A stretch of DNA of 64,000 nucleotides, from NCBI GenBank assembly GCA_963734535.1, contig CAVTHS010000008.1:64001-128000 (forward strand), written 5' to 3'. The notes below the pieces were generated by a model. The model saw only the letters and a list, made by a program, of their open reading frames with translations, was not told the DNA's origin and made no database searches. This DNA is from an uncultured Chloroflexia bacterium. GTDB taxonomy: Bacteria; Chloroflexota; Limnocylindria; Limnocylindrales; CSP1-4. Of the stretch, positions 1-64,000 are shown in pieces; the first letter of the stretch is position 1, and the number at the start of each line of letters is the position of its first letter. The translations under genes and the position numbers were made by a program.

Positions 1-1223
1 GTCCGACGGTGGGGGTAGACGACTGCCTTGCCATCGATCTCACGCGCTTCCACGAGCCGGAGCAGGTCGGGCGCGTGTGCCAGGTCACCGATCCGCGTGA
101 TGTGCGCCCCGGCATCGATCGATCCGGTCGACATCAGGTCGAGCGTGCGCGCGATGTCCCAGGCGTAGCCGCCGCTCGAACCAGTGACGTTGACCTCCTG
201 GTAATGGATGGTCCGGGTGTCCAGCCCAACGATCTCGTGGCCCTTCGGGAGCCCGCCGAAGAGGTTCAGCACGGCGCCTCGACCGAGATAGCCCGGCGCG
301 GCGGCGATTGCCTGGGCGGAGCCGACCGCGACGATCACGTCGTCGGCACCCCGGTGGCCGGTCAGGTCCAGGACGACCTCGCGAATGTCCTGCCGGCCGG
401 CGTTCACGGTCCGCAGCTCGATCCCGGCCACCTGGGCGCGTTGGCCGAACAAGCGCTGCACCAGCTCGAGGCGGTCCTCGAGCATGTCAGCGCAGAGGAT
501 CACGCGCGGGCGATGCTGCAGCGCCACCTCGACGTGCATCCGGCCCATCACGCCTGCCCCGATCACGACCGTGACACCGTCCGGTCGGAGGCCCTTGTGG
601 ACCGTGCGCGGCGCAAGGGCACCCTGACGCGAGAGGTGGAGGTGGTGATCCTGGGCGGAGACGACGCACGAGAGCGGCTCGCTCACCGCGACGTGCGCGG
701 CGGCCGGCGCCGGATCGGGCAAGGGCAGCAGGCAGCCGGCCGCCAGGGTCTCCTCCGGGATCAGCACGTACTCGGCCAGGAAGCCCGGCAGGGTATAGCC
801 GGCCGCGACCTTCTCGACCCCACGTCCGCCCTCCCGATAGCGTCCCAGGTGGTTGACAGGGGGAACGTCGACCGCCGGCTGCACGGCAAAACGGGTTCCG
901 GCCGTGTATTCGCCGCGGAGCGACTCGCCGACTTCGATCAGCGTGACGGCACCCTCGTCGCCCAGGATCAGCGGCCAGCGGGTCACGTCCCAGCCGTACA
1001 CCAGGCTGTGTGCCGGCCCCTGTGCGATGAGCTTGAGCAGCGACGTGCAGATCCCGGCGGCGTCGACGCGCGCGAGCAGCTGGGTCGGGCCCGGCCGAGG
1101 CACCGGGATCCGCTCGACACGCAGGTGTTCCCAGCCGACCCCGTCGAGGATGAGCGCCCGCATCTCGAGCGGGATCGCCACCTGGCCGGCCAGTCGCTCG
1201 GCGGGAGATTGTTCGCTGTGCAT
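1..1223 (-). CDS. Zinc-binding medium-chain (MDR) alcohol/sugar dehydrogenase, partial (runs off the left edge)
   Basis: Hand translation of the minus strand from ATG 1223: MHSEQSPAERL...ARVDAAGICTS...LILGDEG...VVIGAGVMG (Rossmann motif)...IHYQEVNVTGSSGG. No stop before position 1. GGGAG RBS upstream. The + ORF 9..1244 is its antisense shadow. Confidence 0.85.
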   Translation of the reverse strand, partial: MHSEQSPAERLAGQVAIPLEMRALILDGVGWEHLRVERIPVPRPGPTQLLARVDAAGICTSLLKLIAQGPAHSLVYGWDVTRWPLILGDEGAVTLIEVGESLRGEYTAGTRFAVQPAVDVPPVNHLGRYREGGRGVEKVAAGYTLPGFLAEYVLIPEETLAAGCLLPLPDPAPAAAHVAVSEPLSCVVSAQDHHLHLSRQGALAPRTVHKGLRPDGVTVVIGAGVMGRMHVEVALQHRPRVILCADMLEDRLELVQRLFGQRAQVAGIELRTVNAGRQDIREVVLDLTGHRGADDVIVAVGSAQAIAAAPGYLGRGAVLNLFGGLPKGHEIVGLDTRTIHYQEVNVTGSSGGYAWDIARTLDLMSTGSIDAGAHITRIGDLAHAPDLLRLVEAREIDGKAVVYPHRR

Positions 1224-1289
1224 CCGATGCTCCCGATGGGGTGACGTGACGGTTGCGTGCTGGTGGGCTGTCCTGGTGGGCTGTTGTGG

Positions 1290-1520
1290 CCGGATCGTCC
1301 AGCCAAGGCTCATCGAGCAGGAGCTCGATGAGCTGATGCCCGGTGTCGCCGCAATCTCACTCGAGGGTCCGAAGGCCGTTGGAAAGACAGCCACGGCGCT
1401 GCGACGTTCGACCACGGTATTCCGGCTCGATGATCCCGCGCAACTCGAGGTCGTCATGGCCAGGCCGGAGCGTCTGGTTGCTGGCCCGCCGAAACGCTCA
1501 TCGACGAATGGCCTGAGTCG
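1290..1520 (+). pseudogene. N-terminal fragment of an AAA-family (DUF4143-type) ATP-binding protein
   Basis: PRLIEQELDELMPGVAAISLEGPKAVGKT (Walker A). Walker B LIDEW (1497-1511) is in another frame. No start codon or C-terminal part. Confidence 0.7.
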
Positions 1521-1859
1521 TCAGTGCATGCGGCGGGAGCGCTTCTGCCGCTGACGTCCGCCGCCTGCGCTGAGCTGGGCCGCCAGGCGCCGCCCGACGC
1601 GCTCGTCGAAGCGGCCCGCGAGGCTCCGGCCATCCGTCTGCTCGGCGGTCGCGAGCAGCGCCGCAGGAAGGCAGGCGCTGGCGCGCTGGAATTCGAGGCC
1701 CACGGCGCGCCCGTCGGCAAGCGAGAAGTCGAGCGCGACGAAGCCCCCGAACTCGCGGTCCGTCTCGAGCAGCAGCGTCGGACCGACCAGCTCTCCCTGG
1801 GCGAGCGGGCGCAGGGACAGGTATGCGACGTCCGTCGTCGCATCGTACGTGAGGCGCAT
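1521..1859 (-). CDS. DUF2283-like small protein
   Basis: MRLTYDATTDVAYLSL...VALDFSLADGRAVGLEF pattern; GGAGG RBS upstream. Confidence 0.7.
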   Translation of the reverse strand: MRLTYDATTDVAYLSLRPLAQGELVGPTLLLETDREFGGFVALDFSLADGRAVGLEFQRASACLPAALLATAEQTDGRSLAGRFDERVGRRLAAQLSAGGGRQRQKRSRRMH

Positions 1860-2139
1860 CGACCCTCCGGCGATTGCCCTCGACACGGGGGCACGATCGA
1901 CGTAGAAGGTCACGGCCCGCGCCCCGGAATTCTCGTCACCAGCGGAGGATCGCGCCTCCGTGTGCCAGCTCGGCTGGCACGACATGGCCCGTCGCCCTGA
2001 CTGTGCAGAACTCGAGGGATCGCGGGGACTGGTACGACGCCCGGATCGCTCCTCGTGCCCCACCCCGCATCCTCCGCAACCCTCGGCGCTAGAGTCGACG
2101 GGACATCGCCACCGAACCACCGCGAGGAACGAGGAGCAC

Positions 2140-2514
2140 ATGACCGAGATCGAGATCGCTGACGGTCACCTGCGCGTGGTGGTCGAGGGGTTCGACAAGG
2201 TGCTCGCCCTCAAGAGCAGCGTGGAGGTGCCGCTCACCCATGTCCGGGGCGCGTCGCAGGATCCGGACGCGCTCCGCGAGCGGCATGGGTTGCGCCTTGG
2301 GGGCACCTCGCTCCCGGGCGTCATCGCGGCGGGCACGTTCTTCGACGGGCGGTGGTGGTTCCTGGACGTCCACCACCCCGAGGATGCGGTGAGGATCGAC
2401 CTCGACCACGAGCACTACGCCGCCCTCATCGTGGAAGTCGAGAACCCCGAGGAAACCGTGGCGGCGATCAACGCGGCCGTCGCGGCCCTGGCATCGAGCG
2501 GACCTGCTCACTGA
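2140..2514 (+). CDS. Conserved hypothetical protein
   Basis: GAGGAG RBS then MTEIEIADGHLRVVVEGFDKVLALKS...RLGGTSLPGVIAAGTF; normal protein composition. Confidence 0.8.
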   Translation: MTEIEIADGHLRVVVEGFDKVLALKSSVEVPLTHVRGASQDPDALRERHGLRLGGTSLPGVIAAGTFFDGRWWFLDVHHPEDAVRIDLDHEHYAALIVEVENPEETVAAINAAVAALASSGPAH

Positions 2515-2715
2515 GCGGCCGCCCGGGCTGCGAGAGCTCTGCCGCAACCCGCTGGCGGATGGCTCCGAGATCACGGGTTCACTGGTCGGCGCGAGCGTTC
2601 CACCTGCTGGCCCCGCCCGCGACTCGAGGTACGCCCACCCCCATACTCGCCCCTTCGCACCGGGGGGCGTCCCTGCCATCAGGCTGTCGAGACGCGCCTC
2701 CATCAGGGGGCTGGC

Positions 2716-2982
2716 ATGCCGAAGGTCGTCATCACGCACAAGGTCGTGGACATCGAGCGGTGGCTGAAGGGCAAGGCCGAGCGGGCCGCCGTCGTCGGGG
2801 CATACGCCACGAACGTGACGGATCACGTCGCGATGGACGGGAGCAACAACATCGCCGTCACGGCCGACGTTCACGACCTGGCGGGCGCGCAGGCAATGAT
2901 GGCCTCGCCGTCGCCTGAGGATGCGGCCGCGATGGAACGGCACGGGGTCATCCCCCCGCTGACCGTGTACGTCGAGAAGTAG
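2716..2982 (+). CDS. Small hypothetical protein (dimeric alpha-beta barrel/cyclase-like)
   Basis: MPKVVITHKVVDIERW...AAMERHGVIPPLTVYVEK; strong GC3 codon bias. Confidence 0.75.
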   Translation: MPKVVITHKVVDIERWLKGKAERAAVVGAYATNVTDHVAMDGSNNIAVTADVHDLAGAQAMMASPSPEDAAAMERHGVIPPLTVYVEK

Positions 2983-3166
2983 TCCGACCCCGGGAGCCGG
3001 GCGCCGCGAGAGCCCGTAGGGGTCGCGGCGCCTGGCTGGAGAGCTCCTGGCCGGCAGGTCATCAACGACGGTCTCACCTGCCGAGGGGTCGCGACGCCGA
3101 GTTCTCCGGGCCGCCGGGGGCGCAGCAGGCTCACGACGACGGCACAAGAAGGACGGAGGCACGAAC

Positions 3167-3835
3167 GTGGAGCGGCATCTTGTCGATGCGGTGTTGGACG
3201 CCGCCGCGAGAGTGGTCGCGGGCGGAGCCATCTCGGCGAACGGGCACGGCAACGTCAGTCTGCGTGTCCCGGGCGCGGACGAGATGTACTACACGGCCGC
3301 CCCGTCCCTGAAGGGCCTGGGGCCGGACGGCATCGTCCGCGTTGCGCTCGACGGGACGCTGCTGGAGGGCAACCTGCCCCCGATCCAGGGCGCCGTCGTG
3401 GCGATGCACACGGCGATGTACCGGGACCATCCCGATGTTGGCTGCGTCGCGCACACGCATTCGCCATATGCCACCGCGTTTGCCGTCGCCAACCGTCCGA
3501 TCGCCTGCTGGCTCGAGGCGCTCGCGATGTTCGGGCTGGCCGACGGGGTGCCGGTCGCCGCCTACGGTCCACGAGGATCGGAGCAGGCCGTCGCCAACAT
3601 CCGCGCGGCGGTACGACCGGGTGTGCCGGCGGTGCTGCTCGCCAATCATGGGGTGCTCGTGTTCCACCGCACGCCGGACCTCGCGATCCTCGTCGGTGGG
3701 GTCATCGAGGAGGCCGCGCAGGCGGCGATCAACGCAATGGCGCTGGGCGGTCCGGTTGAGATCGCGGGCGACCTTCGGGCTGCCGCGCTCCAGCGGGCAA
3801 TGGTGTTCGACACGGCCGGGACGAAGAGCGCCTGA
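3167..3835 (+). CDS. Class II aldolase/adducin family protein
   Basis: GHGNVS, MHTAMY, VAHTHSPYATAFA and LLANHGVL motifs; GGAGG RBS. Confidence 0.92.
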   Translation: MERHLVDAVLDAAARVVAGGAISANGHGNVSLRVPGADEMYYTAAPSLKGLGPDGIVRVALDGTLLEGNLPPIQGAVVAMHTAMYRDHPDVGCVAHTHSPYATAFAVANRPIACWLEALAMFGLADGVPVAAYGPRGSEQAVANIRAAVRPGVPAVLLANHGVLVFHRTPDLAILVGGVIEEAAQAAINAMALGGPVEIAGDLRAAALQRAMVFDTAGTKSA

Positions 3836-3946
3836 CGCCGCACCCCTCTCCGCCCGGATGCCGCGGCGCACACTGTCCGGAGACGGTAAAGGTCGGCACC
3901 CCGGAAGCGAGTGTCGCGGCGCGACCGCGGAGGTCGTCCTTCGCGG

Positions 3947-5293
3947 TCAGGCGGCTGCGGGCTCGCGACGAGCGGCCCGGCCGCGGCGCGGCTCGACCAC
4001 CGGTCGGAGCGCGACGGCGGCCAGCACATAGAGCGCGAGTGCCACCAGGAGCGAGACGCGCATCCCGACTCCCATGCCGGCGGCCCGGTTGACGATGTCG
4101 GCGATGATGCCGCCGACCGCGACGGAGACCTGTGACGACGCGCCCGTCGCCACGTTGGACAGGCCCATGTACCGCCCCGACGATGCTCGCGGGATGATGT
4201 CGGTCATCAGCGCCCAGTCGACCGCGATGAAGATCCCGCCGCCGATCCCGTACAGGAGCGCCGCGAGGTAGGCGACGGCGAGGTTCGGCGCAAGCGCCCC
4301 GAGGAGCATCGCCACCGCCCCGATCGCGCAGCTGACGTAGATCACGGGCTTCCGGCCGAATTGGTCGGAAAGCCGCCCCGCGGGAACGCTCACGATGACG
4401 ATCGCGATGACGATCAGGATCGACATCGTCCGCTGCGCGCCGGCGGCCTCGTCCTGCGGCAGGCCGTGCACCTGCGAGAGGTACTGCACGGCAAGGTTGA
4501 ACAGGATCCCGCCAGCGGTCAGGAACAGGAACCGCGAGGCGAGCAGCCACAGGTAGGAATGCTCCCGAAGGATGTCGGTCGCCCACGTCTCCCGGGCGAT
4601 CCGCGCCCACGACCTGCCCTCGCGCGGCCGTGGAGGCAGGCCGTTGCCCACCCGCAGGACCACGCTCGCCATCGTCACCAGCTCCACCACGGCGACGGCG
4701 ATCAGCGCGATCGGCAGGCTGCCCGCCTGGACCGCGAACGTGGCGAGCAGGACGCCCGTGACGTTGCCGACGATCTGCATCATCCCGACGAGTGCGCTCG
4801 CCAGCCCGACCTGCTTCTCGGCGACCAGATCCGGCACGTAGCCCTGGAACGGACCGCGCGCGATGTTCGTGCTCACCGAGAGCAGCGCCACGAACGCCGC
4901 GAGCGAGAGCAGCGTGTTGGAGTACGCGATCCCGAGCAGGAACAGGACGTCCAGCAGGGACCCGACGACGATGAACGGCTTGCGCCGCCCCCAGCGGGTG
5001 ACCGCGAAGTCGCTGATGTAGCCGACGGTCGGCTGGACGAGGATAGAGAGGATGGCGCCGGCCAGCCCCACCAGGGCTGTGGTCGTGCCGATCATCAGCT
5101 CGTCCGGCATCAGCGTGCGGTCGAAGTTGATCCGGTTCTGGACCACGATGTTGACCGCCGAGTCGATCGCGGTCAGGCCCAGCCAGTAGGCGGAGATCCG
5201 CAGCAGGTGCGAGGCGGGCAGGAGCGTCGTGGGCCTGGAGCCGTCCTCCCCGCCGGGCGTGGCGCCCATCGCGATCGTCGCCGTCTCGTCCAC
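3947..5293 (-). CDS. MFS transporter (sugar/GPH-like)
   Basis: About 12 TM segments; GYISDFAVTRWGRRKPF and GRLSDQFGRKP motif-A copies. Confidence 0.92.
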   Translation of the reverse strand: MDETATIAMGATPGGEDGSRPTTLLPASHLLRISAYWLGLTAIDSAVNIVVQNRINFDRTLMPDELMIGTTTALVGLAGAILSILVQPTVGYISDFAVTRWGRRKPFIVVGSLLDVLFLLGIAYSNTLLSLAAFVALLSVSTNIARGPFQGYVPDLVAEKQVGLASALVGMMQIVGNVTGVLLATFAVQAGSLPIALIAVAVVELVTMASVVLRVGNGLPPRPREGRSWARIARETWATDILREHSYLWLLASRFLFLTAGGILFNLAVQYLSQVHGLPQDEAAGAQRTMSILIVIAIVIVSVPAGRLSDQFGRKPVIYVSCAIGAVAMLLGALAPNLAVAYLAALLYGIGGGIFIAVDWALMTDIIPRASSGRYMGLSNVATGASSQVSVAVGGIIADIVNRAAGMGVGMRVSLLVALALYVLAAVALRPVVEPRRGRAARREPAAA

Positions 5294-5491
5294 GTTCGCC
5301 TCCCAGACCCCGGGGTCAGGTCACCGCTCGTCGTTCGCGGGTTGCTGGTGAGACGTGCGAGCGCGCGGTTCGTTGCGGTCGCCGGTTCTCACGGGCCCCG
5401 CCATCCCCCAGCAACAAACGAAGGATCGGCGCGTCACACGGGCCAGCAGACCGGGACCGCGAGCTGATCTCGTCGACGACGCCGGGTGGGC

Positions 5492-7849
5492 TTACGCCCT
5501 TCGGGCGCCGGGCGGCGCGGGGTTGCGACCGACCACGTCGGCGATGACGAAACCCGCGAGGAGGACGCCGAGCGCGGCGCCGGTCTCGCCCAGGAGGTCC
5601 GGGCGGCCAAGCCCGATCGCAACAGCGACCGCGATCGCCACGGCCCCCAGGAGCAGGAACTCGAGCCAGATCGTCCGCCGGCGGAACATCGTCGACGATC
5701 GCCGACGGGCGATCGATCGCTCCGACTCGTCCCAGGCGGCCCAGCGCCAGGCCCCGATCCGGGCGAGCACCTGGTACACGGCGATCGCGACGGCGGTCGC
5801 GGCGACGACCTTCCGAATGTTCGCGTCGACGATCACGCCGCCGACCGCGATCGCGGCGACGGCGAGCGCTCCCAGGAGGATCGCGAGCCGTGTCGGGATC
5901 GGCATCGCGCGACCAACTGCGTCGAAGCCGCGCCGCAACGGCCCGACCGCGAGGACGACGAAGATCGCCAGCACGATGACGAACCCGTTCCGCAGCGGGG
6001 TGTCGCCGAGCCGCTCGGCGAGCGACGAGACGCCGCGAACCGGGTCGTGGGCCTCCGCCGCCCGCACGCCGAGCGCCATGACGAGCCCGACGAAGAACAC
6101 GCCGGCGTCAAGGAAGACGAAGACCCCCTTCCGCCAGCCGGACCAGATCTCCGATCGACCGATCGGCAGGATCGCCTGCACGATCGCGAGCAGGTAGAGC
6201 ACGGCGAACAGCGACGCGGCGGCCGTGACGAACCACTCGGCGCCCGGTGACGGCACCAGTCGATGGAGTGCGGAGATGAGCTCGCTCGAGCCGGGCACGA
6301 ACGTCGCGATCGAGCGGGCCACGTCGCGCAGCTCGGGGATGAGTCCCCCGGATGGCGTGAGGAACGCGGTCATGATCGCCATGAGCGGCACCACGAACAT
6401 GAGCCGCCGCCAGAGCGCGAGGATGAAGACGCGCTGCTGCCGTCGCTCGATGCGCGCCTCCCGTTCCGGCGCGAAGCGGGACGGCGCTCCGGGTCGGCCG
6501 GCCGTCTCGATCTCGGAGAGAAGCTCGCCGACGAACTCCTCGTCGTTCGAGAAGTACGTGGTGTGATCCTCGACGATGCTCATCCGGTTCCAGACTTCGG
6601 TGTCCTCGAAGGCAATGCCGGGGGCGGGCGGCGTCGCCGGGTCGGCCTCCTCGAGGCGGCCGGCGGAGGCCGGGTCGTGCGTCGCGTGGAAGTCCCGCCA
6701 GCGGGCGATCCGGAGTGGAAGGCCCCGCTCGATGCGGACCCCGGGGCTGGTCTGGATGTCACCCTCGGCGTGGTGGATCATCCGGCCCATCTCGATCGCC
6801 TGCCCGTGAGTGACCAGGGTGTCCGCCAATTCCGAAAGGGCCGGGTCGGACAGGGTCATGTAGCTGATGATCGCGCCGCCCGAATGCGCAACCACGACGA
6901 CTCGCGCACAACCGAAGGCCCGGAGCGCCTGGATCGTCTTGGCCACCTGCCCGCGAATGTTCGCCGCCTGGACCGGATCGTCGAGGAGGACGTAGACATC
7001 GCCCCAGGAGGCCGTCAGGAACGTGTCGAGTGAGAGCCGGGCGAGAGCGTCCTGGAGCGGCCGATACGGGATGACCCGCGCCGCCGCCCGGAGCAGCGCA
7101 TAGCCCAGCAGCCCGAACGTGACGACGACCGAGACGACGGACGACAGGCCCATCTCGGCGGCGGCCCGCCCCGCGCTGCTGCGCGGATGGGCAGTTGCCC
7201 CCGCCAGCCGTCCGGCGAGCCTGGGCGTCGTGGCGGGCCGCGACCCGGCGGATCCCTCGGATCCCTCCGAGGCCACGGCGGACGTCTGCGACTCCGCGGC
7301 CGCCTTGACCTGGCTCTCGGAGACCATGGATCCCTCGACGATCCGTTCGACGACGGTGGCGACCACGCCGCGCGGCCCGCACCAGTCGATCATGGTCCCG
7401 AGCGTCGGAGGCTCGACGTCCTGTGCCCAGCGCGCCTCGGTCATCACCCATGTCTGGGGGGCAAACGGACCCGCCTCGCCGGTCGTCCCGGGCACGCGGA
7501 TCGTGACCAGCGGCATGCCGGTGCCATCGAAGTCGATCTGCGTCCGGACCACCCGGTCGCTGCTCCAGGTCCGGGTGCCGTCGGGTTGGGCGGGCCGCGA
7601 GGAGGCCCAGTCGGCGACGGCCTGGACGATCGGCCGCGACCACCCGAGGAGGATCTCGGCCCGGGCCTGGTCACCGATCCCGTGGACGAAGACGACGCCC
7701 GTGGTCGAGGCGTCGATCTCGGGGAGGTCAACGGCGGAGGCCGTCGGGGCAGCGGCGACCCCGGTGGCAGCGGAGGCGACCGTGGCGTCCAGGGAATCCG
7801 CGGTTCGCTGGAGCAGGCTCGGGCCCTGCTTGCGGGAGTTGATGCTCAT
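5492..7849 (-). CDS. Membrane protein with an N-terminal alpha/beta-hydrolase-like domain
   Basis: VVFVHGIG, VVVVAHSGG, HATHDP and DHTTYF, followed by multiple TM helices. Confidence 0.75.
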   Translation of the reverse strand: MSINSRKQGPSLLQRTADSLDATVASAATGVAAAPTASAVDLPEIDASTTGVVFVHGIGDQARAEILLGWSRPIVQAVADWASSRPAQPDGTRTWSSDRVVRTQIDFDGTGMPLVTIRVPGTTGEAGPFAPQTWVMTEARWAQDVEPPTLGTMIDWCGPRGVVATVVERIVEGSMVSESQVKAAAESQTSAVASEGSEGSAGSRPATTPRLAGRLAGATAHPRSSAGRAAAEMGLSSVVSVVVTFGLLGYALLRAAARVIPYRPLQDALARLSLDTFLTASWGDVYVLLDDPVQAANIRGQVAKTIQALRAFGCARVVVVAHSGGAIISYMTLSDPALSELADTLVTHGQAIEMGRMIHHAEGDIQTSPGVRIERGLPLRIARWRDFHATHDPASAGRLEEADPATPPAPGIAFEDTEVWNRMSIVEDHTTYFSNDEEFVGELLSEIETAGRPGAPSRFAPEREARIERRQQRVFILALWRRLMFVVPLMAIMTAFLTPSGGLIPELRDVARSIATFVPGSSELISALHRLVPSPGAEWFVTAAASLFAVLYLLAIVQAILPIGRSEIWSGWRKGVFVFLDAGVFFVGLVMALGVRAAEAHDPVRGVSSLAERLGDTPLRNGFVIVLAIFVVLAVGPLRRGFDAVGRAMPIPTRLAILLGALAVAAIAVGGVIVDANIRKVVAATAVAIAVYQVLARIGAWRWAAWDESERSIARRRSSTMFRRRTIWLEFLLLGAVAIAVAVAIGLGRPDLLGETGAALGVLLAGFVIADVVGRNPAPPGARRA

Positions 7850-7927
7850 GGCCCCCCATTGCCGATGGCTCCGTGCGCGTCCCCGGCGACCCGGCGCGGC
7901 TCGATCGCTGCGAGCGCGTCCCCTGCG

Positions 7928-8173
7928 CTACGAGGGCGATTGCTTCCTGGCGCGTCGCCGAACCCGCCGTGCCACGGCGGTCGCCGCCAGGCTCACGAGG
8001 AGGCTCGTCAGCACCGGCTGCCACGTCGGGGGTCGCCCACGCCGGATTTCCTCGGTGTCCATGAACACGCCGCGACACGTCGGGCAGCGCCAGGCCCCGG
8101 AGCGCCGCCCAAGCGGCTTCATCACCACCCCGTCCTTTGGACATGTCCACGCGGTGCCTGTCTCGTCCGCCAT
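7928..8173 (-). CDS. zf-TFIIB-like zinc-ribbon protein with a C-terminal hydrophobic/basic tail
   Basis: CPKD...CPTCRGVFMD; GGAGGGAG RBS. Confidence 0.7.
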   Translation of the reverse strand: MADETGTAWTCPKDGVVMKPLGRRSGAWRCPTCRGVFMDTEEIRRGRPPTWQPVLTSLLVSLAATAVARRVRRRARKQSPS

Positions 8174-8442
8174 CAATCTCTCCCTCCGTTGCGCCTGCTC
8201 GCACGGCGAGCCCGATGCACCGCCACGGGTGGCGTCGCCCCGGCACGTCGAGCACCCGCCGCTCGGCGTGCCGGCGTCGCCTGCCGGCACGGTACCGTGC
8301 CCGGGTGCACCTGGGAAGCCCTGTGCCCGGGCGAGGGTGTCGCTCGATCGGAGCAGCGCGCCCTCCCGCATGGCACCATCGCGTGGTCGCCGGTCCACGG
8401 CCACGCCCGGCAGATGCAGCGCGGAGGTCCAGGGAAACCACC

Positions 8443-9414
8443 ATGCCAGGCCCAGCGCTTGCCCACCTGCCGACCCGCCTCGAGCCGGCCGATCGCCTCG
8501 GGGCGGCGCTCGGACTTCCGCCAGGGCGCCTCTGGGTCAAGCGCGACGACTGCACCGGGCTCGCCACCGGTGGAAACAAGGCGCGAAAGCTGGAGCTCCT
8601 GGTCGCTGACGCCCGCGCCCGCGGCTGCGATGTTCTCGTCACAGCGGGCGGGCCGCAGAGCAACCACGCCCGCATGACGGCGGCCGCGGCGGCCCGGTCC
8701 GGCATGGGCTGCGTCCTCGTGTTCAACAGCGACCGACCGGGGCGGACGGAATCGAACCAGGTTCTCGCAGTCCTCTTCGACGCCGAGCGTCGCTTCCTCG
8801 GGCCGCTCGCGATGGAAGAGCTCGATGCTGCCGTGGAGCGCGTCGCGGTCGAGCTGCGCGACGACGGCCGCCGGCCGTACGTGATCCCGATCGGGGGATC
8901 GTCGCCGCTCGGCGCATCGGCGTATGCCGCGGCCGCCGAGGAGATCCTCGCCGACCTCGGCCACGACGATCTCCTGGTGATCACCGCCACGGGAACCGGT
9001 GGGACCCAGGCGGGGCTGGCGGCACGGCTCGGTCACGAACGGGTGCTCGGCATCGACGTGGGCGCCCTCGTCGACCCGGTGGCCGCGGTCCGGCGCCTGG
9101 CGATCGAGGTGGCAGCGCTCCGCCACCTGCCCGCGCCGGTCGGCGAGCCCCGAGTCGGCCGGGACCAGATCGGTGCCGGGTACGGTGCCGTGACCGATGG
9201 GTGCCTCGGAGCGATCCGGCTCGCGGCTCGCACCGAGGCACTGCTGCTCGACCCGGTCTACTCGGGCAAGGCGATGGCGGGGCTGATGGCCCTGCCGCGG
9301 TCCGAGCTGCGCGCCACCGCCATCGTCTTCCTGGCGACTGGCGGCGTGCCGGCCCTCTTCGAGTCCAGGTTCGCCGACTCGCTCGTCACGCCGGCGCGAG
9401 CGACAACCCCCTGA
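8443..9414 (+). CDS. D-cysteine desulfhydrase/ACC deaminase family PLP enzyme
   Basis: WVKRDD, GGNKARKLE, QSNHAR and LLDPVYSGKAM motifs. Confidence 0.92.
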   Translation: MPGPALAHLPTRLEPADRLGAALGLPPGRLWVKRDDCTGLATGGNKARKLELLVADARARGCDVLVTAGGPQSNHARMTAAAAARSGMGCVLVFNSDRPGRTESNQVLAVLFDAERRFLGPLAMEELDAAVERVAVELRDDGRRPYVIPIGGSSPLGASAYAAAAEEILADLGHDDLLVITATGTGGTQAGLAARLGHERVLGIDVGALVDPVAAVRRLAIEVAALRHLPAPVGEPRVGRDQIGAGYGAVTDGCLGAIRLAARTEALLLDPVYSGKAMAGLMALPRSELRATAIVFLATGGVPALFESRFADSLVTPARATTP

Positions 9415-9530
9415 CGTTCTCAGGCCCCGATAGGACGATTGGCGAGGCGAAAGGGCCCGGCGCGAGCGATACCCTCGCCGTGCCGAGCGTCCCGGCGTCG
9501 TTCGTCCACGCGCACAGCCAGGGAGCACGC

Positions 9531-11825
9531 ATGCCGGGCCGATTCTGCGAACGGTGCGGGGGGCCGCTCGGTCTCGAAGCGCACTACTGCCCGACGTGCG
9601 GGGCAGCAACGATTGGGCCTCCCATCCAGCCTGTCCGCCAGCAGGTCCCGGGCTGGCCGGTGCCCCCGGTATCCCCGGCGCCTGACGTGTCCCCACCGCC
9701 ACCGGTGTACCCGGCTGCCCAGGCGCCGACCGGTTGGCCGCTACCCCCGACCGTCCCGGTGACGACCGGCTGGGCGAGTCCCCCACCGAGGCGCCGGAAG
9801 CGCGGCAAGGGAGGCCTCGTCCTGCTGACGCTCGTCGTCGTGGCACTCGTCGGCGTCGCGCTCGCCGCGGGATCCCCGCCGGGACCCGGGGCGAGCCCAT
9901 CAGCGGGCGAGGCGGCGATCGGCGGCCTGGTCGGCGAGCGCCCGATCATCACGCCGGGACCGAACCTGGGCGATGCGTGGACGACCGCCCCGGATCCGGC
10001 CAGCTTCATCACGATCGAGGGCGACAACCGGGTCGCCTCCGACCAGTACCTCGTCATGTTCGGCGACGGGGCCACCGCGAGCGCGGCGGAAGCCGCGGCG
10101 AAGGCGGTCGACGGCACGATCATCGGCCACTTCGCCTACCTCGACACCTGGAAGATCGGGACGGCGTACGCGGCCGCGGATGCGGAGACCTGGAACAACC
10201 AGCGGGCCATCCTCGAGGAACAGCCCGGCGTGGTCGTCGTGGCCCCGGTCGGGCTCATCGCTCCCGATGCCGCCCCCGACTGCGGGCCGGGCCTGTCCGG
10301 CGATGTCTACGCCGGGGCTGCCGCGAAGCCCTACGACCTGATCGGGGTCAAGGCAGCCTGGGACGCCTACTACGCCTCGGGGCTGCCGAAGCACAGCGTG
10401 CATCTCGGGATGACGGACACGGTCCTCACCAGGCGCCCGGCGGGCAAGGACATCAACTGGGAGTTCGACGACGTCACGTTCGTCGACGATCCCGCAACGA
10501 CGACGAACCTGCGGGAACCGACGAAGGCCGACCCCAGAACCGACGGCTTCCACCACGCGGACGGCACCCTCGGGATCATCGCGGCCGACGGTGGCGACGG
10601 CGGGATCGTGGGGGTGGCGAGCCCGCTCGGGTCCGGGCTCGTGGTGAGCTACGCCGAGCTCGGCGGGGGCGTCCAGGAAGGCGCGGCCAAGACCTGGAAA
10701 TCCGACGACGGCACGTCGTATGCCGATGCGGAGCTCCTCAACACGATGCACCAGATCGAGTCGGGAGCCACGATCATCACCGGCAGCTGGGGAGGCAATG
10801 CCAGCGCGACGGTGGCCAGCGACGCTCCCATGTGGAAGAAGTTCTTCGCGAAGATGGCCGTGGACCACCCCGACGTCCTCTTCGTCTTCTCGGCCGGCAA
10901 CAAGCACCAGGCCCTCGACGGGACGAACCACTGGCCGGGCGGCATCCCCTCGCCCAACGTGATCTCGGTCGGCAACGTCAACACGGACGGCACTCGGAAC
11001 TGGTCGAGCAACGGGATCGACCCGACGGTGACCGGCGGCGAGGCTACCCTCGGCGCACCTGGCGACAAGTCGGTCTGGGGGACCGGCGCCGACGGGGCGG
11101 TCCAGGCCTCGGACGGGGGCACGAGCTCGGCCGCCCCGATGGTCACCGCGACCGCAGCACTCGTGCGGGCGATCGACCCGAGCCTGACGGCGGCCGAGAT
11201 CAAGGACCTCATCTCGGGCTCGGCTGCCAGCGGGGACAAGCAGGTCGGCGGTCGGATCCTGCGGACCGACCTCGCCGTTCGCAAGGCCATCGACGGCGCG
11301 CGGGCGAAGGCGAGCCTGCCACCGCTCACCGACGAGATGATCGCCGCAGCCACGAAGTCATGCTCGATCACCGTCAGCGGCTCGATCACCGAGCGGCTCG
11401 AGAACCCGGCCGGGGCGACCGATTGGTCGGTCGCTGCCTATGTGTCGACGATGGCCGGACCGACGGCGCTGAGCCTCGTCGCCGGCGGCGCCCGCCCGGC
11501 GGACTGGAAGCAGCCGGTGGAGCGGCCCGGGGTCTCGGCGACCTGGAAGGTGCTGGCGCCCAAGGCTGGGGTCCGCATCGTGGTGACCCGCCTCGACAAC
11601 GGGTTCTGGGTCACCTACACCCTGCGCGACGACGGCCGCCCGACGGCCTCGCCAACGCCGGAGCCGAAGGCCAGCCCGAAGGCGACGCCCAGGCCGACCG
11701 CCCGCCCCAAGCCCACGCCGACGACGGCGGGCGTCGCCTGCAAGGACCCACCTCCCGGGGTCCTGCCGGGCACGCTCGCCTACGTCCAGTGGAGCCTGAT
11801 GTGCGGAGGGCCGATCGCCCCATGA
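9531..11825 (+). CDS. Membrane-anchored S8 (subtilase) serine peptidase with an N-terminal zinc ribbon
   Basis: FCERCG...YCPTCG, Pro-rich linker, TM, then LGMTD, HHADGTLGII, FSAGN and GGTSSAAPMV. Confidence 0.85.
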   Translation: MPGRFCERCGGPLGLEAHYCPTCGAATIGPPIQPVRQQVPGWPVPPVSPAPDVSPPPPVYPAAQAPTGWPLPPTVPVTTGWASPPPRRRKRGKGGLVLLTLVVVALVGVALAAGSPPGPGASPSAGEAAIGGLVGERPIITPGPNLGDAWTTAPDPASFITIEGDNRVASDQYLVMFGDGATASAAEAAAKAVDGTIIGHFAYLDTWKIGTAYAAADAETWNNQRAILEEQPGVVVVAPVGLIAPDAAPDCGPGLSGDVYAGAAAKPYDLIGVKAAWDAYYASGLPKHSVHLGMTDTVLTRRPAGKDINWEFDDVTFVDDPATTTNLREPTKADPRTDGFHHADGTLGIIAADGGDGGIVGVASPLGSGLVVSYAELGGGVQEGAAKTWKSDDGTSYADAELLNTMHQIESGATIITGSWGGNASATVASDAPMWKKFFAKMAVDHPDVLFVFSAGNKHQALDGTNHWPGGIPSPNVISVGNVNTDGTRNWSSNGIDPTVTGGEATLGAPGDKSVWGTGADGAVQASDGGTSSAAPMVTATAALVRAIDPSLTAAEIKDLISGSAASGDKQVGGRILRTDLAVRKAIDGARAKASLPPLTDEMIAAATKSCSITVSGSITERLENPAGATDWSVAAYVSTMAGPTALSLVAGGARPADWKQPVERPGVSATWKVLAPKAGVRIVVTRLDNGFWVTYTLRDDGRPTASPTPEPKASPKATPRPTARPKPTPTTAGVACKDPPPGVLPGTLAYVQWSLMCGGPIAP

Positions 11826-12115
11826 ACCGTCCGACCCGCCTCGGCCTCGGCATCGTCTCGTTCGGCATCTACCTCACTGGGCTCGCCGTTGCCGGGATGG
11901 CGGTGTTCCTGGCGTTGGTGATCGGCCCGTTCGACGGCTTCGCCGCCGGGATGATCGCCGTCCCGGGGGCGATCGGGATGGCAGGCGGCGCGGGGGTCGT
12001 CCGGGCGGCGGGTCCCTCCCGTCGCCGCGCGGCGATCTTCGGGCTCATCCTCGGCGTCGCCTGGATCGCGGCGGCCGTCTGGATCGTCAGCGTCTTCGCC
12101 TCAATCGGGCGCTGA
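11822..12115 (+). CDS. Small 3-TM membrane protein
   Basis: ATGA overlap with the protease stop; hydrophobic helices. Confidence 0.7.
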   Translation: MNRPTRLGLGIVSFGIYLTGLAVAGMAVFLALVIGPFDGFAAGMIAVPGAIGMAGGAGVVRAAGPSRRRAAIFGLILGVAWIAAAVWIVSVFASIGR

Positions 12116-12215
12116 GCCGCGCTTCCGGCTCGCTGCCTCGGGAGACGGCGATCCCCGGACGCTTGATGGTCGGATCGCGGATCACGAGCCGTCTGGACTC
12201 CGCCCGTCCGTCGAA

Positions 12216-12266
12216 CTTGGCATCCTGCCAAGCTTACTTGACATATTTCGCCGGCTGGCTCACCGT
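12216..12266 (+). promoter_or_regulatory. Sigma70-type promoter and probable XRE operator
   Basis: TTGACA (12238-43), 17-nt spacer, CACCGT (12261-66), ATG 6 nt later. Palindrome CTTGGCA-N3-TGCCAAG (12216-32) and GCCAAG-N4-CTTGAC over the -35. Confidence 0.65.
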
Positions 12267-12272
12267 TGTGGC

Positions 12273-12497
12273 ATGGCGACACGACCCGACGCCCGGCTCC
12301 TGAACCGCCTCCGGGTCGCTCGTGCCGAGCGCGATCTCTCGCAGGATCAGCTTGCACGGACAGCCGGAGTCAGCCGGCAGACGATCAGCTCGATCGAGAC
12401 CGGCCAGTACTGCCCGTCGACCCTCCTGGCCTTTCGCCTTGCCCGCGTGCTGGGGGCTCCCATCGACGGGCTCTTCTGGCTCGAAGGAGAAACCTGA
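12273..12497 (+). CDS. XRE-family HTH transcriptional regulator
   Basis: NRLRVARAERDLSQDQLARTAGVSRQTISSIETGQYCPS. Confidence 0.93.
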   Translation: MATRPDARLLNRLRVARAERDLSQDQLARTAGVSRQTISSIETGQYCPSTLLAFRLARVLGAPIDGLFWLEGET

Positions 12498-12802
12498 TGG
12501 ATCGCCTGGTTCCCCGAGACGAGCGGGAAGCGAGCATCGACCACGCGGCGGACCGCCTGTCGTACCTGGTGCTCTCGTTCGGGCTTCTCGCGATCGTCGC
12601 GTATCGGAGCCTGGTGGACCGCCAGGCATCCTGGGATCTCCTCGGCCTCGTGCTGCTCGGCGGGCTCGTCGGCACCGCCTATCGCGTCCGGCGTCGGGTC
12701 GTCTCTCGTCGCTGGCAGCTGGCTGCCCTTGGCACGGTCGCCGTGGCGCTCGCGGTCGCGGCGATCATCGCGTTCGCGGCACGTGCCCAGGGCTTGGGCT
12801 GA
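12497..12802 (+). CDS. Small membrane protein (DUF2178-like partner of XRE regulators)
   Basis: TGATG coupling; RDERE motif then 3 TM. Confidence 0.75.
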   Translation: MDRLVPRDEREASIDHAADRLSYLVLSFGLLAIVAYRSLVDRQASWDLLGLVLLGGLVGTAYRVRRRVVSRRWQLAALGTVAVALAVAAIIAFAARAQGLG

Positions 12803-12896
12803 ACCCCCATCCCGGACGGGAGCGCCTCGACGGCGGCGGGCGCGGCCACGCCTGGCCCCGGGTCTCGCCGCGGGTCGAACCGACCCGAGGAAAGCG

Positions 12897-13346
12897 TCAG
12901 CGAGTCCGCCCTTCGCGAAGCGCGTCGATCGACCTGGCGATCCGGCGCTGCCTTGTCTCGTCGGTCTTCGCGCCGGCGATCGACAGGACGTGCCAGGACT
13001 TGTTGCTGTACGAGAGCCCATCGAACGTCGCACGCGCCTTCTGATCCTCGTCGAGGGCGGCCGCGAAGTCGGCCGGAACCGTCACCGTTCGCGCCGCCGT
13101 GTCGAGCTCGAGCTCGACGTCCACCTCGTCGCCCGCGGCGACCCCCGCGCCCGCGCGGTGCTCCGAGCTCACGCCGATCAGCGACTCGCCACCCATCACG
13201 GCAACCGTGCTCCTGTACGTGTAGCCGTTGATGGTCACGAGGACCGGCGGCCGCTTGCCGGACCCGAGCGCCTCGACGATCTCGGGAGGGACACGCATTC
13301 CCGTGGCTGTCGTCCCGTTCAGATCGACCGTGGTGCGAAATCGCAT
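12897..13346 (-). CDS. DUF1905/YdeI-OmpD-associated protein
   Basis: RPPVLVTINGYTYRST...VPADFAAAL...AKTDETRQRRI. Confidence 0.9.
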   Translation of the reverse strand: MRFRTTVDLNGTTATGMRVPPEIVEALGSGKRPPVLVTINGYTYRSTVAVMGGESLIGVSSEHRAGAGVAAGDEVDVELELDTAARTVTVPADFAAALDEDQKARATFDGLSYSNKSWHVLSIAGAKTDETRQRRIARSIDALREGRTR

Positions 13347-13364
13347 GACTCCCCCCAGCAGGCT

Positions 13365-13682
13365 TCAGGCGTCCTTGAGCTTCAGCAGACCATAGGGGCG
13401 AACCAGGAAGGTTGCCCACGTGCCGGAGGTCCAATACACGTCGGTCTCCGCGAGCTCGCGTGCCGCGGCCTCGTCGGCGACCCGCACCACGATGAAGGCT
13501 GACTCGACATTACCGAGGGCCCCAGCCACGACCACGACCCCCTCGCGCATCAGCTGCGCGAGCCTGGCGAGGTGGGCGTGGCGGACGGGCCGCCGCCGAT
13601 TCTCCCCGTCGGGCCTGAATTGCGCCTCGATCGCCCAGACGTGCTCGAACTCGACTCCCTCCGGGATCTCTCCGTCGTTCAT
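13365..13682 (-). CDS. YciI-like protein
   Basis: RRPVRHAHLARL...VVAGAL...AETDVYW; GGAGG RBS. Confidence 0.8.
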   Translation of the reverse strand: MNDGEIPEGVEFEHVWAIEAQFRPDGENRRRPVRHAHLARLAQLMREGVVVVAGALGNVESAFIVVRVADEAAARELAETDVYWTSGTWATFLVRPYGLLKLKDA

Positions 13683-13804
13683 CGACTGCCTCCGGTCCTG
13701 CTGCGCGCGCCCGCCGTCCGCGGCGCGGACGTTACCTGGAAGCGTAGCGCCGGCCCCGGTGGCTGGCAGGCGGGTGGATCCCGACCGGAGCCCGCCGCTG
13801 CCGC

Positions 13805-14041
13805 TCAGCCGAACCAGGTCTGGATGTCCACCGGGCTGGCCGTCGGGCCCTTGATGAGGGCCAGGACCGCCTCGATGGGGAGGCTGGTGCGCCGCGCGAC
13901 GAGGCGGGCAATCCGCTCCGGATCGCACCCACAGCGGCTCAGGGCGCGCCGATCGAGGCGTGGCCAGATGCTGAGCGCTCGCAGGTTGTATCGGCACGCT
14001 GTGTCACCGCCGGGATCGACCCGACGTGGCCGACTGTCCAT
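13805..14041 (-). CDS. Hypothetical 78-aa protein
   Basis: GGAGG RBS; plausible composition; no family recognised. Confidence 0.5.
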   Translation of the reverse strand: MDSRPRRVDPGGDTACRYNLRALSIWPRLDRRALSRCGCDPERIARLVARRTSLPIEAVLALIKGPTASPVDIQTWFG

Positions 14042-14170
14042 GGCAGGCCCTCCGCCAGATGAAGATCCGAGATGAGGCCGTGACCGGGACCCGGACCCGC
14101 CGATGGGGGCCGCAGACTAGCACGCAGTCGCGAGCTTGCCAACACCCGGAGGAACCGGCCCGGGGTGCGC

Positions 14171-14827
14171 TCACCTCCGGCGGTCGAGCGCCTCGCGCTG
14201 GACGGCGAGCATCGTCAGGGCATCGGAGATTCGCCCGTCGAGGGTCATCGCCAGGGCCTCGTCGAAGGTCACCCACCGGGTCTGCAGCTCCTCCGTCCCC
14301 TCGGGCGCGGCCGCGCCTCCCCGAAGGTCCGTCGCGACGAAGAAGACGGCAAGCTCGTCGGTCACCGAGTTCGAGAGCGCAGCGCGGCCGAGCTCCCGCC
14401 AGGTGCCCGCCCGGTAGCCCGTCTCCTCGACCAGCTCCCGTCGGGCCGCGTCGATCTCGGACTCGTTCGGGCCCCCGCCGCCCTCCGGGATCTCCCACGA
14501 GTAGGCGTCGAGCGGGTACCGATGCTGGCCCACGAGGAGGACTCGATCACGCTCGTCGATCGCGAGGACCCCGATCGCCCGGTTGGCGAAGTGCACGACG
14601 CCGTAGATCCCGGGCGCCCCGTCGGGCCGGATGACCTCGTCGTGCCAGACGGTCAGCCAGGGGTTCGCGTATGCGACCCGGCGATCCAGGCGTCGCCAGG
14701 GACTGTCACCCGCCGCGGGCTGCACGACGTCGTGGCTCGGCCGCGTGCCGACTTCGATCGAGCTCCCGCCGTGGTCGCCCACCGAATCCGGCGCGACCTC
14801 CGATCGTGGTTCGCGTGGCATGGACAC
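14171..14827 (-). CDS. NUDIX hydrolase (ADP-ribose pyrophosphatase-like)
   Basis: WEIPEGGGGPNESEIDAARRELVEETGY Nudix box; probable leaderless GTG 6 nt after TACGAT. Confidence 0.92.
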   Translation of the reverse strand: MSMPREPRSEVAPDSVGDHGGSSIEVGTRPSHDVVQPAAGDSPWRRLDRRVAYANPWLTVWHDEVIRPDGAPGIYGVVHFANRAIGVLAIDERDRVLLVGQHRYPLDAYSWEIPEGGGGPNESEIDAARRELVEETGYRAGTWRELGRAALSNSVTDELAVFFVATDLRGGAAAPEGTEELQTRWVTFDEALAMTLDGRISDALTMLAVQREALDRRR

Positions 14828-14918
14828 CCGGCCATCGTAGCCGGCAACCTCCGCGGCGGCCGATCTCCCGCACGTCGAGCCTCGTCGGATCGCCGTGACG
14901 CCCGGTACGATGGAGCGC

Positions 14919-16061
14919 GTGGACAACGCGGCGGCGATCCTCGAGATCGGAGTCGTCCTGCTCGCTGCCGCCGCGCTGGGGGCCGCGGCGCGGCGGTTCG
15001 GCCTGCCCGCGGTCGTCGGCTACCTCGTGCTCGGGATCGCCGTTTCCCCGTTCACGCCGGGCTACGTCGCAGATCGCCACCAGATCGAGCTCCTGGCGGA
15101 CGTCGGCGTGGTCCTCCTCCTCTTCGAGGTCGGCATCGAGGTCGATCTCCTCCGGCTTCGACGCGAGCAGGCCGGGCTCCTGTGGGCGGCCCCGGCCCAG
15201 GTTGGGCTGACCACGGCGATCGCCGGCGGGGCGATCTGGGCTGCCGGGATCGCCCCGCTGCCGGCCGCGGTCCTGGGGCTGTGCATCGCGCTTTCGTCAT
15301 CGGTCGTCATCGTGAACATCACGCGCAGCCGTCGCCGCACCACCGACCCGGCGACCGAGGCGGCGCTTCTCGGCTGGAGCGTCCTGCAGGACGTGACCGG
15401 CGTCGCGGCCGCGTCGATCCTCCTCGCGGCGCTCGGCACGGGAGGGCGCCCGCTGCCGGTCGCGCTGGCCGGCCTCCTTGCGTTCGCCGCGGTCGCGATC
15501 GGGACGGCGTGGCTCCTGCCGCGCATGCTCCACCCGCTGCACGACCAGCATGACCTGTTCCTCGTCGTCTCCGTCGCGTCCGGGCTGGTCCTCGCCGGGC
15601 TCGGCGCGGTCGGCTTCGGCGTGCCCCTCGCGCTGGCCGCGTTCGTGGCGGGCCTCGCGATCGCGGAGGGTCCCACCACGGCCGAGGTGCGGCAACGGTT
15701 GCTGCCCTTCCGGGATGTCTTCGCGGTCCTCTTCTTCGTCGCCATCGGCATGCTGATCGATCCGCGCCAGCTCGCAGACGGAGTGTCCTGGCTCCTGTTC
15801 TTCCTGGCGCTCATCGCGATCACGAAGGTGGGGCTGAGCTATGCCCTGGCGCGAGCCGCACGGCTTCCCGGCCGGGCACTCCAGGTGGCGGTCGGGCTCG
15901 GCCAGGTCGGCGAGTTCAGCTTCGTGCTCGGCTCGGTCCTGCTCGCGGCGAAGGCGATCGACCTGCCTGTCTATGTCGCGCTGGTGGCCGCCGTCGCGAT
16001 CTCGATCGCGGTCAGTGCGGTTGTCGTGCGACTCGTCGTCAGGCGGCCCGTCGCCGCGTAA
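14919..16061 (+). CDS. Cation:proton antiporter (CPA2, Kef/YbaL-like)
   Basis: LLADVGVVLLLFEVG, ALSSS, VLQD, PFRDVFAVLFF and QVGEFSF; GTG follows TACGAT (alternative ATG at 14910). Confidence 0.92.
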   Translation: MDNAAAILEIGVVLLAAAALGAAARRFGLPAVVGYLVLGIAVSPFTPGYVADRHQIELLADVGVVLLLFEVGIEVDLLRLRREQAGLLWAAPAQVGLTTAIAGGAIWAAGIAPLPAAVLGLCIALSSSVVIVNITRSRRRTTDPATEAALLGWSVLQDVTGVAAASILLAALGTGGRPLPVALAGLLAFAAVAIGTAWLLPRMLHPLHDQHDLFLVVSVASGLVLAGLGAVGFGVPLALAAFVAGLAIAEGPTTAEVRQRLLPFRDVFAVLFFVAIGMLIDPRQLADGVSWLLFFLALIAITKVGLSYALARAARLPGRALQVAVGLGQVGEFSFVLGSVLLAAKAIDLPVYVALVAAVAISIAVSAVVVRLVVRRPVAA

Positions 16062-16124
16062 CGACCCCATAGCCGCGTGACCGTCGCGGTCAACGCGATC
16101 CGGCAGAGGGTGCGCCCCGCGGCG

Positions 16125-17882
16125 CTACCCGGCGGCGGCCTCGTGGGGCACGGGCGCCTCGGCGGCGGGGACTGGCTCGGGGCCGTGGCGCGTGTCCGGG
16201 AGCAACGCGCTGAAGAGGACGCCGAGGACGACGAACGCGAGCGCCGCGTAGCCGGCCAGGTGCGTCGCCGAGACGAACGCGTCCTCGATCGGAGCCACCA
16301 TGCGCGGCAGAGCGGCCACGAATGCCGGGTCGGCGAAGCAGGCTGCCTGGTCCGGCACGAGCGCCCCCTGCCCGACGAACCCCGCGCCGTCGGCAGCCGA
16401 CGGGTTCCTCAGGGCCGGCAGGATCTGGCCCGCGGATTCGTCGACCAGCGACACGACCAGCTCGCGGCATTGAACCGGGACGTCGGGGAGCGACGCCGCG
16501 AGGTTGTCGCGACTCCCGCCGACGAGCGCGGCGAACAGGACCGTGCCCAGGATCGCGACGCCGAGCGCCGAGCCCACCTGGCGCATCGTCGAGTTCGTGC
16601 CCGACGCAAGGCCGGAGCGGCTCCCCGGGATCTCGGAGAGCACGATGCTCGTCAGCTGGGCCGTCGCGAGACCCACGCCGATGCCGTACACGAAGAGCGG
16701 CGCCGCAAGCAGGAGCCCGCTCGTATCCCGGCCGATCAGGAACGTCGTCACGAGGATGCCCACGGCCTCGAGCGACATCCCGAGGGTGACGGCACGTCGA
16801 GGGCCCCAGCTGCGGGCCACGCTCACGGCGAGCGGCGCCGCCGCGAACGAGCCGAGCGCGAGCGCGAGGAACGCGAGTCCCGTCTCGAAGGCGGTATACC
16901 CGATGACCCCCTGGAGGAAGAGCGGGAGCGCAAACAGGAGGCCGAACTCGCCCAGGCTGACGATCGTGCCGGCGAGGTTCCCGTAGCGGAAGGCCCGAAA
17001 GCCCCACAGCGAGAAGTCGAACAGGAAGAACTTCCCGGCCCGCTGCCGCCGGATCTCGATGATCGTGAAGAGGAGGATCGCGGCGACGCCGACCCCGATC
17101 GCGATCGGGACGATCGAGACCGATGCGAGCGGCCAGTGCCAGTCGAGCACGGCGAACGGGTGGTTCGCGTTTGGCCCCCACCAGCCGTACGTCCGGCCCT
17201 CGATCAGGCCGAACACCACGCCGCCAAGACCGAGCGTGATCAGGATGAACCCGGGCAGGTCGAAGCCCAGCCTGGAATCCTCGTCGCGCGACTCGCGGAT
17301 GTACACCAGCGTCCCGATGACGGCGAGGATGCCCACCGGCAGGTTGAGGAAGAACGCCCACCGCCAGGACAGGTTCGTCGTCAGCCAGCCGCCGAGGAGC
17401 GGCCCGATGGCGGCCATCCCGCCGATCACGGCTCCCCAGATCCCGAAGGCGATCGCGCGGTCCCGTCCCCGGAAGTTGGCGTTGAGGATCGACTGCGTGG
17501 CCGGCAGGATCATGGCCCCGCCCAGGCCCTGGACGAGCCGCGCCGCGATCAGCATCTCGCCGCTGCTCGCCACGCCGGCGACCATCGAGGCCAGCACGAA
17601 CAGGACGAGGCCGGCGAGGTACATGGCGCGGCGTCCCAGCACGTCGCCCATCCGGCCGAGCGTCACCAGGAGCGCGGCGAAGACCAGGGTGTAGATGGCG
17701 TTCACCCACTCCGCCGCCGTCGAGTCGAGCTTGAGGTCGCGGATGATCGAGGGGACCGCCACGTTCACGATCGTCGCGTCGACGATGATCATCGCGACGC
17801 CAAGGCTCAGCATCGCGAGCCCGAGCCACCGGCCCCGGCCCTCCGTGTGCATCGACATCGATTCCGCGGCCTGGTTTGTCAT
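16125..17882 (-). CDS. DHA2 (EmrB/QacA) MFS efflux transporter
   Basis: VDATIVNVAVP, GRMGDVLGRR, WRWAFFLNLPVG; about 14 TM. Confidence 0.93.
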   Translation of the reverse strand: MTNQAAESMSMHTEGRGRWLGLAMLSLGVAMIIVDATIVNVAVPSIIRDLKLDSTAAEWVNAIYTLVFAALLVTLGRMGDVLGRRAMYLAGLVLFVLASMVAGVASSGEMLIAARLVQGLGGAMILPATQSILNANFRGRDRAIAFGIWGAVIGGMAAIGPLLGGWLTTNLSWRWAFFLNLPVGILAVIGTLVYIRESRDEDSRLGFDLPGFILITLGLGGVVFGLIEGRTYGWWGPNANHPFAVLDWHWPLASVSIVPIAIGVGVAAILLFTIIEIRRQRAGKFFLFDFSLWGFRAFRYGNLAGTIVSLGEFGLLFALPLFLQGVIGYTAFETGLAFLALALGSFAAAPLAVSVARSWGPRRAVTLGMSLEAVGILVTTFLIGRDTSGLLLAAPLFVYGIGVGLATAQLTSIVLSEIPGSRSGLASGTNSTMRQVGSALGVAILGTVLFAALVGGSRDNLAASLPDVPVQCRELVVSLVDESAGQILPALRNPSAADGAGFVGQGALVPDQAACFADPAFVAALPRMVAPIEDAFVSATHLAGYAALAFVVLGVLFSALLPDTRHGPEPVPAAEAPVPHEAAAG

Positions 17883-18106
17883 CCCGTGGTGCTCCCGAGC
17901 TCCCGGCATCCGGTCGGCACATTCGAGGATTCGCCTCGCGCGCAGATGGCTCCGCGCGACGAGATGGTTCGTCTCGTGCCGATGGTTGCTTTACACAATG
18001 GTTTCTCGCCGATGATACATCGGAGGGTCCGGGCCCGCACGGGACCGACCGGCAGGAGCCCGAGCCGGGACGCCGAGTGGCCCGGCCGCCGCTTCCGTGC
18101 CCGCGC

Positions 18107-18667
18107 TCAGGGGTTCAGTCGGGCACGAGGCAGCTCATCGACGGCGCGACGCAGGAAGGTCCGCACGGCGGCCCGACCCACGGGATCGAGCGGGGCAAGC
18201 GCACGCTCGATCGCCTCTGCGCGCCACAGGTAGGCGCGGTCGACGATGGCGCTGGCCTCCGGCGTGAGGGACACGTGGACGATTCGGCGATCCGTCCGGT
18301 CGGGCATGCGCTCCACCATCGCGGATTCCTCGAGCTCGGAAACGACGCGGCTCGCCCAGCCGATCGAGATGCCGAGGCCATCTGCCAGCTCGCCGATGGT
18401 TCGGGTTCCGTGGCGCCCGATGTGCATCGCCGCGCGGATCGCGTGGGCCGATACCGGCGGGCGCGAACGGGACTGGCCCCGGTGCGGCCTCAATTCGGCA
18501 CCGTGCACGTCCGGCTCGACGCCATGCACGTCGGGCCGCCCACCCGGGGCATCCGGCTCCGTGCCCGGATCGACGTCGCGGGTCGCGTACACGACGTGAA
18601 TCAACTCGACCAGCAGCCGTCCGACATCGATTGCATCGTCGGATGGCGTGTCGCCCTCGGTGGCCAT
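18107..18667 (-). CDS. MarR-family regulator
   Basis: TIGELADGLGISIGWASRVVSELE...DRTDRRIVHVSLT. Confidence 0.9.
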   Translation of the reverse strand: MATEGDTPSDDAIDVGRLLVELIHVVYATRDVDPGTEPDAPGGRPDVHGVEPDVHGAELRPHRGQSRSRPPVSAHAIRAAMHIGRHGTRTIGELADGLGISIGWASRVVSELEESAMVERMPDRTDRRIVHVSLTPEASAIVDRAYLWRAEAIERALAPLDPVGRAAVRTFLRRAVDELPRARLNP

Positions 18668-18674
18668 GGGTACG

Positions 18675-18694
18675 ATCGTAGCGAAACAGTTTCG
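18675..18694 (-). promoter_or_regulatory. Leaderless -10 box and candidate MarR operator
   Basis: TACGAT 7 nt before the ATG; perfect palindrome CGAAAC-A-GTTTCG at 18682-18694. Confidence 0.55.
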
Positions 18695-18783
18695 TCCGTG
18701 CGAGCCCGGGCGTGGATCGTCCCCTGTCGGTGGGGAGCGCGGTCGAGCGACCGACCTGGAAGGCGGCGTCCCCGGCGTCGACC

Positions 18784-18975
18784 TCAGCCGATGTGCGCTG
18801 CCGCCATGAACCCGAGCAGCGCGCCGACCACCGTGACGACGGGGACGAGCAGGACCAGCAGCAGCAATGCGACCGACGTCGCGACGAACAGCGGGACCAT
18901 CGATCCGGGACCTCGAGCTCGATCTCGAGCGAGATCAATCGGCCCCAGTGTCCGGCGGCCGGGCCGCTGCGTCAT
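18784..18975 (-). CDS. Small membrane protein
   Basis: 63 aa with a long hydrophobic C-terminal half. Confidence 0.5.
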   Translation of the reverse strand: MTQRPGRRTLGPIDLARDRARGPGSMVPLFVATSVALLLLVLLVPVVTVVGALLGFMAAAHIG

Positions 18976-19199
18976 GACGGTCCGTCATTCCGGGCAGTCA
19001 ACCTCGGTCAACGAAGAGATTACGGCCCGTAATGACACATCGGGGTGCGGGGGGCCAGAATCCCGCATCGATCCGGCAGCGCCGCCGATCGGGGCCGGGT
19101 CGACGAGTCTCGAACGCTCCTGCCTGCCCCGGTGTCGGTGGATCCCCCTCCGCGCGCGACGCCGGGGCAGGCGATTTCCTTCACTGAAGGTGGCGGAGG

Positions 19200-19670
19200 T
19201 CATTCCGGGGCTTCCGCGATCGCCCGACCGACCTCTTCGAACGGGATGGATGGCCAGGGCGCGCCGCGCTTCGCGAGGTACTCGTTCGCCCTGCGCCGCC
19301 CGAGCCGGTAGAAGGCGAGCATGTGCAGCGGTGCGCCAGCGTGCGGCATCTGGTCGGTGCCGGCACGGCCGTTCGCCGTCACGAACTCGGTCACCCTGAG
19401 CACGACGCTGCCGCCGTCGGCAACGAGCTCGCCCTTCAGCACCACCTGCCGCAGGCCCTCGAGCCGGTCGTCGTGCACGTGGAACAGGAGGCACGCCAGC
19501 CCGGTCCGTCCGTGTGCGAGCGGTGGCAGCACGCGGAACAGGACGCTCGCGCGAGCCTCATCGAGCTCGACGGCCACGCGCACGCTGACCGGATACCCGG
19601 ACGGGTCGACCCAGCTCAGGACGCCGGTGGGATACGACAGCACACGCTCGGCCAGGCGCCTATCCCACAT
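19200..19670 (-). CDS. Hypothetical protein, probable split-barrel (PNPOx-like) fold
   Basis: GVLSWVDPSGYPVSV; overlaps the upstream PNPOx-like gene. Confidence 0.7.
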   Translation of the reverse strand: MWDRRLAERVLSYPTGVLSWVDPSGYPVSVRVAVELDEARASVLFRVLPPLAHGRTGLACLLFHVHDDRLEGLRQVVLKGELVADGGSVVLRVTEFVTANGRAGTDQMPHAGAPLHMLAFYRLGRRRANEYLAKRGAPWPSIPFEEVGRAIAEAPE

Positions 19671-20169
19671 CGTCGAGCTCGATCACCTGTGGCATCGCGG
19701 CGAAGTCGCCCCCGGGCCAGACGAGGATGCGCCGGGGCGTGACGGTCAGCGAGATGCGCTGGAACAGGTACCACAGGAACAGCTTGCGGACCACCCGGTT
19801 GCTGGTGAATCGCCGGCTGTCGGGCTGACGCTTCGAGACCGTCTTGAACAGCCCGATGATGTCCGGCGTGTAGTCGAGCACCTCGGCCACGGCCGCGTCG
19901 CCCTGGACCAGGACCGCCGGCGGATGGTCGAGGCGGGAGCCGGTCGGGTCCGAGTAGAGCAGCGAGACCTGCGGATGGCGACGGGCATTGAATGCCTTGA
20001 CCGGGAAGGCGATCGACACGGCGCACACGATGTGCCCCTCCGCCACGTCCAGGTACGGCACGGACGGCCAGGTCATCGGCTGGCCCTGCCGGTTCACCGT
20101 TGTGAACTCGCACGTGTAGAAGTCGCGCAGGACGGCTTCGACGTCGGGCGGCAGCGTCAGCCCGGCCAT
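19660..20169 (-). CDS. Pyridoxamine 5'-phosphate oxidase-like flavin/F420-binding protein
   Basis: CEFTTVNRQGQPMTWP...KAFNARRHPQVSLL...VLVQGDA. Confidence 0.85.
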   Translation of the reverse strand: MAGLTLPPDVEAVLRDFYTCEFTTVNRQGQPMTWPSVPYLDVAEGHIVCAVSIAFPVKAFNARRHPQVSLLYSDPTGSRLDHPPAVLVQGDAAVAEVLDYTPDIIGLFKTVSKRQPDSRRFTSNRVVRKLFLWYLFQRISLTVTPRRILVWPGGDFAAMPQVIELDDVG

Positions 20170-20218
20170 GCAGGCCCGTCCCCGCGCACCTCGCCGCCGA
20201 CCCGGCGCCCCCGCATCG

Positions 20219-21067
20219 CTAGGCCGTCACCGCGGGTCCCGCCGGAAGCGCGAGACCGCCGCGCTTCGATTCCATCGCCGCGTACAGCCTGAGCAGGGCG
20301 ACGAGGAGGAGCGCCAGACCGCCCACGAAGATCCAGGTCATCGGGCGGTCCTGGTTGAAGTCGCTCCACGCGCGCGCTGCTCCGAGGAGGATCAGCGCCA
20401 CACCGATCGCCTGGCTCTGGAGAAGGATCCGCCAGGAGCCCCAGCGCGCATCGGTCGCGTACATCAGCCCGAGCACGCCCGGCAGCGCGAACCAGCCCCC
20501 GATCACCCGTGACGTCAGCGGGGTGAGCGTCCAGGGCCAGACGCTTGCGGCCGTATCGGGGAGCAGGAACATGAACAGCGCCATCGCGACCAGTGCCAGC
20601 CCCACGCCAAGGGCGGCCATCCGGACCGGGGCCGGGACGGTGACGTCGCCCGGGACGAGCGTGCCCGGGTCGGTCGCCCGGTTCCGGAGCCACAGGAGCG
20701 GCACGATGATCGGCGTGACCAGGTAGAGGATGAGCCACGCAAAGAACGAGACGTGCTCGTGGTTGAACTTCTCCCAGCCGAGCACCGTGGCACCAGCCAT
20801 GAACCAGGTGAAGGCTGCGATCGGGAGGAATCCGAGCGTGTAGGAGCTCCATCGACCGCCCATGACGAGCCGGACGAAGAAGTACGACCCCGAGATGTAG
20901 CCCCCGCCCATCATCAACGGGGTCATCGCCGGCCTGATGGTCCAGGCGAAGAGCTTCTCCGTGTCGTTCGGGAAGACGTACAGGATGATGAAGGCGACGA
21001 TGAGGAACGGAGGAATCAGCGCCCCGATGATCCTGGTCTCCGGGAACAGGCGATCGTCGCGCACCAT
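20219..21067 (-). CDS. Multi-TM membrane protein with an internal duplication
   Basis: Two halves with FAWTIRPAMT and WPWTLTPLTSR; about 8 TM. Confidence 0.85.
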   Translation of the reverse strand: MVRDDRLFPETRIIGALIPPFLIVAFIILYVFPNDTEKLFAWTIRPAMTPLMMGGGYISGSYFFVRLVMGGRWSSYTLGFLPIAAFTWFMAGATVLGWEKFNHEHVSFFAWLILYLVTPIIVPLLWLRNRATDPGTLVPGDVTVPAPVRMAALGVGLALVAMALFMFLLPDTAASVWPWTLTPLTSRVIGGWFALPGVLGLMYATDARWGSWRILLQSQAIGVALILLGAARAWSDFNQDRPMTWIFVGGLALLLVALLRLYAAMESKRGGLALPAGPAVTA

Positions 21068-21369
21068 CCACCCCCCTCATGATGATTCGCCGAGATCCGT
21101 TGCGCGGGAGTATCGCAGGTCACGCGGCGATCGCAGTGTCCAAACGCGCGATCGCCCGGGGCGGGACCCGAGTCTTTCGGACCGTGCCTGACCGGCATCG
21201 ATCGCCCGGCGGCGGCCGAACGGCACTGGACGCTGGCGGATCAGGAGCACACGGTTCGAGGCGTCAGTTTGTCGATGCCAGCGGCGCGTCCAGCCACGAG
21301 TCGATCGGGTCGCCGAGCCGCGCGGAGTCGCTGGTGGACCTGGATTCGCCGACCCGACGGAGGCGCATC

Positions 21370-21558
21370 ATGACGCTCAACCGGACGATCCTCGGGCCAC
21401 GGGGCGCGTCCTTCGGGGCTCTGGTTCGGGCCATGCTCATCATCGCGGCGGTCATCGTCGTGATGCTGGTCCTGACCGCGATCTTCGGCGTGCAGCAGCT
21501 TGGCCCATCTCTCGAGATCACGCCTGATCCTGCATCCGGCCTCGGACTGCCGTTCTGA
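21370..21558 (+). CDS. Small single-TM protein
   Basis: GGAGG RBS; hydrophobic core AMLIIAAVIVVMLVLTAIFG. Confidence 0.6.
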   Translation: MTLNRTILGPRGASFGALVRAMLIIAAVIVVMLVLTAIFGVQQLGPSLEITPDPASGLGLPF

Positions 21559-21594
21559 CGTCGGGGGCTTGAGGTCCCTGGCGGGCCGCCGCCG

Positions 21595-21672
21595 CCCGCT
21601 GCTGGCCTCCCGGCCGCAGCTGGCCTCCCGGCCGCTGCTCGCCTCCTGGCCGCTGCTCGCCTCCCGGCCGTT
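21595..21672. repeat. 18-bp tandem repeat, about 4 copies
   Basis: GCTGGCCTCCCGGCCGC(A/T) units. Confidence 0.85.
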
Positions 21673-21829
21673 GCGATGTTCGTTCGGAACCGCCGCACGA
21701 GAGCCCGACCGGTCCGTGCTACCGTGTCCCACCTGTTCATGAGGCCCGGCTTCCGGCGCACGTGAACGCGGCGTCCGGCAGAGCACGGTGACGGCTCGAC
21801 CGGAGGACAGACGCAGGGGAGGGAACGCG

Positions 21830-22571
21830 ATGCTGGCCCGGTACCGGAACCTGGCGACACCGCTCGCGCTGGTCGCGGCGGTGATCCTCGTCTACATGGA
21901 GAACCCCTGGTTCTTCCCCAAGGATGGCACGATCGAGAACGACGTCGCGACCGTCGCGTTCTGGGTCCTCACGATCGTCGTGCTGATCCTCATGTTCGAG
22001 GATCGCAAGTCCCCCGGCGCCGAGGTCGTCAACGTCGAGGGACCCGCATTCGCGCGGTACCTCTTCAGCAACACCACGGCGGGCCTGTTCTGGCTGCCGA
22101 TCCGCATCTTCCTGGGCTTCGAATGGGCGGTCGCGGGCTGGCACAAGCTGTCCGGCGCGGGCTGGATCGATGGGGGCGGGGCGATCCTCGGCTACTGGCA
22201 GAAGGCGGTCGCGGTCCCGGCCCAGGGCTCCGCGCCGATCACGTTCGACTGGTACCGCTCGTTCCTCCAGCTCCTCATCGACAACCACGCCCAGGGTCTG
22301 TTCGGCTGGCTCATCGCGGTCGGCGAGCTCGCCGTGGGCAGTCGCCCTCCTCGTCGGGGCGCTCGTCGGGGTCGCGGCCTTCTTCGGGGTGGTGATGAAC
22401 ATGTCCTACCTGCTCGCCGGTTCGACGTCGTCGAACCCGGTCATGTTCGCGCTTGCGATCGGCCTGATCCTGGCCTGGAGGGTGGCCGGGTACTACGGCG
22501 TCGACCGCTACCTCCTGCCGCGCCTCGGCGTGCCTTGGCGGGCGAAGGTGGTCATCCCGAGTCGATCGTGA
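21830..22571 (+). CDS. DoxX/DoxD (TQO small-subunit-like) membrane protein, +1 frameshift near 22340
   Basis: RIFLGFEWAVAGWHK...GELAVG continues in the next frame as VALLVG...MNMSYLLAGSTSSNP...AGYYGVD. Confidence 0.85.
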
Positions 22572-22626
22572 AGCGAAGCCGCTTCTGAATCCCGCGCGGC
22601 AGCTGCCCGGGTCGGGGACGCGCTCC

Positions 22627-23145
22627 TCAGATCGGCCGACGTGAGCGGCTCCGGCGGCGCCTGGCTCCGCTCGATCCTGCCGAGTCGATCGCCACGATGC
22701 TGATCGAGCCGTCCGCCTCGAGCGTGGCGAGCTTCAGCTCCTTGACGTCGTCGAGCCCGTGCTCGCGCAGCGCCGCCTCGACGTCCACGAGGTCGAGGCC
22801 CTGACCCTCGAGCACCGGGAACAGCCACGCGCCATCGCGGCCGATGACCGTCGGCGCGGACTCGAGGAGCCGGCGAATGAAGGAGCTCCGCACCCGTAGC
22901 TCGGCGACCGCTCGGTTGAGGACGAAGATCGTCAGGATGATGATCAGCCCACCCGGGATCGACGCATCCGACCCCGTGATCGCCGGCTGGAGCGCATTCG
23001 CGGCCAGGAGCACGAGCGCGAGGTCGAAGAGCGTGAACTGGCCGACCTCGCGCTTGCCGAACAGGCGAAGGGCGCCGAAGAAGATGAAATAGATGATCGC
23101 CGCCCGTGCCACGAGCTCGAGCGGCGGCGTACCGAGCGTCCACAT
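22627..23145 (-). CDS. DUF421 (YetF) membrane protein
   Basis: LRLFGKREVGQFTLFDL...ALREHG...ATLEADGSISI. Confidence 0.92.
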   Translation of the reverse strand: MWTLGTPPLELVARAAIIYFIFFGALRLFGKREVGQFTLFDLALVLLAANALQPAITGSDASIPGGLIIILTIFVLNRAVAELRVRSSFIRRLLESAPTVIGRDGAWLFPVLEGQGLDLVDVEAALREHGLDDVKELKLATLEADGSISIVAIDSAGSSGARRRRSRSRRPI

Positions 23146-23284
23146 GCGGCGGCTCCTCGGGTCGGGACGCGATCAGCTGGTCGATGGCTGCGCCGTGCTG
23201 CGGCGCCCGGCGCCGTGCTGCCTGGCGCCGTGCTGCCTGGCGCCGTGCTGCGGTACCAGGCACCGGGCTGCCGGTGCTGCGGGC

Positions 23285-23695
23285 TCAGCCCCTGGCGCGC
23301 ATCCGGTTGTTCTTGGCGTCGTGGGTCACCTCGGCGAGACCGAGCGCCTCCAGGAGCGGCGGCATGTACACGCCGAACCGCCCGCGCAGGCCCTTCTTGA
23401 GTCCGTACCAGCCGCCGAGCGGGTTCGACTCCGAGCGACCCCACGCCTCCACCGACCCATCGGGCGCGGGCTTCTGCTCATCCGCGCCGCCGAGCGGCAT
23501 CCAGTCGCCGTGCGCCTTGAGCATCGCCTGGAGGTCGTCGATCGCCCGGGCGTCGTAGAGCAGCTTCGTCCCGCCGACCTGGCAGACGATCACCGGCGGA
23601 TCGGCCGTGTCGTCGCGGTACATCGTGTACTCCGATGTCCCGGGCGGGGTTCTCAGGACCCACGGGTCGTCCTTGGTGCCGGTGCCGGTCGCCAT
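23285..23695 (-). CDS. Conserved hypothetical protein (DUF6855-like)
   Basis: GTKDDPWVLRTPPGTSEY...GADEQKP...GWYGLKKGLRGRFG; GGAGG RBS. Confidence 0.85.
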   Translation of the reverse strand: MATGTGTKDDPWVLRTPPGTSEYTMYRDDTADPPVIVCQVGGTKLLYDARAIDDLQAMLKAHGDWMPLGGADEQKPAPDGSVEAWGRSESNPLGGWYGLKKGLRGRFGVYMPPLLEALGLAEVTHDAKNNRMRARG

Positions 23696-23859
23696 GTCGC
23701 GTCCCCTCCAGGTTGCCCTTCGCCGTTCGTCAAGATGACAAGTCTGCCATCGTTCGTGCGATCCGAAACTCGTTGACTCGAACGCCGGCCAGGCCCGTCC
23801 GGGGCCAGTTGGCGAACCCGGCGGATGGCATGTCTTCGTGTCCGCGCGATCGTTTGCCT

Positions 23860-24015
23860 CGCGCCGCCGAGCCCGCCGAGCCCGCCGAGCCCGCCGCGCT
23901 CGCCGCGCCCGCCACGCCGCGCCGCGCCGCGCCGCGCCGCCGCGCCACCGTGCAGCCGCGCCGCGCCCCGCGAACGCCCCCGCGCGCCACGCCGCCGCGT
24001 CCCCGCACCGCCACG
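23860..24015. repeat. Low-complexity GCCGC/GCCGAGCCC tandem repeats
   Basis: Visible (GCCGC)n and (GCCGAGCCC)3. Confidence 0.8.
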
Positions 24016-24092
24016 CCGCAAACGTCGCCCGCGAACGTCCTCGGTAAGTCCGGGATGAGCGCCGGGAGAGCGACCGTGGCGATGCTGCCACC

Positions 24093-25253
24093 GTGAATGA
24101 TCTGACGGTCGGCCGCGCCATCCGGCTCCTGCGCCGGCGTCGCCGTTGGCGTCAACGCGACCTGGCAGCGAGGGCAGGCGTGAGCCAGCCGACCGTCTCG
24201 GCCCTCGAGCGCGGCCAGATCGCTTGCACGCCCATGAGAACCTTGCGAATGGTCCTCGACGCCCTGGACGCCACCGTGTGGCTCGACCTCTCGTGGCGGG
24301 GCGGCATCATCGCCCGACTGCTCGATGAGCGCCATGCTGCGCTGGTTGGCGCCGTCGCGGGATCGCTCACGACCTGGCGCTGGGAGGTCGTCCCCGAGGT
24401 GTCGTACTCCGAGTATGGCGAGCGAGGCTCCATCGACCTGGTGGCCTGGCGCGGGGACTCGCGCACGCTCCTCATCGTCGAGGTCAAGACAGAGCTGGTG
24501 TCGGTCGAGGCGACCCTTCGCAAGCTCGACGAGAAGGTTCGCCTGGGACCGAAGATCGTCGGCGAGCGCCTTGGCTGGCGCCCTGCTGTCGTTGCCCGTC
24601 TGCTCATCCTGCCGTCCGATCGAACACAGCGACGGCATGTCGAGCGGCACGCCGCGGTGCTCGAACGCGCTCTGCCGATCCGCGGGCGCGCGATCCGGTC
24701 GTGGCTGCACGACCCTCGGGGGCCGGTCGCCGGTCTATGGTTCGTCTCGGTGGTCGAGGCCGCCTCGGCACGCACGAACCCTTCGGCACGCACGAACCCT
24801 TCGGCACGCACGAACCTGGCCGGCCTCGGCTGCGCGCGCGACCGGGGATGGGACCGCCGCCATACGGCGGGGGGTTCCTCGCGCGAATTCAGCCGGGGCG
24901 GCGGCTCGGCGTACGAATTGAGCCGCGGGCGACGCCACGACCCGGACCCGGCACCAGCACGCCTCCCGGCCGCAGCGTGCCGGCCCGCCCGGGAGTCCTG
25001 GCCGACCGTACGGCTCACGCCGGCGCTTCCACGCTCCGCTTCGTGTCGAATATCGGCCACACCAATGCGGGGATTGGACGTGACACGTGCCGCGGCGGCC
25101 CGATCCACGATCCTGGCTCGGCGCCCGAGCGAGGGAACGGCAATCGGCGTTCCACCGGCCGCCGACGCCGGGCGCAGCGCCGATCCGGCAACAGCGCGGC
25201 TGGCATCTGGCAGGATTCTGGCTGGAGCGCCGATCCGGCAGCAGCCCGGCTGA
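24093..25253 (+). CDS. XRE-HTH fused to a PD-(D/E)xK restriction-endonuclease-like domain
   Basis: WRQRDLAARAGVSQPTVSALERG; EVSYSEYGERGSIDLVAW...LIVEVKT. Folded part ends near 24780; the rest reads through repeats. Confidence 0.8.
   Translation: MNDLTVGRAIRLLRRRRRWRQRDLAARAGVSQPTVSALERGQIACTPMRTLRMVLDALDATVWLDLSWRGGIIARLLDERHAALVGAVAGSLTTWRWEVVPEVSYSEYGERGSIDLVAWRGDSRTLLIVEVKTELVSVEATLRKLDEKVRLGPKIVGERLGWRPAVVARLLILPSDRTQRRHVERHAAVLERALPIRGRAIRSWLHDPRGPVAGLWFVSVVEAASARTNPSARTNPSARTNLAGLGCARDRGWDRRHTAGGSSREFSRGGGSAYELSRGRRHDPDPAPARLPAAACRPARESWPTVRLTPALPRSASCRISATPMRGLDVTRAAAARSTILARRPSEGTAIGVPPAADAGRSADPATARLASGRILAGAPIRQQPG
24766..24816. repeat. 18-bp tandem repeat, 3 copies
   Basis: TCGGCACGCACGAACCCT units (SARTNP). 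Confidence 0.85.
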
Positions 25254-25363
25254 TATCCGACACGGAATCGCGCCCGGGCCTCATCCGGCAGCAGCCCGGC
25301 TGATATCCGACACTGAATCGCGCCCGAGCATCATCCGGCAGCAGCCCGGCTGATGGATGGCAC
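25183..25363 (+). repeat. 50-bp-period array, 4 units with a ~31-bp conserved core and ~19-bp variable part
   Basis: ATCCGGCAGCAGCCCGGCTGATATCCGACAC at 25233 and 25283, with degenerate copies at 25183 and 25333. Confidence 0.85.
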
Positions 25364-25439
25364 GTTTCCGATGTCGAAGCCACCCGGGCCCGCACGCAGA
25401 CCGCGTCGCCACCCTGGGAGCCGGAGCCGCCGGAGCCGC

Positions 25440-25682
25440 CGGAGCTGCTGGAGTTGCACGGGCCGCCGGAGCTGCTGGAGGGGCACGAGCCGACGCAGCG
25501 GCACGAACCGACGCAGCGGCACGGGCCGCCGGAGCTGCTGGAGGGGCACGAGCCGACGCAGCGGCACGAACCGACGCAGCGGCACGGGCCGCCGGAGATG
25601 CTGGAGGGGCACGAGCCGACGCAGCGGCACGGGCCGCCGGAGATGCTGGAGGGGCACGAGCCGACGCAGCGGCACGAACCGC
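25440..25682. repeat. Composite tandem repeat (63/45-bp units built from 18- and 27-bp blocks)
   Basis: CACGGGCCGCCGGAG(C/A)TGCTGGAGGGG x4 and CACGA(G/A)CCGACGCAGCGG x6. Confidence 0.9.
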
Positions 25683-25739
25683 CCTGGCCGCACGGCTCTG
25701 CGAAATCCGCCGCGAGGCAGGGCCCCACAGCCCTGCGTC

Positions 25740-26897
25740 CTATTTGATGAGTGCGAGCACCTTCGGAACGAGCGCCTCGTCGGTCGTCTCGACGTCGAAG
25801 GCGACGGTGGCGTTCGCGTACACGTAATCCGCCGGACCCTGCGTGTAGCCGATCTTCGTCAGCTTGTGGCCGGCGATCGTCACGGTCGAGCGCGTCGGCG
25901 TCTCCGTCGTGTTCGTCATCCAGCTGGCGACGACCGCCGCGGCGAGATCGGTTCCCGGCACGCCATTGACCCGGAATGCGAAGAGCCGTACCTGGAGCGC
26001 GCCGGTCGCGTCATGGGACTCGGCGATCTCGAGGTCGGCGGCCGTCTTGCCGAGCTTCCCGAGCGAGGTGATCAGCGACCGGCTGGTCTCGTCGGTTCCG
26101 AGGGCGGCGGTCCCTGAAACGCTCTGGCTCGTCATGGGGGCGCCGTCAACGGTCACTGGCAGGAGCGCCTCGAGGTCGGGGGCGACGTGGCTCACCGGCG
26201 CTGGGCTGGGGCTCGGGCCCACGCTCGGAATCGCGCTCGGCTCGACCGACGCCAGGGCCGCCGGGGAGGCGCCGGCGCCCGGGCTCGCGCTCGTCGAGGA
26301 AGGTCGCGGGCTCGCCGAGAGGGCCTGGACCATCGCCGCGTCGACGGCGCCTGCGACCGACTCGAGGACCGCCTGGTCCACCGTGGTCGGTGTCGTGATG
26401 TCGGCGACGAGAATCCCGCGGCGGACGAAGATCGTGTTGCTGACGGTGCGCGTGCTCGTGACGGCCGCCGACTCGTCGCCCAGCTGTGGCACGCTCATGT
26501 CGGTCGAGCCGGCGCCCACCGCGGAGTCGTGGTCGCGGGCGAACGCAAGCTGGGCGTCGGTCCCGTAGCAGCTGATGCTGATGAACGCGGTGGGTGCCTG
26601 CGTCCCGTCCGACGGAGTCGGTCCGACGAGCGTCGTCGTGAGAACGTCGACGAGGAACCGCGTCGAGGCGATCGCCCAGCCCGAGGGGAGCGACGTCGCG
26701 CTCGGAACCGCGTACCAGGTGACGGTCCGGCAGGCCTTCGCGTCCGCCTGGCTCGATGAATCGGACCCGCGAACGAGCACGATCGCGACAGCGACGACGG
26801 CGACCAGCATCGCGACGATGCTCAGGGCCGCCGCCACGACGACGGTGCGTCGATACCGGTCGCCCGACCCCACCGCCTCGCGGTCCCGTCGGCTCAT
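25740..26897 (-). CDS. Membrane-anchored extracytoplasmic protein, function unknown
   Basis: N-terminal TM, two globular domains separated by a Ser/Pro linker, one Cys pair. Confidence 0.8.
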   Translation of the reverse strand: MSRRDREAVGSGDRYRRTVVVAAALSIVAMLVAVVAVAIVLVRGSDSSSQADAKACRTVTWYAVPSATSLPSGWAIASTRFLVDVLTTTLVGPTPSDGTQAPTAFISISCYGTDAQLAFARDHDSAVGAGSTDMSVPQLGDESAAVTSTRTVSNTIFVRRGILVADITTPTTVDQAVLESVAGAVDAAMVQALSASPRPSSTSASPGAGASPAALASVEPSAIPSVGPSPSPAPVSHVAPDLEALLPVTVDGAPMTSQSVSGTAALGTDETSRSLITSLGKLGKTAADLEIAESHDATGALQVRLFAFRVNGVPGTDLAAAVVASWMTNTTETPTRSTVTIAGHKLTKIGYTQGPADYVYANATVAFDVETTDEALVPKVLALIK

Positions 26898-26909
26898 CCC
26901 CACGATCCG

Positions 26910-27064
26910 CTCATGCGCCGGCCGCGAGTCATGCGCCGGCGGCCGCGCAGGCGCCGGCCGCCGAGGCCACGGCCGCCGAGCAGGCGCCGGCCTCGAGTCA
27001 TGCGCCGGCGACCGCGCAGGCGCCGGCCGCCAAGCAGGCGCCGGCCGCCGAGGCCACGGCCGCG
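26910..27064. repeat. Degenerate ~18-bp tandem repeat
   Basis: (T)CATGCGCCGGC.../CAGGCGCCGGCCGCC units. Confidence 0.8.
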
Positions 27065-27278
27065 TGCATCAACCATGCGACTCCCTTCGAGGTCGGCTGA
27101 CGGGCCGCGCAACCGCACGATCGACGGGCCCGAGCGGCCACTGTACCGCGGCGCCATGGCGAGAGCGCATCGTGCTGACGGCGAGCTGGAACCATGGAAC
27201 CGGTGCCCGGCCATCGCCGGAACGTTCGCCCCTTCGGGCAGCCCGGCTCGGCAGCCTGGCGGATAGCATTCCTCACTG

Positions 27279-30200
27279 ATGGACCGGGTCATGAGTCCGG
27301 CGTCCCCGGGCCCGTCCTCCGACGGCCGTGGCCCCGGCGCGCCCCGACGGACGCCGGCCCGGCCGCACAGCGTGGAGCCCACCCGGTCGCGCAGCGCGGA
27401 GCCCGCGCGGCTGCCCGAACCAACGCCTCGCGAAGGGGCGGTGCACGCCCGTATGCCTGCCGAGGCACACGTGCTGGCAGGGCCCGTGGCGACGCCGGCG
27501 GAGGTCTTCCGGCTGCAGGCGCTGGCGGGCAACCGGGCCGTGGCGGGCCACCTGCAGCGGCTCACCGTCCAGCGCGAGGCCACGACCCCGACCAGCTCCG
27601 AGCTGGACGCTGCCCTCGACGCCAAGGACAAGGGGAAGGTAAAGGGCTGGTCCGAGTTCCCCCACCTGACGCAGGGCCAGCTTACGAAGATCGTCGACCT
27701 CATCACCGACACCTGGGTCGTGGGTCCGGTCGACGAGGCGACGCTCGAGGCGGCATGGCGGGCGTATGGGCCCGAGGGAAGCCTCACGGAGAAGGACCAC
27801 GACCTCTGGGTGCGATGCCTCGATCGCGGCGTGAGCCCGCTCCGGGTCCCCTGGATCTACGAGCTGCGAACGCAGTTCGCCCAGGACACCCGCGACCACG
27901 CATACCGGACGCTCGAGACGAACGACCAGTACCTCAAGGACGAGGCGACGACGCTGGGCGTCGCCGTGGACGGGGGCGGGAAGCCCGCCGAGCCAGCCGT
28001 GCCGGCAAAGACACAGGAGCAGCAGGTCGAGGATCGCCAGAAGGCGGCCCGCCTGATCCGCGACCTCCAGCGAGCGCGCGCCGCCCTGCTCCAGATCGAG
28101 TGCGGGTACGCCGAGCCGGAAGGCCACCAGCAGGCGGACCAGCCGATGACGCCAAGCGGCACGCGCGTCAAGTTCAACCCCGACGCGCCTCCTCCCGGGA
28201 AGACGAATGGCAACGAGTCGCCCCCGATGGCGCGCTACGAGGAACTGAAGGCCGCCGACAGCGCGGCGGACGGGGTCATCTCCGCGATCGCGAGCACCAG
28301 CCCCGCCCTCTTCGCGATGCTCGCTCAGGGAAACCTCGACGCCTTCGCGGATGCGACGGACACCAGCGTCGCCCAGGCCCAGGTCGCCGCCACGTTCGCG
28401 AAGGTCCTGGCCGCGATCAAGGAGACGCGCGCCAAGCTCGAACCGCCCGGCGCGGACCTGCCCTTCCAGCATCTCAAGCCGGTCCACGAGCGCCTCTTCA
28501 CGGACCCATCCAAGCCGCGCTGGGGGAAGCCATTCGCGAAGGCCGAGGCGCAGCGCTACGTGGAGGATGAGAAGGGCAGCGAAGCGCAGATGCAGGCGGC
28601 GCTCGGGATCGCCGCGCTCGTGCTCCTCATCACGATCTCCATTGCCAGCGGAGGGTCGGCCTCCATCGCCGTCACGCTGCTCTCCGACATGGTCCAGGTC
28701 GGCGCGTCGGCGGCGAGCGCCGGGATGAGCTGGGAGAAGGCGAACACGCTCGCGACCGCGGCCTCCACCACCACGCGAAGCGATCTCGCGCTCGTCGACA
28801 AGGGTGAGGCGGACAGCGCCCAGGCCGAGGCCGTCCGCGACACGATCTTCGCGCTCGTCGATGTCTATGGAGCCGGCAAGGGGCTCGTGAAGGCGGCGAT
28901 GACTGGGATGGAGGCCAAGGCCGCCCTGGCCGGGCTTCGGGCGACGCAGGCGGACGTGTCGAAGCTGCGCGGCCTCGAACAGCTCAGTGTCGCGGAACGG
29001 GAGACCACGCTCGGAGCGGCGATCGAGCGGGATGGGGTCGCGGCCACGCTCGCGAAGTCGGGCAAGAGCGCCCAGGATCTCCTGGCGCTCGTGTCGAAGG
29101 AGGGCGCCGCGGGTACGCGCCTGGGCCAGTACGTGGCGATGCTCGCGAAGAACGGCGGGGCCGCGCTCAAGGAACTCGCGCCACGGCTCGGCAAGCTGAC
29201 GGAGCTGACCGCGAAGGAGGCCGACGAGGCCGTCTCGACGGGGCTCGAGTTCTTCGGTCCGGGGCGGACGCTCGAGATGGCGGGTGGCTTCGAGACGCTC
29301 CAGGCCAAGGTCGGTCATGGCGCCCCGTCGCTCGCGCGAATCGAGACCTGGCGGGACGGCTTGAAGCGGGACCTCGGGACGTTCCTCGAGGAGCGCAGGG
29401 CGGGATCGCGTGGGACCGGCGCGGCGACCGACGTCGCCTCGAAGTCGGGCGCGATGACGTCCTCGGCCGCCGCGACTGCCGAGGACCTCCAGGCCGCACG
29501 TGCCTTCGTCGCGGCGCGCTCCGGCGTCGGCGCGAGCCGCGTCGACGAGATCCTGCAAATGGGGCTCGCCTCCGCGGAACAGCTCGAGAAGTACGCGGCA
29601 GCGGGTCCGGGGGTGCACGCCCTGTTCGAGTCCGCCGCGACTCGCGAGGCGCGCGCGGAGGCACTGCTTCGCCTTGTCAATGAGCGCCTCGGAGAGCGCG
29701 GCATCCCGCCGGCGACCTACGGCTTCCAGAAGGAGGCGGGCGCATCCTTCGAATGGAAGGAGTGGCGCGTCAACTTCAACGACGAGCTGCTTCGCAAGCC
29801 GCGCCTCGAGCCGAAGGAGTTCACCGAGCTCCTGGAGCACGCCTACCACGAGGCCCGGCATGGCGAGCAGTTCTTCATGATGGCGCGAGCCCAGGCGGGC
29901 GACGAGGCGACCCTCGCGTTCATCACGAAGAAGCTGGGCCTGCCCGAGAAGGTGGCCAGGCTCGCCCACGACGACCCGCTGTGGCGCGACGCGCCCGGGT
30001 TCGACGATGCGATGAAATGGTTCGAGAGCATCTACGGGGCGGGCAAAGAAGCCCGGTCGGTGACGCTCAAGACCCTCACCAGCACCGAAAAGGACTACCT
30101 GTCGAAGCGCGCGACCCAGGAGCTGGCCGAGTCGAACTACAAGGAGGTCCAGGCCGCGCTCCAGGGCGGTACCGCGACGGCCGCGTCGAAGGATCGGGCG

Positions 30201-30482
30201 CTGGCCCGCTGGAGCTCGGCCACCACCGAGGCCGACGCGGCATACAAGCCGTACGAGGATGCATTCAAGGCCTACAAGGACCTCCCGGAGGAGGCCGACG
30301 CCTGGAAGGTCACCGAGATGATCCAGCAGCGCCTCAAGGGCTATCGCGACGAGCTCGACGCCGCCGAGCGCGAGCTCCAGGAGGCCCAGACCCAGCGGAC
30401 GCCCAACCTGGGTGGCGGAAGCACGCCGCCCGACACGACGCCGGAGCCACCGCCGACGCGACGAGAGGGGAACAGGAAATGA
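27279..30482 (+). CDS. Large putative secreted effector/polymorphic toxin with a C-terminal HExxH metallopeptidase
   Basis: LQALAGNRAV...VQR leader; central hydrophobic helices; YHEARHGEQ (29847-61) and a later YKDLPEEADAW. Confidence 0.75.
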   Translation: MDRVMSPASPGPSSDGRGPGAPRRTPARPHSVEPTRSRSAEPARLPEPTPREGAVHARMPAEAHVLAGPVATPAEVFRLQALAGNRAVAGHLQRLTVQREATTPTSSELDAALDAKDKGKVKGWSEFPHLTQGQLTKIVDLITDTWVVGPVDEATLEAAWRAYGPEGSLTEKDHDLWVRCLDRGVSPLRVPWIYELRTQFAQDTRDHAYRTLETNDQYLKDEATTLGVAVDGGGKPAEPAVPAKTQEQQVEDRQKAARLIRDLQRARAALLQIECGYAEPEGHQQADQPMTPSGTRVKFNPDAPPPGKTNGNESPPMARYEELKAADSAADGVISAIASTSPALFAMLAQGNLDAFADATDTSVAQAQVAATFAKVLAAIKETRAKLEPPGADLPFQHLKPVHERLFTDPSKPRWGKPFAKAEAQRYVEDEKGSEAQMQAALGIAALVLLITISIASGGSASIAVTLLSDMVQVGASAASAGMSWEKANTLATAASTTTRSDLALVDKGEADSAQAEAVRDTIFALVDVYGAGKGLVKAAMTGMEAKAALAGLRATQADVSKLRGLEQLSVAERETTLGAAIERDGVAATLAKSGKSAQDLLALVSKEGAAGTRLGQYVAMLAKNGGAALKELAPRLGKLTELTAKEADEAVSTGLEFFGPGRTLEMAGGFETLQAKVGHGAPSLARIETWRDGLKRDLGTFLEERRAGSRGTGAATDVASKSGAMTSSAAATAEDLQAARAFVAARSGVGASRVDEILQMGLASAEQLEKYAAAGPGVHALFESAATREARAEALLRLVNERLGERGIPPATYGFQKEAGASFEWKEWRVNFNDELLRKPRLEPKEFTELLEHAYHEARHGEQFFMMARAQAGDEATLAFITKKLGLPEKVARLAHDDPLWRDAPGFDDAMKWFESIYGAGKEARSVTLKTLTSTEKDYLSKRATQELAESNYKEVQAALQGGTATAASKDRALARWSSATTEADAAYKPYEDAFKAYKDLPEEADAWKVTEMIQQRLKGYRDELDAAERELQEAQTQRTPNLGGGSTPPDTTPEPPPTRREGNRK

Positions 30483-30898
30483 CCCGTCGACCCGCTGCCG
30501 GGCCAGCGCTGACGGCGATCGTCGGGTCGGCGCTCGCCGCGCTGCACGACCACCCCGGGGATCCACTCGCCGTCGCCGGCGTCTTCGGCCCGGTGGCCGA
30601 GGTCGGCGCAGGCGAGCCCCCCGTTCACGTCCTCGTCGACCAGGTGGTTGCGGTCCCCGGCGCGGCGATGGCCCAGGTGATCCGAAGCGACGCCGGGTTC
30701 GACGTCGTCCTCGACCTCCGGGGGATCGAGGGTCGGGTCGAGCAGCTGGTCCGGGCATTCGGCCCGTCCGATCCCGACTTCGGCTTCCGCGGCGAGTCGA
30801 TCTTCACCTGGCCGCTCGACGATCGGGCGAGCCTGGTGGCGTACTCGGACGACGGCTCGCTGGTGAATCGCATCGTGGTCCGCGAGGGCCGTCGCTGA
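30479..30898 (+). CDS. Hypothetical 139-aa protein, candidate immunity protein
   Basis: ATGA overlap with the toxin-like gene; ends ...SIFTWPLDDRASLVAYSDDGSLVNRIVV. Confidence 0.65.
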   Translation: MTRRPAAGPALTAIVGSALAALHDHPGDPLAVAGVFGPVAEVGAGEPPVHVLVDQVVAVPGAAMAQVIRSDAGFDVVLDLRGIEGRVEQLVRAFGPSDPDFGFRGESIFTWPLDDRASLVAYSDDGSLVNRIVVREGRR

Positions 30899-31215
30899 GC
30901 GTGCTCCATTCCCCGGGCTGACGGCTTGACGGGCCGGGAGCCGTCGGTGCTGCACTGCCGACGCCCAGCCGGCTGCAGCGATGCGCTGCCGCCGTCTGCC
31001 CGCAACGGGCATGCCGAAGGAAGATGGCGCCCTGGCCCGCGTGCGACACCGACTCGGAGGCTGCATCACAGCCACCCATGGCCGCCGGACGTCCGGCGGC
31101 CCCGCGACGCGCCGGCCACCCGCAGTGGTGGTGGTAGGGTGAGCGAACCTCCCGGGCGCCGGGTCGTGCCGACCAGCGGCCGGCCCGCCTGGGACGCTGG
31201 ACGCACACGGTCGCC

Positions 31216-32148
31216 ATGACGTCCCCGCCGTTTCGGGTCGAACCCGTCCCCGTTCGCGGCACCGGCCGCGGGCCGATCGTGATCGCCGCCATCGCGGCGA
31301 CGCTGGTTGCCGTCTCGATTGTCAAGCCGTGGCCGGGCGCCGATCCCGGTACGGCGGATTCGTCGCGGGAAGTCGTTTCGCCGGCTGCGGTCGCGGTGAA
31401 CCCCGTGGTCGACGCGCCGCCCGCACCCCCCTCGCCGGGCAACGCCTCCCCCTCGGCAGGCTTCAGCTCCCGCTCGCCGGCCAACCTGGGGCCTTCCCAG
31501 GGGATCGCCGCTGCGGTGCGGGCACCACTCGCGCCGGGTCAGGTCGCCTGCGGCTCGTCCGGATGGGGTCTCGTCACGCTGGGGAGCCTCCTGCGTTGGA
31601 CGGTCCGGACGTTGACCGCAATCACGCCAGTCGAGGCCTGGGGTCCCGGCGATCCCTCCATCCCCGTCCTCTCTCTGGGTGAATCGGACGTAGCCGGACT
31701 GGGCGCCTGCGCTCCATCGGTCTCTCCCGCGTCCGGGCAGGCGAGCAGGATCGTCGAAGCGTGGCGACGGAGCCCGGCTGGCACCATGACGACAACGGGT
31801 GCGGCGACGCCTCCCGGCCCCACGTCACTTTCGGGCGCCACAACGCCACTCTCGGGCACGGCCACGCTACGTTCGGGTGCGGCAGCGCCGGCGGCTCCTT
31901 GGGGCGCCGCGGCGCCCTCGGGCACGGCCATGACGTGGGAGCGCGTCACGCTCGCCCAGCTCGACCCGCTGCCGTCCGGCGGTCCGGCCGTCACCCGCCG
32001 GACGCCGGTGAGCGTCACCGAGCTGTCCCGCCCGGTTCCCGCGTCGCAGCACGGGCGCTGGCCTGCCGGGCGGTACGTCCTGGTTCTCGCGTCCCCGGAC
32101 GCGGGCGCGGACCGCTGGATCGTCGTCGATATCGACGGGGCAACGTAG
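31216..32148 (+). CDS. Membrane-anchored extracytoplasmic hypothetical protein
   Basis: TM ending in VKPW, Pro/Ala linker, two Cys, C-terminal WPAGRYVLVL. Confidence 0.7.
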   Translation: MTSPPFRVEPVPVRGTGRGPIVIAAIAATLVAVSIVKPWPGADPGTADSSREVVSPAAVAVNPVVDAPPAPPSPGNASPSAGFSSRSPANLGPSQGIAAAVRAPLAPGQVACGSSGWGLVTLGSLLRWTVRTLTAITPVEAWGPGDPSIPVLSLGESDVAGLGACAPSVSPASGQASRIVEAWRRSPAGTMTTTGAATPPGPTSLSGATTPLSGTATLRSGAAAPAAPWGAAAPSGTAMTWERVTLAQLDPLPSGGPAVTRRTPVSVTELSRPVPASQHGRWPAGRYVLVLASPDAGADRWIVVDIDGAT

Positions 32149-32235
32149 CGCGAGGAAGTGGGGGCGCCAGCAGCGAGCTTCGTTGCCGGGATTCGCCGTG
32201 GGCAGCCCCGATGGCGGCCGGCACGTCGCCCATCC

Positions 32236-33807
32236 TCACCCGGCCAGCCGGGAGTCCGAGAGGCAGCGCCGGATCGCGTCCAGCGAGCGGTCGACGTCGT
32301 CCGCCCGGGTCCACCAGTTGCTGACCGAGATCCGCATGACCGCCCTGCCGTGCCAGGTCCCGCCTCCGAACCACGCGGTGCCGTCGGCCTGGAGGCGCGC
32401 GACGACATCGCGCGTTCGATCGTCCGAATCGTCGAAGCGGATCAGCGCCTGGTTGAGCACGACCTCGTTGAGAACCTCGGTGCCGGGATCGGCGGCCAAC
32501 CCTTCCGCGAAGCGACGAGCCAGCTCGCAGCAGCGCTCGACGAGCTCCACGACCCCCGATCGTCCGAGCGAGCGCAGCGCCGCGTAGACCGGGAACCCGC
32601 GCGCGCGCCGCGACAGCTCCGGGACGAAGTCGCCGGGGTCGCGCTCGGCGCCGGTGTTGAACGGCAGGTACGACGCGTTCATCCCCATCGCCGCGCGGTG
32701 CGCTTCCGGGTCGCGCACGAACACGAGCCCGCAGTCGTACGGGACGTTGAGCCACTTGTGCGCATCGGTGGACCAGGAGTCCGCCCCCTCGTACCCGGCG
32801 ATCCGGTGGCGAAGCGACGGCACGGCGGCCGCCCAGAGCCCGAACGCCCCGTCGATGTGGATCCACGCGTCGGGCCGGAGCTCGCGCACGACGGCGATCG
32901 CGGCGGCGAGCGGGTCGAACGAGCCGCTGTTCACGTTCCCGGCCTGCAGGCACACGATCGTCGGACCGCTCGACCGGCCCAGGATCGTTCGCAGCGCGTC
33001 GAGGCGGATCCGTCCCTCCTGGTCGGCGGCGACGCGGAGCGGCGCCTTCTCGCCGAAGCCCAGCAGCCGGAGCCCGAGGAACACGGTGACGTGGGCATCC
33101 TCGCCGATCACGACCGAGACGCGGGGGCCGCCGTGCAGGCCGTCTGCCTCGACGTCCCAGCCGACCCGCCGCAGGACGGCGTCGCGCGCCGCCGCGAGCC
33201 CGGTGAAGTTCGCCATCGTGGCGCCAGTGGTGAAGCCAACCGAGGTGCCGCCGGGCAGGCCGAGCAGCTCGACGAGCCAGTGGGCGGCGATCGTCTCGAC
33301 GGCCGCGGCCGCGGGCGACGAGACCGCCGACGGCGAGTTCTGGTCCCACGCGCTCGTCAGCCAGTCGGCGGCCAGTGCGGCGGGGAGACTGCCGCCGATC
33401 ACGAACCCGAAGAAGCGCGGACCCGGCATCGCCATCAGCCCGGGCGGGACGTCACGCGCGAGGGTCTCGATGATCGCGCCGGCCGGCTCGCCGTGCGCCG
33501 GCATCAGACCCCCGAGCGCCTCCTGGATCGCCGCGGCGGCGACACGCGGCGCAACCGGACGACCCGCCAGGCCGGCGCGATGCTCGATCGCGAGCTCGGC
33601 GGTCCGGCGGAGCAGGTCGGCCGTCCCCTCGTCCGGATCGACCGGCCGGGCGGGAGCGTCGTCGGCCTGCCGGGCGCCCACGTCGCCGGGCGTGTCGTCG
33701 GCGAGCCGGGCGGCCGGCGCGTCGTCGGCCAGCCGGGAACGCGCGTCGTCGGCGGGCGTGTCGTCGGCGCGCCGGGCGGCCGGCGCGTCGTCGGGGGTGT
33801 CGTCCAT
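32236..33807 (-). CDS. Group II PLP-dependent amino-acid decarboxylase
   Basis: PRFFGFVIGG, TTGATMAN, WIHIDGAFG and STDAHKWLNVPYDCG. Confidence 0.93.
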   Translation of the reverse strand: MDDTPDDAPAARRADDTPADDARSRLADDAPAARLADDTPGDVGARQADDAPARPVDPDEGTADLLRRTAELAIEHRAGLAGRPVAPRVAAAAIQEALGGLMPAHGEPAGAIIETLARDVPPGLMAMPGPRFFGFVIGGSLPAALAADWLTSAWDQNSPSAVSSPAAAAVETIAAHWLVELLGLPGGTSVGFTTGATMANFTGLAAARDAVLRRVGWDVEADGLHGGPRVSVVIGEDAHVTVFLGLRLLGFGEKAPLRVAADQEGRIRLDALRTILGRSSGPTIVCLQAGNVNSGSFDPLAAAIAVVRELRPDAWIHIDGAFGLWAAAVPSLRHRIAGYEGADSWSTDAHKWLNVPYDCGLVFVRDPEAHRAAMGMNASYLPFNTGAERDPGDFVPELSRRARGFPVYAALRSLGRSGVVELVERCCELARRFAEGLAADPGTEVLNEVVLNQALIRFDDSDDRTRDVVARLQADGTAWFGGGTWHGRAVMRISVSNWWTRADDVDRSLDAIRRCLSDSRLAG

Positions 33808-33929
33808 ATCCACCTCGCGTGCAGCCCCGTGCTGGACGGGTGTGTCGCCAATCATCGCGGCGCGGGGCGCCGGGGTCCAGCCCCTGTACGTCGGCGCCGG
33901 GGGCACGGACCGACCAGGGGCGCACAGCG

Positions 33930-34075
33930 CGCGGCATGCGGCGAGGCGGCGCGCGGCGTGGGCGAGGCGGCGTGGGCGAGGCGGCGCCGCCGCGTGCGCG
34001 TGCGGCGAGGCGGCGTGCGGCGTGCGGCGGCGTGGGCGTGCGGCGTGAGGCGGCGTGGGCGTGCGGCGTGCGCGT
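33930..34075. repeat. Low-complexity GGCGTGC/GGCGAGGC tandem repeat
   Basis: Directly visible. Confidence 0.8.
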
Positions 34076-34233
34076 CGGGCCAACACCTTGTGTCAGCAAG
34101 CAGCCGGGCAAATCCGGGGACTGGAATTGTCACCGATTACGGCTGCGCCGACGATCCCGGGCGCGCGTCCGGAGCGTGGAACGGCCGCATGCGGCGGGTG
34201 GCAACAGCCCGCGGCCCGGACGGAGCCGACCTC

Positions 34234-34350
34234 GCAGCAGCCCGGCTGATATGTGGCATGAAGGGCCGGGGGCAACCCGAGCAGCCCGGCATATCTGGCA
34301 CGAAGCGGCCGCGGGAGCAACCCGTAGCAGCCCGGCCGATTTCTGTCACG
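34234..34350 (+). repeat. ~45-bp-period array, 3 units, same core as 25183-25363
   Basis: GCAGCCCGGCTGATATGTGGCAT / GCAGCCCGGCATATCTGGCAC / GCAGCCCGGCCGATTTCTGTCAC. Confidence 0.75.
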
Positions 34351-34493
34351 GAGTAGCCCCTGGGGCCGGACATCCGCGGATGGATGGCCGTGACCGGACC
34401 ATTGACGCCTGTTCGGACGATCGCGTGGCGCAGACAGTGGGAACGTCCCGGGATCCCACCGGGGGTCCCCGTCACGAGGTCGCCGCGTCGCCC

Positions 34494-37379
34494 ATGATCC
34501 GCGCCCGCCACCTGCCCATCCGCCGGACAGTGCCGCTGCCGGACGGGGCACGGCCGCCGGAAGCCGCGCGACACGTGCCGGACGGGGCACGGCCGCTGCC
34601 GGACGGGGCGCATCCCGAGCCGTATCGGCGCCTGGACGGCCGCAGCGTCGACGGCCGCAGCCTGGGCCTCGACCGGTTCCTGGTCGCCCTCGCGGCCCTT
34701 GGCTGGATCATCACCGTCGCATGGCTGGTGGCCGGCCTTGGAGACGATGCCGCGCGGCGAGTCGTCTCGGATGTCGGCGAGACCACGCTGGACCTGCTGG
34801 CGGCCGCGCTGGTCATCCGGGCCGGCCAGCGAATCGGCGTCCGACGGATCCGCCGCGGCTGGATCGTCGTCGGGGTCGCGATGCTCGTCTACGCCGTCGG
34901 TGACGGCACGTGGGCCTGGCTCGACATCACCGGCGGGAGCACGACCTCCCCGTCCCTGGCCGACGCGGCGTACGTCCTGTACTACCCGATCATCGTGGCC
35001 GCCCTCTTCATGTTCCAGCGTTCCTCGTCGGCCAAGCGCGATACGCTGCGCCTGACGATCGACTCGCTGATCGTGGTCATCGGCGGCGGCATCGTCGTCT
35101 GGCACACGCTCTTCCGGCCTGTCCTCACGTCACTGGACCCGGATCCCGTGAGCGCGGCACTCGCGCTGGGCTACCCGATCGGCGATCTCGTGCTCCTGTT
35201 CGGCGTCGCCGCGACCGCGCTGCGCCACCCGCCCGAGATCGATGTGCGGGCCCTGGTGGCGCTGGTCGGCGGTCTCGGGCTCATGTTCGTCGCCGACGTC
35301 GGCTACGGGCAGCTCAACCTCGTCGGGTCGTTCGGCTACGAGCGCTGGCCGGACATCATCTACCTGAGCTCGACGCTGATGATCGCCCTGGCCGGGTACT
35401 TCCAGGCGCATCCGTCCGCGTCGGATGACGGCCGCGGGACCACGCTCAGTCGCTGGCTCCTTGCGCTGCCGTACGTCGCGCTGGCGGCCGGCTACTGGGT
35501 CCTGATCAGCCTTGCCCTGGGCCAGGTGACAGGCGAGCTCATGGAGGTCCTCTACGGAGCCGTCGTGTTGACCGGGGTGGTCCTGGTCCGCCAGGAGCTC
35601 GTGCTCCGCGACAACAGCCGTTTGCTCGCCGAGCACGCCCGCCTCGTCTCGGAGGATCGCTTCCGGGCCCTCTCCGCCAACGCGTCGGATGCGGTCGTGC
35701 TCGTCGACCGCGCGGGTCTCGTGACCGACGCCACGCCGCAGGTCGGGCGCGTCCTCGGCATCGACGTCGCCCAGCTGGTCGGCCGACCGATCTCCCGGTT
35801 CGTGCATGCCGATGACGCCGGTCGCGTGGAGCAATTCATCGCGGACGTTGCCGCCGGACGCTCCGTCCCCGGGCCGCTCGAGTGGCGCCTGTGGGACCGG
35901 ACGGGCGTCTGGCGCCAGATGGAGACCGTCGCAGCGAACCTCCTCGACGATCCCTCGGTCGGCCAGATCGTGCTGACGACGCGCGACGTCCGGGAACGCA
36001 AGACGCTCGAGCGGCAGCTCACCCAGGTGGCACTTCACGATCTCCTCACCGATCTCCCGAACCGCACGCTGTTCCGCGACCGCCTGGGCCAGGCGCTCGC
36101 GAGCGCCTCCGAGGCCGATCGAAGCACCACCGTCCTCTCGATCGGGCTTGATGGCTTCAAGCGGGTGAACGACAGCCTGGGGCATCCCGTGGGAGACCAG
36201 GTCCTCCAGGAGGTCGCCCGGCGGCTTCGGGCGTCGGTCGGCGCCGCCGACACGTGCGGACGCCTGGGCGGCGATGAGTTCGGGGTCCTTCTCGACGGCG
36301 ACGCGCCGGCCGGGGCCGGGATGGCCGCAGCAGAGCGCACCCTGGCCGCGATCCGGGAGCCGATCGACATCCCCGGGCTGCCCACCCACGTGACCGCGAG
36401 CCTGGGCCTCTCCACCGCCGCCCCGGGTGACGCCGACGCGCGCACGCTCCTGCGAAGGGCGGATATGGCCCGGTCCGTCGCACGGAACGAGGGCGGCGAC
36501 CGGGCCGTCGTCTTCGAGCCGGCCATGCGCGAAGCCGTGCAGGCCCGGTTCGAGCTGGAGCTCGAGCTGCGTCGCGCCATCGACCAGGCCGAGTTCGTGC
36601 TCAACTACCAGCCGATCGTGGATCTGCAGACCGGAGATCTCGTCGGCGCGGAAGCCCTCATCCGGTGGGAACATCCGACGCTCGGGCGGATCGCCCCCAG
36701 CGTGTTCATCCCGCTCGCCGAGGAGTCGGGGCTGATCGACGAGATCGGTACGTGGGTGCTGCGCACCGCGTGCGTCGAGGTCGCGCGGTGGGCCCAGCTG
36801 TCCTCGGGGCGGGTGCCCCGCGTGTCGATCAACCTGTCGGCGCACCAGCTCGCCGACCCGCAGCTCGCATGGACGGTCCAGGCGGCCCTGGCCCACGCCA
36901 GCGCGACGCCCAGCTGGGTCACCCTCGAGCTCACCGAGAGCATGCTCATGGTGAACAGCTCCGCTTCCCTCGAACGGCTGCACGCCATCCGCGCCCTCGG
37001 CGTCCAGATCGCGATCGACGACTTCGGGACCGGGTACTCGTCCCTCGCCTACCTGGAGCAGTTCCCGATCACCCAGATCAAGATCGACCGCTCGTTCGTG
37101 ACGCCGCTCGACGATCCGCAACGGGGCGACGGCGTCGTCCACGCGATCATCGAGATCGGGGGTGCGCTCGGACTCACGACCGTCGCCGAGGGGATCGAGA
37201 CGCGGACCGAGCTGCGCCGCCTGCGCGACCTGGGCTGCCCGCTCGGCCAGGGCTACCTCTTCTCGAGACCACTGGAGCGCGACGCCATGGCGGAGCTCGT
37301 CGCGCGCACGGGCGGGCCGGCGTTCGCGAGCGTGGCCGCGCTCGGCAGAGCGCCGGCTATGGTGGCGGTTCGGGCATAG
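34494..37379 (+). CDS. Membrane-bound PAS-GGDEF-EAL c-di-GMP enzyme
   Basis: About 10 TM, PAS, HDLLTDLPNR, RLGGDEF, AEALIRW and IDDFGTGYSS. Confidence 0.93.
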   Translation: MIRARHLPIRRTVPLPDGARPPEAARHVPDGARPLPDGAHPEPYRRLDGRSVDGRSLGLDRFLVALAALGWIITVAWLVAGLGDDAARRVVSDVGETTLDLLAAALVIRAGQRIGVRRIRRGWIVVGVAMLVYAVGDGTWAWLDITGGSTTSPSLADAAYVLYYPIIVAALFMFQRSSSAKRDTLRLTIDSLIVVIGGGIVVWHTLFRPVLTSLDPDPVSAALALGYPIGDLVLLFGVAATALRHPPEIDVRALVALVGGLGLMFVADVGYGQLNLVGSFGYERWPDIIYLSSTLMIALAGYFQAHPSASDDGRGTTLSRWLLALPYVALAAGYWVLISLALGQVTGELMEVLYGAVVLTGVVLVRQELVLRDNSRLLAEHARLVSEDRFRALSANASDAVVLVDRAGLVTDATPQVGRVLGIDVAQLVGRPISRFVHADDAGRVEQFIADVAAGRSVPGPLEWRLWDRTGVWRQMETVAANLLDDPSVGQIVLTTRDVRERKTLERQLTQVALHDLLTDLPNRTLFRDRLGQALASASEADRSTTVLSIGLDGFKRVNDSLGHPVGDQVLQEVARRLRASVGAADTCGRLGGDEFGVLLDGDAPAGAGMAAAERTLAAIREPIDIPGLPTHVTASLGLSTAAPGDADARTLLRRADMARSVARNEGGDRAVVFEPAMREAVQARFELELELRRAIDQAEFVLNYQPIVDLQTGDLVGAEALIRWEHPTLGRIAPSVFIPLAEESGLIDEIGTWVLRTACVEVARWAQLSSGRVPRVSINLSAHQLADPQLAWTVQAALAHASATPSWVTLELTESMLMVNSSASLERLHAIRALGVQIAIDDFGTGYSSLAYLEQFPITQIKIDRSFVTPLDDPQRGDGVVHAIIEIGGALGLTTVAEGIETRTELRRLRDLGCPLGQGYLFSRPLERDAMAELVARTGGPAFASVAALGRAPAMVAVRA

Positions 37380-37405
37380 GGGCGATTCGGCCGGCCGGCG
37401 CTCCG

Positions 37406-37801
37406 TCAGCCGGGGGTCGTCGCCCGTTCGTGGTCGGCTTCGTCCGCGTCCGCGTCCGCCTTCGTCCGGTGGATGGTGCCCGGGGCATGCTCGGGCGGGG
37501 CGTAGACCGTGTACAGGCGCATGTCGCCGGAGCCGGTGTTGACGAAGTTGTGTCGGGTTCCGGCCGGGACGTGGACGAGGCGACCGGGCCCGACGATGCT
37601 CCGTTCGCCGTCGAGGATCGCGGCCCCCTCTCCCGCCACGAACACCAGGACCTGGTCGACGTCCGGATGAACCTCATCGCCGATGTCGCCGCCGGGAGGG
37701 ATGCTCATGACCACGACCTGGCTGTGCCGGGCGGTGGAGAGAACCTCCCGGAAGAGCGAGTTCTTCAACGCCCGCGCGACGATGTCCTCGTTGAATGGCA
37801 C
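37406..37801 (-). CDS. Cupin-domain protein
   Basis: DIGDEVHPDVDQ...VPAGTRHNFVN...LYTVYAPPEH. Confidence 0.92.
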   Translation of the reverse strand: MPFNEDIVARALKNSLFREVLSTARHSQVVVMSIPPGGDIGDEVHPDVDQVLVFVAGEGAAILDGERSIVGPGRLVHVPAGTRHNFVNTGSGDMRLYTVYAPPEHAPGTIHRTKADADADEADHERATTPG

Positions 37802-37860
37802 GTCAGGCCCCTCTCGTCCCGTTCACGGCCGGTCGGTCCGGCAACGGCCGGTGGTTCATC

Positions 37861-37955
37861 CGGCCGAACAGCGCCGTTGCGCCCGACCGGCGCCGAGGCG
37901 GCCGAACAGCGCCGCTGCGCCCGATCGGCGCCGAGGCGGCCGATCAGCGCCGCGG
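37861..37955. repeat. 38-bp tandem repeat, 2.5 copies, overlapping the stop of the 37944..38351 gene
   Basis: CGGCCGAACAGCGCCG(T/C)TGCGCCCGA(C/T)CGGCGCCGAGG. Confidence 0.85.
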
Positions 37956-38351
37956 CGGCCGCCGGTCATCGATGAAGCGGCCGGTAGGGGCCACGGTCGT
38001 GTCCTGCGGGAACAGTCCAAACCGGATCGCGTGGCTCGCCCAGTCGGGGTCGGCCGGATCCCAGGTCTGCGTCGACGCGCCCGAAGCGTCGACCTGGGAG
38101 ATCGAGCCATCCGCCCGCAGGACCAGCTTGCCGCCATCGGCCAGGTCGATCTCGCGATGCTTGAACCTGCGGCCGTGCGCCGCCGGGCTCGGCGAGGGGT
38201 GCGCCGCGTCCGGCGCCGCAGCGCACGTCGGCATTCGCCGGCATCCGGCGCCACAGCGGCCATTCGGCGCCGCAACGCCGGTCGGCATGCCGCAGCGCGC
38301 GTTCGGCGCGGGACGCGGCGAGGGCCTGGTCGGCTTCGGGTCGGTGCTCAT
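37944..38351 (-). CDS. Hypothetical protein with a Cys-containing N-terminus
   Basis: AGGAG RBS; C-terminal half FKHREIDLADGGKLVL...DWASHAIRFGL looks folded. Confidence 0.55.
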   Translation of the reverse strand: MSTDPKPTRPSPRPAPNARCGMPTGVAAPNGRCGAGCRRMPTCAAAPDAAHPSPSPAAHGRRFKHREIDLADGGKLVLRADGSISQVDASGASTQTWDPADPDWASHAIRFGLFPQDTTVAPTGRFIDDRRPPRR

Positions 38352-38421
38352 GGGGTCGTCTCCTGCATGCCTCCAGCATGCGCCCGCACGGCCCGGAGCG
38401 CACGCCGCGACACGCGGGCGA

Positions 38422-39213
38422 TCAGGGGGTCGGCTCCCGGCCCGGCTCCCCCGAAGACTCCTCGAGCTCCTCGTATTCGACCACCGTCCGGAAACCCATC
38501 CGCTCGTAGAGCGGCCGGCCGAGGGCGCTCGCCTGGAGGATGACGACCTCCACGCCGGGAGCAGCGTCCGCGATAGCGCCCCATGTCATGGCGGTCCCGT
38601 AGCCGCGCCCGCGGGCTGCCTCGATGGTCGCGACGTTGTAGATGCCCAGGATCTCGTCCGTGCGGACTGCCAGGCTCGCTGCCACCGGGAAGCCGTTCTC
38701 GGTCCCGATGTACGCGCGAACGTCCGGGTTCGCGAGCAGCGACGGCGGGAGCAGCCGTTCGACCATATCCGGCGGCATGCCGAAGCCCGCCGCGGCAACC
38801 GCCCGGTGGTCGGCCAGCCGCGCCTCGTCGGTGGCACGTCGGATGGAGAGAGCCCCAGGCGGTTCCGGCGCTCGTCCCGGCGACATGGCCATGCCGGGCA
38901 GCGTCCCGGTCCACGCGAGGCCGAGGCCCTCCGCGGCCGTCCGCGTCGTGGGGCCGAGATCGGTCCGCAGGTGGACCGTGAACGGGACGCCGAGCTCGCG
39001 GAACAGGGCGACTGCCGATTCGAGGTCCCGTGCGCCGGCGGGCAGCGGCTCGGTCACGAACGCGGCGTTGAAGAAGGCCAGCGGAAGCATCGTGGCCGCG
39101 ACCGGGACGCTGCCGATCGTGCGGACGAGCGCGCCGTCGACGCCTCCGGTCAGCGCCATGAATGTCGCGATGAAGCTCCGGTCCACCGCCGCCGCCTCGT
39201 GTCTCCGGTCCAT
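38422..39213 (-). CDS. GNAT N-acetyltransferase
   Basis: GIYNVATIEAARGRGYG...LQASALGRPLYERMGF. Confidence 0.92.
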   Translation of the reverse strand: MDRRHEAAAVDRSFIATFMALTGGVDGALVRTIGSVPVAATMLPLAFFNAAFVTEPLPAGARDLESAVALFRELGVPFTVHLRTDLGPTTRTAAEGLGLAWTGTLPGMAMSPGRAPEPPGALSIRRATDEARLADHRAVAAAGFGMPPDMVERLLPPSLLANPDVRAYIGTENGFPVAASLAVRTDEILGIYNVATIEAARGRGYGTAMTWGAIADAAPGVEVVILQASALGRPLYERMGFRTVVEYEELEESSGEPGREPTP

Positions 39214-39282
39214 CTTCCTTCCCCATCGGTCGCCGGCGTTTCGGGGAGTCTCGCCAGCGGCTGGTCGGACGTCAACGGCATG

Positions 39283-39777
39283 TCACGGGGCGGCACGGCC
39301 CAGCGCCTGCGCTCCGGCACTGAGCAGAAGCACGATCGCGCCAAGCACGACCATCGCCGCTGCGCTGCGTGCGAGCCGGCCGACCGCGGCCGCCCTGGCC
39401 GCCTCGTCGACCGGCCCGGCGATGGCGGGCATGACCAGCAGGTCGAGATAGATGCCAACGCCGACGAGCGCCACGACGACCACGTGCTTGATGACGATCA
39501 GGGTGGACCAGGTGCTGTCGAAGAAGTGGCCGAACCCGGAGAATTGCTCGTCGCTGAGCATCAGGTAGAGGCCGGTGACAAGGAAGACGGCAACGGCGGC
39601 GATGAGCAGCGGCAGGGCACGCCGCTCGATGGCCGGGATGACCCGGCCGATGGCAGGCCCGTTCACGACGCTCCGCAGGACCGGGACCACGACCAGGGCA
39701 AGGATCGCGTAGTAGCCCAGGAGCACGACGGTCGCGAGCGAATGCAGCCAGACGGCCGCGGCCTGGACGACGTCCAC
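39283..39777 (-). CDS. CopD-like 4-TM membrane protein
   Basis: WLHSLATVVLLG...LVTGLY...IVIKH; GGAGG RBS. Confidence 0.75.
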   Translation of the reverse strand: MDVVQAAAVWLHSLATVVLLGYYAILALVVVPVLRSVVNGPAIGRVIPAIERRALPLLIAAVAVFLVTGLYLMLSDEQFSGFGHFFDSTWSTLIVIKHVVVVALVGVGIYLDLLVMPAIAGPVDEAARAAAVGRLARSAAAMVVLGAIVLLLSAGAQALGRAAP

Positions 39778-39990
39778 CAGTAGCCCTCCACCGATCCGAG
39801 CGGGTGCCCGCCAGCGTGGCGCGCCGCCGAGCTCGCTGCGAAGGTGGGCCGTGCAACGGACCTGCCACCAGTGCGGAATTGCCCGAACACGCGGGGCGTC
39901 CGACCCGGCCACGGTCCGGCGAGCTGTTGACCCGGCGTCACGACGCGGGTTGGGTCGCGGCCGCGCTCCGGTCGAGACCCGGACGCGGCG

Positions 39991-40416
39991 TCAGTAGGAC
40001 GCGTACGGAGAGGGGCTGGGCACCGGCGCCGGGCTCGCGGCGGGCTTCTGCGTCGGGAGCGTGCTTGGCTTCGCGGTCGCCCTCGCGGCGGGTGGGGTCG
40101 GCGAGCTGGTGCCGGTCTTCGCGGCCGGGCTCGGGGTCGCGTCCGCACGGCCCGCACCGGTGCCGTAGCCGTAGCCGTAGCGGCCCGCGGCGGGACTGGG
40201 CGCCGCAGCCGGGCTCGACGACGCTGCCGGTGCCGCTGCGGGAAGCGCCGCGGAGGGGGCAGCTGCGAACGAGGCCGCGGGCGCGAGGGATGGCGACACG
40301 ACGGATGGCGCGGCCGGGCCACCGGCGGCGCTCGTGCAGGCCGCCGCGGCGAGCGCGACGACGAACACGAGTGCCGCAAATCGGCCGGGGTCAGGAGAGA
40401 GCGGCGATCGGGACAT
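39991..40416 (-). CDS. Pro/Ala-rich putative lipoprotein
   Basis: LAAAAC lipobox; low-complexity body with YGYGYG. Confidence 0.6.
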   Translation of the reverse strand: MSRSPLSPDPGRFAALVFVVALAAAACTSAAGGPAAPSVVSPSLAPAASFAAAPSAALPAAAPAASSSPAAAPSPAAGRYGYGYGTGAGRADATPSPAAKTGTSSPTPPAARATAKPSTLPTQKPAASPAPVPSPSPYASY

Positions 40417-40684
40417 CGGACCTGGCTCCGTGGATGGCCGGGCGGTGGCGGCTCCTCGCGGACTCGCGTCGCTGCGCCCGTGCCACCTGCTACGCCGGCC
40501 GGCGACGGGCGGTTTCACGACCCGTCACAAGGGGCCGAGCAACCGTTCGGGCGCCGGGTTCTGCGCCTTCACCGCTCCCGGCCCTGTACCTTCCCGACGC
40601 CCGGCGCTCGGCGTTCCCGGGTTCCGGCGCTGAGCGACACCGACGCCGGGCTCCCGCCGGACTGGCCGTTCTCGCCAGATCGTG

Positions 40685-40792
40685 TATACTCCGACTGTTG
40701 CCGCAATGTAGTGGCAACTCTCGCGTGGTCGACCGTTCCTTCTCGAACAGACCGTGCGTCTGTGTTTGGTTCGGGAAGAGAAAAGGGTCACC
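40685..40792 (+). promoter_or_regulatory. -10 box and long AT-richer 5' UTR of the cold-shock gene
   Basis: TATACT at 40685-90, about 100 nt upstream of the ATG, as is typical for csp leaders. Confidence 0.55.
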
Positions 40793-40996
40793 ATGACCAC
40801 AGGAACCGTCAAGAAGGTCGTCTCCGACCGCGGCTTTGGCTTCATCACCGCTGAAGACGGCAAGGAGTACTTCTTCCACCGCAACGAGCTCACCCCCCCG
40901 CTCGACTTCGACCGGCTTGCCGGCGGCGAGCGCGTCGAGTTCGAAGTGCAGGCGAGCCCGAAGGGGCCGCGCGCCGCTCAGGTGCGCGCCGCCTGA
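40793..40996 (+). CDS. cspA: Cold-shock protein (CspA family)
   Basis: TGTVKKVVSDRGFGFI...YFFH...KGPRAAQV (RNP1/RNP2). Confidence 0.93.
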   Translation: MTTGTVKKVVSDRGFGFITAEDGKEYFFHRNELTPPLDFDRLAGGERVEFEVQASPKGPRAAQVRAA

Positions 40997-41033
40997 CCCC
41001 GCTGAGACGTCGCTCGCGCGACGACTTCGCACG

Positions 41034-41063
41034 AAGGCCCCGGTTCGCCGGGGCCTTTCGATT
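41034..41063 (+). terminator. Intrinsic terminator hairpin
   Basis: AAGGCCCCGG-TTCG-CCGGGGCCTT followed by TCGATT. Confidence 0.8.
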
Positions 41064-41144
41064 CCCCCCGGACCACGACCGGCCGCGCCTTCCTCCCTTC
41101 CGCGGGCCCGCTCCGGCGCCGACGGTACCCGGCTGCGCTGCCGC

Positions 41145-42233
41145 TCACGTCGTGCCGAGGAAGGCCTCCAGCTCAGCGCGCGTCGGCATGCCGCCCCGGG
41201 CCCCCGGGCGCGTCGTCGAGAGCGAGGCGGCCGCGACGGCCCGGCGAACGGCCTCCGGCAGGTCGAGCCCATCGGCCAGGGCTGCGGCCAGCGCGCCATT
41301 GAACGCATCGCCGGCACCGGTCGTGTCGCGCGGCGTGACGTCGGGCGCACCGATGGCGAGGGCCGGGACATCGACGCGCACGACCAGCGCTCCAGCCGCG
41401 CCGAGCGTCACGACGACGGCCGGCCCATTCGAGCCTGGTCGGCCGGCCGTGCCGCCCCCACCGGTCGTGTCTCCCGGGCCGGGCGTATCGCCGCCGGGGC
41501 CAGCCCTCGCATCGGCATCGCGATCCGGGGTGTCACTGCCGCTGACATGCCCGCCGAGCGCGCCCGCAAGCAGGAGCCTGGCGAGGGATTCCGGATCGTC
41601 GCCGGCGGGTCTTGCGTGGGCCGGTCCCGCGGCGAGCGGTCCGACGCCGGACAGGAGGGTGAGCTCGGCTTCGTTCGGCGTCAGGATGTCGACCAGCGCG
41701 AGCGTCGACGGCTCCAGCTCGTCGGCCGGGGCCGGGTTGAGGATCGTGGTCGAGCCGGCCTCGCGGCCGATCTCGAGTGCCGCGCGCACGCCGTCGACGG
41801 GGATCTCCCTGGAGACGAGCACCACGTCGCGCGGGCCGGGCGCCAGCCGTTCCAGGGCGGCCTCCACGTGGCGTTGGCGCACCTCGCCATTCGCTCCCGG
41901 GGCGACCGCGATCAGGTTCTCGCCGCTCGGGTCGACGACGATCAGCGCGACGCCCGTCGCACGGTCGGTCACCGCGAGGCCGCTGAGATCGATCCCCTCG
42001 ACCGCGAGCGCAGCCCGTGCCTCGCTCCCCATGTCGTCCGCGCCGATTGCCCCGACGAACGCGACCCGCGCGCCGAGACGCGCCGCCGCTGTTGCCTGGT
42101 TCCCGCCCTTGCCGCCCGGGTAGCGCGCCACGTCGCCGCCGGTGACCGTCTGGCCAGGGCCGGGCAGCCGCGCGGCCGCCACGACGAGGTCGACGTTGAC
42201 CGCTCCGACCACGAGCACCCGTCCACCAGTCAC
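41145..42233 (-). CDS. rbsK: Ribokinase (PfkB family)
   Basis: GGKGGNQATAAARLG, ILNPAPA, LTPNEAE and DTTGAGDAFNG; contains a low-complexity insert. Confidence 0.9.
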   Translation of the reverse strand: MTGGRVLVVGAVNVDLVVAAARLPGPGQTVTGGDVARYPGGKGGNQATAAARLGARVAFVGAIGADDMGSEARAALAVEGIDLSGLAVTDRATGVALIVVDPSGENLIAVAPGANGEVRQRHVEAALERLAPGPRDVVLVSREIPVDGVRAALEIGREAGSTTILNPAPADELEPSTLALVDILTPNEAELTLLSGVGPLAAGPAHARPAGDDPESLARLLLAGALGGHVSGSDTPDRDADARAGPGGDTPGPGDTTGGGGTAGRPGSNGPAVVVTLGAAGALVVRVDVPALAIGAPDVTPRDTTGAGDAFNGALAAALADGLDLPEAVRRAVAAASLSTTRPGARGGMPTRAELEAFLGTT

Positions 42234-42326
42234 GGGTAGATTGTCGCGGATCGCCGGCCCGGACCGCACGGCAGCGCAACTCACGCAACGCCACGACCGG
42301 AGTAGCATCGGGCCAGGAGGTGCCCA

Positions 42327-42962
42327 TTGATTCGACTGCTTCGCGGCGTCACGCGCGTCTTCGCGCTCCTTGTCGCCATCGCGACGCTCTTCGGGATGGC
42401 TTCGGCTGCCGTCGCGGCCGTCACGAAGCGCCGGGTCGAGACGACGAAGGACCCGGCCTCGAACGAGCCGACCGCCACCTCGGTCTTCGCAGGCGAACGG
42501 TTCGAGAGCCGCGCACCAGCACTGCGCGCCGGCCGGGTGATCACCTGGTTTGCCGGCCACGACGTCGACCTGCGCGGCGCGACGCTCGACCCGTCGGGCG
42601 CGACGCTCGACCTGCGGACGATGTACGGCGGAACGCAGGTCGCGATCCCCGAGGGCTGGCGCGTCGAGTCGCACGTGCGCTCGATCATCGGCGGGACACA
42701 GGTCGATGTCGACGATGCCGATCTCCCCGCGGACGCGCCGGTCCTCGAGCTGCGTGGCTTCTCGCTGTTCGGCGGCGTGCGAGTGACGACCAGCCCGGTC
42801 GCCTCGTGGAGTGGCCAGGATCACGACGGCGAGGCGCTTCCGCCGGCAGCGGGCGCGACCGTGACTCCGGCCGTGGAACCGGGGACAGCCGCCCTGGACG
42901 GCTCGGGACCGGCGGCCGACGCCGCCGACCCGGTGACGGCCGGCGCGCCCGTGCCCGCGTGA
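42327..42962 (+). CDS. LiaF/DUF2154-like cell-envelope protein
   Basis: VDLRGATL...YGGTQVAIPEGWRV...SLFGGVRV; AGGAGG RBS, TTG start. Confidence 0.8.
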   Translation: MIRLLRGVTRVFALLVAIATLFGMASAAVAAVTKRRVETTKDPASNEPTATSVFAGERFESRAPALRAGRVITWFAGHDVDLRGATLDPSGATLDLRTMYGGTQVAIPEGWRVESHVRSIIGGTQVDVDDADLPADAPVLELRGFSLFGGVRVTTSPVASWSGQDHDGEALPPAAGATVTPAVEPGTAALDGSGPAADAADPVTAGAPVPA

Positions 42963-43613
42963 CCACCGTCCTCCTCGTCCGCCACGGCCTGACGGCCCTG
43001 ACCGGTCCCATCCTGAGCGGCTGGACGCCGGGACTCCATCTCGACGATCGCGGCCGCGCCCAGGTGGCATCGCTCGGCGAGCGGATGCGCGCCATCCCGC
43101 TGGCGGCGGTCGTGACGTCCCCGCTGGAACGCTGCCGGGAGACCGCCGACGCCGTCCTCGCCGGTCGCGAGCCGGCGCCCCCGCTCCACGTGGACGAACG
43201 GGTCGGCGAGGTGCACTACGGCAGCTGGACGGGCCGTCCGTTCAAGGAGCTCACAAAGGACCCGCTCTGGCAGGTCGTCCAGGGCCACCCGTCGGCTGCC
43301 GTCTTCCCGGACGGCGAGGGGCTCGCCGTGATGGCTGCCCGGGCGGCCGAGGCCGTCCGCGACTGGAACGCGCGGCTCGGACCGGACGCGACGTACGCGC
43401 TCGTGAGCCACGCAGACGTGATCAAGTCGCTCATCGCCGATGCGCTGGGACTCCATCTCGACGGCTACCAGCGGATCGTGGTCGATCCGGCCTCGCTGAC
43501 CGTGATCCAGTACACGGCCCTCCGAACGTTCGTCAGTCCGTGTCAACGACACCGGGGGCAGCGTGGACGCCCTGATCCCGAAACCACCCTCGCGGCGCCG
43601 GCGGGAACGCTAG
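42959..43613 (+). CDS. Histidine phosphatase (MSMEG_4193 family), +1 frameshift near 43535
   Basis: LLVRHG, SPLERCRET, GEVHYGSW and VSHADVIK; C-terminus VRVNDTG... in the next frame. Confidence 0.88.
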
Positions 43614-43713
43614 CGTCCATCGCCGGACGGCGGGGCGCATGCCCGCCCGCAGGCGCAGCCCGCCGCGACCGCGCTAGAGTCGCCGTCACATCCATCTCGC
43701 CCGGAGGGCTTTC

Positions 43714-44347
43714 GTGCCGCGTCGCATCTACGATTTCGGAGTCCCGGACCGGTTCGTCGCCGGGACGGTCGGCCAACCCGGCAACCGCACCTTCTTCCTG
43801 CAGGCTCGCAAGGGCAGCGCGCTCGTCTCGGTCGTGCTCGAGAAGGTCCAGGTCCAGGTGCTCGCCGAGCGCCTCGCGCTGCTCCTCGCGGAGATCGCCC
43901 GCCGCGGCGTGCAGGTCCCGGAGGCGCTCGCGCCGTCGGACGACGACACGTCGCCCCTCGGTGAGCCGCTCGTGGAGGCGTTTCGCGTCGGGACGATGAC
44001 GCTGGGCTGGGACCCGGAGCGCGAGCAGGTCGTCGTCGAGGCGCGCGCCCAGGAGGAAGCCGACGACGAGGATGAGGACGAGGACGACGAGGACGACGAG
44101 GACGGACGAGACGACGCGGACGCCGATGAGGACGAGGACGACGAGCCCGCGTCCGCTCGAGATCGACGACAGCGATCCGGACGGTCCGGACCTGGTGCGC
44201 GTCCGCCTGACGCCGCTCGCCGCCCGCGCGTTCGTGGAGCGCTCGCTGCGAACCGTGGCCGCCGGGCGGCCGCCGTGCCCGTTCTGCGGCCAGCCGCTCG
44301 ACCCGACGGGCCACATCTGTCCGCGCAAGAACGGCTACGTGCACTGA
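43714..44347 (+). CDS. DUF3090 family protein, +1 frameshift near 44150
   Basis: FVAGTVGQPGNRTFFLQA...EKVQV, acidic tract, then AGRPPCPFCGQPLDPTGHICPRKNG. Confidence 0.9.
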
Positions 44348-44385
44348 GCAGCCCCGCCGTGGACGGGCCGGACGGACGGGCGGGA

Positions 44386-45280
44386 ATGCACGGCCTGGAC
44401 GCCCGCGACGACGACCACGCGGCCGAGAGCGAGGGCGAGCACGCCGACGGGGCCGAACGCGAGGGCGAGCCCCACGACGCGGCCGACGACTCGGCCGGCG
44501 CGGCCCAGGGCGAGGGCGAGCCGGAGCTCCCGCCGGCGGTCGACCTCCCGCCCACCCTGGCGCTCCCCTTCCTGCTGGACGGCGACCTCGAGATCGTGGG
44601 TCGCCTGGTCCAGGCTTCGAACACGACCCTGCTCGTCACCATCACCGGCGACGTTCCCGGGCGTGGGCTGATCACGGCGGGAGCCGTCTACAAGCCGATC
44701 CGCGGCGAACGACCGCTCTGGGACTTCCCCGAGGCCACGCTGGCGCATCGCGAGGTGGCGGCACACGCCGTCTCGGAGGCGACGGGCTGGCAGATCGTGC
44801 CCCCGACCGTCTTTCGCGAGGCGGGCCCGCTGGGTCCGGGGATGCTCCAACTGTGGGTCGACGACCCGCGACGACGTCGACATCCTGGCCCTCCTCCAGT
44901 CGAGCGATCCCCGCCTGCGGCGGATCGCCCTGTTCGACGCGGTGGTCAACAACGCGGACCGCAAGGGAGGGCACCTGCTCGTGCGGCCCGACGGCGTCAT
45001 CCAGGGCGTCGACCACGGTGTCACCTTCAACGTGGACCCGAAGCTGCGCACGATCCTCTGGAACTGGCGGGGCACGCTGATCGCCCCGCGGGAGCTGCAG
45101 GTCCTGGCGTCGCTTCGTCCGAAGCTCGCGGCGGGCGGGCCGCTCGCCGCCGCGCTGGCCGAGCACCTCGACGGCGCGGAGATCGAGGTGGCCCGCGCCC
45201 GCCTGGACGAGCTCCTGGGCTCCCGAACCTTCCCCCACCCGCACCCGGACTGGCCGGCCGTGCCCTGGCCCTGGTACTGA
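44386..45280 (+). CDS. SCO1664 family (PI3/4-kinase-like) protein, +1 frameshift near 44868
   Basis: VYKPIRGERPLWDFP...REVAA then VVNNADRKGGH...GVDHGVTF...PAVPWPW. Confidence 0.9.
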
Positions 45281-45298
45281 CCGAGCGATCCCTCCCGC

Positions 45299-46048
45299 TC
45301 ACTCCGCGGGCGGCACCGTCCCGACGTGGAGCGTCACGATCCCGCCGGACATGCCGGTCCACGTCACTTCGACCAGGCCGGCCTCGCGCATGAACCCGGC
45401 GATCGCCTCGGGCGCGGGGTAGCTCCGGACGCTGCGGACGAGGTACGCGTAGGCGCCGCCCTGCCCGGCGATGCGACCGATCACCGGCACGATCCCGTCG
45501 AACCAGGCCCGCAGGATCCGGGCGAGCCGGCTCCGCGGCCGCGCGATCTCCAGGCAGACGACGCGCCCGCCCGGACGCACGACGCGGCGCATCTCCGCGA
45601 ACCCGCCTCGGTAGTCGGGCAGGTTCCGCATCCCGAACGCGATCGTGGCGGCGTCGAAGGATGCGTCGGGCGCGGGCAACGCAAGGGCGTCACCGACCAC
45701 GAACGTCAGCCCCGGACGACCAACGAAGCGGCGCTCCGCCACCGAGATCATGCCAGGGCTGATGTCGACGCCGAGCACCTCGCCGCCCGGCTGCGCGCGA
45801 CGGTGGAGATCGGCCGCGACCTTGCCCGTGCCGGTCGCGATATCGATCGCGCGACCGCCCGGCCGGAGCCGTGTCATCGCCACGGCTCGCCGCCGCCAGC
45901 GCGGCTCCTGGAACGCGCTGATCACGAGGTTCATCGGGTCGTAGACGCGCGAGATCCCGTCGAACATCGAGCTGACCTCGCTGCTCGGCGCGGCGTTGCC
46001 GCGCTCGGTCGCGAGGCCGGATGGAGCGCCGTCGCGGGGCCTGGTCAT
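45299..46048 (-). CDS. menG: Demethylmenaquinone methyltransferase
   Basis: MFDGISRVYDPMN, IDIATGTG, IAFGMRN and AYAYLVRSV; last gene of the men operon. Confidence 0.92.
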   Translation of the reverse strand: MTRPRDGAPSGLATERGNAAPSSEVSSMFDGISRVYDPMNLVISAFQEPRWRRRAVAMTRLRPGGRAIDIATGTGKVAADLHRRAQPGGEVLGVDISPGMISVAERRFVGRPGLTFVVGDALALPAPDASFDAATIAFGMRNLPDYRGGFAEMRRVVRPGGRVVCLEIARPRSRLARILRAWFDGIVPVIGRIAGQGGAYAYLVRSVRSYPAPEAIAGFMREAGLVEVTWTGMSGGIVTLHVGTVPPAE

Positions 46049-46924
46049 GGGTGCAGATCCGGGGCGGCCGGGCGGCCGGCCGCGCTCGGGGCCGTGATGC
46101 CGGCGTCGGCGATCGCGTCGAGGATCGCGGCCGCGACGGGCTCGGGATCGGTGATCGGGGCCGGGTGTCGGAGCCCCTCGAGCGACACGAGGCGCGCTCC
46201 CGGGATCCGGGCGACCACCGCCCGGGCGATCGGCGCGTAGAACGGCTCGCTCGCGGTGCCGGTCAGGACGATGACCGGGGCGGCGATCCGCGACAGGCCG
46301 GCAGGTTCCAGCCCGCCGAGCGCCGCATCGGCGAACGCGCCTTCTCCCTGCGCCGCGAGGAACGTCCGGGCCCGGGCGGGCAGCGCCGCCCAGGCCCCGT
46401 CGCCCGCGACCCCGTCGAGGAATGCCGCGGCGGCGGCAGCCCCTCCGCCCGACGCGAAGGCCCGCTCCGTCGCGGTCGCGACGGCCGCGAACGCCGCCCG
46501 GGTCTCTGCGTCGGCGAGCGGCCCGTACGGCGGCTCCCAGGCGACGACCGCGCGGATGCGCCCGGGAAGCCGGGCCGCGGCCTCCAGCGCGACGACCCCG
46601 CCGAAGCTGTGCCCGACGAGGACCGCGGCGGTCATTCCCTCGGCGTCGAGCAGGGTGGCGACGTCGGCGACGTGGACGGCAACGTCGAGCGGCCGCGGCA
46701 CCGGCACGCGCGCTCTCCCCGCCCCCCCGCCGATCCAGGGCGAGGACGGGCCCGCGGGCGGCGAGCAGCCGGGCCAGGCCGGTCAGCTGGATCGACGCCG
46801 ACAGGGTGGCGTGGAGGAGGACGATGGGCGTCTCCTGTCCGGCCCCGTCAGCGGCGGCGAACACGCGGCAGGCCAGCGTGATCCCGCCGGGAGCGCGGAG
46901 CGTGCGCATCGACGCACCGATCAC
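46045..46924 (-). CDS. Alpha/beta hydrolase within the men operon, +1 frameshift near 46715
   Basis: VLLHAT, ALDRRG, LVGHSFGG and GLRHPAP; coupled to menE and menG. Confidence 0.82.
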
Positions 46925-48544
46925 GCCGGCACCTCCGTGGCCGCTGCCGGCGGCGGGTTGTCCGCCGGTGGCAGAGCGGCGGGGCAGCGTGCCGTCGGGG
47001 CGCAGCGTACCGTCGGCAGGCAGCGTGCCGTCGGCGGGCGGCGGCCATCGGTCGCAGGCGCCACGTCGACGGGCGGTCCGGGCGCCAGGGCCGCGCGCAG
47101 CTCCGAGCGGCGCAGCTTCCCGGACCCCGTCCGTGGCAGCGACGCAACGAGGATGAATGCGGCCGGGACCTTGTACGGCGCCAGACGAGCAAGACAGAAC
47201 GCTCGCAGGTCGGCGTCGGTCGGCACCGGCGCACCGGATCGAAGAACGACAGACGCCACCGGCACCGCCCCCCAGGTCGGGTCCGCGCGACCGGCGACGC
47301 CGGCCTCCGCGATCCCGGGGTGCTCCGCGAGCACCGCCTCCACCTCGGCGGGGAAGACGTTCTCGCCTCCCGACACGATCAGGTCGTCGCGTCGATCGAG
47401 CACGTGGAGGAAGCCGTCCGCGTCGATCCGCCCCGCGTCGCCGGTCCGCAGCCAACCGTCGGACTCGAACGCGGCGGCCGTCGCCTCGGGCCGGCCGAGG
47501 TAGGCGGAGAACGCGGCCGGCGTGCGGACCTGGATCTCGCCCGTGCCATCCGCGGCAGGGTCAGCGATCCGGACCTGGACGCCGGGCAGCGGCCGCCCCG
47601 CCGATCCGGGATGGGCCGCGACGTCGCCGGTTGCCAGGGCCGACACCCCCGAGCCCGCCTCCGTGAGGCCGTAGGTCGGGACCACGGGCCAGCCGGCCGC
47701 GAGCGCCCGCGTCACGAGGTCCGGCGGGATCGGTGCGCCGCCGAGGAGGACGGCCCGCAGGTTCGCGAGCCGCGGTCCTCGTGCCTCGCGGTCGACGGCG
47801 TCGAGCAGCCGCACGAGCTGCGTCGGGACGAGCGAGACGTGGCTGGCGGGCCGCTGCCGGAGCGCGTCGAGCACGGGCTCGGGGTCGAATGCCGGGACGG
47901 CGCGCAGCGGCACGCCCGCCCCGATTGCCCGCCATGCCACCCCGAGCCCCGCGACATGGGCGAGGCCAAGACAGAGGACCCAGCCCGTTGCCGCCGGAAG
48001 CGCTGCGGACCACGCGGCGGCGCTCGCCGCCATCGCGGCATGGGAGAGCAGGGCGGCCTTCGGGCGACCGGTCGTGCCCGACGTCAGGATCGCGACGGCA
48101 GGTGCGTCCGGATCGAACGCGTTCGCCGGCGGGCGTGCGCTCGGAGCGCCCGCGCCGAGGGCGTCGAGCGGGATCGTCGGGACGCCGAGGGCCCGTGCGC
48201 GGTCGAGATGCTCGGCGTCGTGCACGGCCAGCCGCGGCCCGATCACGACACCCGCGGCCGCCAGCTCGGGCGCGGTGAGGGTCGTCCCGAGCGGCGCCAC
48301 GCATGCCCCGACCCGACCCGCGGCCGCCAGCAGCGCGACGGCGCTCGCCGACGGCGCCGCGATGCAGGGCCACCCGGTCGCCGGGGACCACCCCGGCGGC
48401 AACGAGGCCGGCCGCCAGCGCGTCGGCGTGCGCGTCGAGCTCGGCGAAGGTCCAGGTTCGCCCGGGCTCCATGATCGCCGGTGCATCGGGCGTCGACCCG
48501 GCGTGACCGCGGAGCGCGAGCGGCAGGATCATCGCCGTGTTCAC
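46921..48544 (-). CDS. menE: O-succinylbenzoate-CoA ligase, +1 frameshift near 48364
   Basis: TSGTTGRPK, TYGLTE, RTGDAG, SGGENV and PRTGSGK. Confidence 0.9.
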
Positions 48545-49737
48545 GGGGTCGCCTCGACGAACTCCGCGGCGAAGCGCGCCACCGCCGGACGGCTCACGCG
48601 GACCCGCAGGCGACCGGCTCCGTCCCCCCCGGGCGCGTGCATCCGTCCGGATTCCACCACCAGCGGCTCGTCGAGCAGATCGTGATCCAGCAGCCCGAAG
48701 GTCGCGAGGCCGTGGGCGAGCGGTGCCGGGAATCGGGAACCCGGCACCAACGGAAGCACGATGGCTGCGCTCAACGCGGCCGAGATGCCGATGCCCGTCT
48801 CGAAGAGCGTGCTGACCACCACGGGCACCCCGTGGGCCGCGGCGGCCGCCGCGATCTCCGCGACGGCGACCGGGCCGCCGACGCGCGCAGGCTTCACGAC
48901 CAGCACGTCGGCCGCTCCCTCGGCGAGGAGCCGTCGCACCGCGACGATCGACGCGGCCGCCTCGTCGGCAGCGACCGCGACCTCCACGCGGCGCCGCAGC
49001 TCGGCCGCCCCGGCACCGTCGTCCGCGGCAAGCGGCTGCTCGACGTACTCGATCCCAAAGCGCGCAACGGCCTCCAGGCGCTCCTCGGCCGTGGGCAGGT
49101 CCCAGGCGCCGTTCACGTCCAGGCGAAGGCGGACGTCGGGACCCACCGCGGTCCGGATCGCCCGCACCCGGGCCACGAGGTCGACCGTCTCGCGCTCGAC
49201 GCCCGCCTTGAGCTTCAGGGTCGTGAAGCCGGCCTCGATCGCCTGGAGCGCGGCCTCGGCGCCGGCAGCCGGCCCGCCGAAGCCGATCGTGCCGTTGACG
49301 GGCACACCGGGCGGGATCGTCCGATCGGCGGTCGGAGCCCCGGCGCGGCCAGGCTCCGCTCCACCTGCGACCTCGCCATCCCCGGCCGGCAGCAGGTCGA
49401 AGCGCGCCGCGTCCATCGCGGCGCGGAAGGCGCGGCCCGGCGTCCCGAGCAGCTCGAGCTCCTCGACATCGGGCACGTCGCCGGACCGTGCGCGGTCGGC
49501 GGCCTCGCGGATCAGCCGGGCCAGGATCGTCTCCTCGACCTCGGTCGCGTCCGGCTCGAGGACCGCCTCGCCGACGCCGATCCGGCCGTCCGGACCGGCC
49601 ACGAACAGGATCCACGCCTCGCGATGGAGCCACATGCCCGTCGCCGTCGCGAACGGCCGGCGGAACGGGACCCGGACGCGAACCGCCGTCAGGCCGGTGA
49701 CCGGGACCGCCTCGAGCGTCATTCGCAGGTCGATCAT
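48541..49737 (-). CDS. menC: O-succinylbenzoate synthase
   Basis: Enolase-superfamily KLK, RLDVNGAW, EQP, ADE and VKP motifs; operon context. Confidence 0.88.
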   Translation of the reverse strand: MIDLRMTLEAVPVTGLTAVRVRVPFRRPFATATGMWLHREAWILFVAGPDGRIGVGEAVLEPDATEVEETILARLIREAADRARSGDVPDVEELELLGTPGRAFRAAMDAARFDLLPAGDGEVAGGAEPGRAGAPTADRTIPPGVPVNGTIGFGGPAAGAEAALQAIEAGFTTLKLKAGVERETVDLVARVRAIRTAVGPDVRLRLDVNGAWDLPTAEERLEAVARFGIEYVEQPLAADDGAGAAELRRRVEVAVAADEAAASIVAVRRLLAEGAADVLVVKPARVGGPVAVAEIAAAAAAHGVPVVVSTLFETGIGISAALSAAIVLPLVPGSRFPAPLAHGLATFGLLDHDLLDEPLVVESGRMHAPGGDGAGRLRVRVSRPAVARFAAEFVEATP

Positions 49738-50648
49738 GCGGGCCAGCCGCGGAGGGCGAGGGCGGCCGCGAAGAGCACCCCGAACGCGAGGTCGAGCCGC
49801 GCCGTGCCCTTGAGGACCGGGTTGAGCTGCCGCGGCTCCCGGAAGTCGCGGACCGTCCGGAGGAGCGGCCCGACGAGCGGGGCCGACAGGAGGGGCAGCA
49901 GCTGGACGATCCCGAAGCCGGCGAGCATGAGCCCGATCGGGACGGCGAACGCCGCAGCGAGCAGGAACGCGTATTCCATCGCCGTCGCACGGCGGCCCAT
50001 CATCACGGCCAGCGTCCGCTTGCCGGCAGCCGCATCGGTCGGGATGTCGCGCAGGTTGTTGACGACGAGGATCGCAGTCGTCAGGGCGCCGATTGGGATC
50101 GCGGCGACCGCGAAGAGCGGCTCGAAGCGGAGCGCCTGGAGGTATGCCGTCCCGACGACCGCGACAAGGCCGAAGAAGACGAACACGAAGACCTCGCCCA
50201 GGCCGCGGTACCCATACGGCCACGGCCCGCCGGTATAGGCGAGGGCGGCGACGATCGCGAGCAGGCCGAGCCCGACGATGGCCGGGCCGCCCACCCAGGC
50301 GAGCCACAGGCCCGTCAGCGCCGCGAGCGCGATCGCCAGGCCGATCGCGACCTCCAGCTGGCGCTCGGTCACGAGCCCGGCCGACGCGACCCGGGTGGGC
50401 CCCGCCCGATCCGGCGTGTCGGCGCCGCGCCGGAAGTCCGAGAGGTCGTTGGCGAGGTTCGCCACGACCTGCAGCAGCAGCGCGACCGCCAGGCAGCCGA
50501 GCGCGGTGTCGACGCGGAACGCGGCGCCCGCGGCCAGGGCGGCGCCGAGCCCCACGACCACGCCGCTCGCCGCGGCCGGGAGCGTGGCCGGGCGGATCGC
50601 CAGGAGCCAGGTCCGCGCGGCGGAGGGTCGGGCGGCGATGGACGTCAC
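49734..50648 (-). CDS. menA: 1,4-dihydroxy-2-naphthoate polyprenyltransferase
   Basis: [30 protein letters not shown] and [10 protein letters not shown]. Confidence 0.95.
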
Positions 50649-51475
50649 GGCCGCCGCGGGTACTTCGAGTAGTCGGGATCGCGCTTGTCCAGGAATGCGC
50701 GCGAGCCCTCGTGGGCCTCTTCGGTCGTGTAGTAGAGGCCCGTGGCGTTGCCGGCAAACTCCTGGAGCCCGGCCAGCCCATCGGTCGCCACGAGAAACGC
50801 CGACTTGAGGAAGCGGATCGCGGTGGGGCTCATGGCCAGGATCTCGTCCGCCCAGCGGATTCCCTCGGCCTCGAGGTCGGCGAGCGGGACCACGGCGTTG
50901 ACGAGGCCCATCGCCAGCGCATCGGCCGCCGAGTACCGGCGGCAGAGGAACCAGATCTCCTTCGCCTTCTTGTCGCCGACGAGACGCGCCAGCAGGCCGA
51001 TCCCGAACCCGGCGTCGAAGCTGCCGACCCGCGGGCCCACCTGGCCGAAGATCGCGTTGTCGCTCGCGAGCGTCAGGTCGCACACCACGTGGAGCACCTG
51101 GCCGCCGCCGATCGCGAATCCGTTGACGAGCGCGATCACAGGGATCGGCAGCGAGCGGATCTGCCGCTGGAGGTCGAGCACGTTGAGGCGGGCCAGCCCG
51201 TCGCCGCCGACATAGCCGCCGGCCGGGCTCTTGTAGTTCTGGTCGCCGCCGGCACAGAACGAGACGTCGCCGGCCCCCGTCAGCAGGGCGCAGCCGATGC
51301 GCCCGTCGTCCCGGATCCTCGCGAACGCGTCGATCATCTCGGCGACCGTCTCCGGGCGGAAGGCGTTGCGAACCTCGGGCCGGTCGATCGTGACCTTCGC
51401 GATCCCGGTGCCGGAATGCTCATAGCGGATGTCGTGATACTCCGCGGCGCGGGTCCACGTGACGGATCCGGTCAT
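50645..51475 (-). CDS. menB: 1,4-dihydroxy-2-naphthoyl-CoA synthase
   Basis: [28 protein letters not shown] and [10 protein letters not shown]. Confidence 0.96.
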
Positions 51476-52333
51476 GCGACGTGCTCCTCCGAGACGAAGT
51501 CGAGAACGAGGCGGTTGAACGCTGCGGGCGCCTCGAGGTGCGGGGCGTGGCCGGTCGCCGTCGATCACCGCCAGGCGGGCGCCGGGAATCCCGGCGGCCA
51601 CGGCCTCGGCGCGCTCGCGCGCCGGATCGTCCGCTCCAACGATGACGAGCGCCGGCGAGGAGACCACGCCGAGCCGGTCGTGCAGCGGCACCATCGCACC
51701 CTGCCCCGCGTTGCGGAGGCTGGCTGCCAGGCCGGCCGGATCGTGAGCCAGGCGGATCTCGCGGACGGCGGCCCGGGCGACGGCCCCCAGGCGGGTCGCT
51801 CCCGCGAGGACCGGCGTGCGTTCCCAGGCGGCGACGAACGCCACGATCCCGTCGCGCTCGAGGGTTCCGGCCAGCGCCTCGTCGGCGGCGCGACGGGCCG
51901 ACCGCTCGCGCGGGTCGGCGATGCCGGCCGATGGCGCCTCCAGGATGAGGCGCCCGACACAGGCGGCGTGCGCGATCGCGAGCCGAAGCGCGACTCGCGC
52001 GCCCATCGAGTAGCCGACAACGTCGGCCCGCTCCTGACCGAGGGCCCCAAGGAGCGCCGGCAGGTCGTCGGCCGTCCGTTCGATCGTCGCGCGAGCCGGG
52101 CCCGCCGGATCGGCACGGTAACCGGGAGCCCAGGCGGTGCCGCCGTGACCGGGCAGGTCGGGCGCGATCGCGGTGCGTCCGGCGGCGGTCGCCGCGGCCA
52201 TCAGGCCGGCCCAGCTCCGGCCACTCCCGGTGAACCCGTGGAGGAGCAGCAGGGCCGGTCCCGAGCCGGCGATCCGGACGACCCAGTGGAGCCCGGCGAT
52301 CTCAAGGTTCACGAGCCGCGGGTCGGCGCTCAC
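51472..52333 (-). CDS. menH: SHCHC synthase, +1 frameshift near 51555
   Basis: [22 protein letters not shown] and RRAADEALA; C-terminal GHAPHLE in the next frame. Confidence 0.9.
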
Positions 52334-54189
52334 GCGTCGAGCTCCGCGAGCGCCGCGGCAACGGCCGACGCCGCCTCCGCGTGCAGCTCGACGTTGCGTG
52401 CACGGTCCGTGCGGAGCTGGAGCACGCTGACCCCGGTCGCGACCAGGCTCTCGGCGAGCGCGGTCCGAAGCCCGCGGGCCCCGACCGGGCGGTACGTCGC
52501 CCCGAGCGCCTCGACGATCGGCCCGAAATCGATGCCGTGCGGCGTTCCGAAGAGCTCCTCGTAGTGCTCCGGCAGGCCTGCGCCCGGGTCGTCCGTCCGC
52601 GCCTGCGGCAGGAACGAGAAGATCCCGCCCCCGTCGTTGTCGACGAGAACGATCGTCGCCGAGAGCGCGTGACGCTTCGCCGCGGCGAGGGCGTTCAGGT
52701 CGTGGAGGAACGAGAGGTCGCCGACCACGAGCGCAACGTGACCCACGCCTGCGGCCGCCGCGCCGAGCGCGGACGAGACCACGCCGTCGATCCCGTTCGC
52801 GCCGCGGTTTGCGAGCGGCCGGATCGCCCGATCGCTCCCCGCCAGCCACGCGTCGAGATCGCGGACGGGCATCGAGCTGCCGGCCCACAGGATGGCGCCG
52901 TCGGGAAGCAGCTCGCCGAGATGGCCGAACGGCGCCCCCTCGAACGCCTCGCCGCGCGATTCGACGCCCGCCAGCCAGGCACGAAGCGCAGCGTCGGCCG
53001 CGCGGTCGGCGGCGAGCCAGCCGTCTCGCCAGGTGTTCCGGCCGGCCGGCGCCAGGGGCTCCCCGGGCTCGTCCGGGTCGCGCGTCCCGACCGAGCTCGC
53101 GAGCGCGTCGGCGAGCGCCCTCGCCGTGTCGGTCGCGTCCGCATGGACGAACGTCGTCGGGAGGAGCGCCGGCTCGCGGTAGCCCCCGTCGCCGTCGACC
53201 ACGACCTGGTCCGGCGCCGCATCCATCACGAGCGTGCCGAGCGGCTTCGAAGTCGGGGCCGCGCCGAAACGGATCACGAGGTCCGGCAGGTGCGTGTCGC
53301 GCCAGGGCCCCGGCCGGCAGAGGAGGTCGCCGCGGGCGATCACGTGCGAGCGGTCGTGGGGACCGCAGCGGGCGCCGGACAGCGGGTCGGCAAGGATCGG
53401 GAAGCCGGTCGCCTCCGCCAGGCGGGCCAGCGCGGCCGGCAGCGCGCGATCGTCCTGCGGCCCGGCAACGATGAGCCCGCGTCGCGCCGCGGCGAGGCGC
53501 TGCGCAAGGGCGGCCACGGCCGGGGCGGCCAGCGTGCGCGGTCCGGTCACGACGTCCGTGAACGGCCGGGCCGGCTCGTCGACCGCCGCTTCGTGCGGCC
53601 GCAGGTCGCCGCCGGGGACCAGCGGCTCGCGGAACGGGATGTTCAGGTGGACGGCGCCCGCCGGGCCCGCGCACGCGGTCGCGACCGCTCGGCCCGCGAG
53701 CGATCGGACGTGGCGGCGCGTCTCGGGCGCCGCGTCGAGGAGCGGCAGCTCCGCGGCCCACTTCGCGTGGACGCCGAAGATGCGAGCCTGGTCGATCGCC
53801 TGCGGCGCACCCCGGTCGCGCAGCTCCGGTGGGCGATCCGCCGTGAGCAGGACCAGGGGCACGCGCCCGAGCGTGGCCTCGACGGCAGCCGGCAGGAGGT
53901 TCGCGGCGGCTGTCCCCGACGTGACGAGGACCCCCGTCGCGCTCCGCGACGCGCGGGCCAGGCCAAGCGCGAAGAAGCCGGCCGCTCGCTCGTCGGACAG
54001 GACGCGAACCCGGATCCCGGGGTGCATCCGCAGCGCGAGCGCGAGCGGCGTCGAGCGCGATCCGGGGCAGACCACGACGTCGCGCATGCCGGCCCGGACC
54101 AGCTCGTCGACGAACGCCCGGAGCGCGACGATATCCGTTGCGGCCGAGGCCGCGGCGTCCGTCGCGGCCGTGGCCGCGACGTCCGTCAT
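52330..54189 (-). CDS. menD: SEPHCHC synthase
   Basis: [37 protein letters not shown] and GDLSFLHD. Confidence 0.96.
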
Positions 54190-54238
54190 CTGCGCCACCC
54201 CGGCGCGCGGCGCGTCGGCCGCGCGCCCGGCTCGCCCG

Positions 54239-55684
54239 TCACTCGCGCGTCTCGGGCTCACGGCCCAGCGCGGAGACGACCGGCCGAAGCTTCATTCGCG
54301 ACTCCTCCCACTCGCGTGCCGGGTCGGAGTCGGCCACGATCCCGCAGCCGGCGTAGAGCGCCGCGTCGCGACCCGACACCAGGCCGCAGCGGAGCGCGAC
54401 CATCAGCTCACCGTCCCCGTCGGCCCCGAGCCAGCCGATCGGGCCCGCGTACCAGCCGCGCTCGATCCCCTCGTGCTCGGCGATCATCTCGAGGGCCAGG
54501 TCGCGCGGCTCACCTCCGACGGCCGGCGTCGGATGGAGACGTTCGGCGAGGCCGAGGAGCCCGGCCTGGTCGCGCAGCCGGCCGCGCACCGGCGTCACCA
54601 GGTGCTGGACGTCGCGCAGCGGGAGGATTCCGGGCTCAGCGCCGACCTCGAGCCTCTCGGCGAGGGGCGCCAGGCTGGTGCGCAGCATCTCGACCACGAC
54701 GGCGTGCTCCTCGCGCTCCTTCCCGCTCGCCATGAGCGCCGCGGCGAGGGCCGCGTCCTCCGCGGTCGTGGACCCGCGAGCCGCCGAGCCAGCGATCGCG
54801 ACCGTCTCGAAGTCGCGCCCGTCCGTTCGGACCAGCCGCTCGGGCGTGGCGCCCAGGAACGTCCGGCCGCCCCGGACGAAGGCGTAGATCGTGCCCTCCG
54901 GGGCGCCCGCGGCCAGGCGGCGCAGCGCGTTCTCGACATCGATCTCGATCGAGGACCGGAGGTCGACGCGGCGCGCGAGCACGACCTTGTCCAGCCGGCC
55001 CCGGCCGACGGCGCCGGCGAACAGGCCGACGAGCCGATCCCAGCCGGCCCGGTCCGGATGCTCCCCGAGCCGCGTCAACGGCAGGTCGGCCGGCCGGGCG
55101 ACCACGGCCCCCCTGGCGGGGCTCCGTGCTTCGGCGCGCGCGACGAGGGAATCCCAGTGGCGTTCGGCGGCCCGGGGATCGCGACGGTCCGGCTCCTCGG
55201 TCTCGGCGATCGTCACGTGCGTCGCCCCGTCCGCGCGGGTGACGGTCAGCGCCGGCAGGACGAGCGACGCTGCCCCGAACGGGGCCCACGGGTCGCCGGT
55301 GGCCGGTGGGGCGCCCGTGAAGCCGAGGCCGCCGAGGAGGACCGGCCCAACGCCGCGCGGCGATCCCGCCGGGACGTCGATCGCCGCTCCCACCAGGCGC
55401 TCGTGCCACGCCGACGCAGCGCGTGCGAAGCGATCGGCGCCCTCCGGCTCCACCGACCAGGCGCGCCCGATCCCGACGATCGCGAACCCGGCGGACGGCT
55501 GCAGCCAGAGGACGGCCTCGAGGTCATCCTCGCGGGCGGCGGCGAAGAGGCTGATCGGGTCGACGGCCCGGGCGGCCCGTGTCCACGCGCGGAGCGAGCC
55601 CGGCGAGCCCGGGTCCGCGAAGCCGCCGGGATCCCCCACCCTGTCCGGCGAGCGCGCGGCTCCGGGTCGCTCGACGACGGTCAC
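54239..55684 (-). CDS. menF: Isochorismate synthase
   Basis: KVVLAR, GATPERL, KEREEH, LHPTPAVGG and YAGCGIV. Confidence 0.94.
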   Translation of the reverse strand: MTVVERPGAARSPDRVGDPGGFADPGSPGSLRAWTRAARAVDPISLFAAAREDDLEAVLWLQPSAGFAIVGIGRAWSVEPEGADRFARAASAWHERLVGAAIDVPAGSPRGVGPVLLGGLGFTGAPPATGDPWAPFGAASLVLPALTVTRADGATHVTIAETEEPDRRDPRAAERHWDSLVARAEARSPARGAVVARPADLPLTRLGEHPDRAGWDRLVGLFAGAVGRGRLDKVVLARRVDLRSSIEIDVENALRRLAAGAPEGTIYAFVRGGRTFLGATPERLVRTDGRDFETVAIAGSAARGSTTAEDAALAAALMASGKEREEHAVVVEMLRTSLAPLAERLEVGAEPGILPLRDVQHLVTPVRGRLRDQAGLLGLAERLHPTPAVGGEPRDLALEMIAEHEGIERGWYAGPIGWLGADGDGELMVALRCGLVSGRDAALYAGCGIVADSDPAREWEESRMKLRPVVSALGREPETRE

Positions 55685-56325
55685 CGTGTCCCCCCCGTGA
55701 CAGCGATCCTCGCCTCGGGGACGCCGGCGCTGCGCAGGAGGAGCGCGCGGAGCGGCGGGTACGTCTCCTCCAGCCGCCCGGGATCGTCTGCCATCAGCCA
55801 GCGTGCGACGACCTCGTTGAGCGCGCCGAACCACGCGACGCCGGTCAGCCGAGTGTCGAGCGGCGGGATCGCGCCCTCCGCGACCGCCTGGTCGAGGTAG
55901 CCCGCGATCATCCGGGCGAAGCGCTCGTGGAGCGCGTTCGTCTCGTCGTTGAAGGCGCGGCCGGCGCCCAGCGCGTCCAGGAAGAGCAGCCGGGCCATCG
56001 TGCGGTGACCCGCGAACGTCGCGAACACCGTCCGCAGGGCAGCGTCCGCCTTGGCGATGGGGTCGGTCTCGGCCGCGACCGCCCGGTCGACCTTCGCCGC
56101 GAGCCGATCTGCCGTCGAGCGCATCAGCTCGCGGAAGATCGCCTCCTTCGTGGCGAAGTGGAAGTAGACGCCGCCCTTGCTCGTCTCGGCCGCGGCCGCG
56201 ATCTCGTCCATCGCGGTGTCCCGGTAGCCGCGCCGCGCGAACGTGTTGAACGCCGCGTCCAGGATCTGCTCGCGCCGGGTGCGGCTCTTCTCTGCTTGCG
56301 CGCTGCCGCGTCTCTCGTCGCCCAT
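55681..56325 (-). CDS. TetR/AcrR-family regulator heading the men operon
   Basis: ILDAAFNTFARRGY...KGGVYFHFATKEAIF; GTGA overlap with menF. Confidence 0.93.
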   Translation of the reverse strand: MGDERRGSAQAEKSRTRREQILDAAFNTFARRGYRDTAMDEIAAAAETSKGGVYFHFATKEAIFRELMRSTADRLAAKVDRAVAAETDPIAKADAALRTVFATFAGHRTMARLLFLDALGAGRAFNDETNALHERFARMIAGYLDQAVAEGAIPPLDTRLTGVAWFGALNEVVARWLMADDPGRLEETYPPLRALLLRSAGVPEARIAVTGGTR

Positions 56326-56350
56326 CGGTGGCGTTCGCCTGCCCTCCGCA

Positions 56351-56386
56351 AAACCGACCGACCAGTCGGTTTGTTTGCTGATGGTA
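56351..56386 (-). promoter_or_regulatory. TetR-type operator and -10 box of the tetR-men operon
   Basis: Perfect palindrome AAACCGAC-N6-GTCGGTTT (56351-72); TACCAT on the minus strand at 56386-81. Confidence 0.7.
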
Positions 56387-56457
56387 TCCGGTACCTGCCG
56401 AATTCACCGCAGCGCATCTCGGGGCTTCGCGAGCTGTGCCCCGGCAGGCCGGCGGGG

Positions 56458-57756
56458 TCAGGCGGAGCGGACGGCCGGCAGCGAGAGCACGAAGCGGGCG
56501 CCCCCGCCGGGCGCGTCCGTCGCCACGAGCGTCCCGCCGTGAAGCTCGGCCAGGCGGCGCGCGATGGCGAGGCCCAGGCCACTCCCTGCGTCGGCCCGGG
56601 TGCGGGAGCCGGGCAGCCGCGCGAAAGGCTCGAAGATCGCCTCGCGGGCCTCGACGGGAACGCCCGGGCCCTCGTCATCGACGCTCACCGACGCAGTCCT
56701 CCCGGTGATCGGCGCCGCGGCCACCGTCACCCGGCCCCCCGGCGGCGAGTGCCCGAACGCGTTGTCGACGAGGACGAGCAGCAGCTGGACGAGCCGGTTC
56801 GCGTCGCCAAGGACGGGGAGCGCCGTCCCGTCGTCCGGTGGCCCAACCAGCTCGATCCCGCGCTCGACGGCGAGAGGACCCGCCCGGCGGACCGTGTCGC
56901 GGGCGACCTCGGCCAGGTCGACGGGACGCCGCTCGATCGCGAGCGCGCCGCGCTCCGAGGCCGCGAGGGCCAGCAGGTCGTCGACCAGGCCGCCGAGCCG
57001 GTCGGACTCCGCCACGATGTCCGCCACGAGCGAGCGACCTTCGTCGGCGACCAGCCCCTCCCGCTCCAGGACCTCTGCGGAGGCCCGGATGATGGCGGCG
57101 GGCGTCCGGATCTCGTGCGAGGCGTCCGCCACGAAGCGCCGCTCGGTGGCGAACGCGGCGCGGATCGGGACCAGGGCCCGGCCGGTCACGAAGAGCGTCA
57201 CGAGCGCTGCGCCGGCGAGCCCGACCAGCCCGGCCAGCGTGACCGCCAGGACGAGGCTGCTCGACTGGCGTTCGTGGAGCGTCAGCACGAACCCGGCCTC
57301 GAGCCAGCCCGCCGGGTGCGCGGCGGCGCCGATCGGGAGGGTCAGGAGGCGGATCGGGACGGTCCCGTCCGCGACGGTCCGAAGGTCCCGCCCGGTCGCC
57401 CGGGCTGCTGCGACCGCCGCCACATCCGGCAGGCCCTGGCGCGACACGCTCGACGGGTTGGAGACGAGGGCGCCGGCCGGGTCGAGGATCAGGAAGAAGG
57501 TGTCCGACGCCTCCGGCGGATGCTCGTCGGTCTCGCTGTCGGTGGCCGACGGAAGCTCGCCATCCAGCCGCTGCAACTCGGCGGTGGCCGATTGCTCCAG
57601 CACGCGGTCCACGTCCTGGTCCAGCGCGGTGGTCGCGATGAGCGCGGTGGCCGCCCCGATGGCGAGGACGAGCGCGCCGATCAGCAGGAGCGTCATGACG
57701 GCCAGTCGCCGGCGTGTCGCGGCAAGGAGCCGGCCGGCGGGAGCGCGGTCGGTCAC
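56458..57756 (-). CDS. Sensor histidine kinase
   Basis: 2 TM; DASHEIRTP (H box), LVDNA, DEGPG and GSGLGLAI. Confidence 0.94.
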   Translation of the reverse strand: MTDRAPAGRLLAATRRRLAVMTLLLIGALVLAIGAATALIATTALDQDVDRVLEQSATAELQRLDGELPSATDSETDEHPPEASDTFFLILDPAGALVSNPSSVSRQGLPDVAAVAAARATGRDLRTVADGTVPIRLLTLPIGAAAHPAGWLEAGFVLTLHERQSSSLVLAVTLAGLVGLAGAALVTLFVTGRALVPIRAAFATERRFVADASHEIRTPAAIIRASAEVLEREGLVADEGRSLVADIVAESDRLGGLVDDLLALAASERGALAIERRPVDLAEVARDTVRRAGPLAVERGIELVGPPDDGTALPVLGDANRLVQLLLVLVDNAFGHSPPGGRVTVAAAPITGRTASVSVDDEGPGVPVEAREAIFEPFARLPGSRTRADAGSGLGLAIARRLAELHGGTLVATDAPGGGARFVLSLPAVRSA

Positions 57757-57772
57757 GCGACGACCTGCGCCC

Positions 57773-58456
57773 TCACGCGTCCGCCCGGAGCGCATACCCG
57801 ACGCCGCGCACGGTTCGGATGCCGGTCGCGCTGCCCAGCTCCGCCAGCTTCCGGCGCACATACGAGACGTAGAGGTCGACGACGTTCGAGTAGACGTCGG
57901 GCTCCGCGCCCCAGACCGCATCCAGGACCTGCTGGCGCGTAACGACGCGGCTCTCGTTGCGGATCAGGTAGGCGAGCAGGGCGAACTCGCGGGCCGAGAG
58001 GTCGGCGCTCCGCTCACCCACCCTGGCCACGTGGCGCTCCTCGTCGAGCTCGAGGTCGCCCGCCACGAGACGTGTCGCGGGCGCCGTGGTCGCGCGCCGG
58101 CCGAGCGCCCGGACCCGCGCCAGCAGCTCGGCGAACGCGAACGGCTTGGCGAGGTAGTCGTCCGCCCCCGCGTCGAGGCCGGCGACGCGGTCGTCCACGC
58201 CGCCGAGCGCGGTAAGCATCAGGGCCGGGGTCCGGATCCCGCGGGTCCGCAGCATCCGGAGCAGGTCCAGCCCGTCGAGGTCGGGGAGCATCCGGTCCAG
58301 GACGAGCACGTCGTACGGGACCGCCTCCGACGCGGTGGCGAGGCTGAGCGCACCGACGGCATCTCCGGCCCGGTCCACGACGTGCCGCTCTGCGACGAGG
58401 ACGCGCCGGATCAGCTCTGCCATCTTCGGTTCGTCCTCGACCAGCAGGATTCGCAT
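57773..58456 (-). CDS. OmpR/PhoB-family response regulator
   Basis: MRILLVEDE, LDRMLP, GADDYLAKPF and IRTVRGVGY. Confidence 0.95.
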   Translation of the reverse strand: MRILLVEDEPKMAELIRRVLVAERHVVDRAGDAVGALSLATASEAVPYDVLVLDRMLPDLDGLDLLRMLRTRGIRTPALMLTALGGVDDRVAGLDAGADDYLAKPFAFAELLARVRALGRRATTAPATRLVAGDLELDEERHVARVGERSADLSAREFALLAYLIRNESRVVTRQQVLDAVWGAEPDVYSNVVDLYVSYVRRKLAELGSATGIRTVRGVGYALRADA

Positions 58457-58508
58457 CGAAGGCATCGTCCGGGTCCGCGGCGACGGCGTCAACGGCCGAA
58501 CGGCATTC

Positions 58509-58540
58509 CTGTGAGAACACACATCCGCCACACACGCCGC
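58509..58540. promoter_or_regulatory. Candidate OmpR-type direct-repeat box
   Basis: CACACATCCGC CACACACGCCG (11-bp period) plus an inverted CTGTGAG between the divergent operons. Confidence 0.45.
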
Positions 58541-58625
58541 GGCCATCGCGCGAGGCGAGGCTATGCGTGTCACTCGAACCAACCGCCCGGCCGGACGGCG
58601 CTCCGCTGCCAGCCTCGCCGGGCCG

Positions 58626-59030
58626 ATGAACACGGAGCCATCCAGGATGCCCACCCCACCGACCGAGACCCCAGCTCCCCGGCGCCCGGACGTCCGCCGT
58701 CCCGCCGGCGTGAGCCGCTTCGGCGTCCTTGCGGGGATCGTCGCCACCGCCGGAACGCTCGCGGTCGCGTTCCTCGGGCTGGGCGGCCCGCCTGTCCCGG
58801 TGGCGCCGCTTGCCCTCGCCGATGCCACGGCGACGGAGCCGGCCGTGCAGCAGGTCGTCGTCAAGACCATCTACGTCCAGCTGCCCTCCCCCTCGGCCGC
58901 GCCCGTCGCCAGGCCTGCTGCCGCTCCCGTGGCGGCCGCCCCGAAGCCCGTGATCAGGGTGGTGACCAGGCAGTCCGGTGCCGGCGGCGGCGAAGGCGGC
59001 GAAGGCGGCGAGCAGGAAGGAGACGACTGA
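58626..59030 (+). CDS. Membrane-anchored Pro/Ala-rich protein, putative flavinylation substrate 1
   Basis: RR plus hydrophobic segment, VVKTIYVQ, VVTRQSGA; first gene of the apbE operon (alternative ATG at 58647). Confidence 0.75.
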   Translation: MNTEPSRMPTPPTETPAPRRPDVRRPAGVSRFGVLAGIVATAGTLAVAFLGLGGPPVPVAPLALADATATEPAVQQVVVKTIYVQLPSPSAAPVARPAAAPVAAAPKPVIRVVTRQSGAGGGEGGEGGEQEGDD

Positions 59031-59031
59031 G

Positions 59032-59499
59032 ATGCCGATCCGAACTGACCCGGCCCCCCGGGCGATCCCCGTCGCCCCCGGTCCCGTGCCGGTGCCATCG
59101 GCGGAGCTCGCGCCCGCCCGTCCGACGACGATGCCGTCGCCGGTGCCCGCCGCCGCTCGTCCGATGCCGGCCCGGCCGGACTCCGCGGCGCGCCCGGCGC
59201 CACGGCGCCCGGACCCGACCTCGGCGCGGCTCGCGGTCGCTGCAGGCGGGATCGCGACGATCTCCGCGCTTCTCGCCGCGATCGGGAGCGCAGCCGTTCC
59301 CGGCGCGCTTGCCGTGGCACCGACGACGGCCCCGGCCGCGGCCCTGCCGGTCCAGACCATCGTGAAGTATGTCTACGTGCAGCCGGGCGCCGCCGCACCG
59401 GTGGCGCCGCCGGCGGCCGTCGCGACCGTCGTGGCCACGCCGGCTCCGCGCCCGGCTCCCGTCGTCGTGGTGACTCGCCAGTCCGGCGCGAAGCCGTGA
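59032..59499 (+). CDS. Membrane-anchored Pro/Ala-rich protein, putative flavinylation substrate 2
   Basis: AGGAG RBS; RRPD plus hydrophobic segment, IVKYVYVQ, C-terminal VVTRQSGAKP. Confidence 0.75.
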   Translation: MPIRTDPAPRAIPVAPGPVPVPSAELAPARPTTMPSPVPAAARPMPARPDSAARPAPRRPDPTSARLAVAAGGIATISALLAAIGSAAVPGALAVAPTTAPAAALPVQTIVKYVYVQPGAAAPVAPPAAVATVVATPAPRPAPVVVVTRQSGAKP

Positions 59500-60533
59500 T
59501 GGCCGCGCCCGATCTCAAGGCGGAGACGGGCATGACCGCGGCAGCGGGTCAGCCGACCCCGCTGCCCCGGGCGGTGGATCGCTCGGGGGCAATGGGCGGC
59601 GGGCTCGGCATCCACGTTGCGGTCGCGCGGGATGCGGACATTCCCGCGGCCGAGATCGACGCAGGACGGGTCGCCGCCCGCGTTCGCGCCTGGGCCGGAC
59701 GCCTGACCCGGCACGACCCGAGCTCCGACCTGATGCGAGCCAACGCCGACCCGCGTGGCGCGGTGCCCGTCCGCCCGACGCTCGCCGCGGCGTTGCGTTG
59801 GGCCGCAGACGCGTCCGAGATGAGCGGCGGGATCGTCGATGCGACGATGCTCCGCGAGCGTCTCGCCGCGGAGACGCCGGCGCCGCTCGTGCCCCCGACC
59901 TTCGCGCCGCCGCCCGCCGATCCGCGCGGCTGGTCGAGCGCACTGTCCAGCCGGCCGAGATCGCGGCCCACGTGGCGTCTCGAGGCGTCCCGGCACCGCA
60001 GCGCGATCCTCCAACGCGAGCCCGGCACGGCGTTCGATCTCGACGGGGTCGCGAAGGGCTGGATCGCCGACCGCGCGCTCGCGCTGCTCGACCGTCATCC
60101 TGGCGCCCTCGTCGACGCCGACGGCGACATCGCCATCCGGGCCGCGCAGGGCGACTCCTGGGAGGTCAGCGTGGCCGACCCGCGCGCGCCGGGGGCAGAG
60201 CTCGCCGTCTTCGTCCTTCCCGGAGCCCGGCTGGGCGCGAGCTACGGCGTCGCGACATCCGGCATCAGCGTCCACCGCTGGACAGCGCAGGACGGCGAGC
60301 GGCATCACCTGATCGACCCGCGGACGGGACTTCCGGCGGCAACGGACATCGTGCAGGCGACCGTCCTCGCGGGAAGCGCCAGCGTGGCCGAGGCCTGGGC
60401 GAAGACCGCGGTCGTGCTCGGCCTGGTCGCCGCGCTCGACGTGCTCGATCGCGCGCCGGTGCTGGGGGCTATTCTGCTTGCATCCGACGGCCGCGTTCTC
60501 GCCGTCCCCCGAACCACCCGGTGGCTGGCATGA
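59496..60533 (+). CDS. apbE: FAD:protein FMN transferase
   Basis: DLDGVAKGW, DADGDI, VATSG and HHLIDPRTG. Confidence 0.92.
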   Translation: MMAAPDLKAETGMTAAAGQPTPLPRAVDRSGAMGGGLGIHVAVARDADIPAAEIDAGRVAARVRAWAGRLTRHDPSSDLMRANADPRGAVPVRPTLAAALRWAADASEMSGGIVDATMLRERLAAETPAPLVPPTFAPPPADPRGWSSALSSRPRSRPTWRLEASRHRSAILQREPGTAFDLDGVAKGWIADRALALLDRHPGALVDADGDIAIRAAQGDSWEVSVADPRAPGAELAVFVLPGARLGASYGVATSGISVHRWTAQDGERHHLIDPRTGLPAATDIVQATVLAGSASVAEAWAKTAVVLGLVAALDVLDRAPVLGAILLASDGRVLAVPRTTRWLA

Positions 60534-61459
60534 AATACCGCGGCCTCTCCCCACTCCAGCGCGGCATCTTCTGGGTTGTCCTCATGGTCGTCGTCGGTGG
60601 CGTCGTGGGCGTCACCGGGCCGCGGGCGGCTCGGGCGCTGGCTGACCTCGCGCAGGTCGCCCCGGACCGCCTGCCGTGGGTCGCGACCCGCCTCGTGGCG
60701 TTCCTCTCGTACTTCGCCATCGCCGGGTCGGTCGTGTACGGCCTGCTCCTCTCGACGAAGATCCTCGACGCCATCGCACACCGGCCCGTCTCGTTCGCGC
60801 TGCACCAGGATCTCGCTGCGATCGGCCTCGGGCTCGCAGGCGTTCACGCCGTCCTCCTCGGGCTGGACGCAGCGGTGCCGTTCTCGCTCACCGACATGCT
60901 GGTCCCGTTCGTCGCCCCGTACCGGCCGCTGTGGGTCGGAATCGGCCAGCTGACGCTCTACCTGGTAGCCGTGGTGCTCGCCAGCTTCTACCTGCGCCGC
61001 CGGATCGGGCAGCGCTCCTGGCGGCTCCTCCACTACTTGACGTTCCTGTCGTTCGCCGGCGCGACTGCGCACGGGATCCTCTCCGGAAGCGACAGCGGAA
61101 CGGCCTGGGCCTGGTGGAGCTACGTGGGGGCCACCGCGCTCGTCGTCTTCCTGACCGGGTACCGGGTCGTCACCGGGATCGTGGCCGCTCGTGAGCGCGC
61201 GGCACGGCCCGCGCCGGGAACCGCCGTGCCCGGCGCAGCGCCTCTCCTGGCGCCGGGAACCGCAGTGCCCAGCGCAGCGCCACTCCGCGCGCAGGGAACC
61301 CTCCCGCTCGGCGCGCCGCCACTGCGGGCGCCGGGGTCCGCGCCGCGGATGGCGCCTCCGTCAGGGCCGCGACCCGCACCTGCGCTGTCGCCGCTCGACC
61401 TTCGCGCGCCCCACCGGCCGGTGGCGGGAGTGCCGGAGGGCGCGCAGCCAACCGCCTGA
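60530..61459 (+). CDS. Ferric reductase-like (MsrQ-type) di-heme membrane protein
   Basis: About 6 TM with four His (ALHQD, GVHAV, LLHYL, TAHGI) and YRPLWVGIGQ; 13-aa repeats in the tail. Confidence 0.88.
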   Translation: MKYRGLSPLQRGIFWVVLMVVVGGVVGVTGPRAARALADLAQVAPDRLPWVATRLVAFLSYFAIAGSVVYGLLLSTKILDAIAHRPVSFALHQDLAAIGLGLAGVHAVLLGLDAAVPFSLTDMLVPFVAPYRPLWVGIGQLTLYLVAVVLASFYLRRRIGQRSWRLLHYLTFLSFAGATAHGILSGSDSGTAWAWWSYVGATALVVFLTGYRVVTGIVAARERAARPAPGTAVPGAAPLLAPGTAVPSAAPLRAQGTLPLGAPPLRAPGSAPRMAPPSGPRPAPALSPLDLRAPHRPVAGVPEGAQPTA

Positions 61460-61657
61460 CCGGTTGGCGCGGGACGGCGAAGCGCCGTGGGCGCGGCTCC
61501 ACGCATAGGGGTCGCCGCGGCCCCGGGCGTTACCCGCGCGGCTCCACGCACACGCGGACGCCATGGCCCTGGGCCGGCGCCCGGCCAGGCCGAACCCCAT
61601 CTCCCAGGACGTCTCCCGCGCGCCTCGAGGCGCGGGCACGCGGGAACGTGACGTGCC

Positions 61658-62311
61658 TCATACGAGGACAAGCGCGTCGTCCGGAGGCGGGAGGCCCGCG
61701 GCGAGCGCCGACCAGGCGATCCGGGCATCGACCGGGAAGGCGGCCACGAACTCGGGCCGGGCGATGTGCACGATCTCCCGGTTCGTCCGAGTGTCGGCCA
61801 CCACGATCACCAGGCGGTCGGCGGCACCGTCGCGACGCTTGGCGGCGACCCGCCGGAGCAGCGCCTGGACGTCGCGCAGGCGCGTCTCGGCCTCGATCGC
61901 GACGACCCGCCCATCCCGGACGAGCACCCCATCCCAGGCCCTCGGATCCCCGGGCGCCCCGATCGGGACCTCGGGTCGCCACCGCCATCCGGACCCGACC
62001 CGCTGGCGGAAACGCGCCAGCAGCCGGATATGGGCAGCGTCCCGGATCGGCGGACCCGCGGGGTAGGCGCGAAGCGCAACGTCCAGGCCGAGCGCCGCGA
62101 GCACGGTGGAGACTCGCTCGACGGAGACTCGAGGCGCCCGGCCGGCCTCGATGCGACTCACCGACGATCTCGACGTCCGAGCCGCTCGCGCAACCGAAGC
62201 CTGGCTCAACCCCGCCCCGAGTCGAGCGTTCATGGCCTCACGGCCGATCTCGACGATGAGCTCGCGCGCTCGGCGCCTGCCCCGATCGGCTGGACTCTCT
62301 CTCGATGCCAC
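61658..62311 (-). CDS. XRE-HTH fused to a PD-(D/E)xK-like domain (second family member)
   Basis: GLSQASVARAARTSRSSVSRIEAG; EVPIG...RAWDGVL...VAIEAETRL; leaderless GTG after CATGAT. Confidence 0.8.
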   Translation of the reverse strand: MASRESPADRGRRRARELIVEIGREAMNARLGAGLSQASVARAARTSRSSVSRIEAGRAPRVSVERVSTVLAALGLDVALRAYPAGPPIRDAAHIRLLARFRQRVGSGWRWRPEVPIGAPGDPRAWDGVLVRDGRVVAIEAETRLRDVQALLRRVAAKRRDGAADRLVIVVADTRTNREIVHIARPEFVAAFPVDARIAWSALAAGLPPPDDALVLV

Positions 62312-62713
62312 GCGCCGATCATGCAGACTGACGCTTACCCGGGGATCTACGCGGCATTCCACTCGGCTGGCCATGCCGTTTCCGCAACGCCGCAGCCGGA
62401 GCCGCGCGTGCACGAATTGCGCACTACGACCGGCGGCGACCGGCATGCTGTCAGCCGTGCGTCACCGGATATCCCAGGCAACCGACGAACCGCCATTGTG
62501 GTCATGGGGTGCACGGGCGCGCCGTGTGGGGGCCGTCCCATCGGTCGCAGTGGTCACCCGGTGCACGCCCGGCGAACGGGCCGCGGCGCGCCGTGCAACG
62601 GGCCGGCGCGCCGTGCAACGGGCCGCCGCGACTCGGCGGGACGGCGCGGCCCGGGCAGACGCCACGGCCCAAAGGCCGAGGCCCCGCTCGGGCAGACGGC
62701 ACGGCCCAGGACG

Positions 62714-63718
62714 CTACCCGCGCGGCTCTCCGGGCGCGCGCACGCGGAACGTGGCGGACCAAGCGACGCGCTCGGCCGGGGCGACCATGAGGGCCCGCCC
62801 GTTCGCGATCGCCGACACAACGTCGTCATCGGGTGAGGTCGTCGGCTCCAGCGCGTGCTGCGTCCGAGGCCGGGCCGGCGCGGGCGGCCAGCCGCCGTCG
62901 TCGAGCCAGAGGCCGAGATTCGGGGCGATCGGCGCGTACCACGAGAGCTCGAGCGCGGACCCGTCGGGCTGACGCACCGCCGCGACGCCGGGCAGCCCCT
63001 CGCCGCTGACCGAGTCCCAGCTCCCGTAGAGCTCCCAGCCACCGTAGAGCTTGAGCGCGGTCCCGGCTCCGCGTTCGCGGACGAGGTCGAGCGCGATCAT
63101 CGGGCCGTCGGTGCCCGGGGTCTCCGGCCACGCCACGTGGCCCGGCACCGGCCCGATCGGCACGCCCACCGCCTGGGTCACCCGGACCGACGCCAGGCCC
63201 TCGACGTCGAGTCGTGCGCCCGGCTCGAGGGCCAGGAGCGGGTGCATCGACCACAGGATCGGCAGCTCGTGCTCGCCATGGTTCTCCAGCTCGTACTCGG
63301 CGACCAGGCGCGACCCGTCCAGGCGGAGCCGCCGGATGAACCGGTACGGCCAGTCGGCCCCGCTCCAGGTGGCGACCAGCACCTCGCCCTGGGCCGTCAC
63401 CTCGGTGGGACGACCCCATTGGTCACCGTGGTCACGCAGGGGCGGGCCGGAGGGGTCGACCGGGTCGGCACAGGCGGCGACGGTCGGCAGGCATTCGTCC
63501 CAGCCGAACGCGGCCTCGCCGTCGTAGACCGCATCGCGGCGGGCCCACGCGGCGGGGTCGCCGGGCGGATCGCCGGGCACCAGCCACTCGCGGGCCGCAA
63601 AGCGGTCCGCGAACGAGATCACGCGAGCGCCCAACGTCGGGACGACGATGACCTTGACCCGGTCGTTGTCGAGCGAGATGGTCGGGAGCGACCCGAAGGA
63701 TGGGCCCGGTCCGATCAC
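62714..63718 (-). CDS. Aldose 1-epimerase/galactose mutarotase-like protein
   Basis: LGARVISF, FGWDECLPT, RDHGDQW, WSMHPLL and ALEPTT; GGAGG RBS. Confidence 0.85.
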   Translation of the reverse strand: MIGPGPSFGSLPTISLDNDRVKVIVVPTLGARVISFADRFAAREWLVPGDPPGDPAAWARRDAVYDGEAAFGWDECLPTVAACADPVDPSGPPLRDHGDQWGRPTEVTAQGEVLVATWSGADWPYRFIRRLRLDGSRLVAEYELENHGEHELPILWSMHPLLALEPGARLDVEGLASVRVTQAVGVPIGPVPGHVAWPETPGTDGPMIALDLVRERGAGTALKLYGGWELYGSWDSVSGEGLPGVAAVRQPDGSALELSWYAPIAPNLGLWLDDGGWPPAPARPRTQHALEPTTSPDDDVVSAIANGRALMVAPAERVAWSATFRVRAPGEPRG

Positions 63719-64000
63719 GTGTTCCTCCCGATCGCTGGACGACCTTCGACGATGCTCCCGGCTCCGCGCGCGGTCAACGCGATGAGCGCCACCCTGGATC
63801 TCCGGGCACCGGCCGGATCTGCTCGTCCGTGATGCCGGATGGTGCCGGGACGGCCATACGGTGCGAAGGTAGAACGCCGGGCGGCGTCCCGCTCGACCGT
63901 TTCGCGCCACCGGTGCAGGGTCGTCGACGGGCGATGCCGACACGGCGCGACGACCGGGTGTCCGGCACGCTCGACTCCGGAGCCGCGACGACCGGGTGTC

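Follow-up and report, generated by a model that had tools for sequence, protein, structure and literature searches.

We propose that two small membrane proteins, here termed small1 and small2, are non-canonical, domain-free substrates of the ApbE-family FAD:protein FMN transferase that is encoded downstream of them, and that they exchange electrons with the adjacent cytochrome. We favour this reading tentatively, with a probability of about 0.45: that FMN is transferred at all is inferred, as are the residue that would receive it, the compartment where this would happen, the route of the electrons, and their final acceptor. The window, by which we mean the whole stretch of DNA that was analysed, comprises 64,000 nt, and 34 ORFs within it were covered by a Pfam domain scan. 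Coordinates of the relevant features are compiled in Table 1.

Table 1. Features of the small1-small2-ApbE-cytochrome locus and its flanking regulators (positions in the window).
Feature	Position	Strand	Size and basis
Sensor histidine kinase	56458..57921	-	Pfam HisKA and HATPase_c; divergent from operon
OmpR-family response regulator	57773..58465	-	Pfam Response_reg and Trans_reg_C
Invariant non-coding block GCGTCAACGGCCGAACGGCATTCCTGTGAGAAC	58486..58518		between regulator gene and small1
small1	58647..59030	+	127 aa; ORF calls, codon-position GC, hydropathy, alignment of relatives
small1 membrane helix	58719-58787	+	hydropathy
small1 VVVKTIYVQLP block	58854-58886	+	sequence
small1 T-R-Q-S-G	58965-58979	+	T, Q, S, and G invariant in 25/25 aligned sequences
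small2	59032..59499	+	155 aa; ORF calls, alignment of relatives, AF2, hydropathy
small2 membrane helix	59230-59298	+	hydropathy
small2 TIVKYVYVQPG block	59356-59388	+	sequence
small2 T-R-Q-S-G	59473-59487	+	within C-terminal VVVVTRQSGAKP
ApbE-family FAD:protein FMN transferase	59496..60533	+	Pfam PF02424, T. pallidum Ftp alignment, clade alignment
Ferric-reductase-like (MsrQ/NOX-type) membrane protein	60530..61459	+	Pfam below cut-off, Atlas, hydropathy

The products of the two small genes have a common architecture that comprises a basic N-terminal region with RRP, one hydrophobic helix (a single Kyte-Doolittle peak each, at residues 25-47 of small1 and 67-89 of small2), a Pro/Ala linker, and the same tail, with VVTRQSGA encoded at 58959-58982 and again at 59467-59490. 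In small1, the basic N-terminus, helix, conserved block, and Pro/Ala linker are followed by T-R-Q-S-G and an acidic Gly/Glu tail ending in GDD. In small2, a conserved MPIRTDP start and a Pro/Arg-rich N-terminus with RRPDP precede the helix, block, linker, and the C-terminal VVVVTRQSGAKP. A BLASTP comparison aligned small1 and small2 across the anchor and the V-K-x-x-Y-V-Q block (E = 0.001), and codon-position GC was of the coding type (GC3 of 0.86 in small1 and 0.87 in small2). Judged on sequence, small1 and small2 are paralogous, single-pass membrane proteins, and the one architecture and identical VVTRQSGA that a previous sequence-only reading had recognized in both ORFs are borne out.

The membrane helices of both proteins carry a charge of about +3 on their N-terminal flank and are neutral or acidic on their C-terminal flank, as counted on the sequence. 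Both proteins are predicted to be oriented N-in/C-out, and signal peptidase may cleave after the helix. The same sequence-only reading had suggested export by the Tat system, whose consensus is S/T-R-R-x-F-L-K ahead of a mildly hydrophobic segment. The RR contexts in the window are RRPAGV and RRPDPT, and RRP[AD][GP] does not fit this consensus; the wider family instead keeps [KR]-x-R-P-D-P-x-P-x-R as its conserved N-terminal element, in which RR is often missing. Tat export was rejected on these grounds.

The weight placed on VVTRQSGA comes from its conservation across relatives. The window pair alone is only moderately significant, since an 8-mer common to both proteins arose in 26 of 5,000 shuffles. 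Database searches recovered 42 relatives of small1 and 44 of small2, and the T, Q, S, and G of the motif were invariant in all 25 aligned small1-type sequences. Of 31 small2-type sequences, 28 retain them, and the remaining three have C-termini that appear frameshifted. A profile search of 1.84 billion representative proteins returned 59 matches at E <= 0.001, all 76-208 aa in length save for one 2865-aa protein with a low-complexity match, and of the 49 wider-family sequences read, 41 have T-x-Q-S-G close to the C-terminus, at a distance of 1-5 residues. The tail motif flagged in the window is, in short, a conserved one, and it is missing from six distant small1-like proteins (P0098, P0103, P0106, P0109, P0130, and P0135). 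A tblastn search of plasmids with the wider-family member P0115 gave no match. 'TRQSG' and its variants occurred in no relevant paper in a literature search, the sole match concerning zinc fingers, and no paper listed by searches on ApbE and flavinylation describes such a tail.

The order small1-small2-ApbE-cytochrome was recovered in six of seven related loci, the seventh contig stopping just past small1, and the apbE and cytochrome genes were linked to the small genes wherever a related contig extended far enough. These seven loci derive from MAGs of one Chloroflexota clade, and the response regulator, present in all seven, is 92-95% identical among them; the linkage of apbE to the small genes, which the earlier reading placed upstream of it, is established within this one clade. 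Indirect support for linkage comes from 17 coincidences in contig size between small-protein and ApbE matches. At both the small2-ApbE and the ApbE-cytochrome junction in the window, the stop codon of one gene overlaps the start codon of the next, and the 4-nt small2/ApbE overlap is present in four of the five loci read. A small2-ApbE fusion was considered and rejected, given the different frames, the overlap, and the gap that separates the two genes in locus L004.

Upstream, the histidine kinase gene adjoins the operon in 7/7 related loci; its longest ORF runs into the response-regulator gene, which leaves the start codon of the kinase in doubt. Every base of the GCGTCAACGGCCGAACGGCATTCCTGTGAGAAC block is identical in 8/8 aligned intergenic regions, the flanks of which are variable, and the block is a candidate operator or promoter element by virtue of this conservation. 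An Rfam scan of 58380-58700 gave no matches, a promoter and terminator scan of 58300-61800 gave no sites, sigma-70-like ones included, and an intergenic repeat scan identified short GC palindromes only.

Assignment of the transferase is firm (PF02424, E = 1.9e-39; 136.2 bits against a cut-off of 25.6 bits), and the protein matched 13 solved ApbE sequences. It carries Ser255 and His271, together with Glu299 at a position that is Asp in other ApbEs and Lys303 at one that is Thr in the T. pallidum enzyme; Glu occupies position 299 in 118 of the 120 best ApbE relatives. The spacing of Ser255, His271, and Glu299 (16 and 28 residues) equals that of the Vibrio cholerae catalytic triad, Ser241-His257-Asp285 (PMC12052999), and this spacing, together with the alignment to T. 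pallidum Ftp, suggests that the three residues correspond to that triad.

The absence of an obvious signal peptide from ApbE, remarked on earlier, was upheld on N-terminal hydropathy and motif counts; in this family a signal peptide or lipoprotein anchor is typical but not universal. A hydrophobic N-terminus was detected neither in the window ApbE, which also has no lipobox, nor in six ApbE ORFs from the loci, nor in 30 aligned relatives. Among the 120 best relatives, the MGG motif is preceded by 12 or more residues in 93, and in these the top 12-residue hydropathy is 1.83 and the median 0.9. A hidden upstream signal peptide was rejected, as the frame upstream of the ApbE start has no start codon and translates as an Arg-rich sequence. 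Since ApbE is signal-less and the small proteins are predicted to be N-in/C-out, the membrane would separate the enzyme from the tails, unless the tails are modified before they are translocated or ApbE is co-exported with them. Cytosolic ApbEs are known, and 7-residue tags are flavinylated by ApbE, best at a protein terminus (PMC12052999).

The fourth gene encodes a protein with six helices, five invariant His, and a low-complexity C-terminal tail; residues 1-229 of the protein are almost invariant. Four of the His form the pairs H92/H106 and H168/H181, spaced 14 and 13 residues apart, as would be expected of the four-His membrane cytochrome previously said to follow apbE. Pfam Ferric_reduct was detected in 6/6 orthologues, always below the cut-off (best E = 0.0018; 16.8 bits against 28 bits), and the nearest Atlas cluster (0.95) is named ferric reductase-like, with PF01794 on 33% of its members. 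Sequence and profile searches of the PDB gave nothing or a match at E = 4.2, this weak alignment to SpNOX spanning helices 4-6 and both helix-5 His, and an AF2 model built from a six-sequence alignment had a pLDDT of 44, too low for use. The protein contains no identified NAD- or FAD-binding domain. From these sub-threshold matches and the His pairs, it resembles a bis-His (di-haem) ferric-reductase-like cytochrome.

Modelling ApbE with the peptide, as had been proposed, placed the tail in the active-site cleft. ApbE was modelled with small2 residues 96-155, FAD, and Mg, and scored 0.92 versus 0.00 for each of three controls, one of which paired the tail with an unrelated protein. In a benchmark, 116 of 157 solved complexes reached that mark, as did 2 of 215 mismatched pairs, counts that apply only roughly here because our own alignments were used and small molecules were included. 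Contact agreement among the modelled runs was at least 70% and partner pLDDT at least 51. The small2 side of the interface comprises residues 144-153 (VVVVTRQSGA) and 128-140, and the ApbE side comprises G34-G35, K187, D207-I212, W222-A227, V252-G256, S258-H260, and Q287-T289. The closest contacts are those of small2 Thr148 with ApbE residues 210-212, 224-227, 252-254, and 289, and T254 adjoins Ser255. The small2 tail is thus predicted by the model to occupy the active-site cleft, on conserved FAD-pocket motifs and centred on Thr148. The score is the model's own confidence, pertains to small2 only, and is no guide to whether the tail acts as substrate, tether, or inhibitor. The idea that T-R-Q-S preserves the [S/T]-x-x-[S/T] spacing of known sites fared unevenly: the T and S are invariant, but modelled contacts centre on Thr148 rather than on Ser151.

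Under the proposed mechanism, the invariant C-terminal T-x-Q-S-G would be what the signal-less downstream ApbE recognizes, and this enzyme would most likely use FAD to form an FMN phosphoester on the tail Thr (or Ser). The products would be membrane-tethered flavins on flexible Pro/Ala linkers that swap electrons with the di-haem cytochrome, which in turn would move electrons across the membrane. Menaquinol or a cytoplasmic reductant may be the donor, and a cationic acceptor, for instance a metal ion, may bind to the acidic tail of small1. Control of the operon probably lies with the two-component system encoded divergently from it.

Two other explanations retain some standing. In the first, which we think improbable, the tail binds ApbE unmodified and the small proteins are tethers, adaptors, or pseudo-substrate regulators for an ApbE clade that would have lost its own lipoprotein anchor; the real substrate would then be either the cytochrome itself or an FMN-binding protein encoded at an unlinked site. 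The complex model speaks to binding and not to chemistry, His271 is absent from its named contacts, the canonical acceptor position is not S/T, and a tether could be of use to an ApbE clade that has neither signal nor lipid anchor. Conversely, the invariant Thr and Ser of the bound segment lie near the putative catalytic Ser255, as suits a substrate, and a tail that is external would make no sense as a tether for a cytoplasmic enzyme. Moreover, no canonical ApbE substrate domain of the FMN_bind, DUF2271, DUF3570, or NqrB/RnfD kind was identified among the 34 window ORFs scanned, cluster genes included, and a reading of the cytochrome sequence revealed no canonical flavinylation motif on its predicted cytoplasmic side.

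The second explanation, that T-x-Q-S-G serves a role apart from ApbE chemistry (docking at the outer face of the cytochrome, cell-wall attachment, or a processing or glycosylation site) and that apbE belongs to the operon on some other account, also appears unlikely to us. It would accommodate tails predicted outside and an ApbE predicted inside, as well as linkage known from one clade, and it gains from the V-K-x-x-Y-V-Q block, which lies outside the modelled ApbE interface and therefore implies at least one other partner. Against it stand the contrast between the modelled complex and its controls, the unrelated protein included, and the overlapping small2 stop and ApbE start codons. T-x-Q-S-G does not resemble any wall-sorting or processing signal known to us. 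The question of sides also bears on a more specific version of the substrate reading, in which ApbEs that have no signal peptide and carry Glu instead of the catalytic Asp attach FMN to the Thr or Ser of T-x-Q-S-G in the cytoplasm, the tail is then threaded out and used extracytosolically, and this natural flavin tag marks the 59-cluster family; we consider it quite doubtful.

It is very improbable that small1 and small2 derive from FMN-binding-domain proteins by degeneration or truncation and still use a canonical S-G-A-[S/T] site. The canonical flavinylation motif is D-x-x-[S/T]-G-A-[S/T], the last S/T being the acceptor (PMC12052999), and in MsrQ-like clusters an FMN-binding gene normally occupies such a position (PMC8238504). 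Both window proteins do contain S-G-A, but the residue at the canonical acceptor position is G or K (V-V-T-R-Q-S-G-A-G / -K). Across the wider family, A itself is variable (among 58 sequences, S-G-x has A in 22, K in 11, R in 7, T in 6, V in 5, and G in 4), and the position after S-G-x is unconserved, holding G/K/R/P, another non-hydroxyl residue, or the protein end. A canonical site in the tails was rejected accordingly. Neither small1 nor small2 matched any Pfam or NCBIfam family, and FMN_bind, DUF2271, and DUF3570 gave no Pfam match even at E <= 1; a scan of 20 wider-family members against Pfam and NCBIfam likewise gave nothing significant at E <= 1. A search of the ESM Atlas with small1 returned only unnamed clusters with scores below 0.9. 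The ectodomain consists of about 70 residues of Pro/Ala-rich coil, and the AF2 model of small2 (mean pLDDT 65) contains a helix at residues 62-86 only, in keeping with the description of these proteins as domain-free.

A ribosome-binding site, GGAAGGAG, lies upstream of small2. A small1 start at 58626 had been assumed, but 8/8 aligned loci share ATG 58647 (MPTPPTE...) together with a GGAG that precedes it by 9 nt, and most small1 relatives begin at the equivalent position, making it the most likely start by comparison of these sequences. Chance similarity of spurious high-GC ORFs, for which low-complexity Ala/Pro/Val composition and the shuffle result might speak, is scarcely credible and was ruled out by the conservation data, given the numerous relatives of each protein, the constant spacing between motif and stop in the wider family, the conserved start codon and ribosome-binding site, the coding-type GC3, and the five nucleotide differences between the two 24-nt VVTRQSGA stretches, which are all synonymous and indicate that the peptide rather than a DNA repeat is conserved.

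To our knowledge, every accepted ApbE substrate bears its [S/T]GA[S/T]-type site within a folded domain, and flavinylation surveys have sought these features together with signal peptides. If the substrate reading is true, T-x-Q-S-G would be a second recognition sequence for ApbE, and small1 and small2 would be the first natural substrates to consist solely of a tail on a membrane tether. It would also tie a signal-less ApbE clade to a transmembrane cytochrome, widen the catalogue of extracytosolic electron transfer in the little-studied Chloroflexota of soil and fresh water, pose the question of where, relative to export, flavinylation occurs, and possibly provide an orthogonal enzyme-tag pair for protein labelling. 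A tag made inside and used outside would give tethered extracytosolic flavins beside a di-haem cytochrome without export of FAD. If the tails merely tether, they would account for the membrane positioning of an ApbE that has no anchor.

The closest described counterparts are the MsrQ-like flavinylation clusters (Meheust et al., 2021, eLife; PMC8238504), in which apbE likewise lies beside a small extracytosolic partner gene and a six-helix, two-haem membrane protein, of PF01794 type there and putatively so in the window, and for which a role in transmembrane electron transfer, possibly iron reduction, was proposed. Those clusters, found mainly in Actinobacteria, encode a folded FMN-binding-domain protein with [S/T]GA[S/T] and often an NAD-binding domain, whereas the window cluster, from a Chloroflexota host, lacks both of these domains, has a signal-less ApbE, and encodes two disordered proteins with tail tags instead. 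The survey filter required a signal peptide or lipidation site (PMC8238504) and would have passed over the window cluster. Like members of the ferric reductase superfamily (MsrQ/YedZ, NOX, STEAP; SpNOX 8qq7/8qt6), the window cytochrome has six helices and His pairs 14 and 13 residues apart on helices 3 and 5; it differs in its sub-threshold matches and in having neither a dehydrogenase domain nor an MsrP-type partner. The cytosolic ApbE of Klebsiella pneumoniae, as described in a review (PMC12052999), resembles the window ApbE in having no signal peptide, but its substrate is a fumarate reductase, a soluble cytoplasmic enzyme whose FMN-binding domain is canonical, whereas the candidate substrates here are membrane proteins with tails predicted to face outward. 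Finally, the engineered 'flavin-tag' of Tong et al. (2021; via PMC12052999) is, like the window tail, short, domain-free, and terminal; it carries the canonical D-x-x-[S/T]-G-A-[S/T], whereas the window tail is natural, reads [VI]-V-T-x-Q-S-G, and is putatively flavinylated.

The two small genes upstream of apbE encode an identical VVTRQSGA, as the sequence-only reading had described; of the 24 bases that encode it, 5 differ between the two genes, and every change is synonymous. BLASTP also aligns the two proteins, small1 and small2, over the membrane anchor and a V-K-x-x-Y-V-Q block (E = 0.001), with 31% identity in a joint alignment; they are distant paralogues. The octapeptide pair alone is only moderately unusual, since a common 8-mer arises in 26 of 5000 shuffles of small2, and the case for the tail rests on its conservation in relatives. 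The earlier description of the proteins as domain-free holds: neither has a Pfam or NCBIfam match, and AlphaFold2 applied to small2 with a 58-row alignment modelled helix 62-86 alone and left the remainder as coil (mean pLDDT 65). The start of small1 is most likely ATG 58647, because this codon and a GGAG 9 nt upstream are conserved in 8 of 8 aligned intergenic regions and most relatives begin MP(T/A)P. The first ten residues of small2, M-P-I-R-T-D-P-x-x-R, hardly vary within the close family and can be recognised as M-x-I/V-R-x-D-P in some members of the wider family, which suggests a second, cytoplasmic interaction motif.

Word-indexed searches returned 42 relatives for small1 and 44 for small2, and no Pfam domain was recognised in any of them. 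Among 25 aligned small1 sequences (24 of the 42 relatives plus the window protein), the tail shows no substitution at T, Q, S or G, and conservation of R reaches at least 90%. The small2-type tail is kept in 28 of 31 sequences (30 of the 44 relatives plus the window protein), the exceptions being P0077, P0083 and P0084, with C-termini that look frameshifted. A profile built from both families (A3) and searched against 1.84 billion representative sequences matched 59 proteins at E <= 0.001, 13 of these at E <= 1e-10. The matches are 76-208 aa long, save one 2865-aa protein aligned over a low-complexity stretch; no fused forms occur among the 59, and Pfam gave nothing significant at E <= 1 for 20 members of this wider family. 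T-x-Q-S-G is present in 41 of the 49 matches that were read. P0104 and P0133, which are among the eight lacking it, look truncated or frameshifted; the other six (P0098, P0103, P0106, P0109, P0130 and P0135) are small1-like proteins that keep the anchor and a VVVDTVYV block and carry long Asp/Glu/His-rich tails that end in GGDD and look like metal-binding segments. In an alignment of 58 sequences selected for having the motif (A4, from which P0123 was dropped for its chimeric N-terminus), T, Q, S and G are each found in all 58, the position separating T from Q is filled by R (46), T (5), S (4), K (1), C (1) or Q (1), and the distance from the motif to the C-terminus is 1-5 residues. In the wider consensus, [KR]-x-R-P-D-P-x-P-x-R-[LI]-A precedes the membrane helix, which is followed by V-x-H-V-x-R-Y-V-Q-L-x-P-G-Q-T-A-P-P and then P-R-V-V-V-V-T-T-R-Q-S-G-x-K-P.

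Codon-position GC identifies the plus-strand frames as coding (GC3: small1 0.86, small2 0.87, ApbE 0.87, membrane protein 0.88; G+C of the window ~70-77%). With 1 nt separating the small1 stop from the small2 start, and with stop and start codons overlapping both at the junction of small2 with ApbE (GTGATG) and at that of ApbE with the membrane protein, the four genes look like one translationally coupled operon. In the genome collection, the window is most closely related to seven MAG contigs, which carry the labels Chloroflexota, Chloroflexia or Candidatus Limnocylindrales. The TetR, kinase and response-regulator genes and small1 are found in all seven, and small2, ApbE and the cytochrome follow in order in six, the seventh contig (L005) stopping just past small1. 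The regulators of these loci are 92-95% identical and, since the seven loci come from close genomes, they indicate a stable operon rather than independent re-association. An indirect hint of linkage between small proteins and ApbE comes from 17 cases in which the longest contig is equally long for both matches (e.g., 3944, 9590, 8831, 2306 and 379100), some of these contigs being just 2-4 kb. In two related loci from the same MAG series, genes are split, with small2 and ApbE broken across several frames in L007 (8344-9805) and the TetR gene broken across frames in L002 (5057-5693); these look like assembly indels, not real pseudogenes. Between small1 and the response-regulator gene, flanked by variable intergenic sequence, lies a non-coding block of 33 nt that is the same in 8 of 8 aligned loci; it contains AACGGC twice, 8 nt apart, and may be an operator or promoter element.

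Features of the ApbE cluster and its surroundings (window coordinates)
Feature	Coordinates	Strand	Remark
Menaquinone-biosynthesis-like genes	46045-55699	minus	directly upstream of the cluster
Alpha/beta hydrolase	46045-46707	minus	
MenE-like, AMP-binding	46921-48486	minus	
MenD-like, TPP-enzyme	52330-54261	minus	
MenF-like, chorismate-binding	54239-55699	minus	
TetR regulator	55681-56325	minus	
Histidine kinase	56458-57921	minus	
OmpR-type response regulator	57773-58465	minus	
Conserved non-coding block	58486-58518		
small1	58647-59030	plus	divergent from regulator genes
VVTRQSGA of small1	58959-58982	plus	
small2	59032-59499	plus	divergent from regulator genes
N-terminal motif of small2	59032-59061	plus	residues 1-10
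VVTRQSGA of small2	59467-59490	plus	
ApbE	59496-60533	plus	
A-E-x-x-A-K of ApbE	60390-60404	plus	residues 299-303
Six-helix membrane protein	60530-61459	plus	
Predicted outer loop	61082-61117	plus	residues 185-196
Low-complexity tail	61211-61459	plus	residues 228-309
HTH gene		minus	after membrane protein

The ApbE assignment is supported by a Pfam match of 136 bits, by matches to 13 solved ApbE sequences and by an alignment with Treponema pallidum Ftp in which the D-L-D-G-V-A-K-G, T-S-G and H-H-L-I-D-P motifs are held in common. Ser255, His271 and Glu299 are spaced by 16 and 28 residues, and because this spacing equals that of Ser241, His257 and Asp285, given as conserved residues of Vibrio cholerae ApbE in the review PMC12052999, the two sets are probably equivalent. 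Glu replaces Asp at position 299 in 118 of the 120 best relatives as well, and Lys follows it four residues later in 113 of the 120, forming an A-E-x-x-A-K site. The T. pallidum enzyme has A-D-A-L-A-T here, with Thr, presumably a metal ligand, where this ApbE clade has Lys. None of FMN_bind, DUF2271, DUF3570 or NqrB/RnfD was found in 34 of the 39 window ORFs given by a GC-based filter (29 plus 5, with MenF scanned alongside the 29 and the 5 short ORFs set aside).

We modelled ApbE (30-row alignment) with residues 96-155 of small2 (58-row alignment), FAD and Mg. The complex scored 0.92 (0.92, 0.92 and 0.93 in three runs), versus 0.00 for the best of three controls; the score mark, which 116 of 157 solved complexes reach, as do 2 of 215 mismatched pairs, is a rough guide here, where we supplied our own alignments and included small molecules. 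Contact agreement across runs was at least 70% and partner pLDDT at least 51. Confident contacts join small2 residues 144-153 (VVVVTRQSGA) and 128-140 to G34-G35, H40, K187, D207-I212, W222-A227, V252-G256, S258-H260, Q287-T289 and the C-terminal segment 333-345 of ApbE, which, from the family motifs and the Ftp alignment, we read as conserved motifs lining the FAD pocket. The lowest-error pairs place Thr148 against ApbE 210-212, 224-227, 252-254 and 289, and Gln150 against 254, 256 and 287; the V-K-Y-V-Y-V-Q block of small2 falls outside the modelled interface. Some small1 relatives (L005 8022-8390, P0029, P0033 and P0042) carry a 4-residue tail duplication, VVTR-VVTS-QSG, and the duplicated part corresponds to the strand pairing with ApbE in this model.

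The complex score could in principle reflect a solved structure already known to the model. No substrate complex is named among the 13 solved ApbE sequences matched, in a listing that names the matched chain only, and to our knowledge no ApbE-substrate complex structure has been solved. The model supports binding of the tail by ApbE, and would do so equally for a substrate, a tether or an inhibitor, the chemistry lying beyond its reach. The T-x-Q-S-G tail is probably at least an ApbE-binding element. For the sequence-only proposal of a flavin swinging arm, the underlying observation stands and the interpretation is supported in part.

The membrane protein has six helices by hydropathy, and five His are invariant in six orthologues. 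H92/H106 and H168/H181 are spaced by 14 and 13 residues, a bis-His arrangement typical of proteins with a ferric-reductase domain. The database matches in support of this are weak: 6 of 6 orthologues hit Pfam Ferric_reduct, all below the cut-off (best E = 0.0018), and the nearest Atlas cluster (score 0.95) bears the name ferric reductase-like and has PF01794 assigned to 33% of its members. SpNOX, the sole PDB profile match, is weak (E = 4.2) and aligns over helices 4-6 and both helix-5 His; the AlphaFold2 model (pLDDT 44) was unusable. The membrane protein contains no NAD- or FAD-binding domain. Its residues 1-229 are almost invariant among orthologues, unlike the small proteins, which are 53-90% identical outside their motifs among related loci. 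The C-terminal tail (residues 228-309) is a variable Pro/Ala/Gly sequence of low complexity with weaker coding-type GC3 (0.78) and a conserved P-L-D-L-R-A-P segment at its end. Past the second helix-5 His, a predicted outer loop reads S-G-S-D-S-G-T-A-W-A-W-W and is invariant from residue 186 on in six orthologues, residue 185 being Ser or Thr; the V-K-x-x-Y-V-Q block of the small proteins could dock onto this loop.

The simplest explanation that gives each part a role, and the most likely one, is that ApbE flavinylates the small-protein tails, to which we give a probability of about 0.45. ApbE would recognise the terminal [VI]-V-T-x-Q-S-G and move FMN from FAD onto Thr or Ser, the flavin would be suspended from the membrane anchor on a flexible Pro/Ala linker, and the di-haem cytochrome would conduct electrons through the membrane, either to this flavin or away from it. 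The upstream MenF-, MenD- and MenE-like genes would fit with the cytochrome drawing on a quinol donor. Metal cation capture is suggested by the acidic small1 tail, as well as by distant small1-like proteins, whose tails are rich in His/Asp/Glu. According to the review PMC12052999, ApbE needs no more than a 7-residue tag, a terminal position suits the tag best, and swapping Asp, Gly or Ala of the motif reduces flavinylation without abolishing it; because of this, it is conceivable that a divergent ApbE uses a divergent tag.

The main difficulty for flavinylation of the tails is one of topology, since ApbE looks cytoplasmic and the tails are predicted to lie outside. That ApbE lacks an obvious signal peptide was borne out: the N-terminus is not hydrophobic in any of 30 aligned relatives (52-84% identity), and the Arg-rich upstream frame has no start codon, so by sequence the clade looks cytoplasmic. 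Of the 120 best ApbE matches, 112 have an MGG motif, and in the 93 of these with at least 12 residues before it, Kyte-Doolittle means over 12 residues peak at 1.83, with a median of 0.9. An N-in/C-out orientation is predicted for both small proteins, in view of basic flanks on the N-side, neutral or acidic ones on the C-side, and long Arg-rich N-termini that would probably not cross the membrane. The Tat export earlier proposed does not agree with the sequences, the RR context being non-canonical and RR not conserved in the wider family. The tail might be modified in the cytoplasm and translocated afterwards, ApbE might be exported while bound to the tail, or the topology prediction for the small proteins may be wrong. 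We consider this question of an inside ApbE and an outside tail the most interesting part of the finding.

The small-protein tail is not a canonical ApbE site, and a T-x-Q-S-G-type tail was not found described in the literature searched. The working principle resembles that of the MsrQ-like flavinylation clusters of Meheust et al. (PMC8238504). However, by the definition in that paper, the window system falls outside these clusters, having neither an FMN-binding-domain gene nor signal-peptide-bearing components, and it would be skipped by the paper's filter because the latter are missing. The small proteins and their ApbE are credible candidates for a novel form of flavinylation by ApbE, and the closest functional analogue of the small-protein tail is the engineered flavin-tag.
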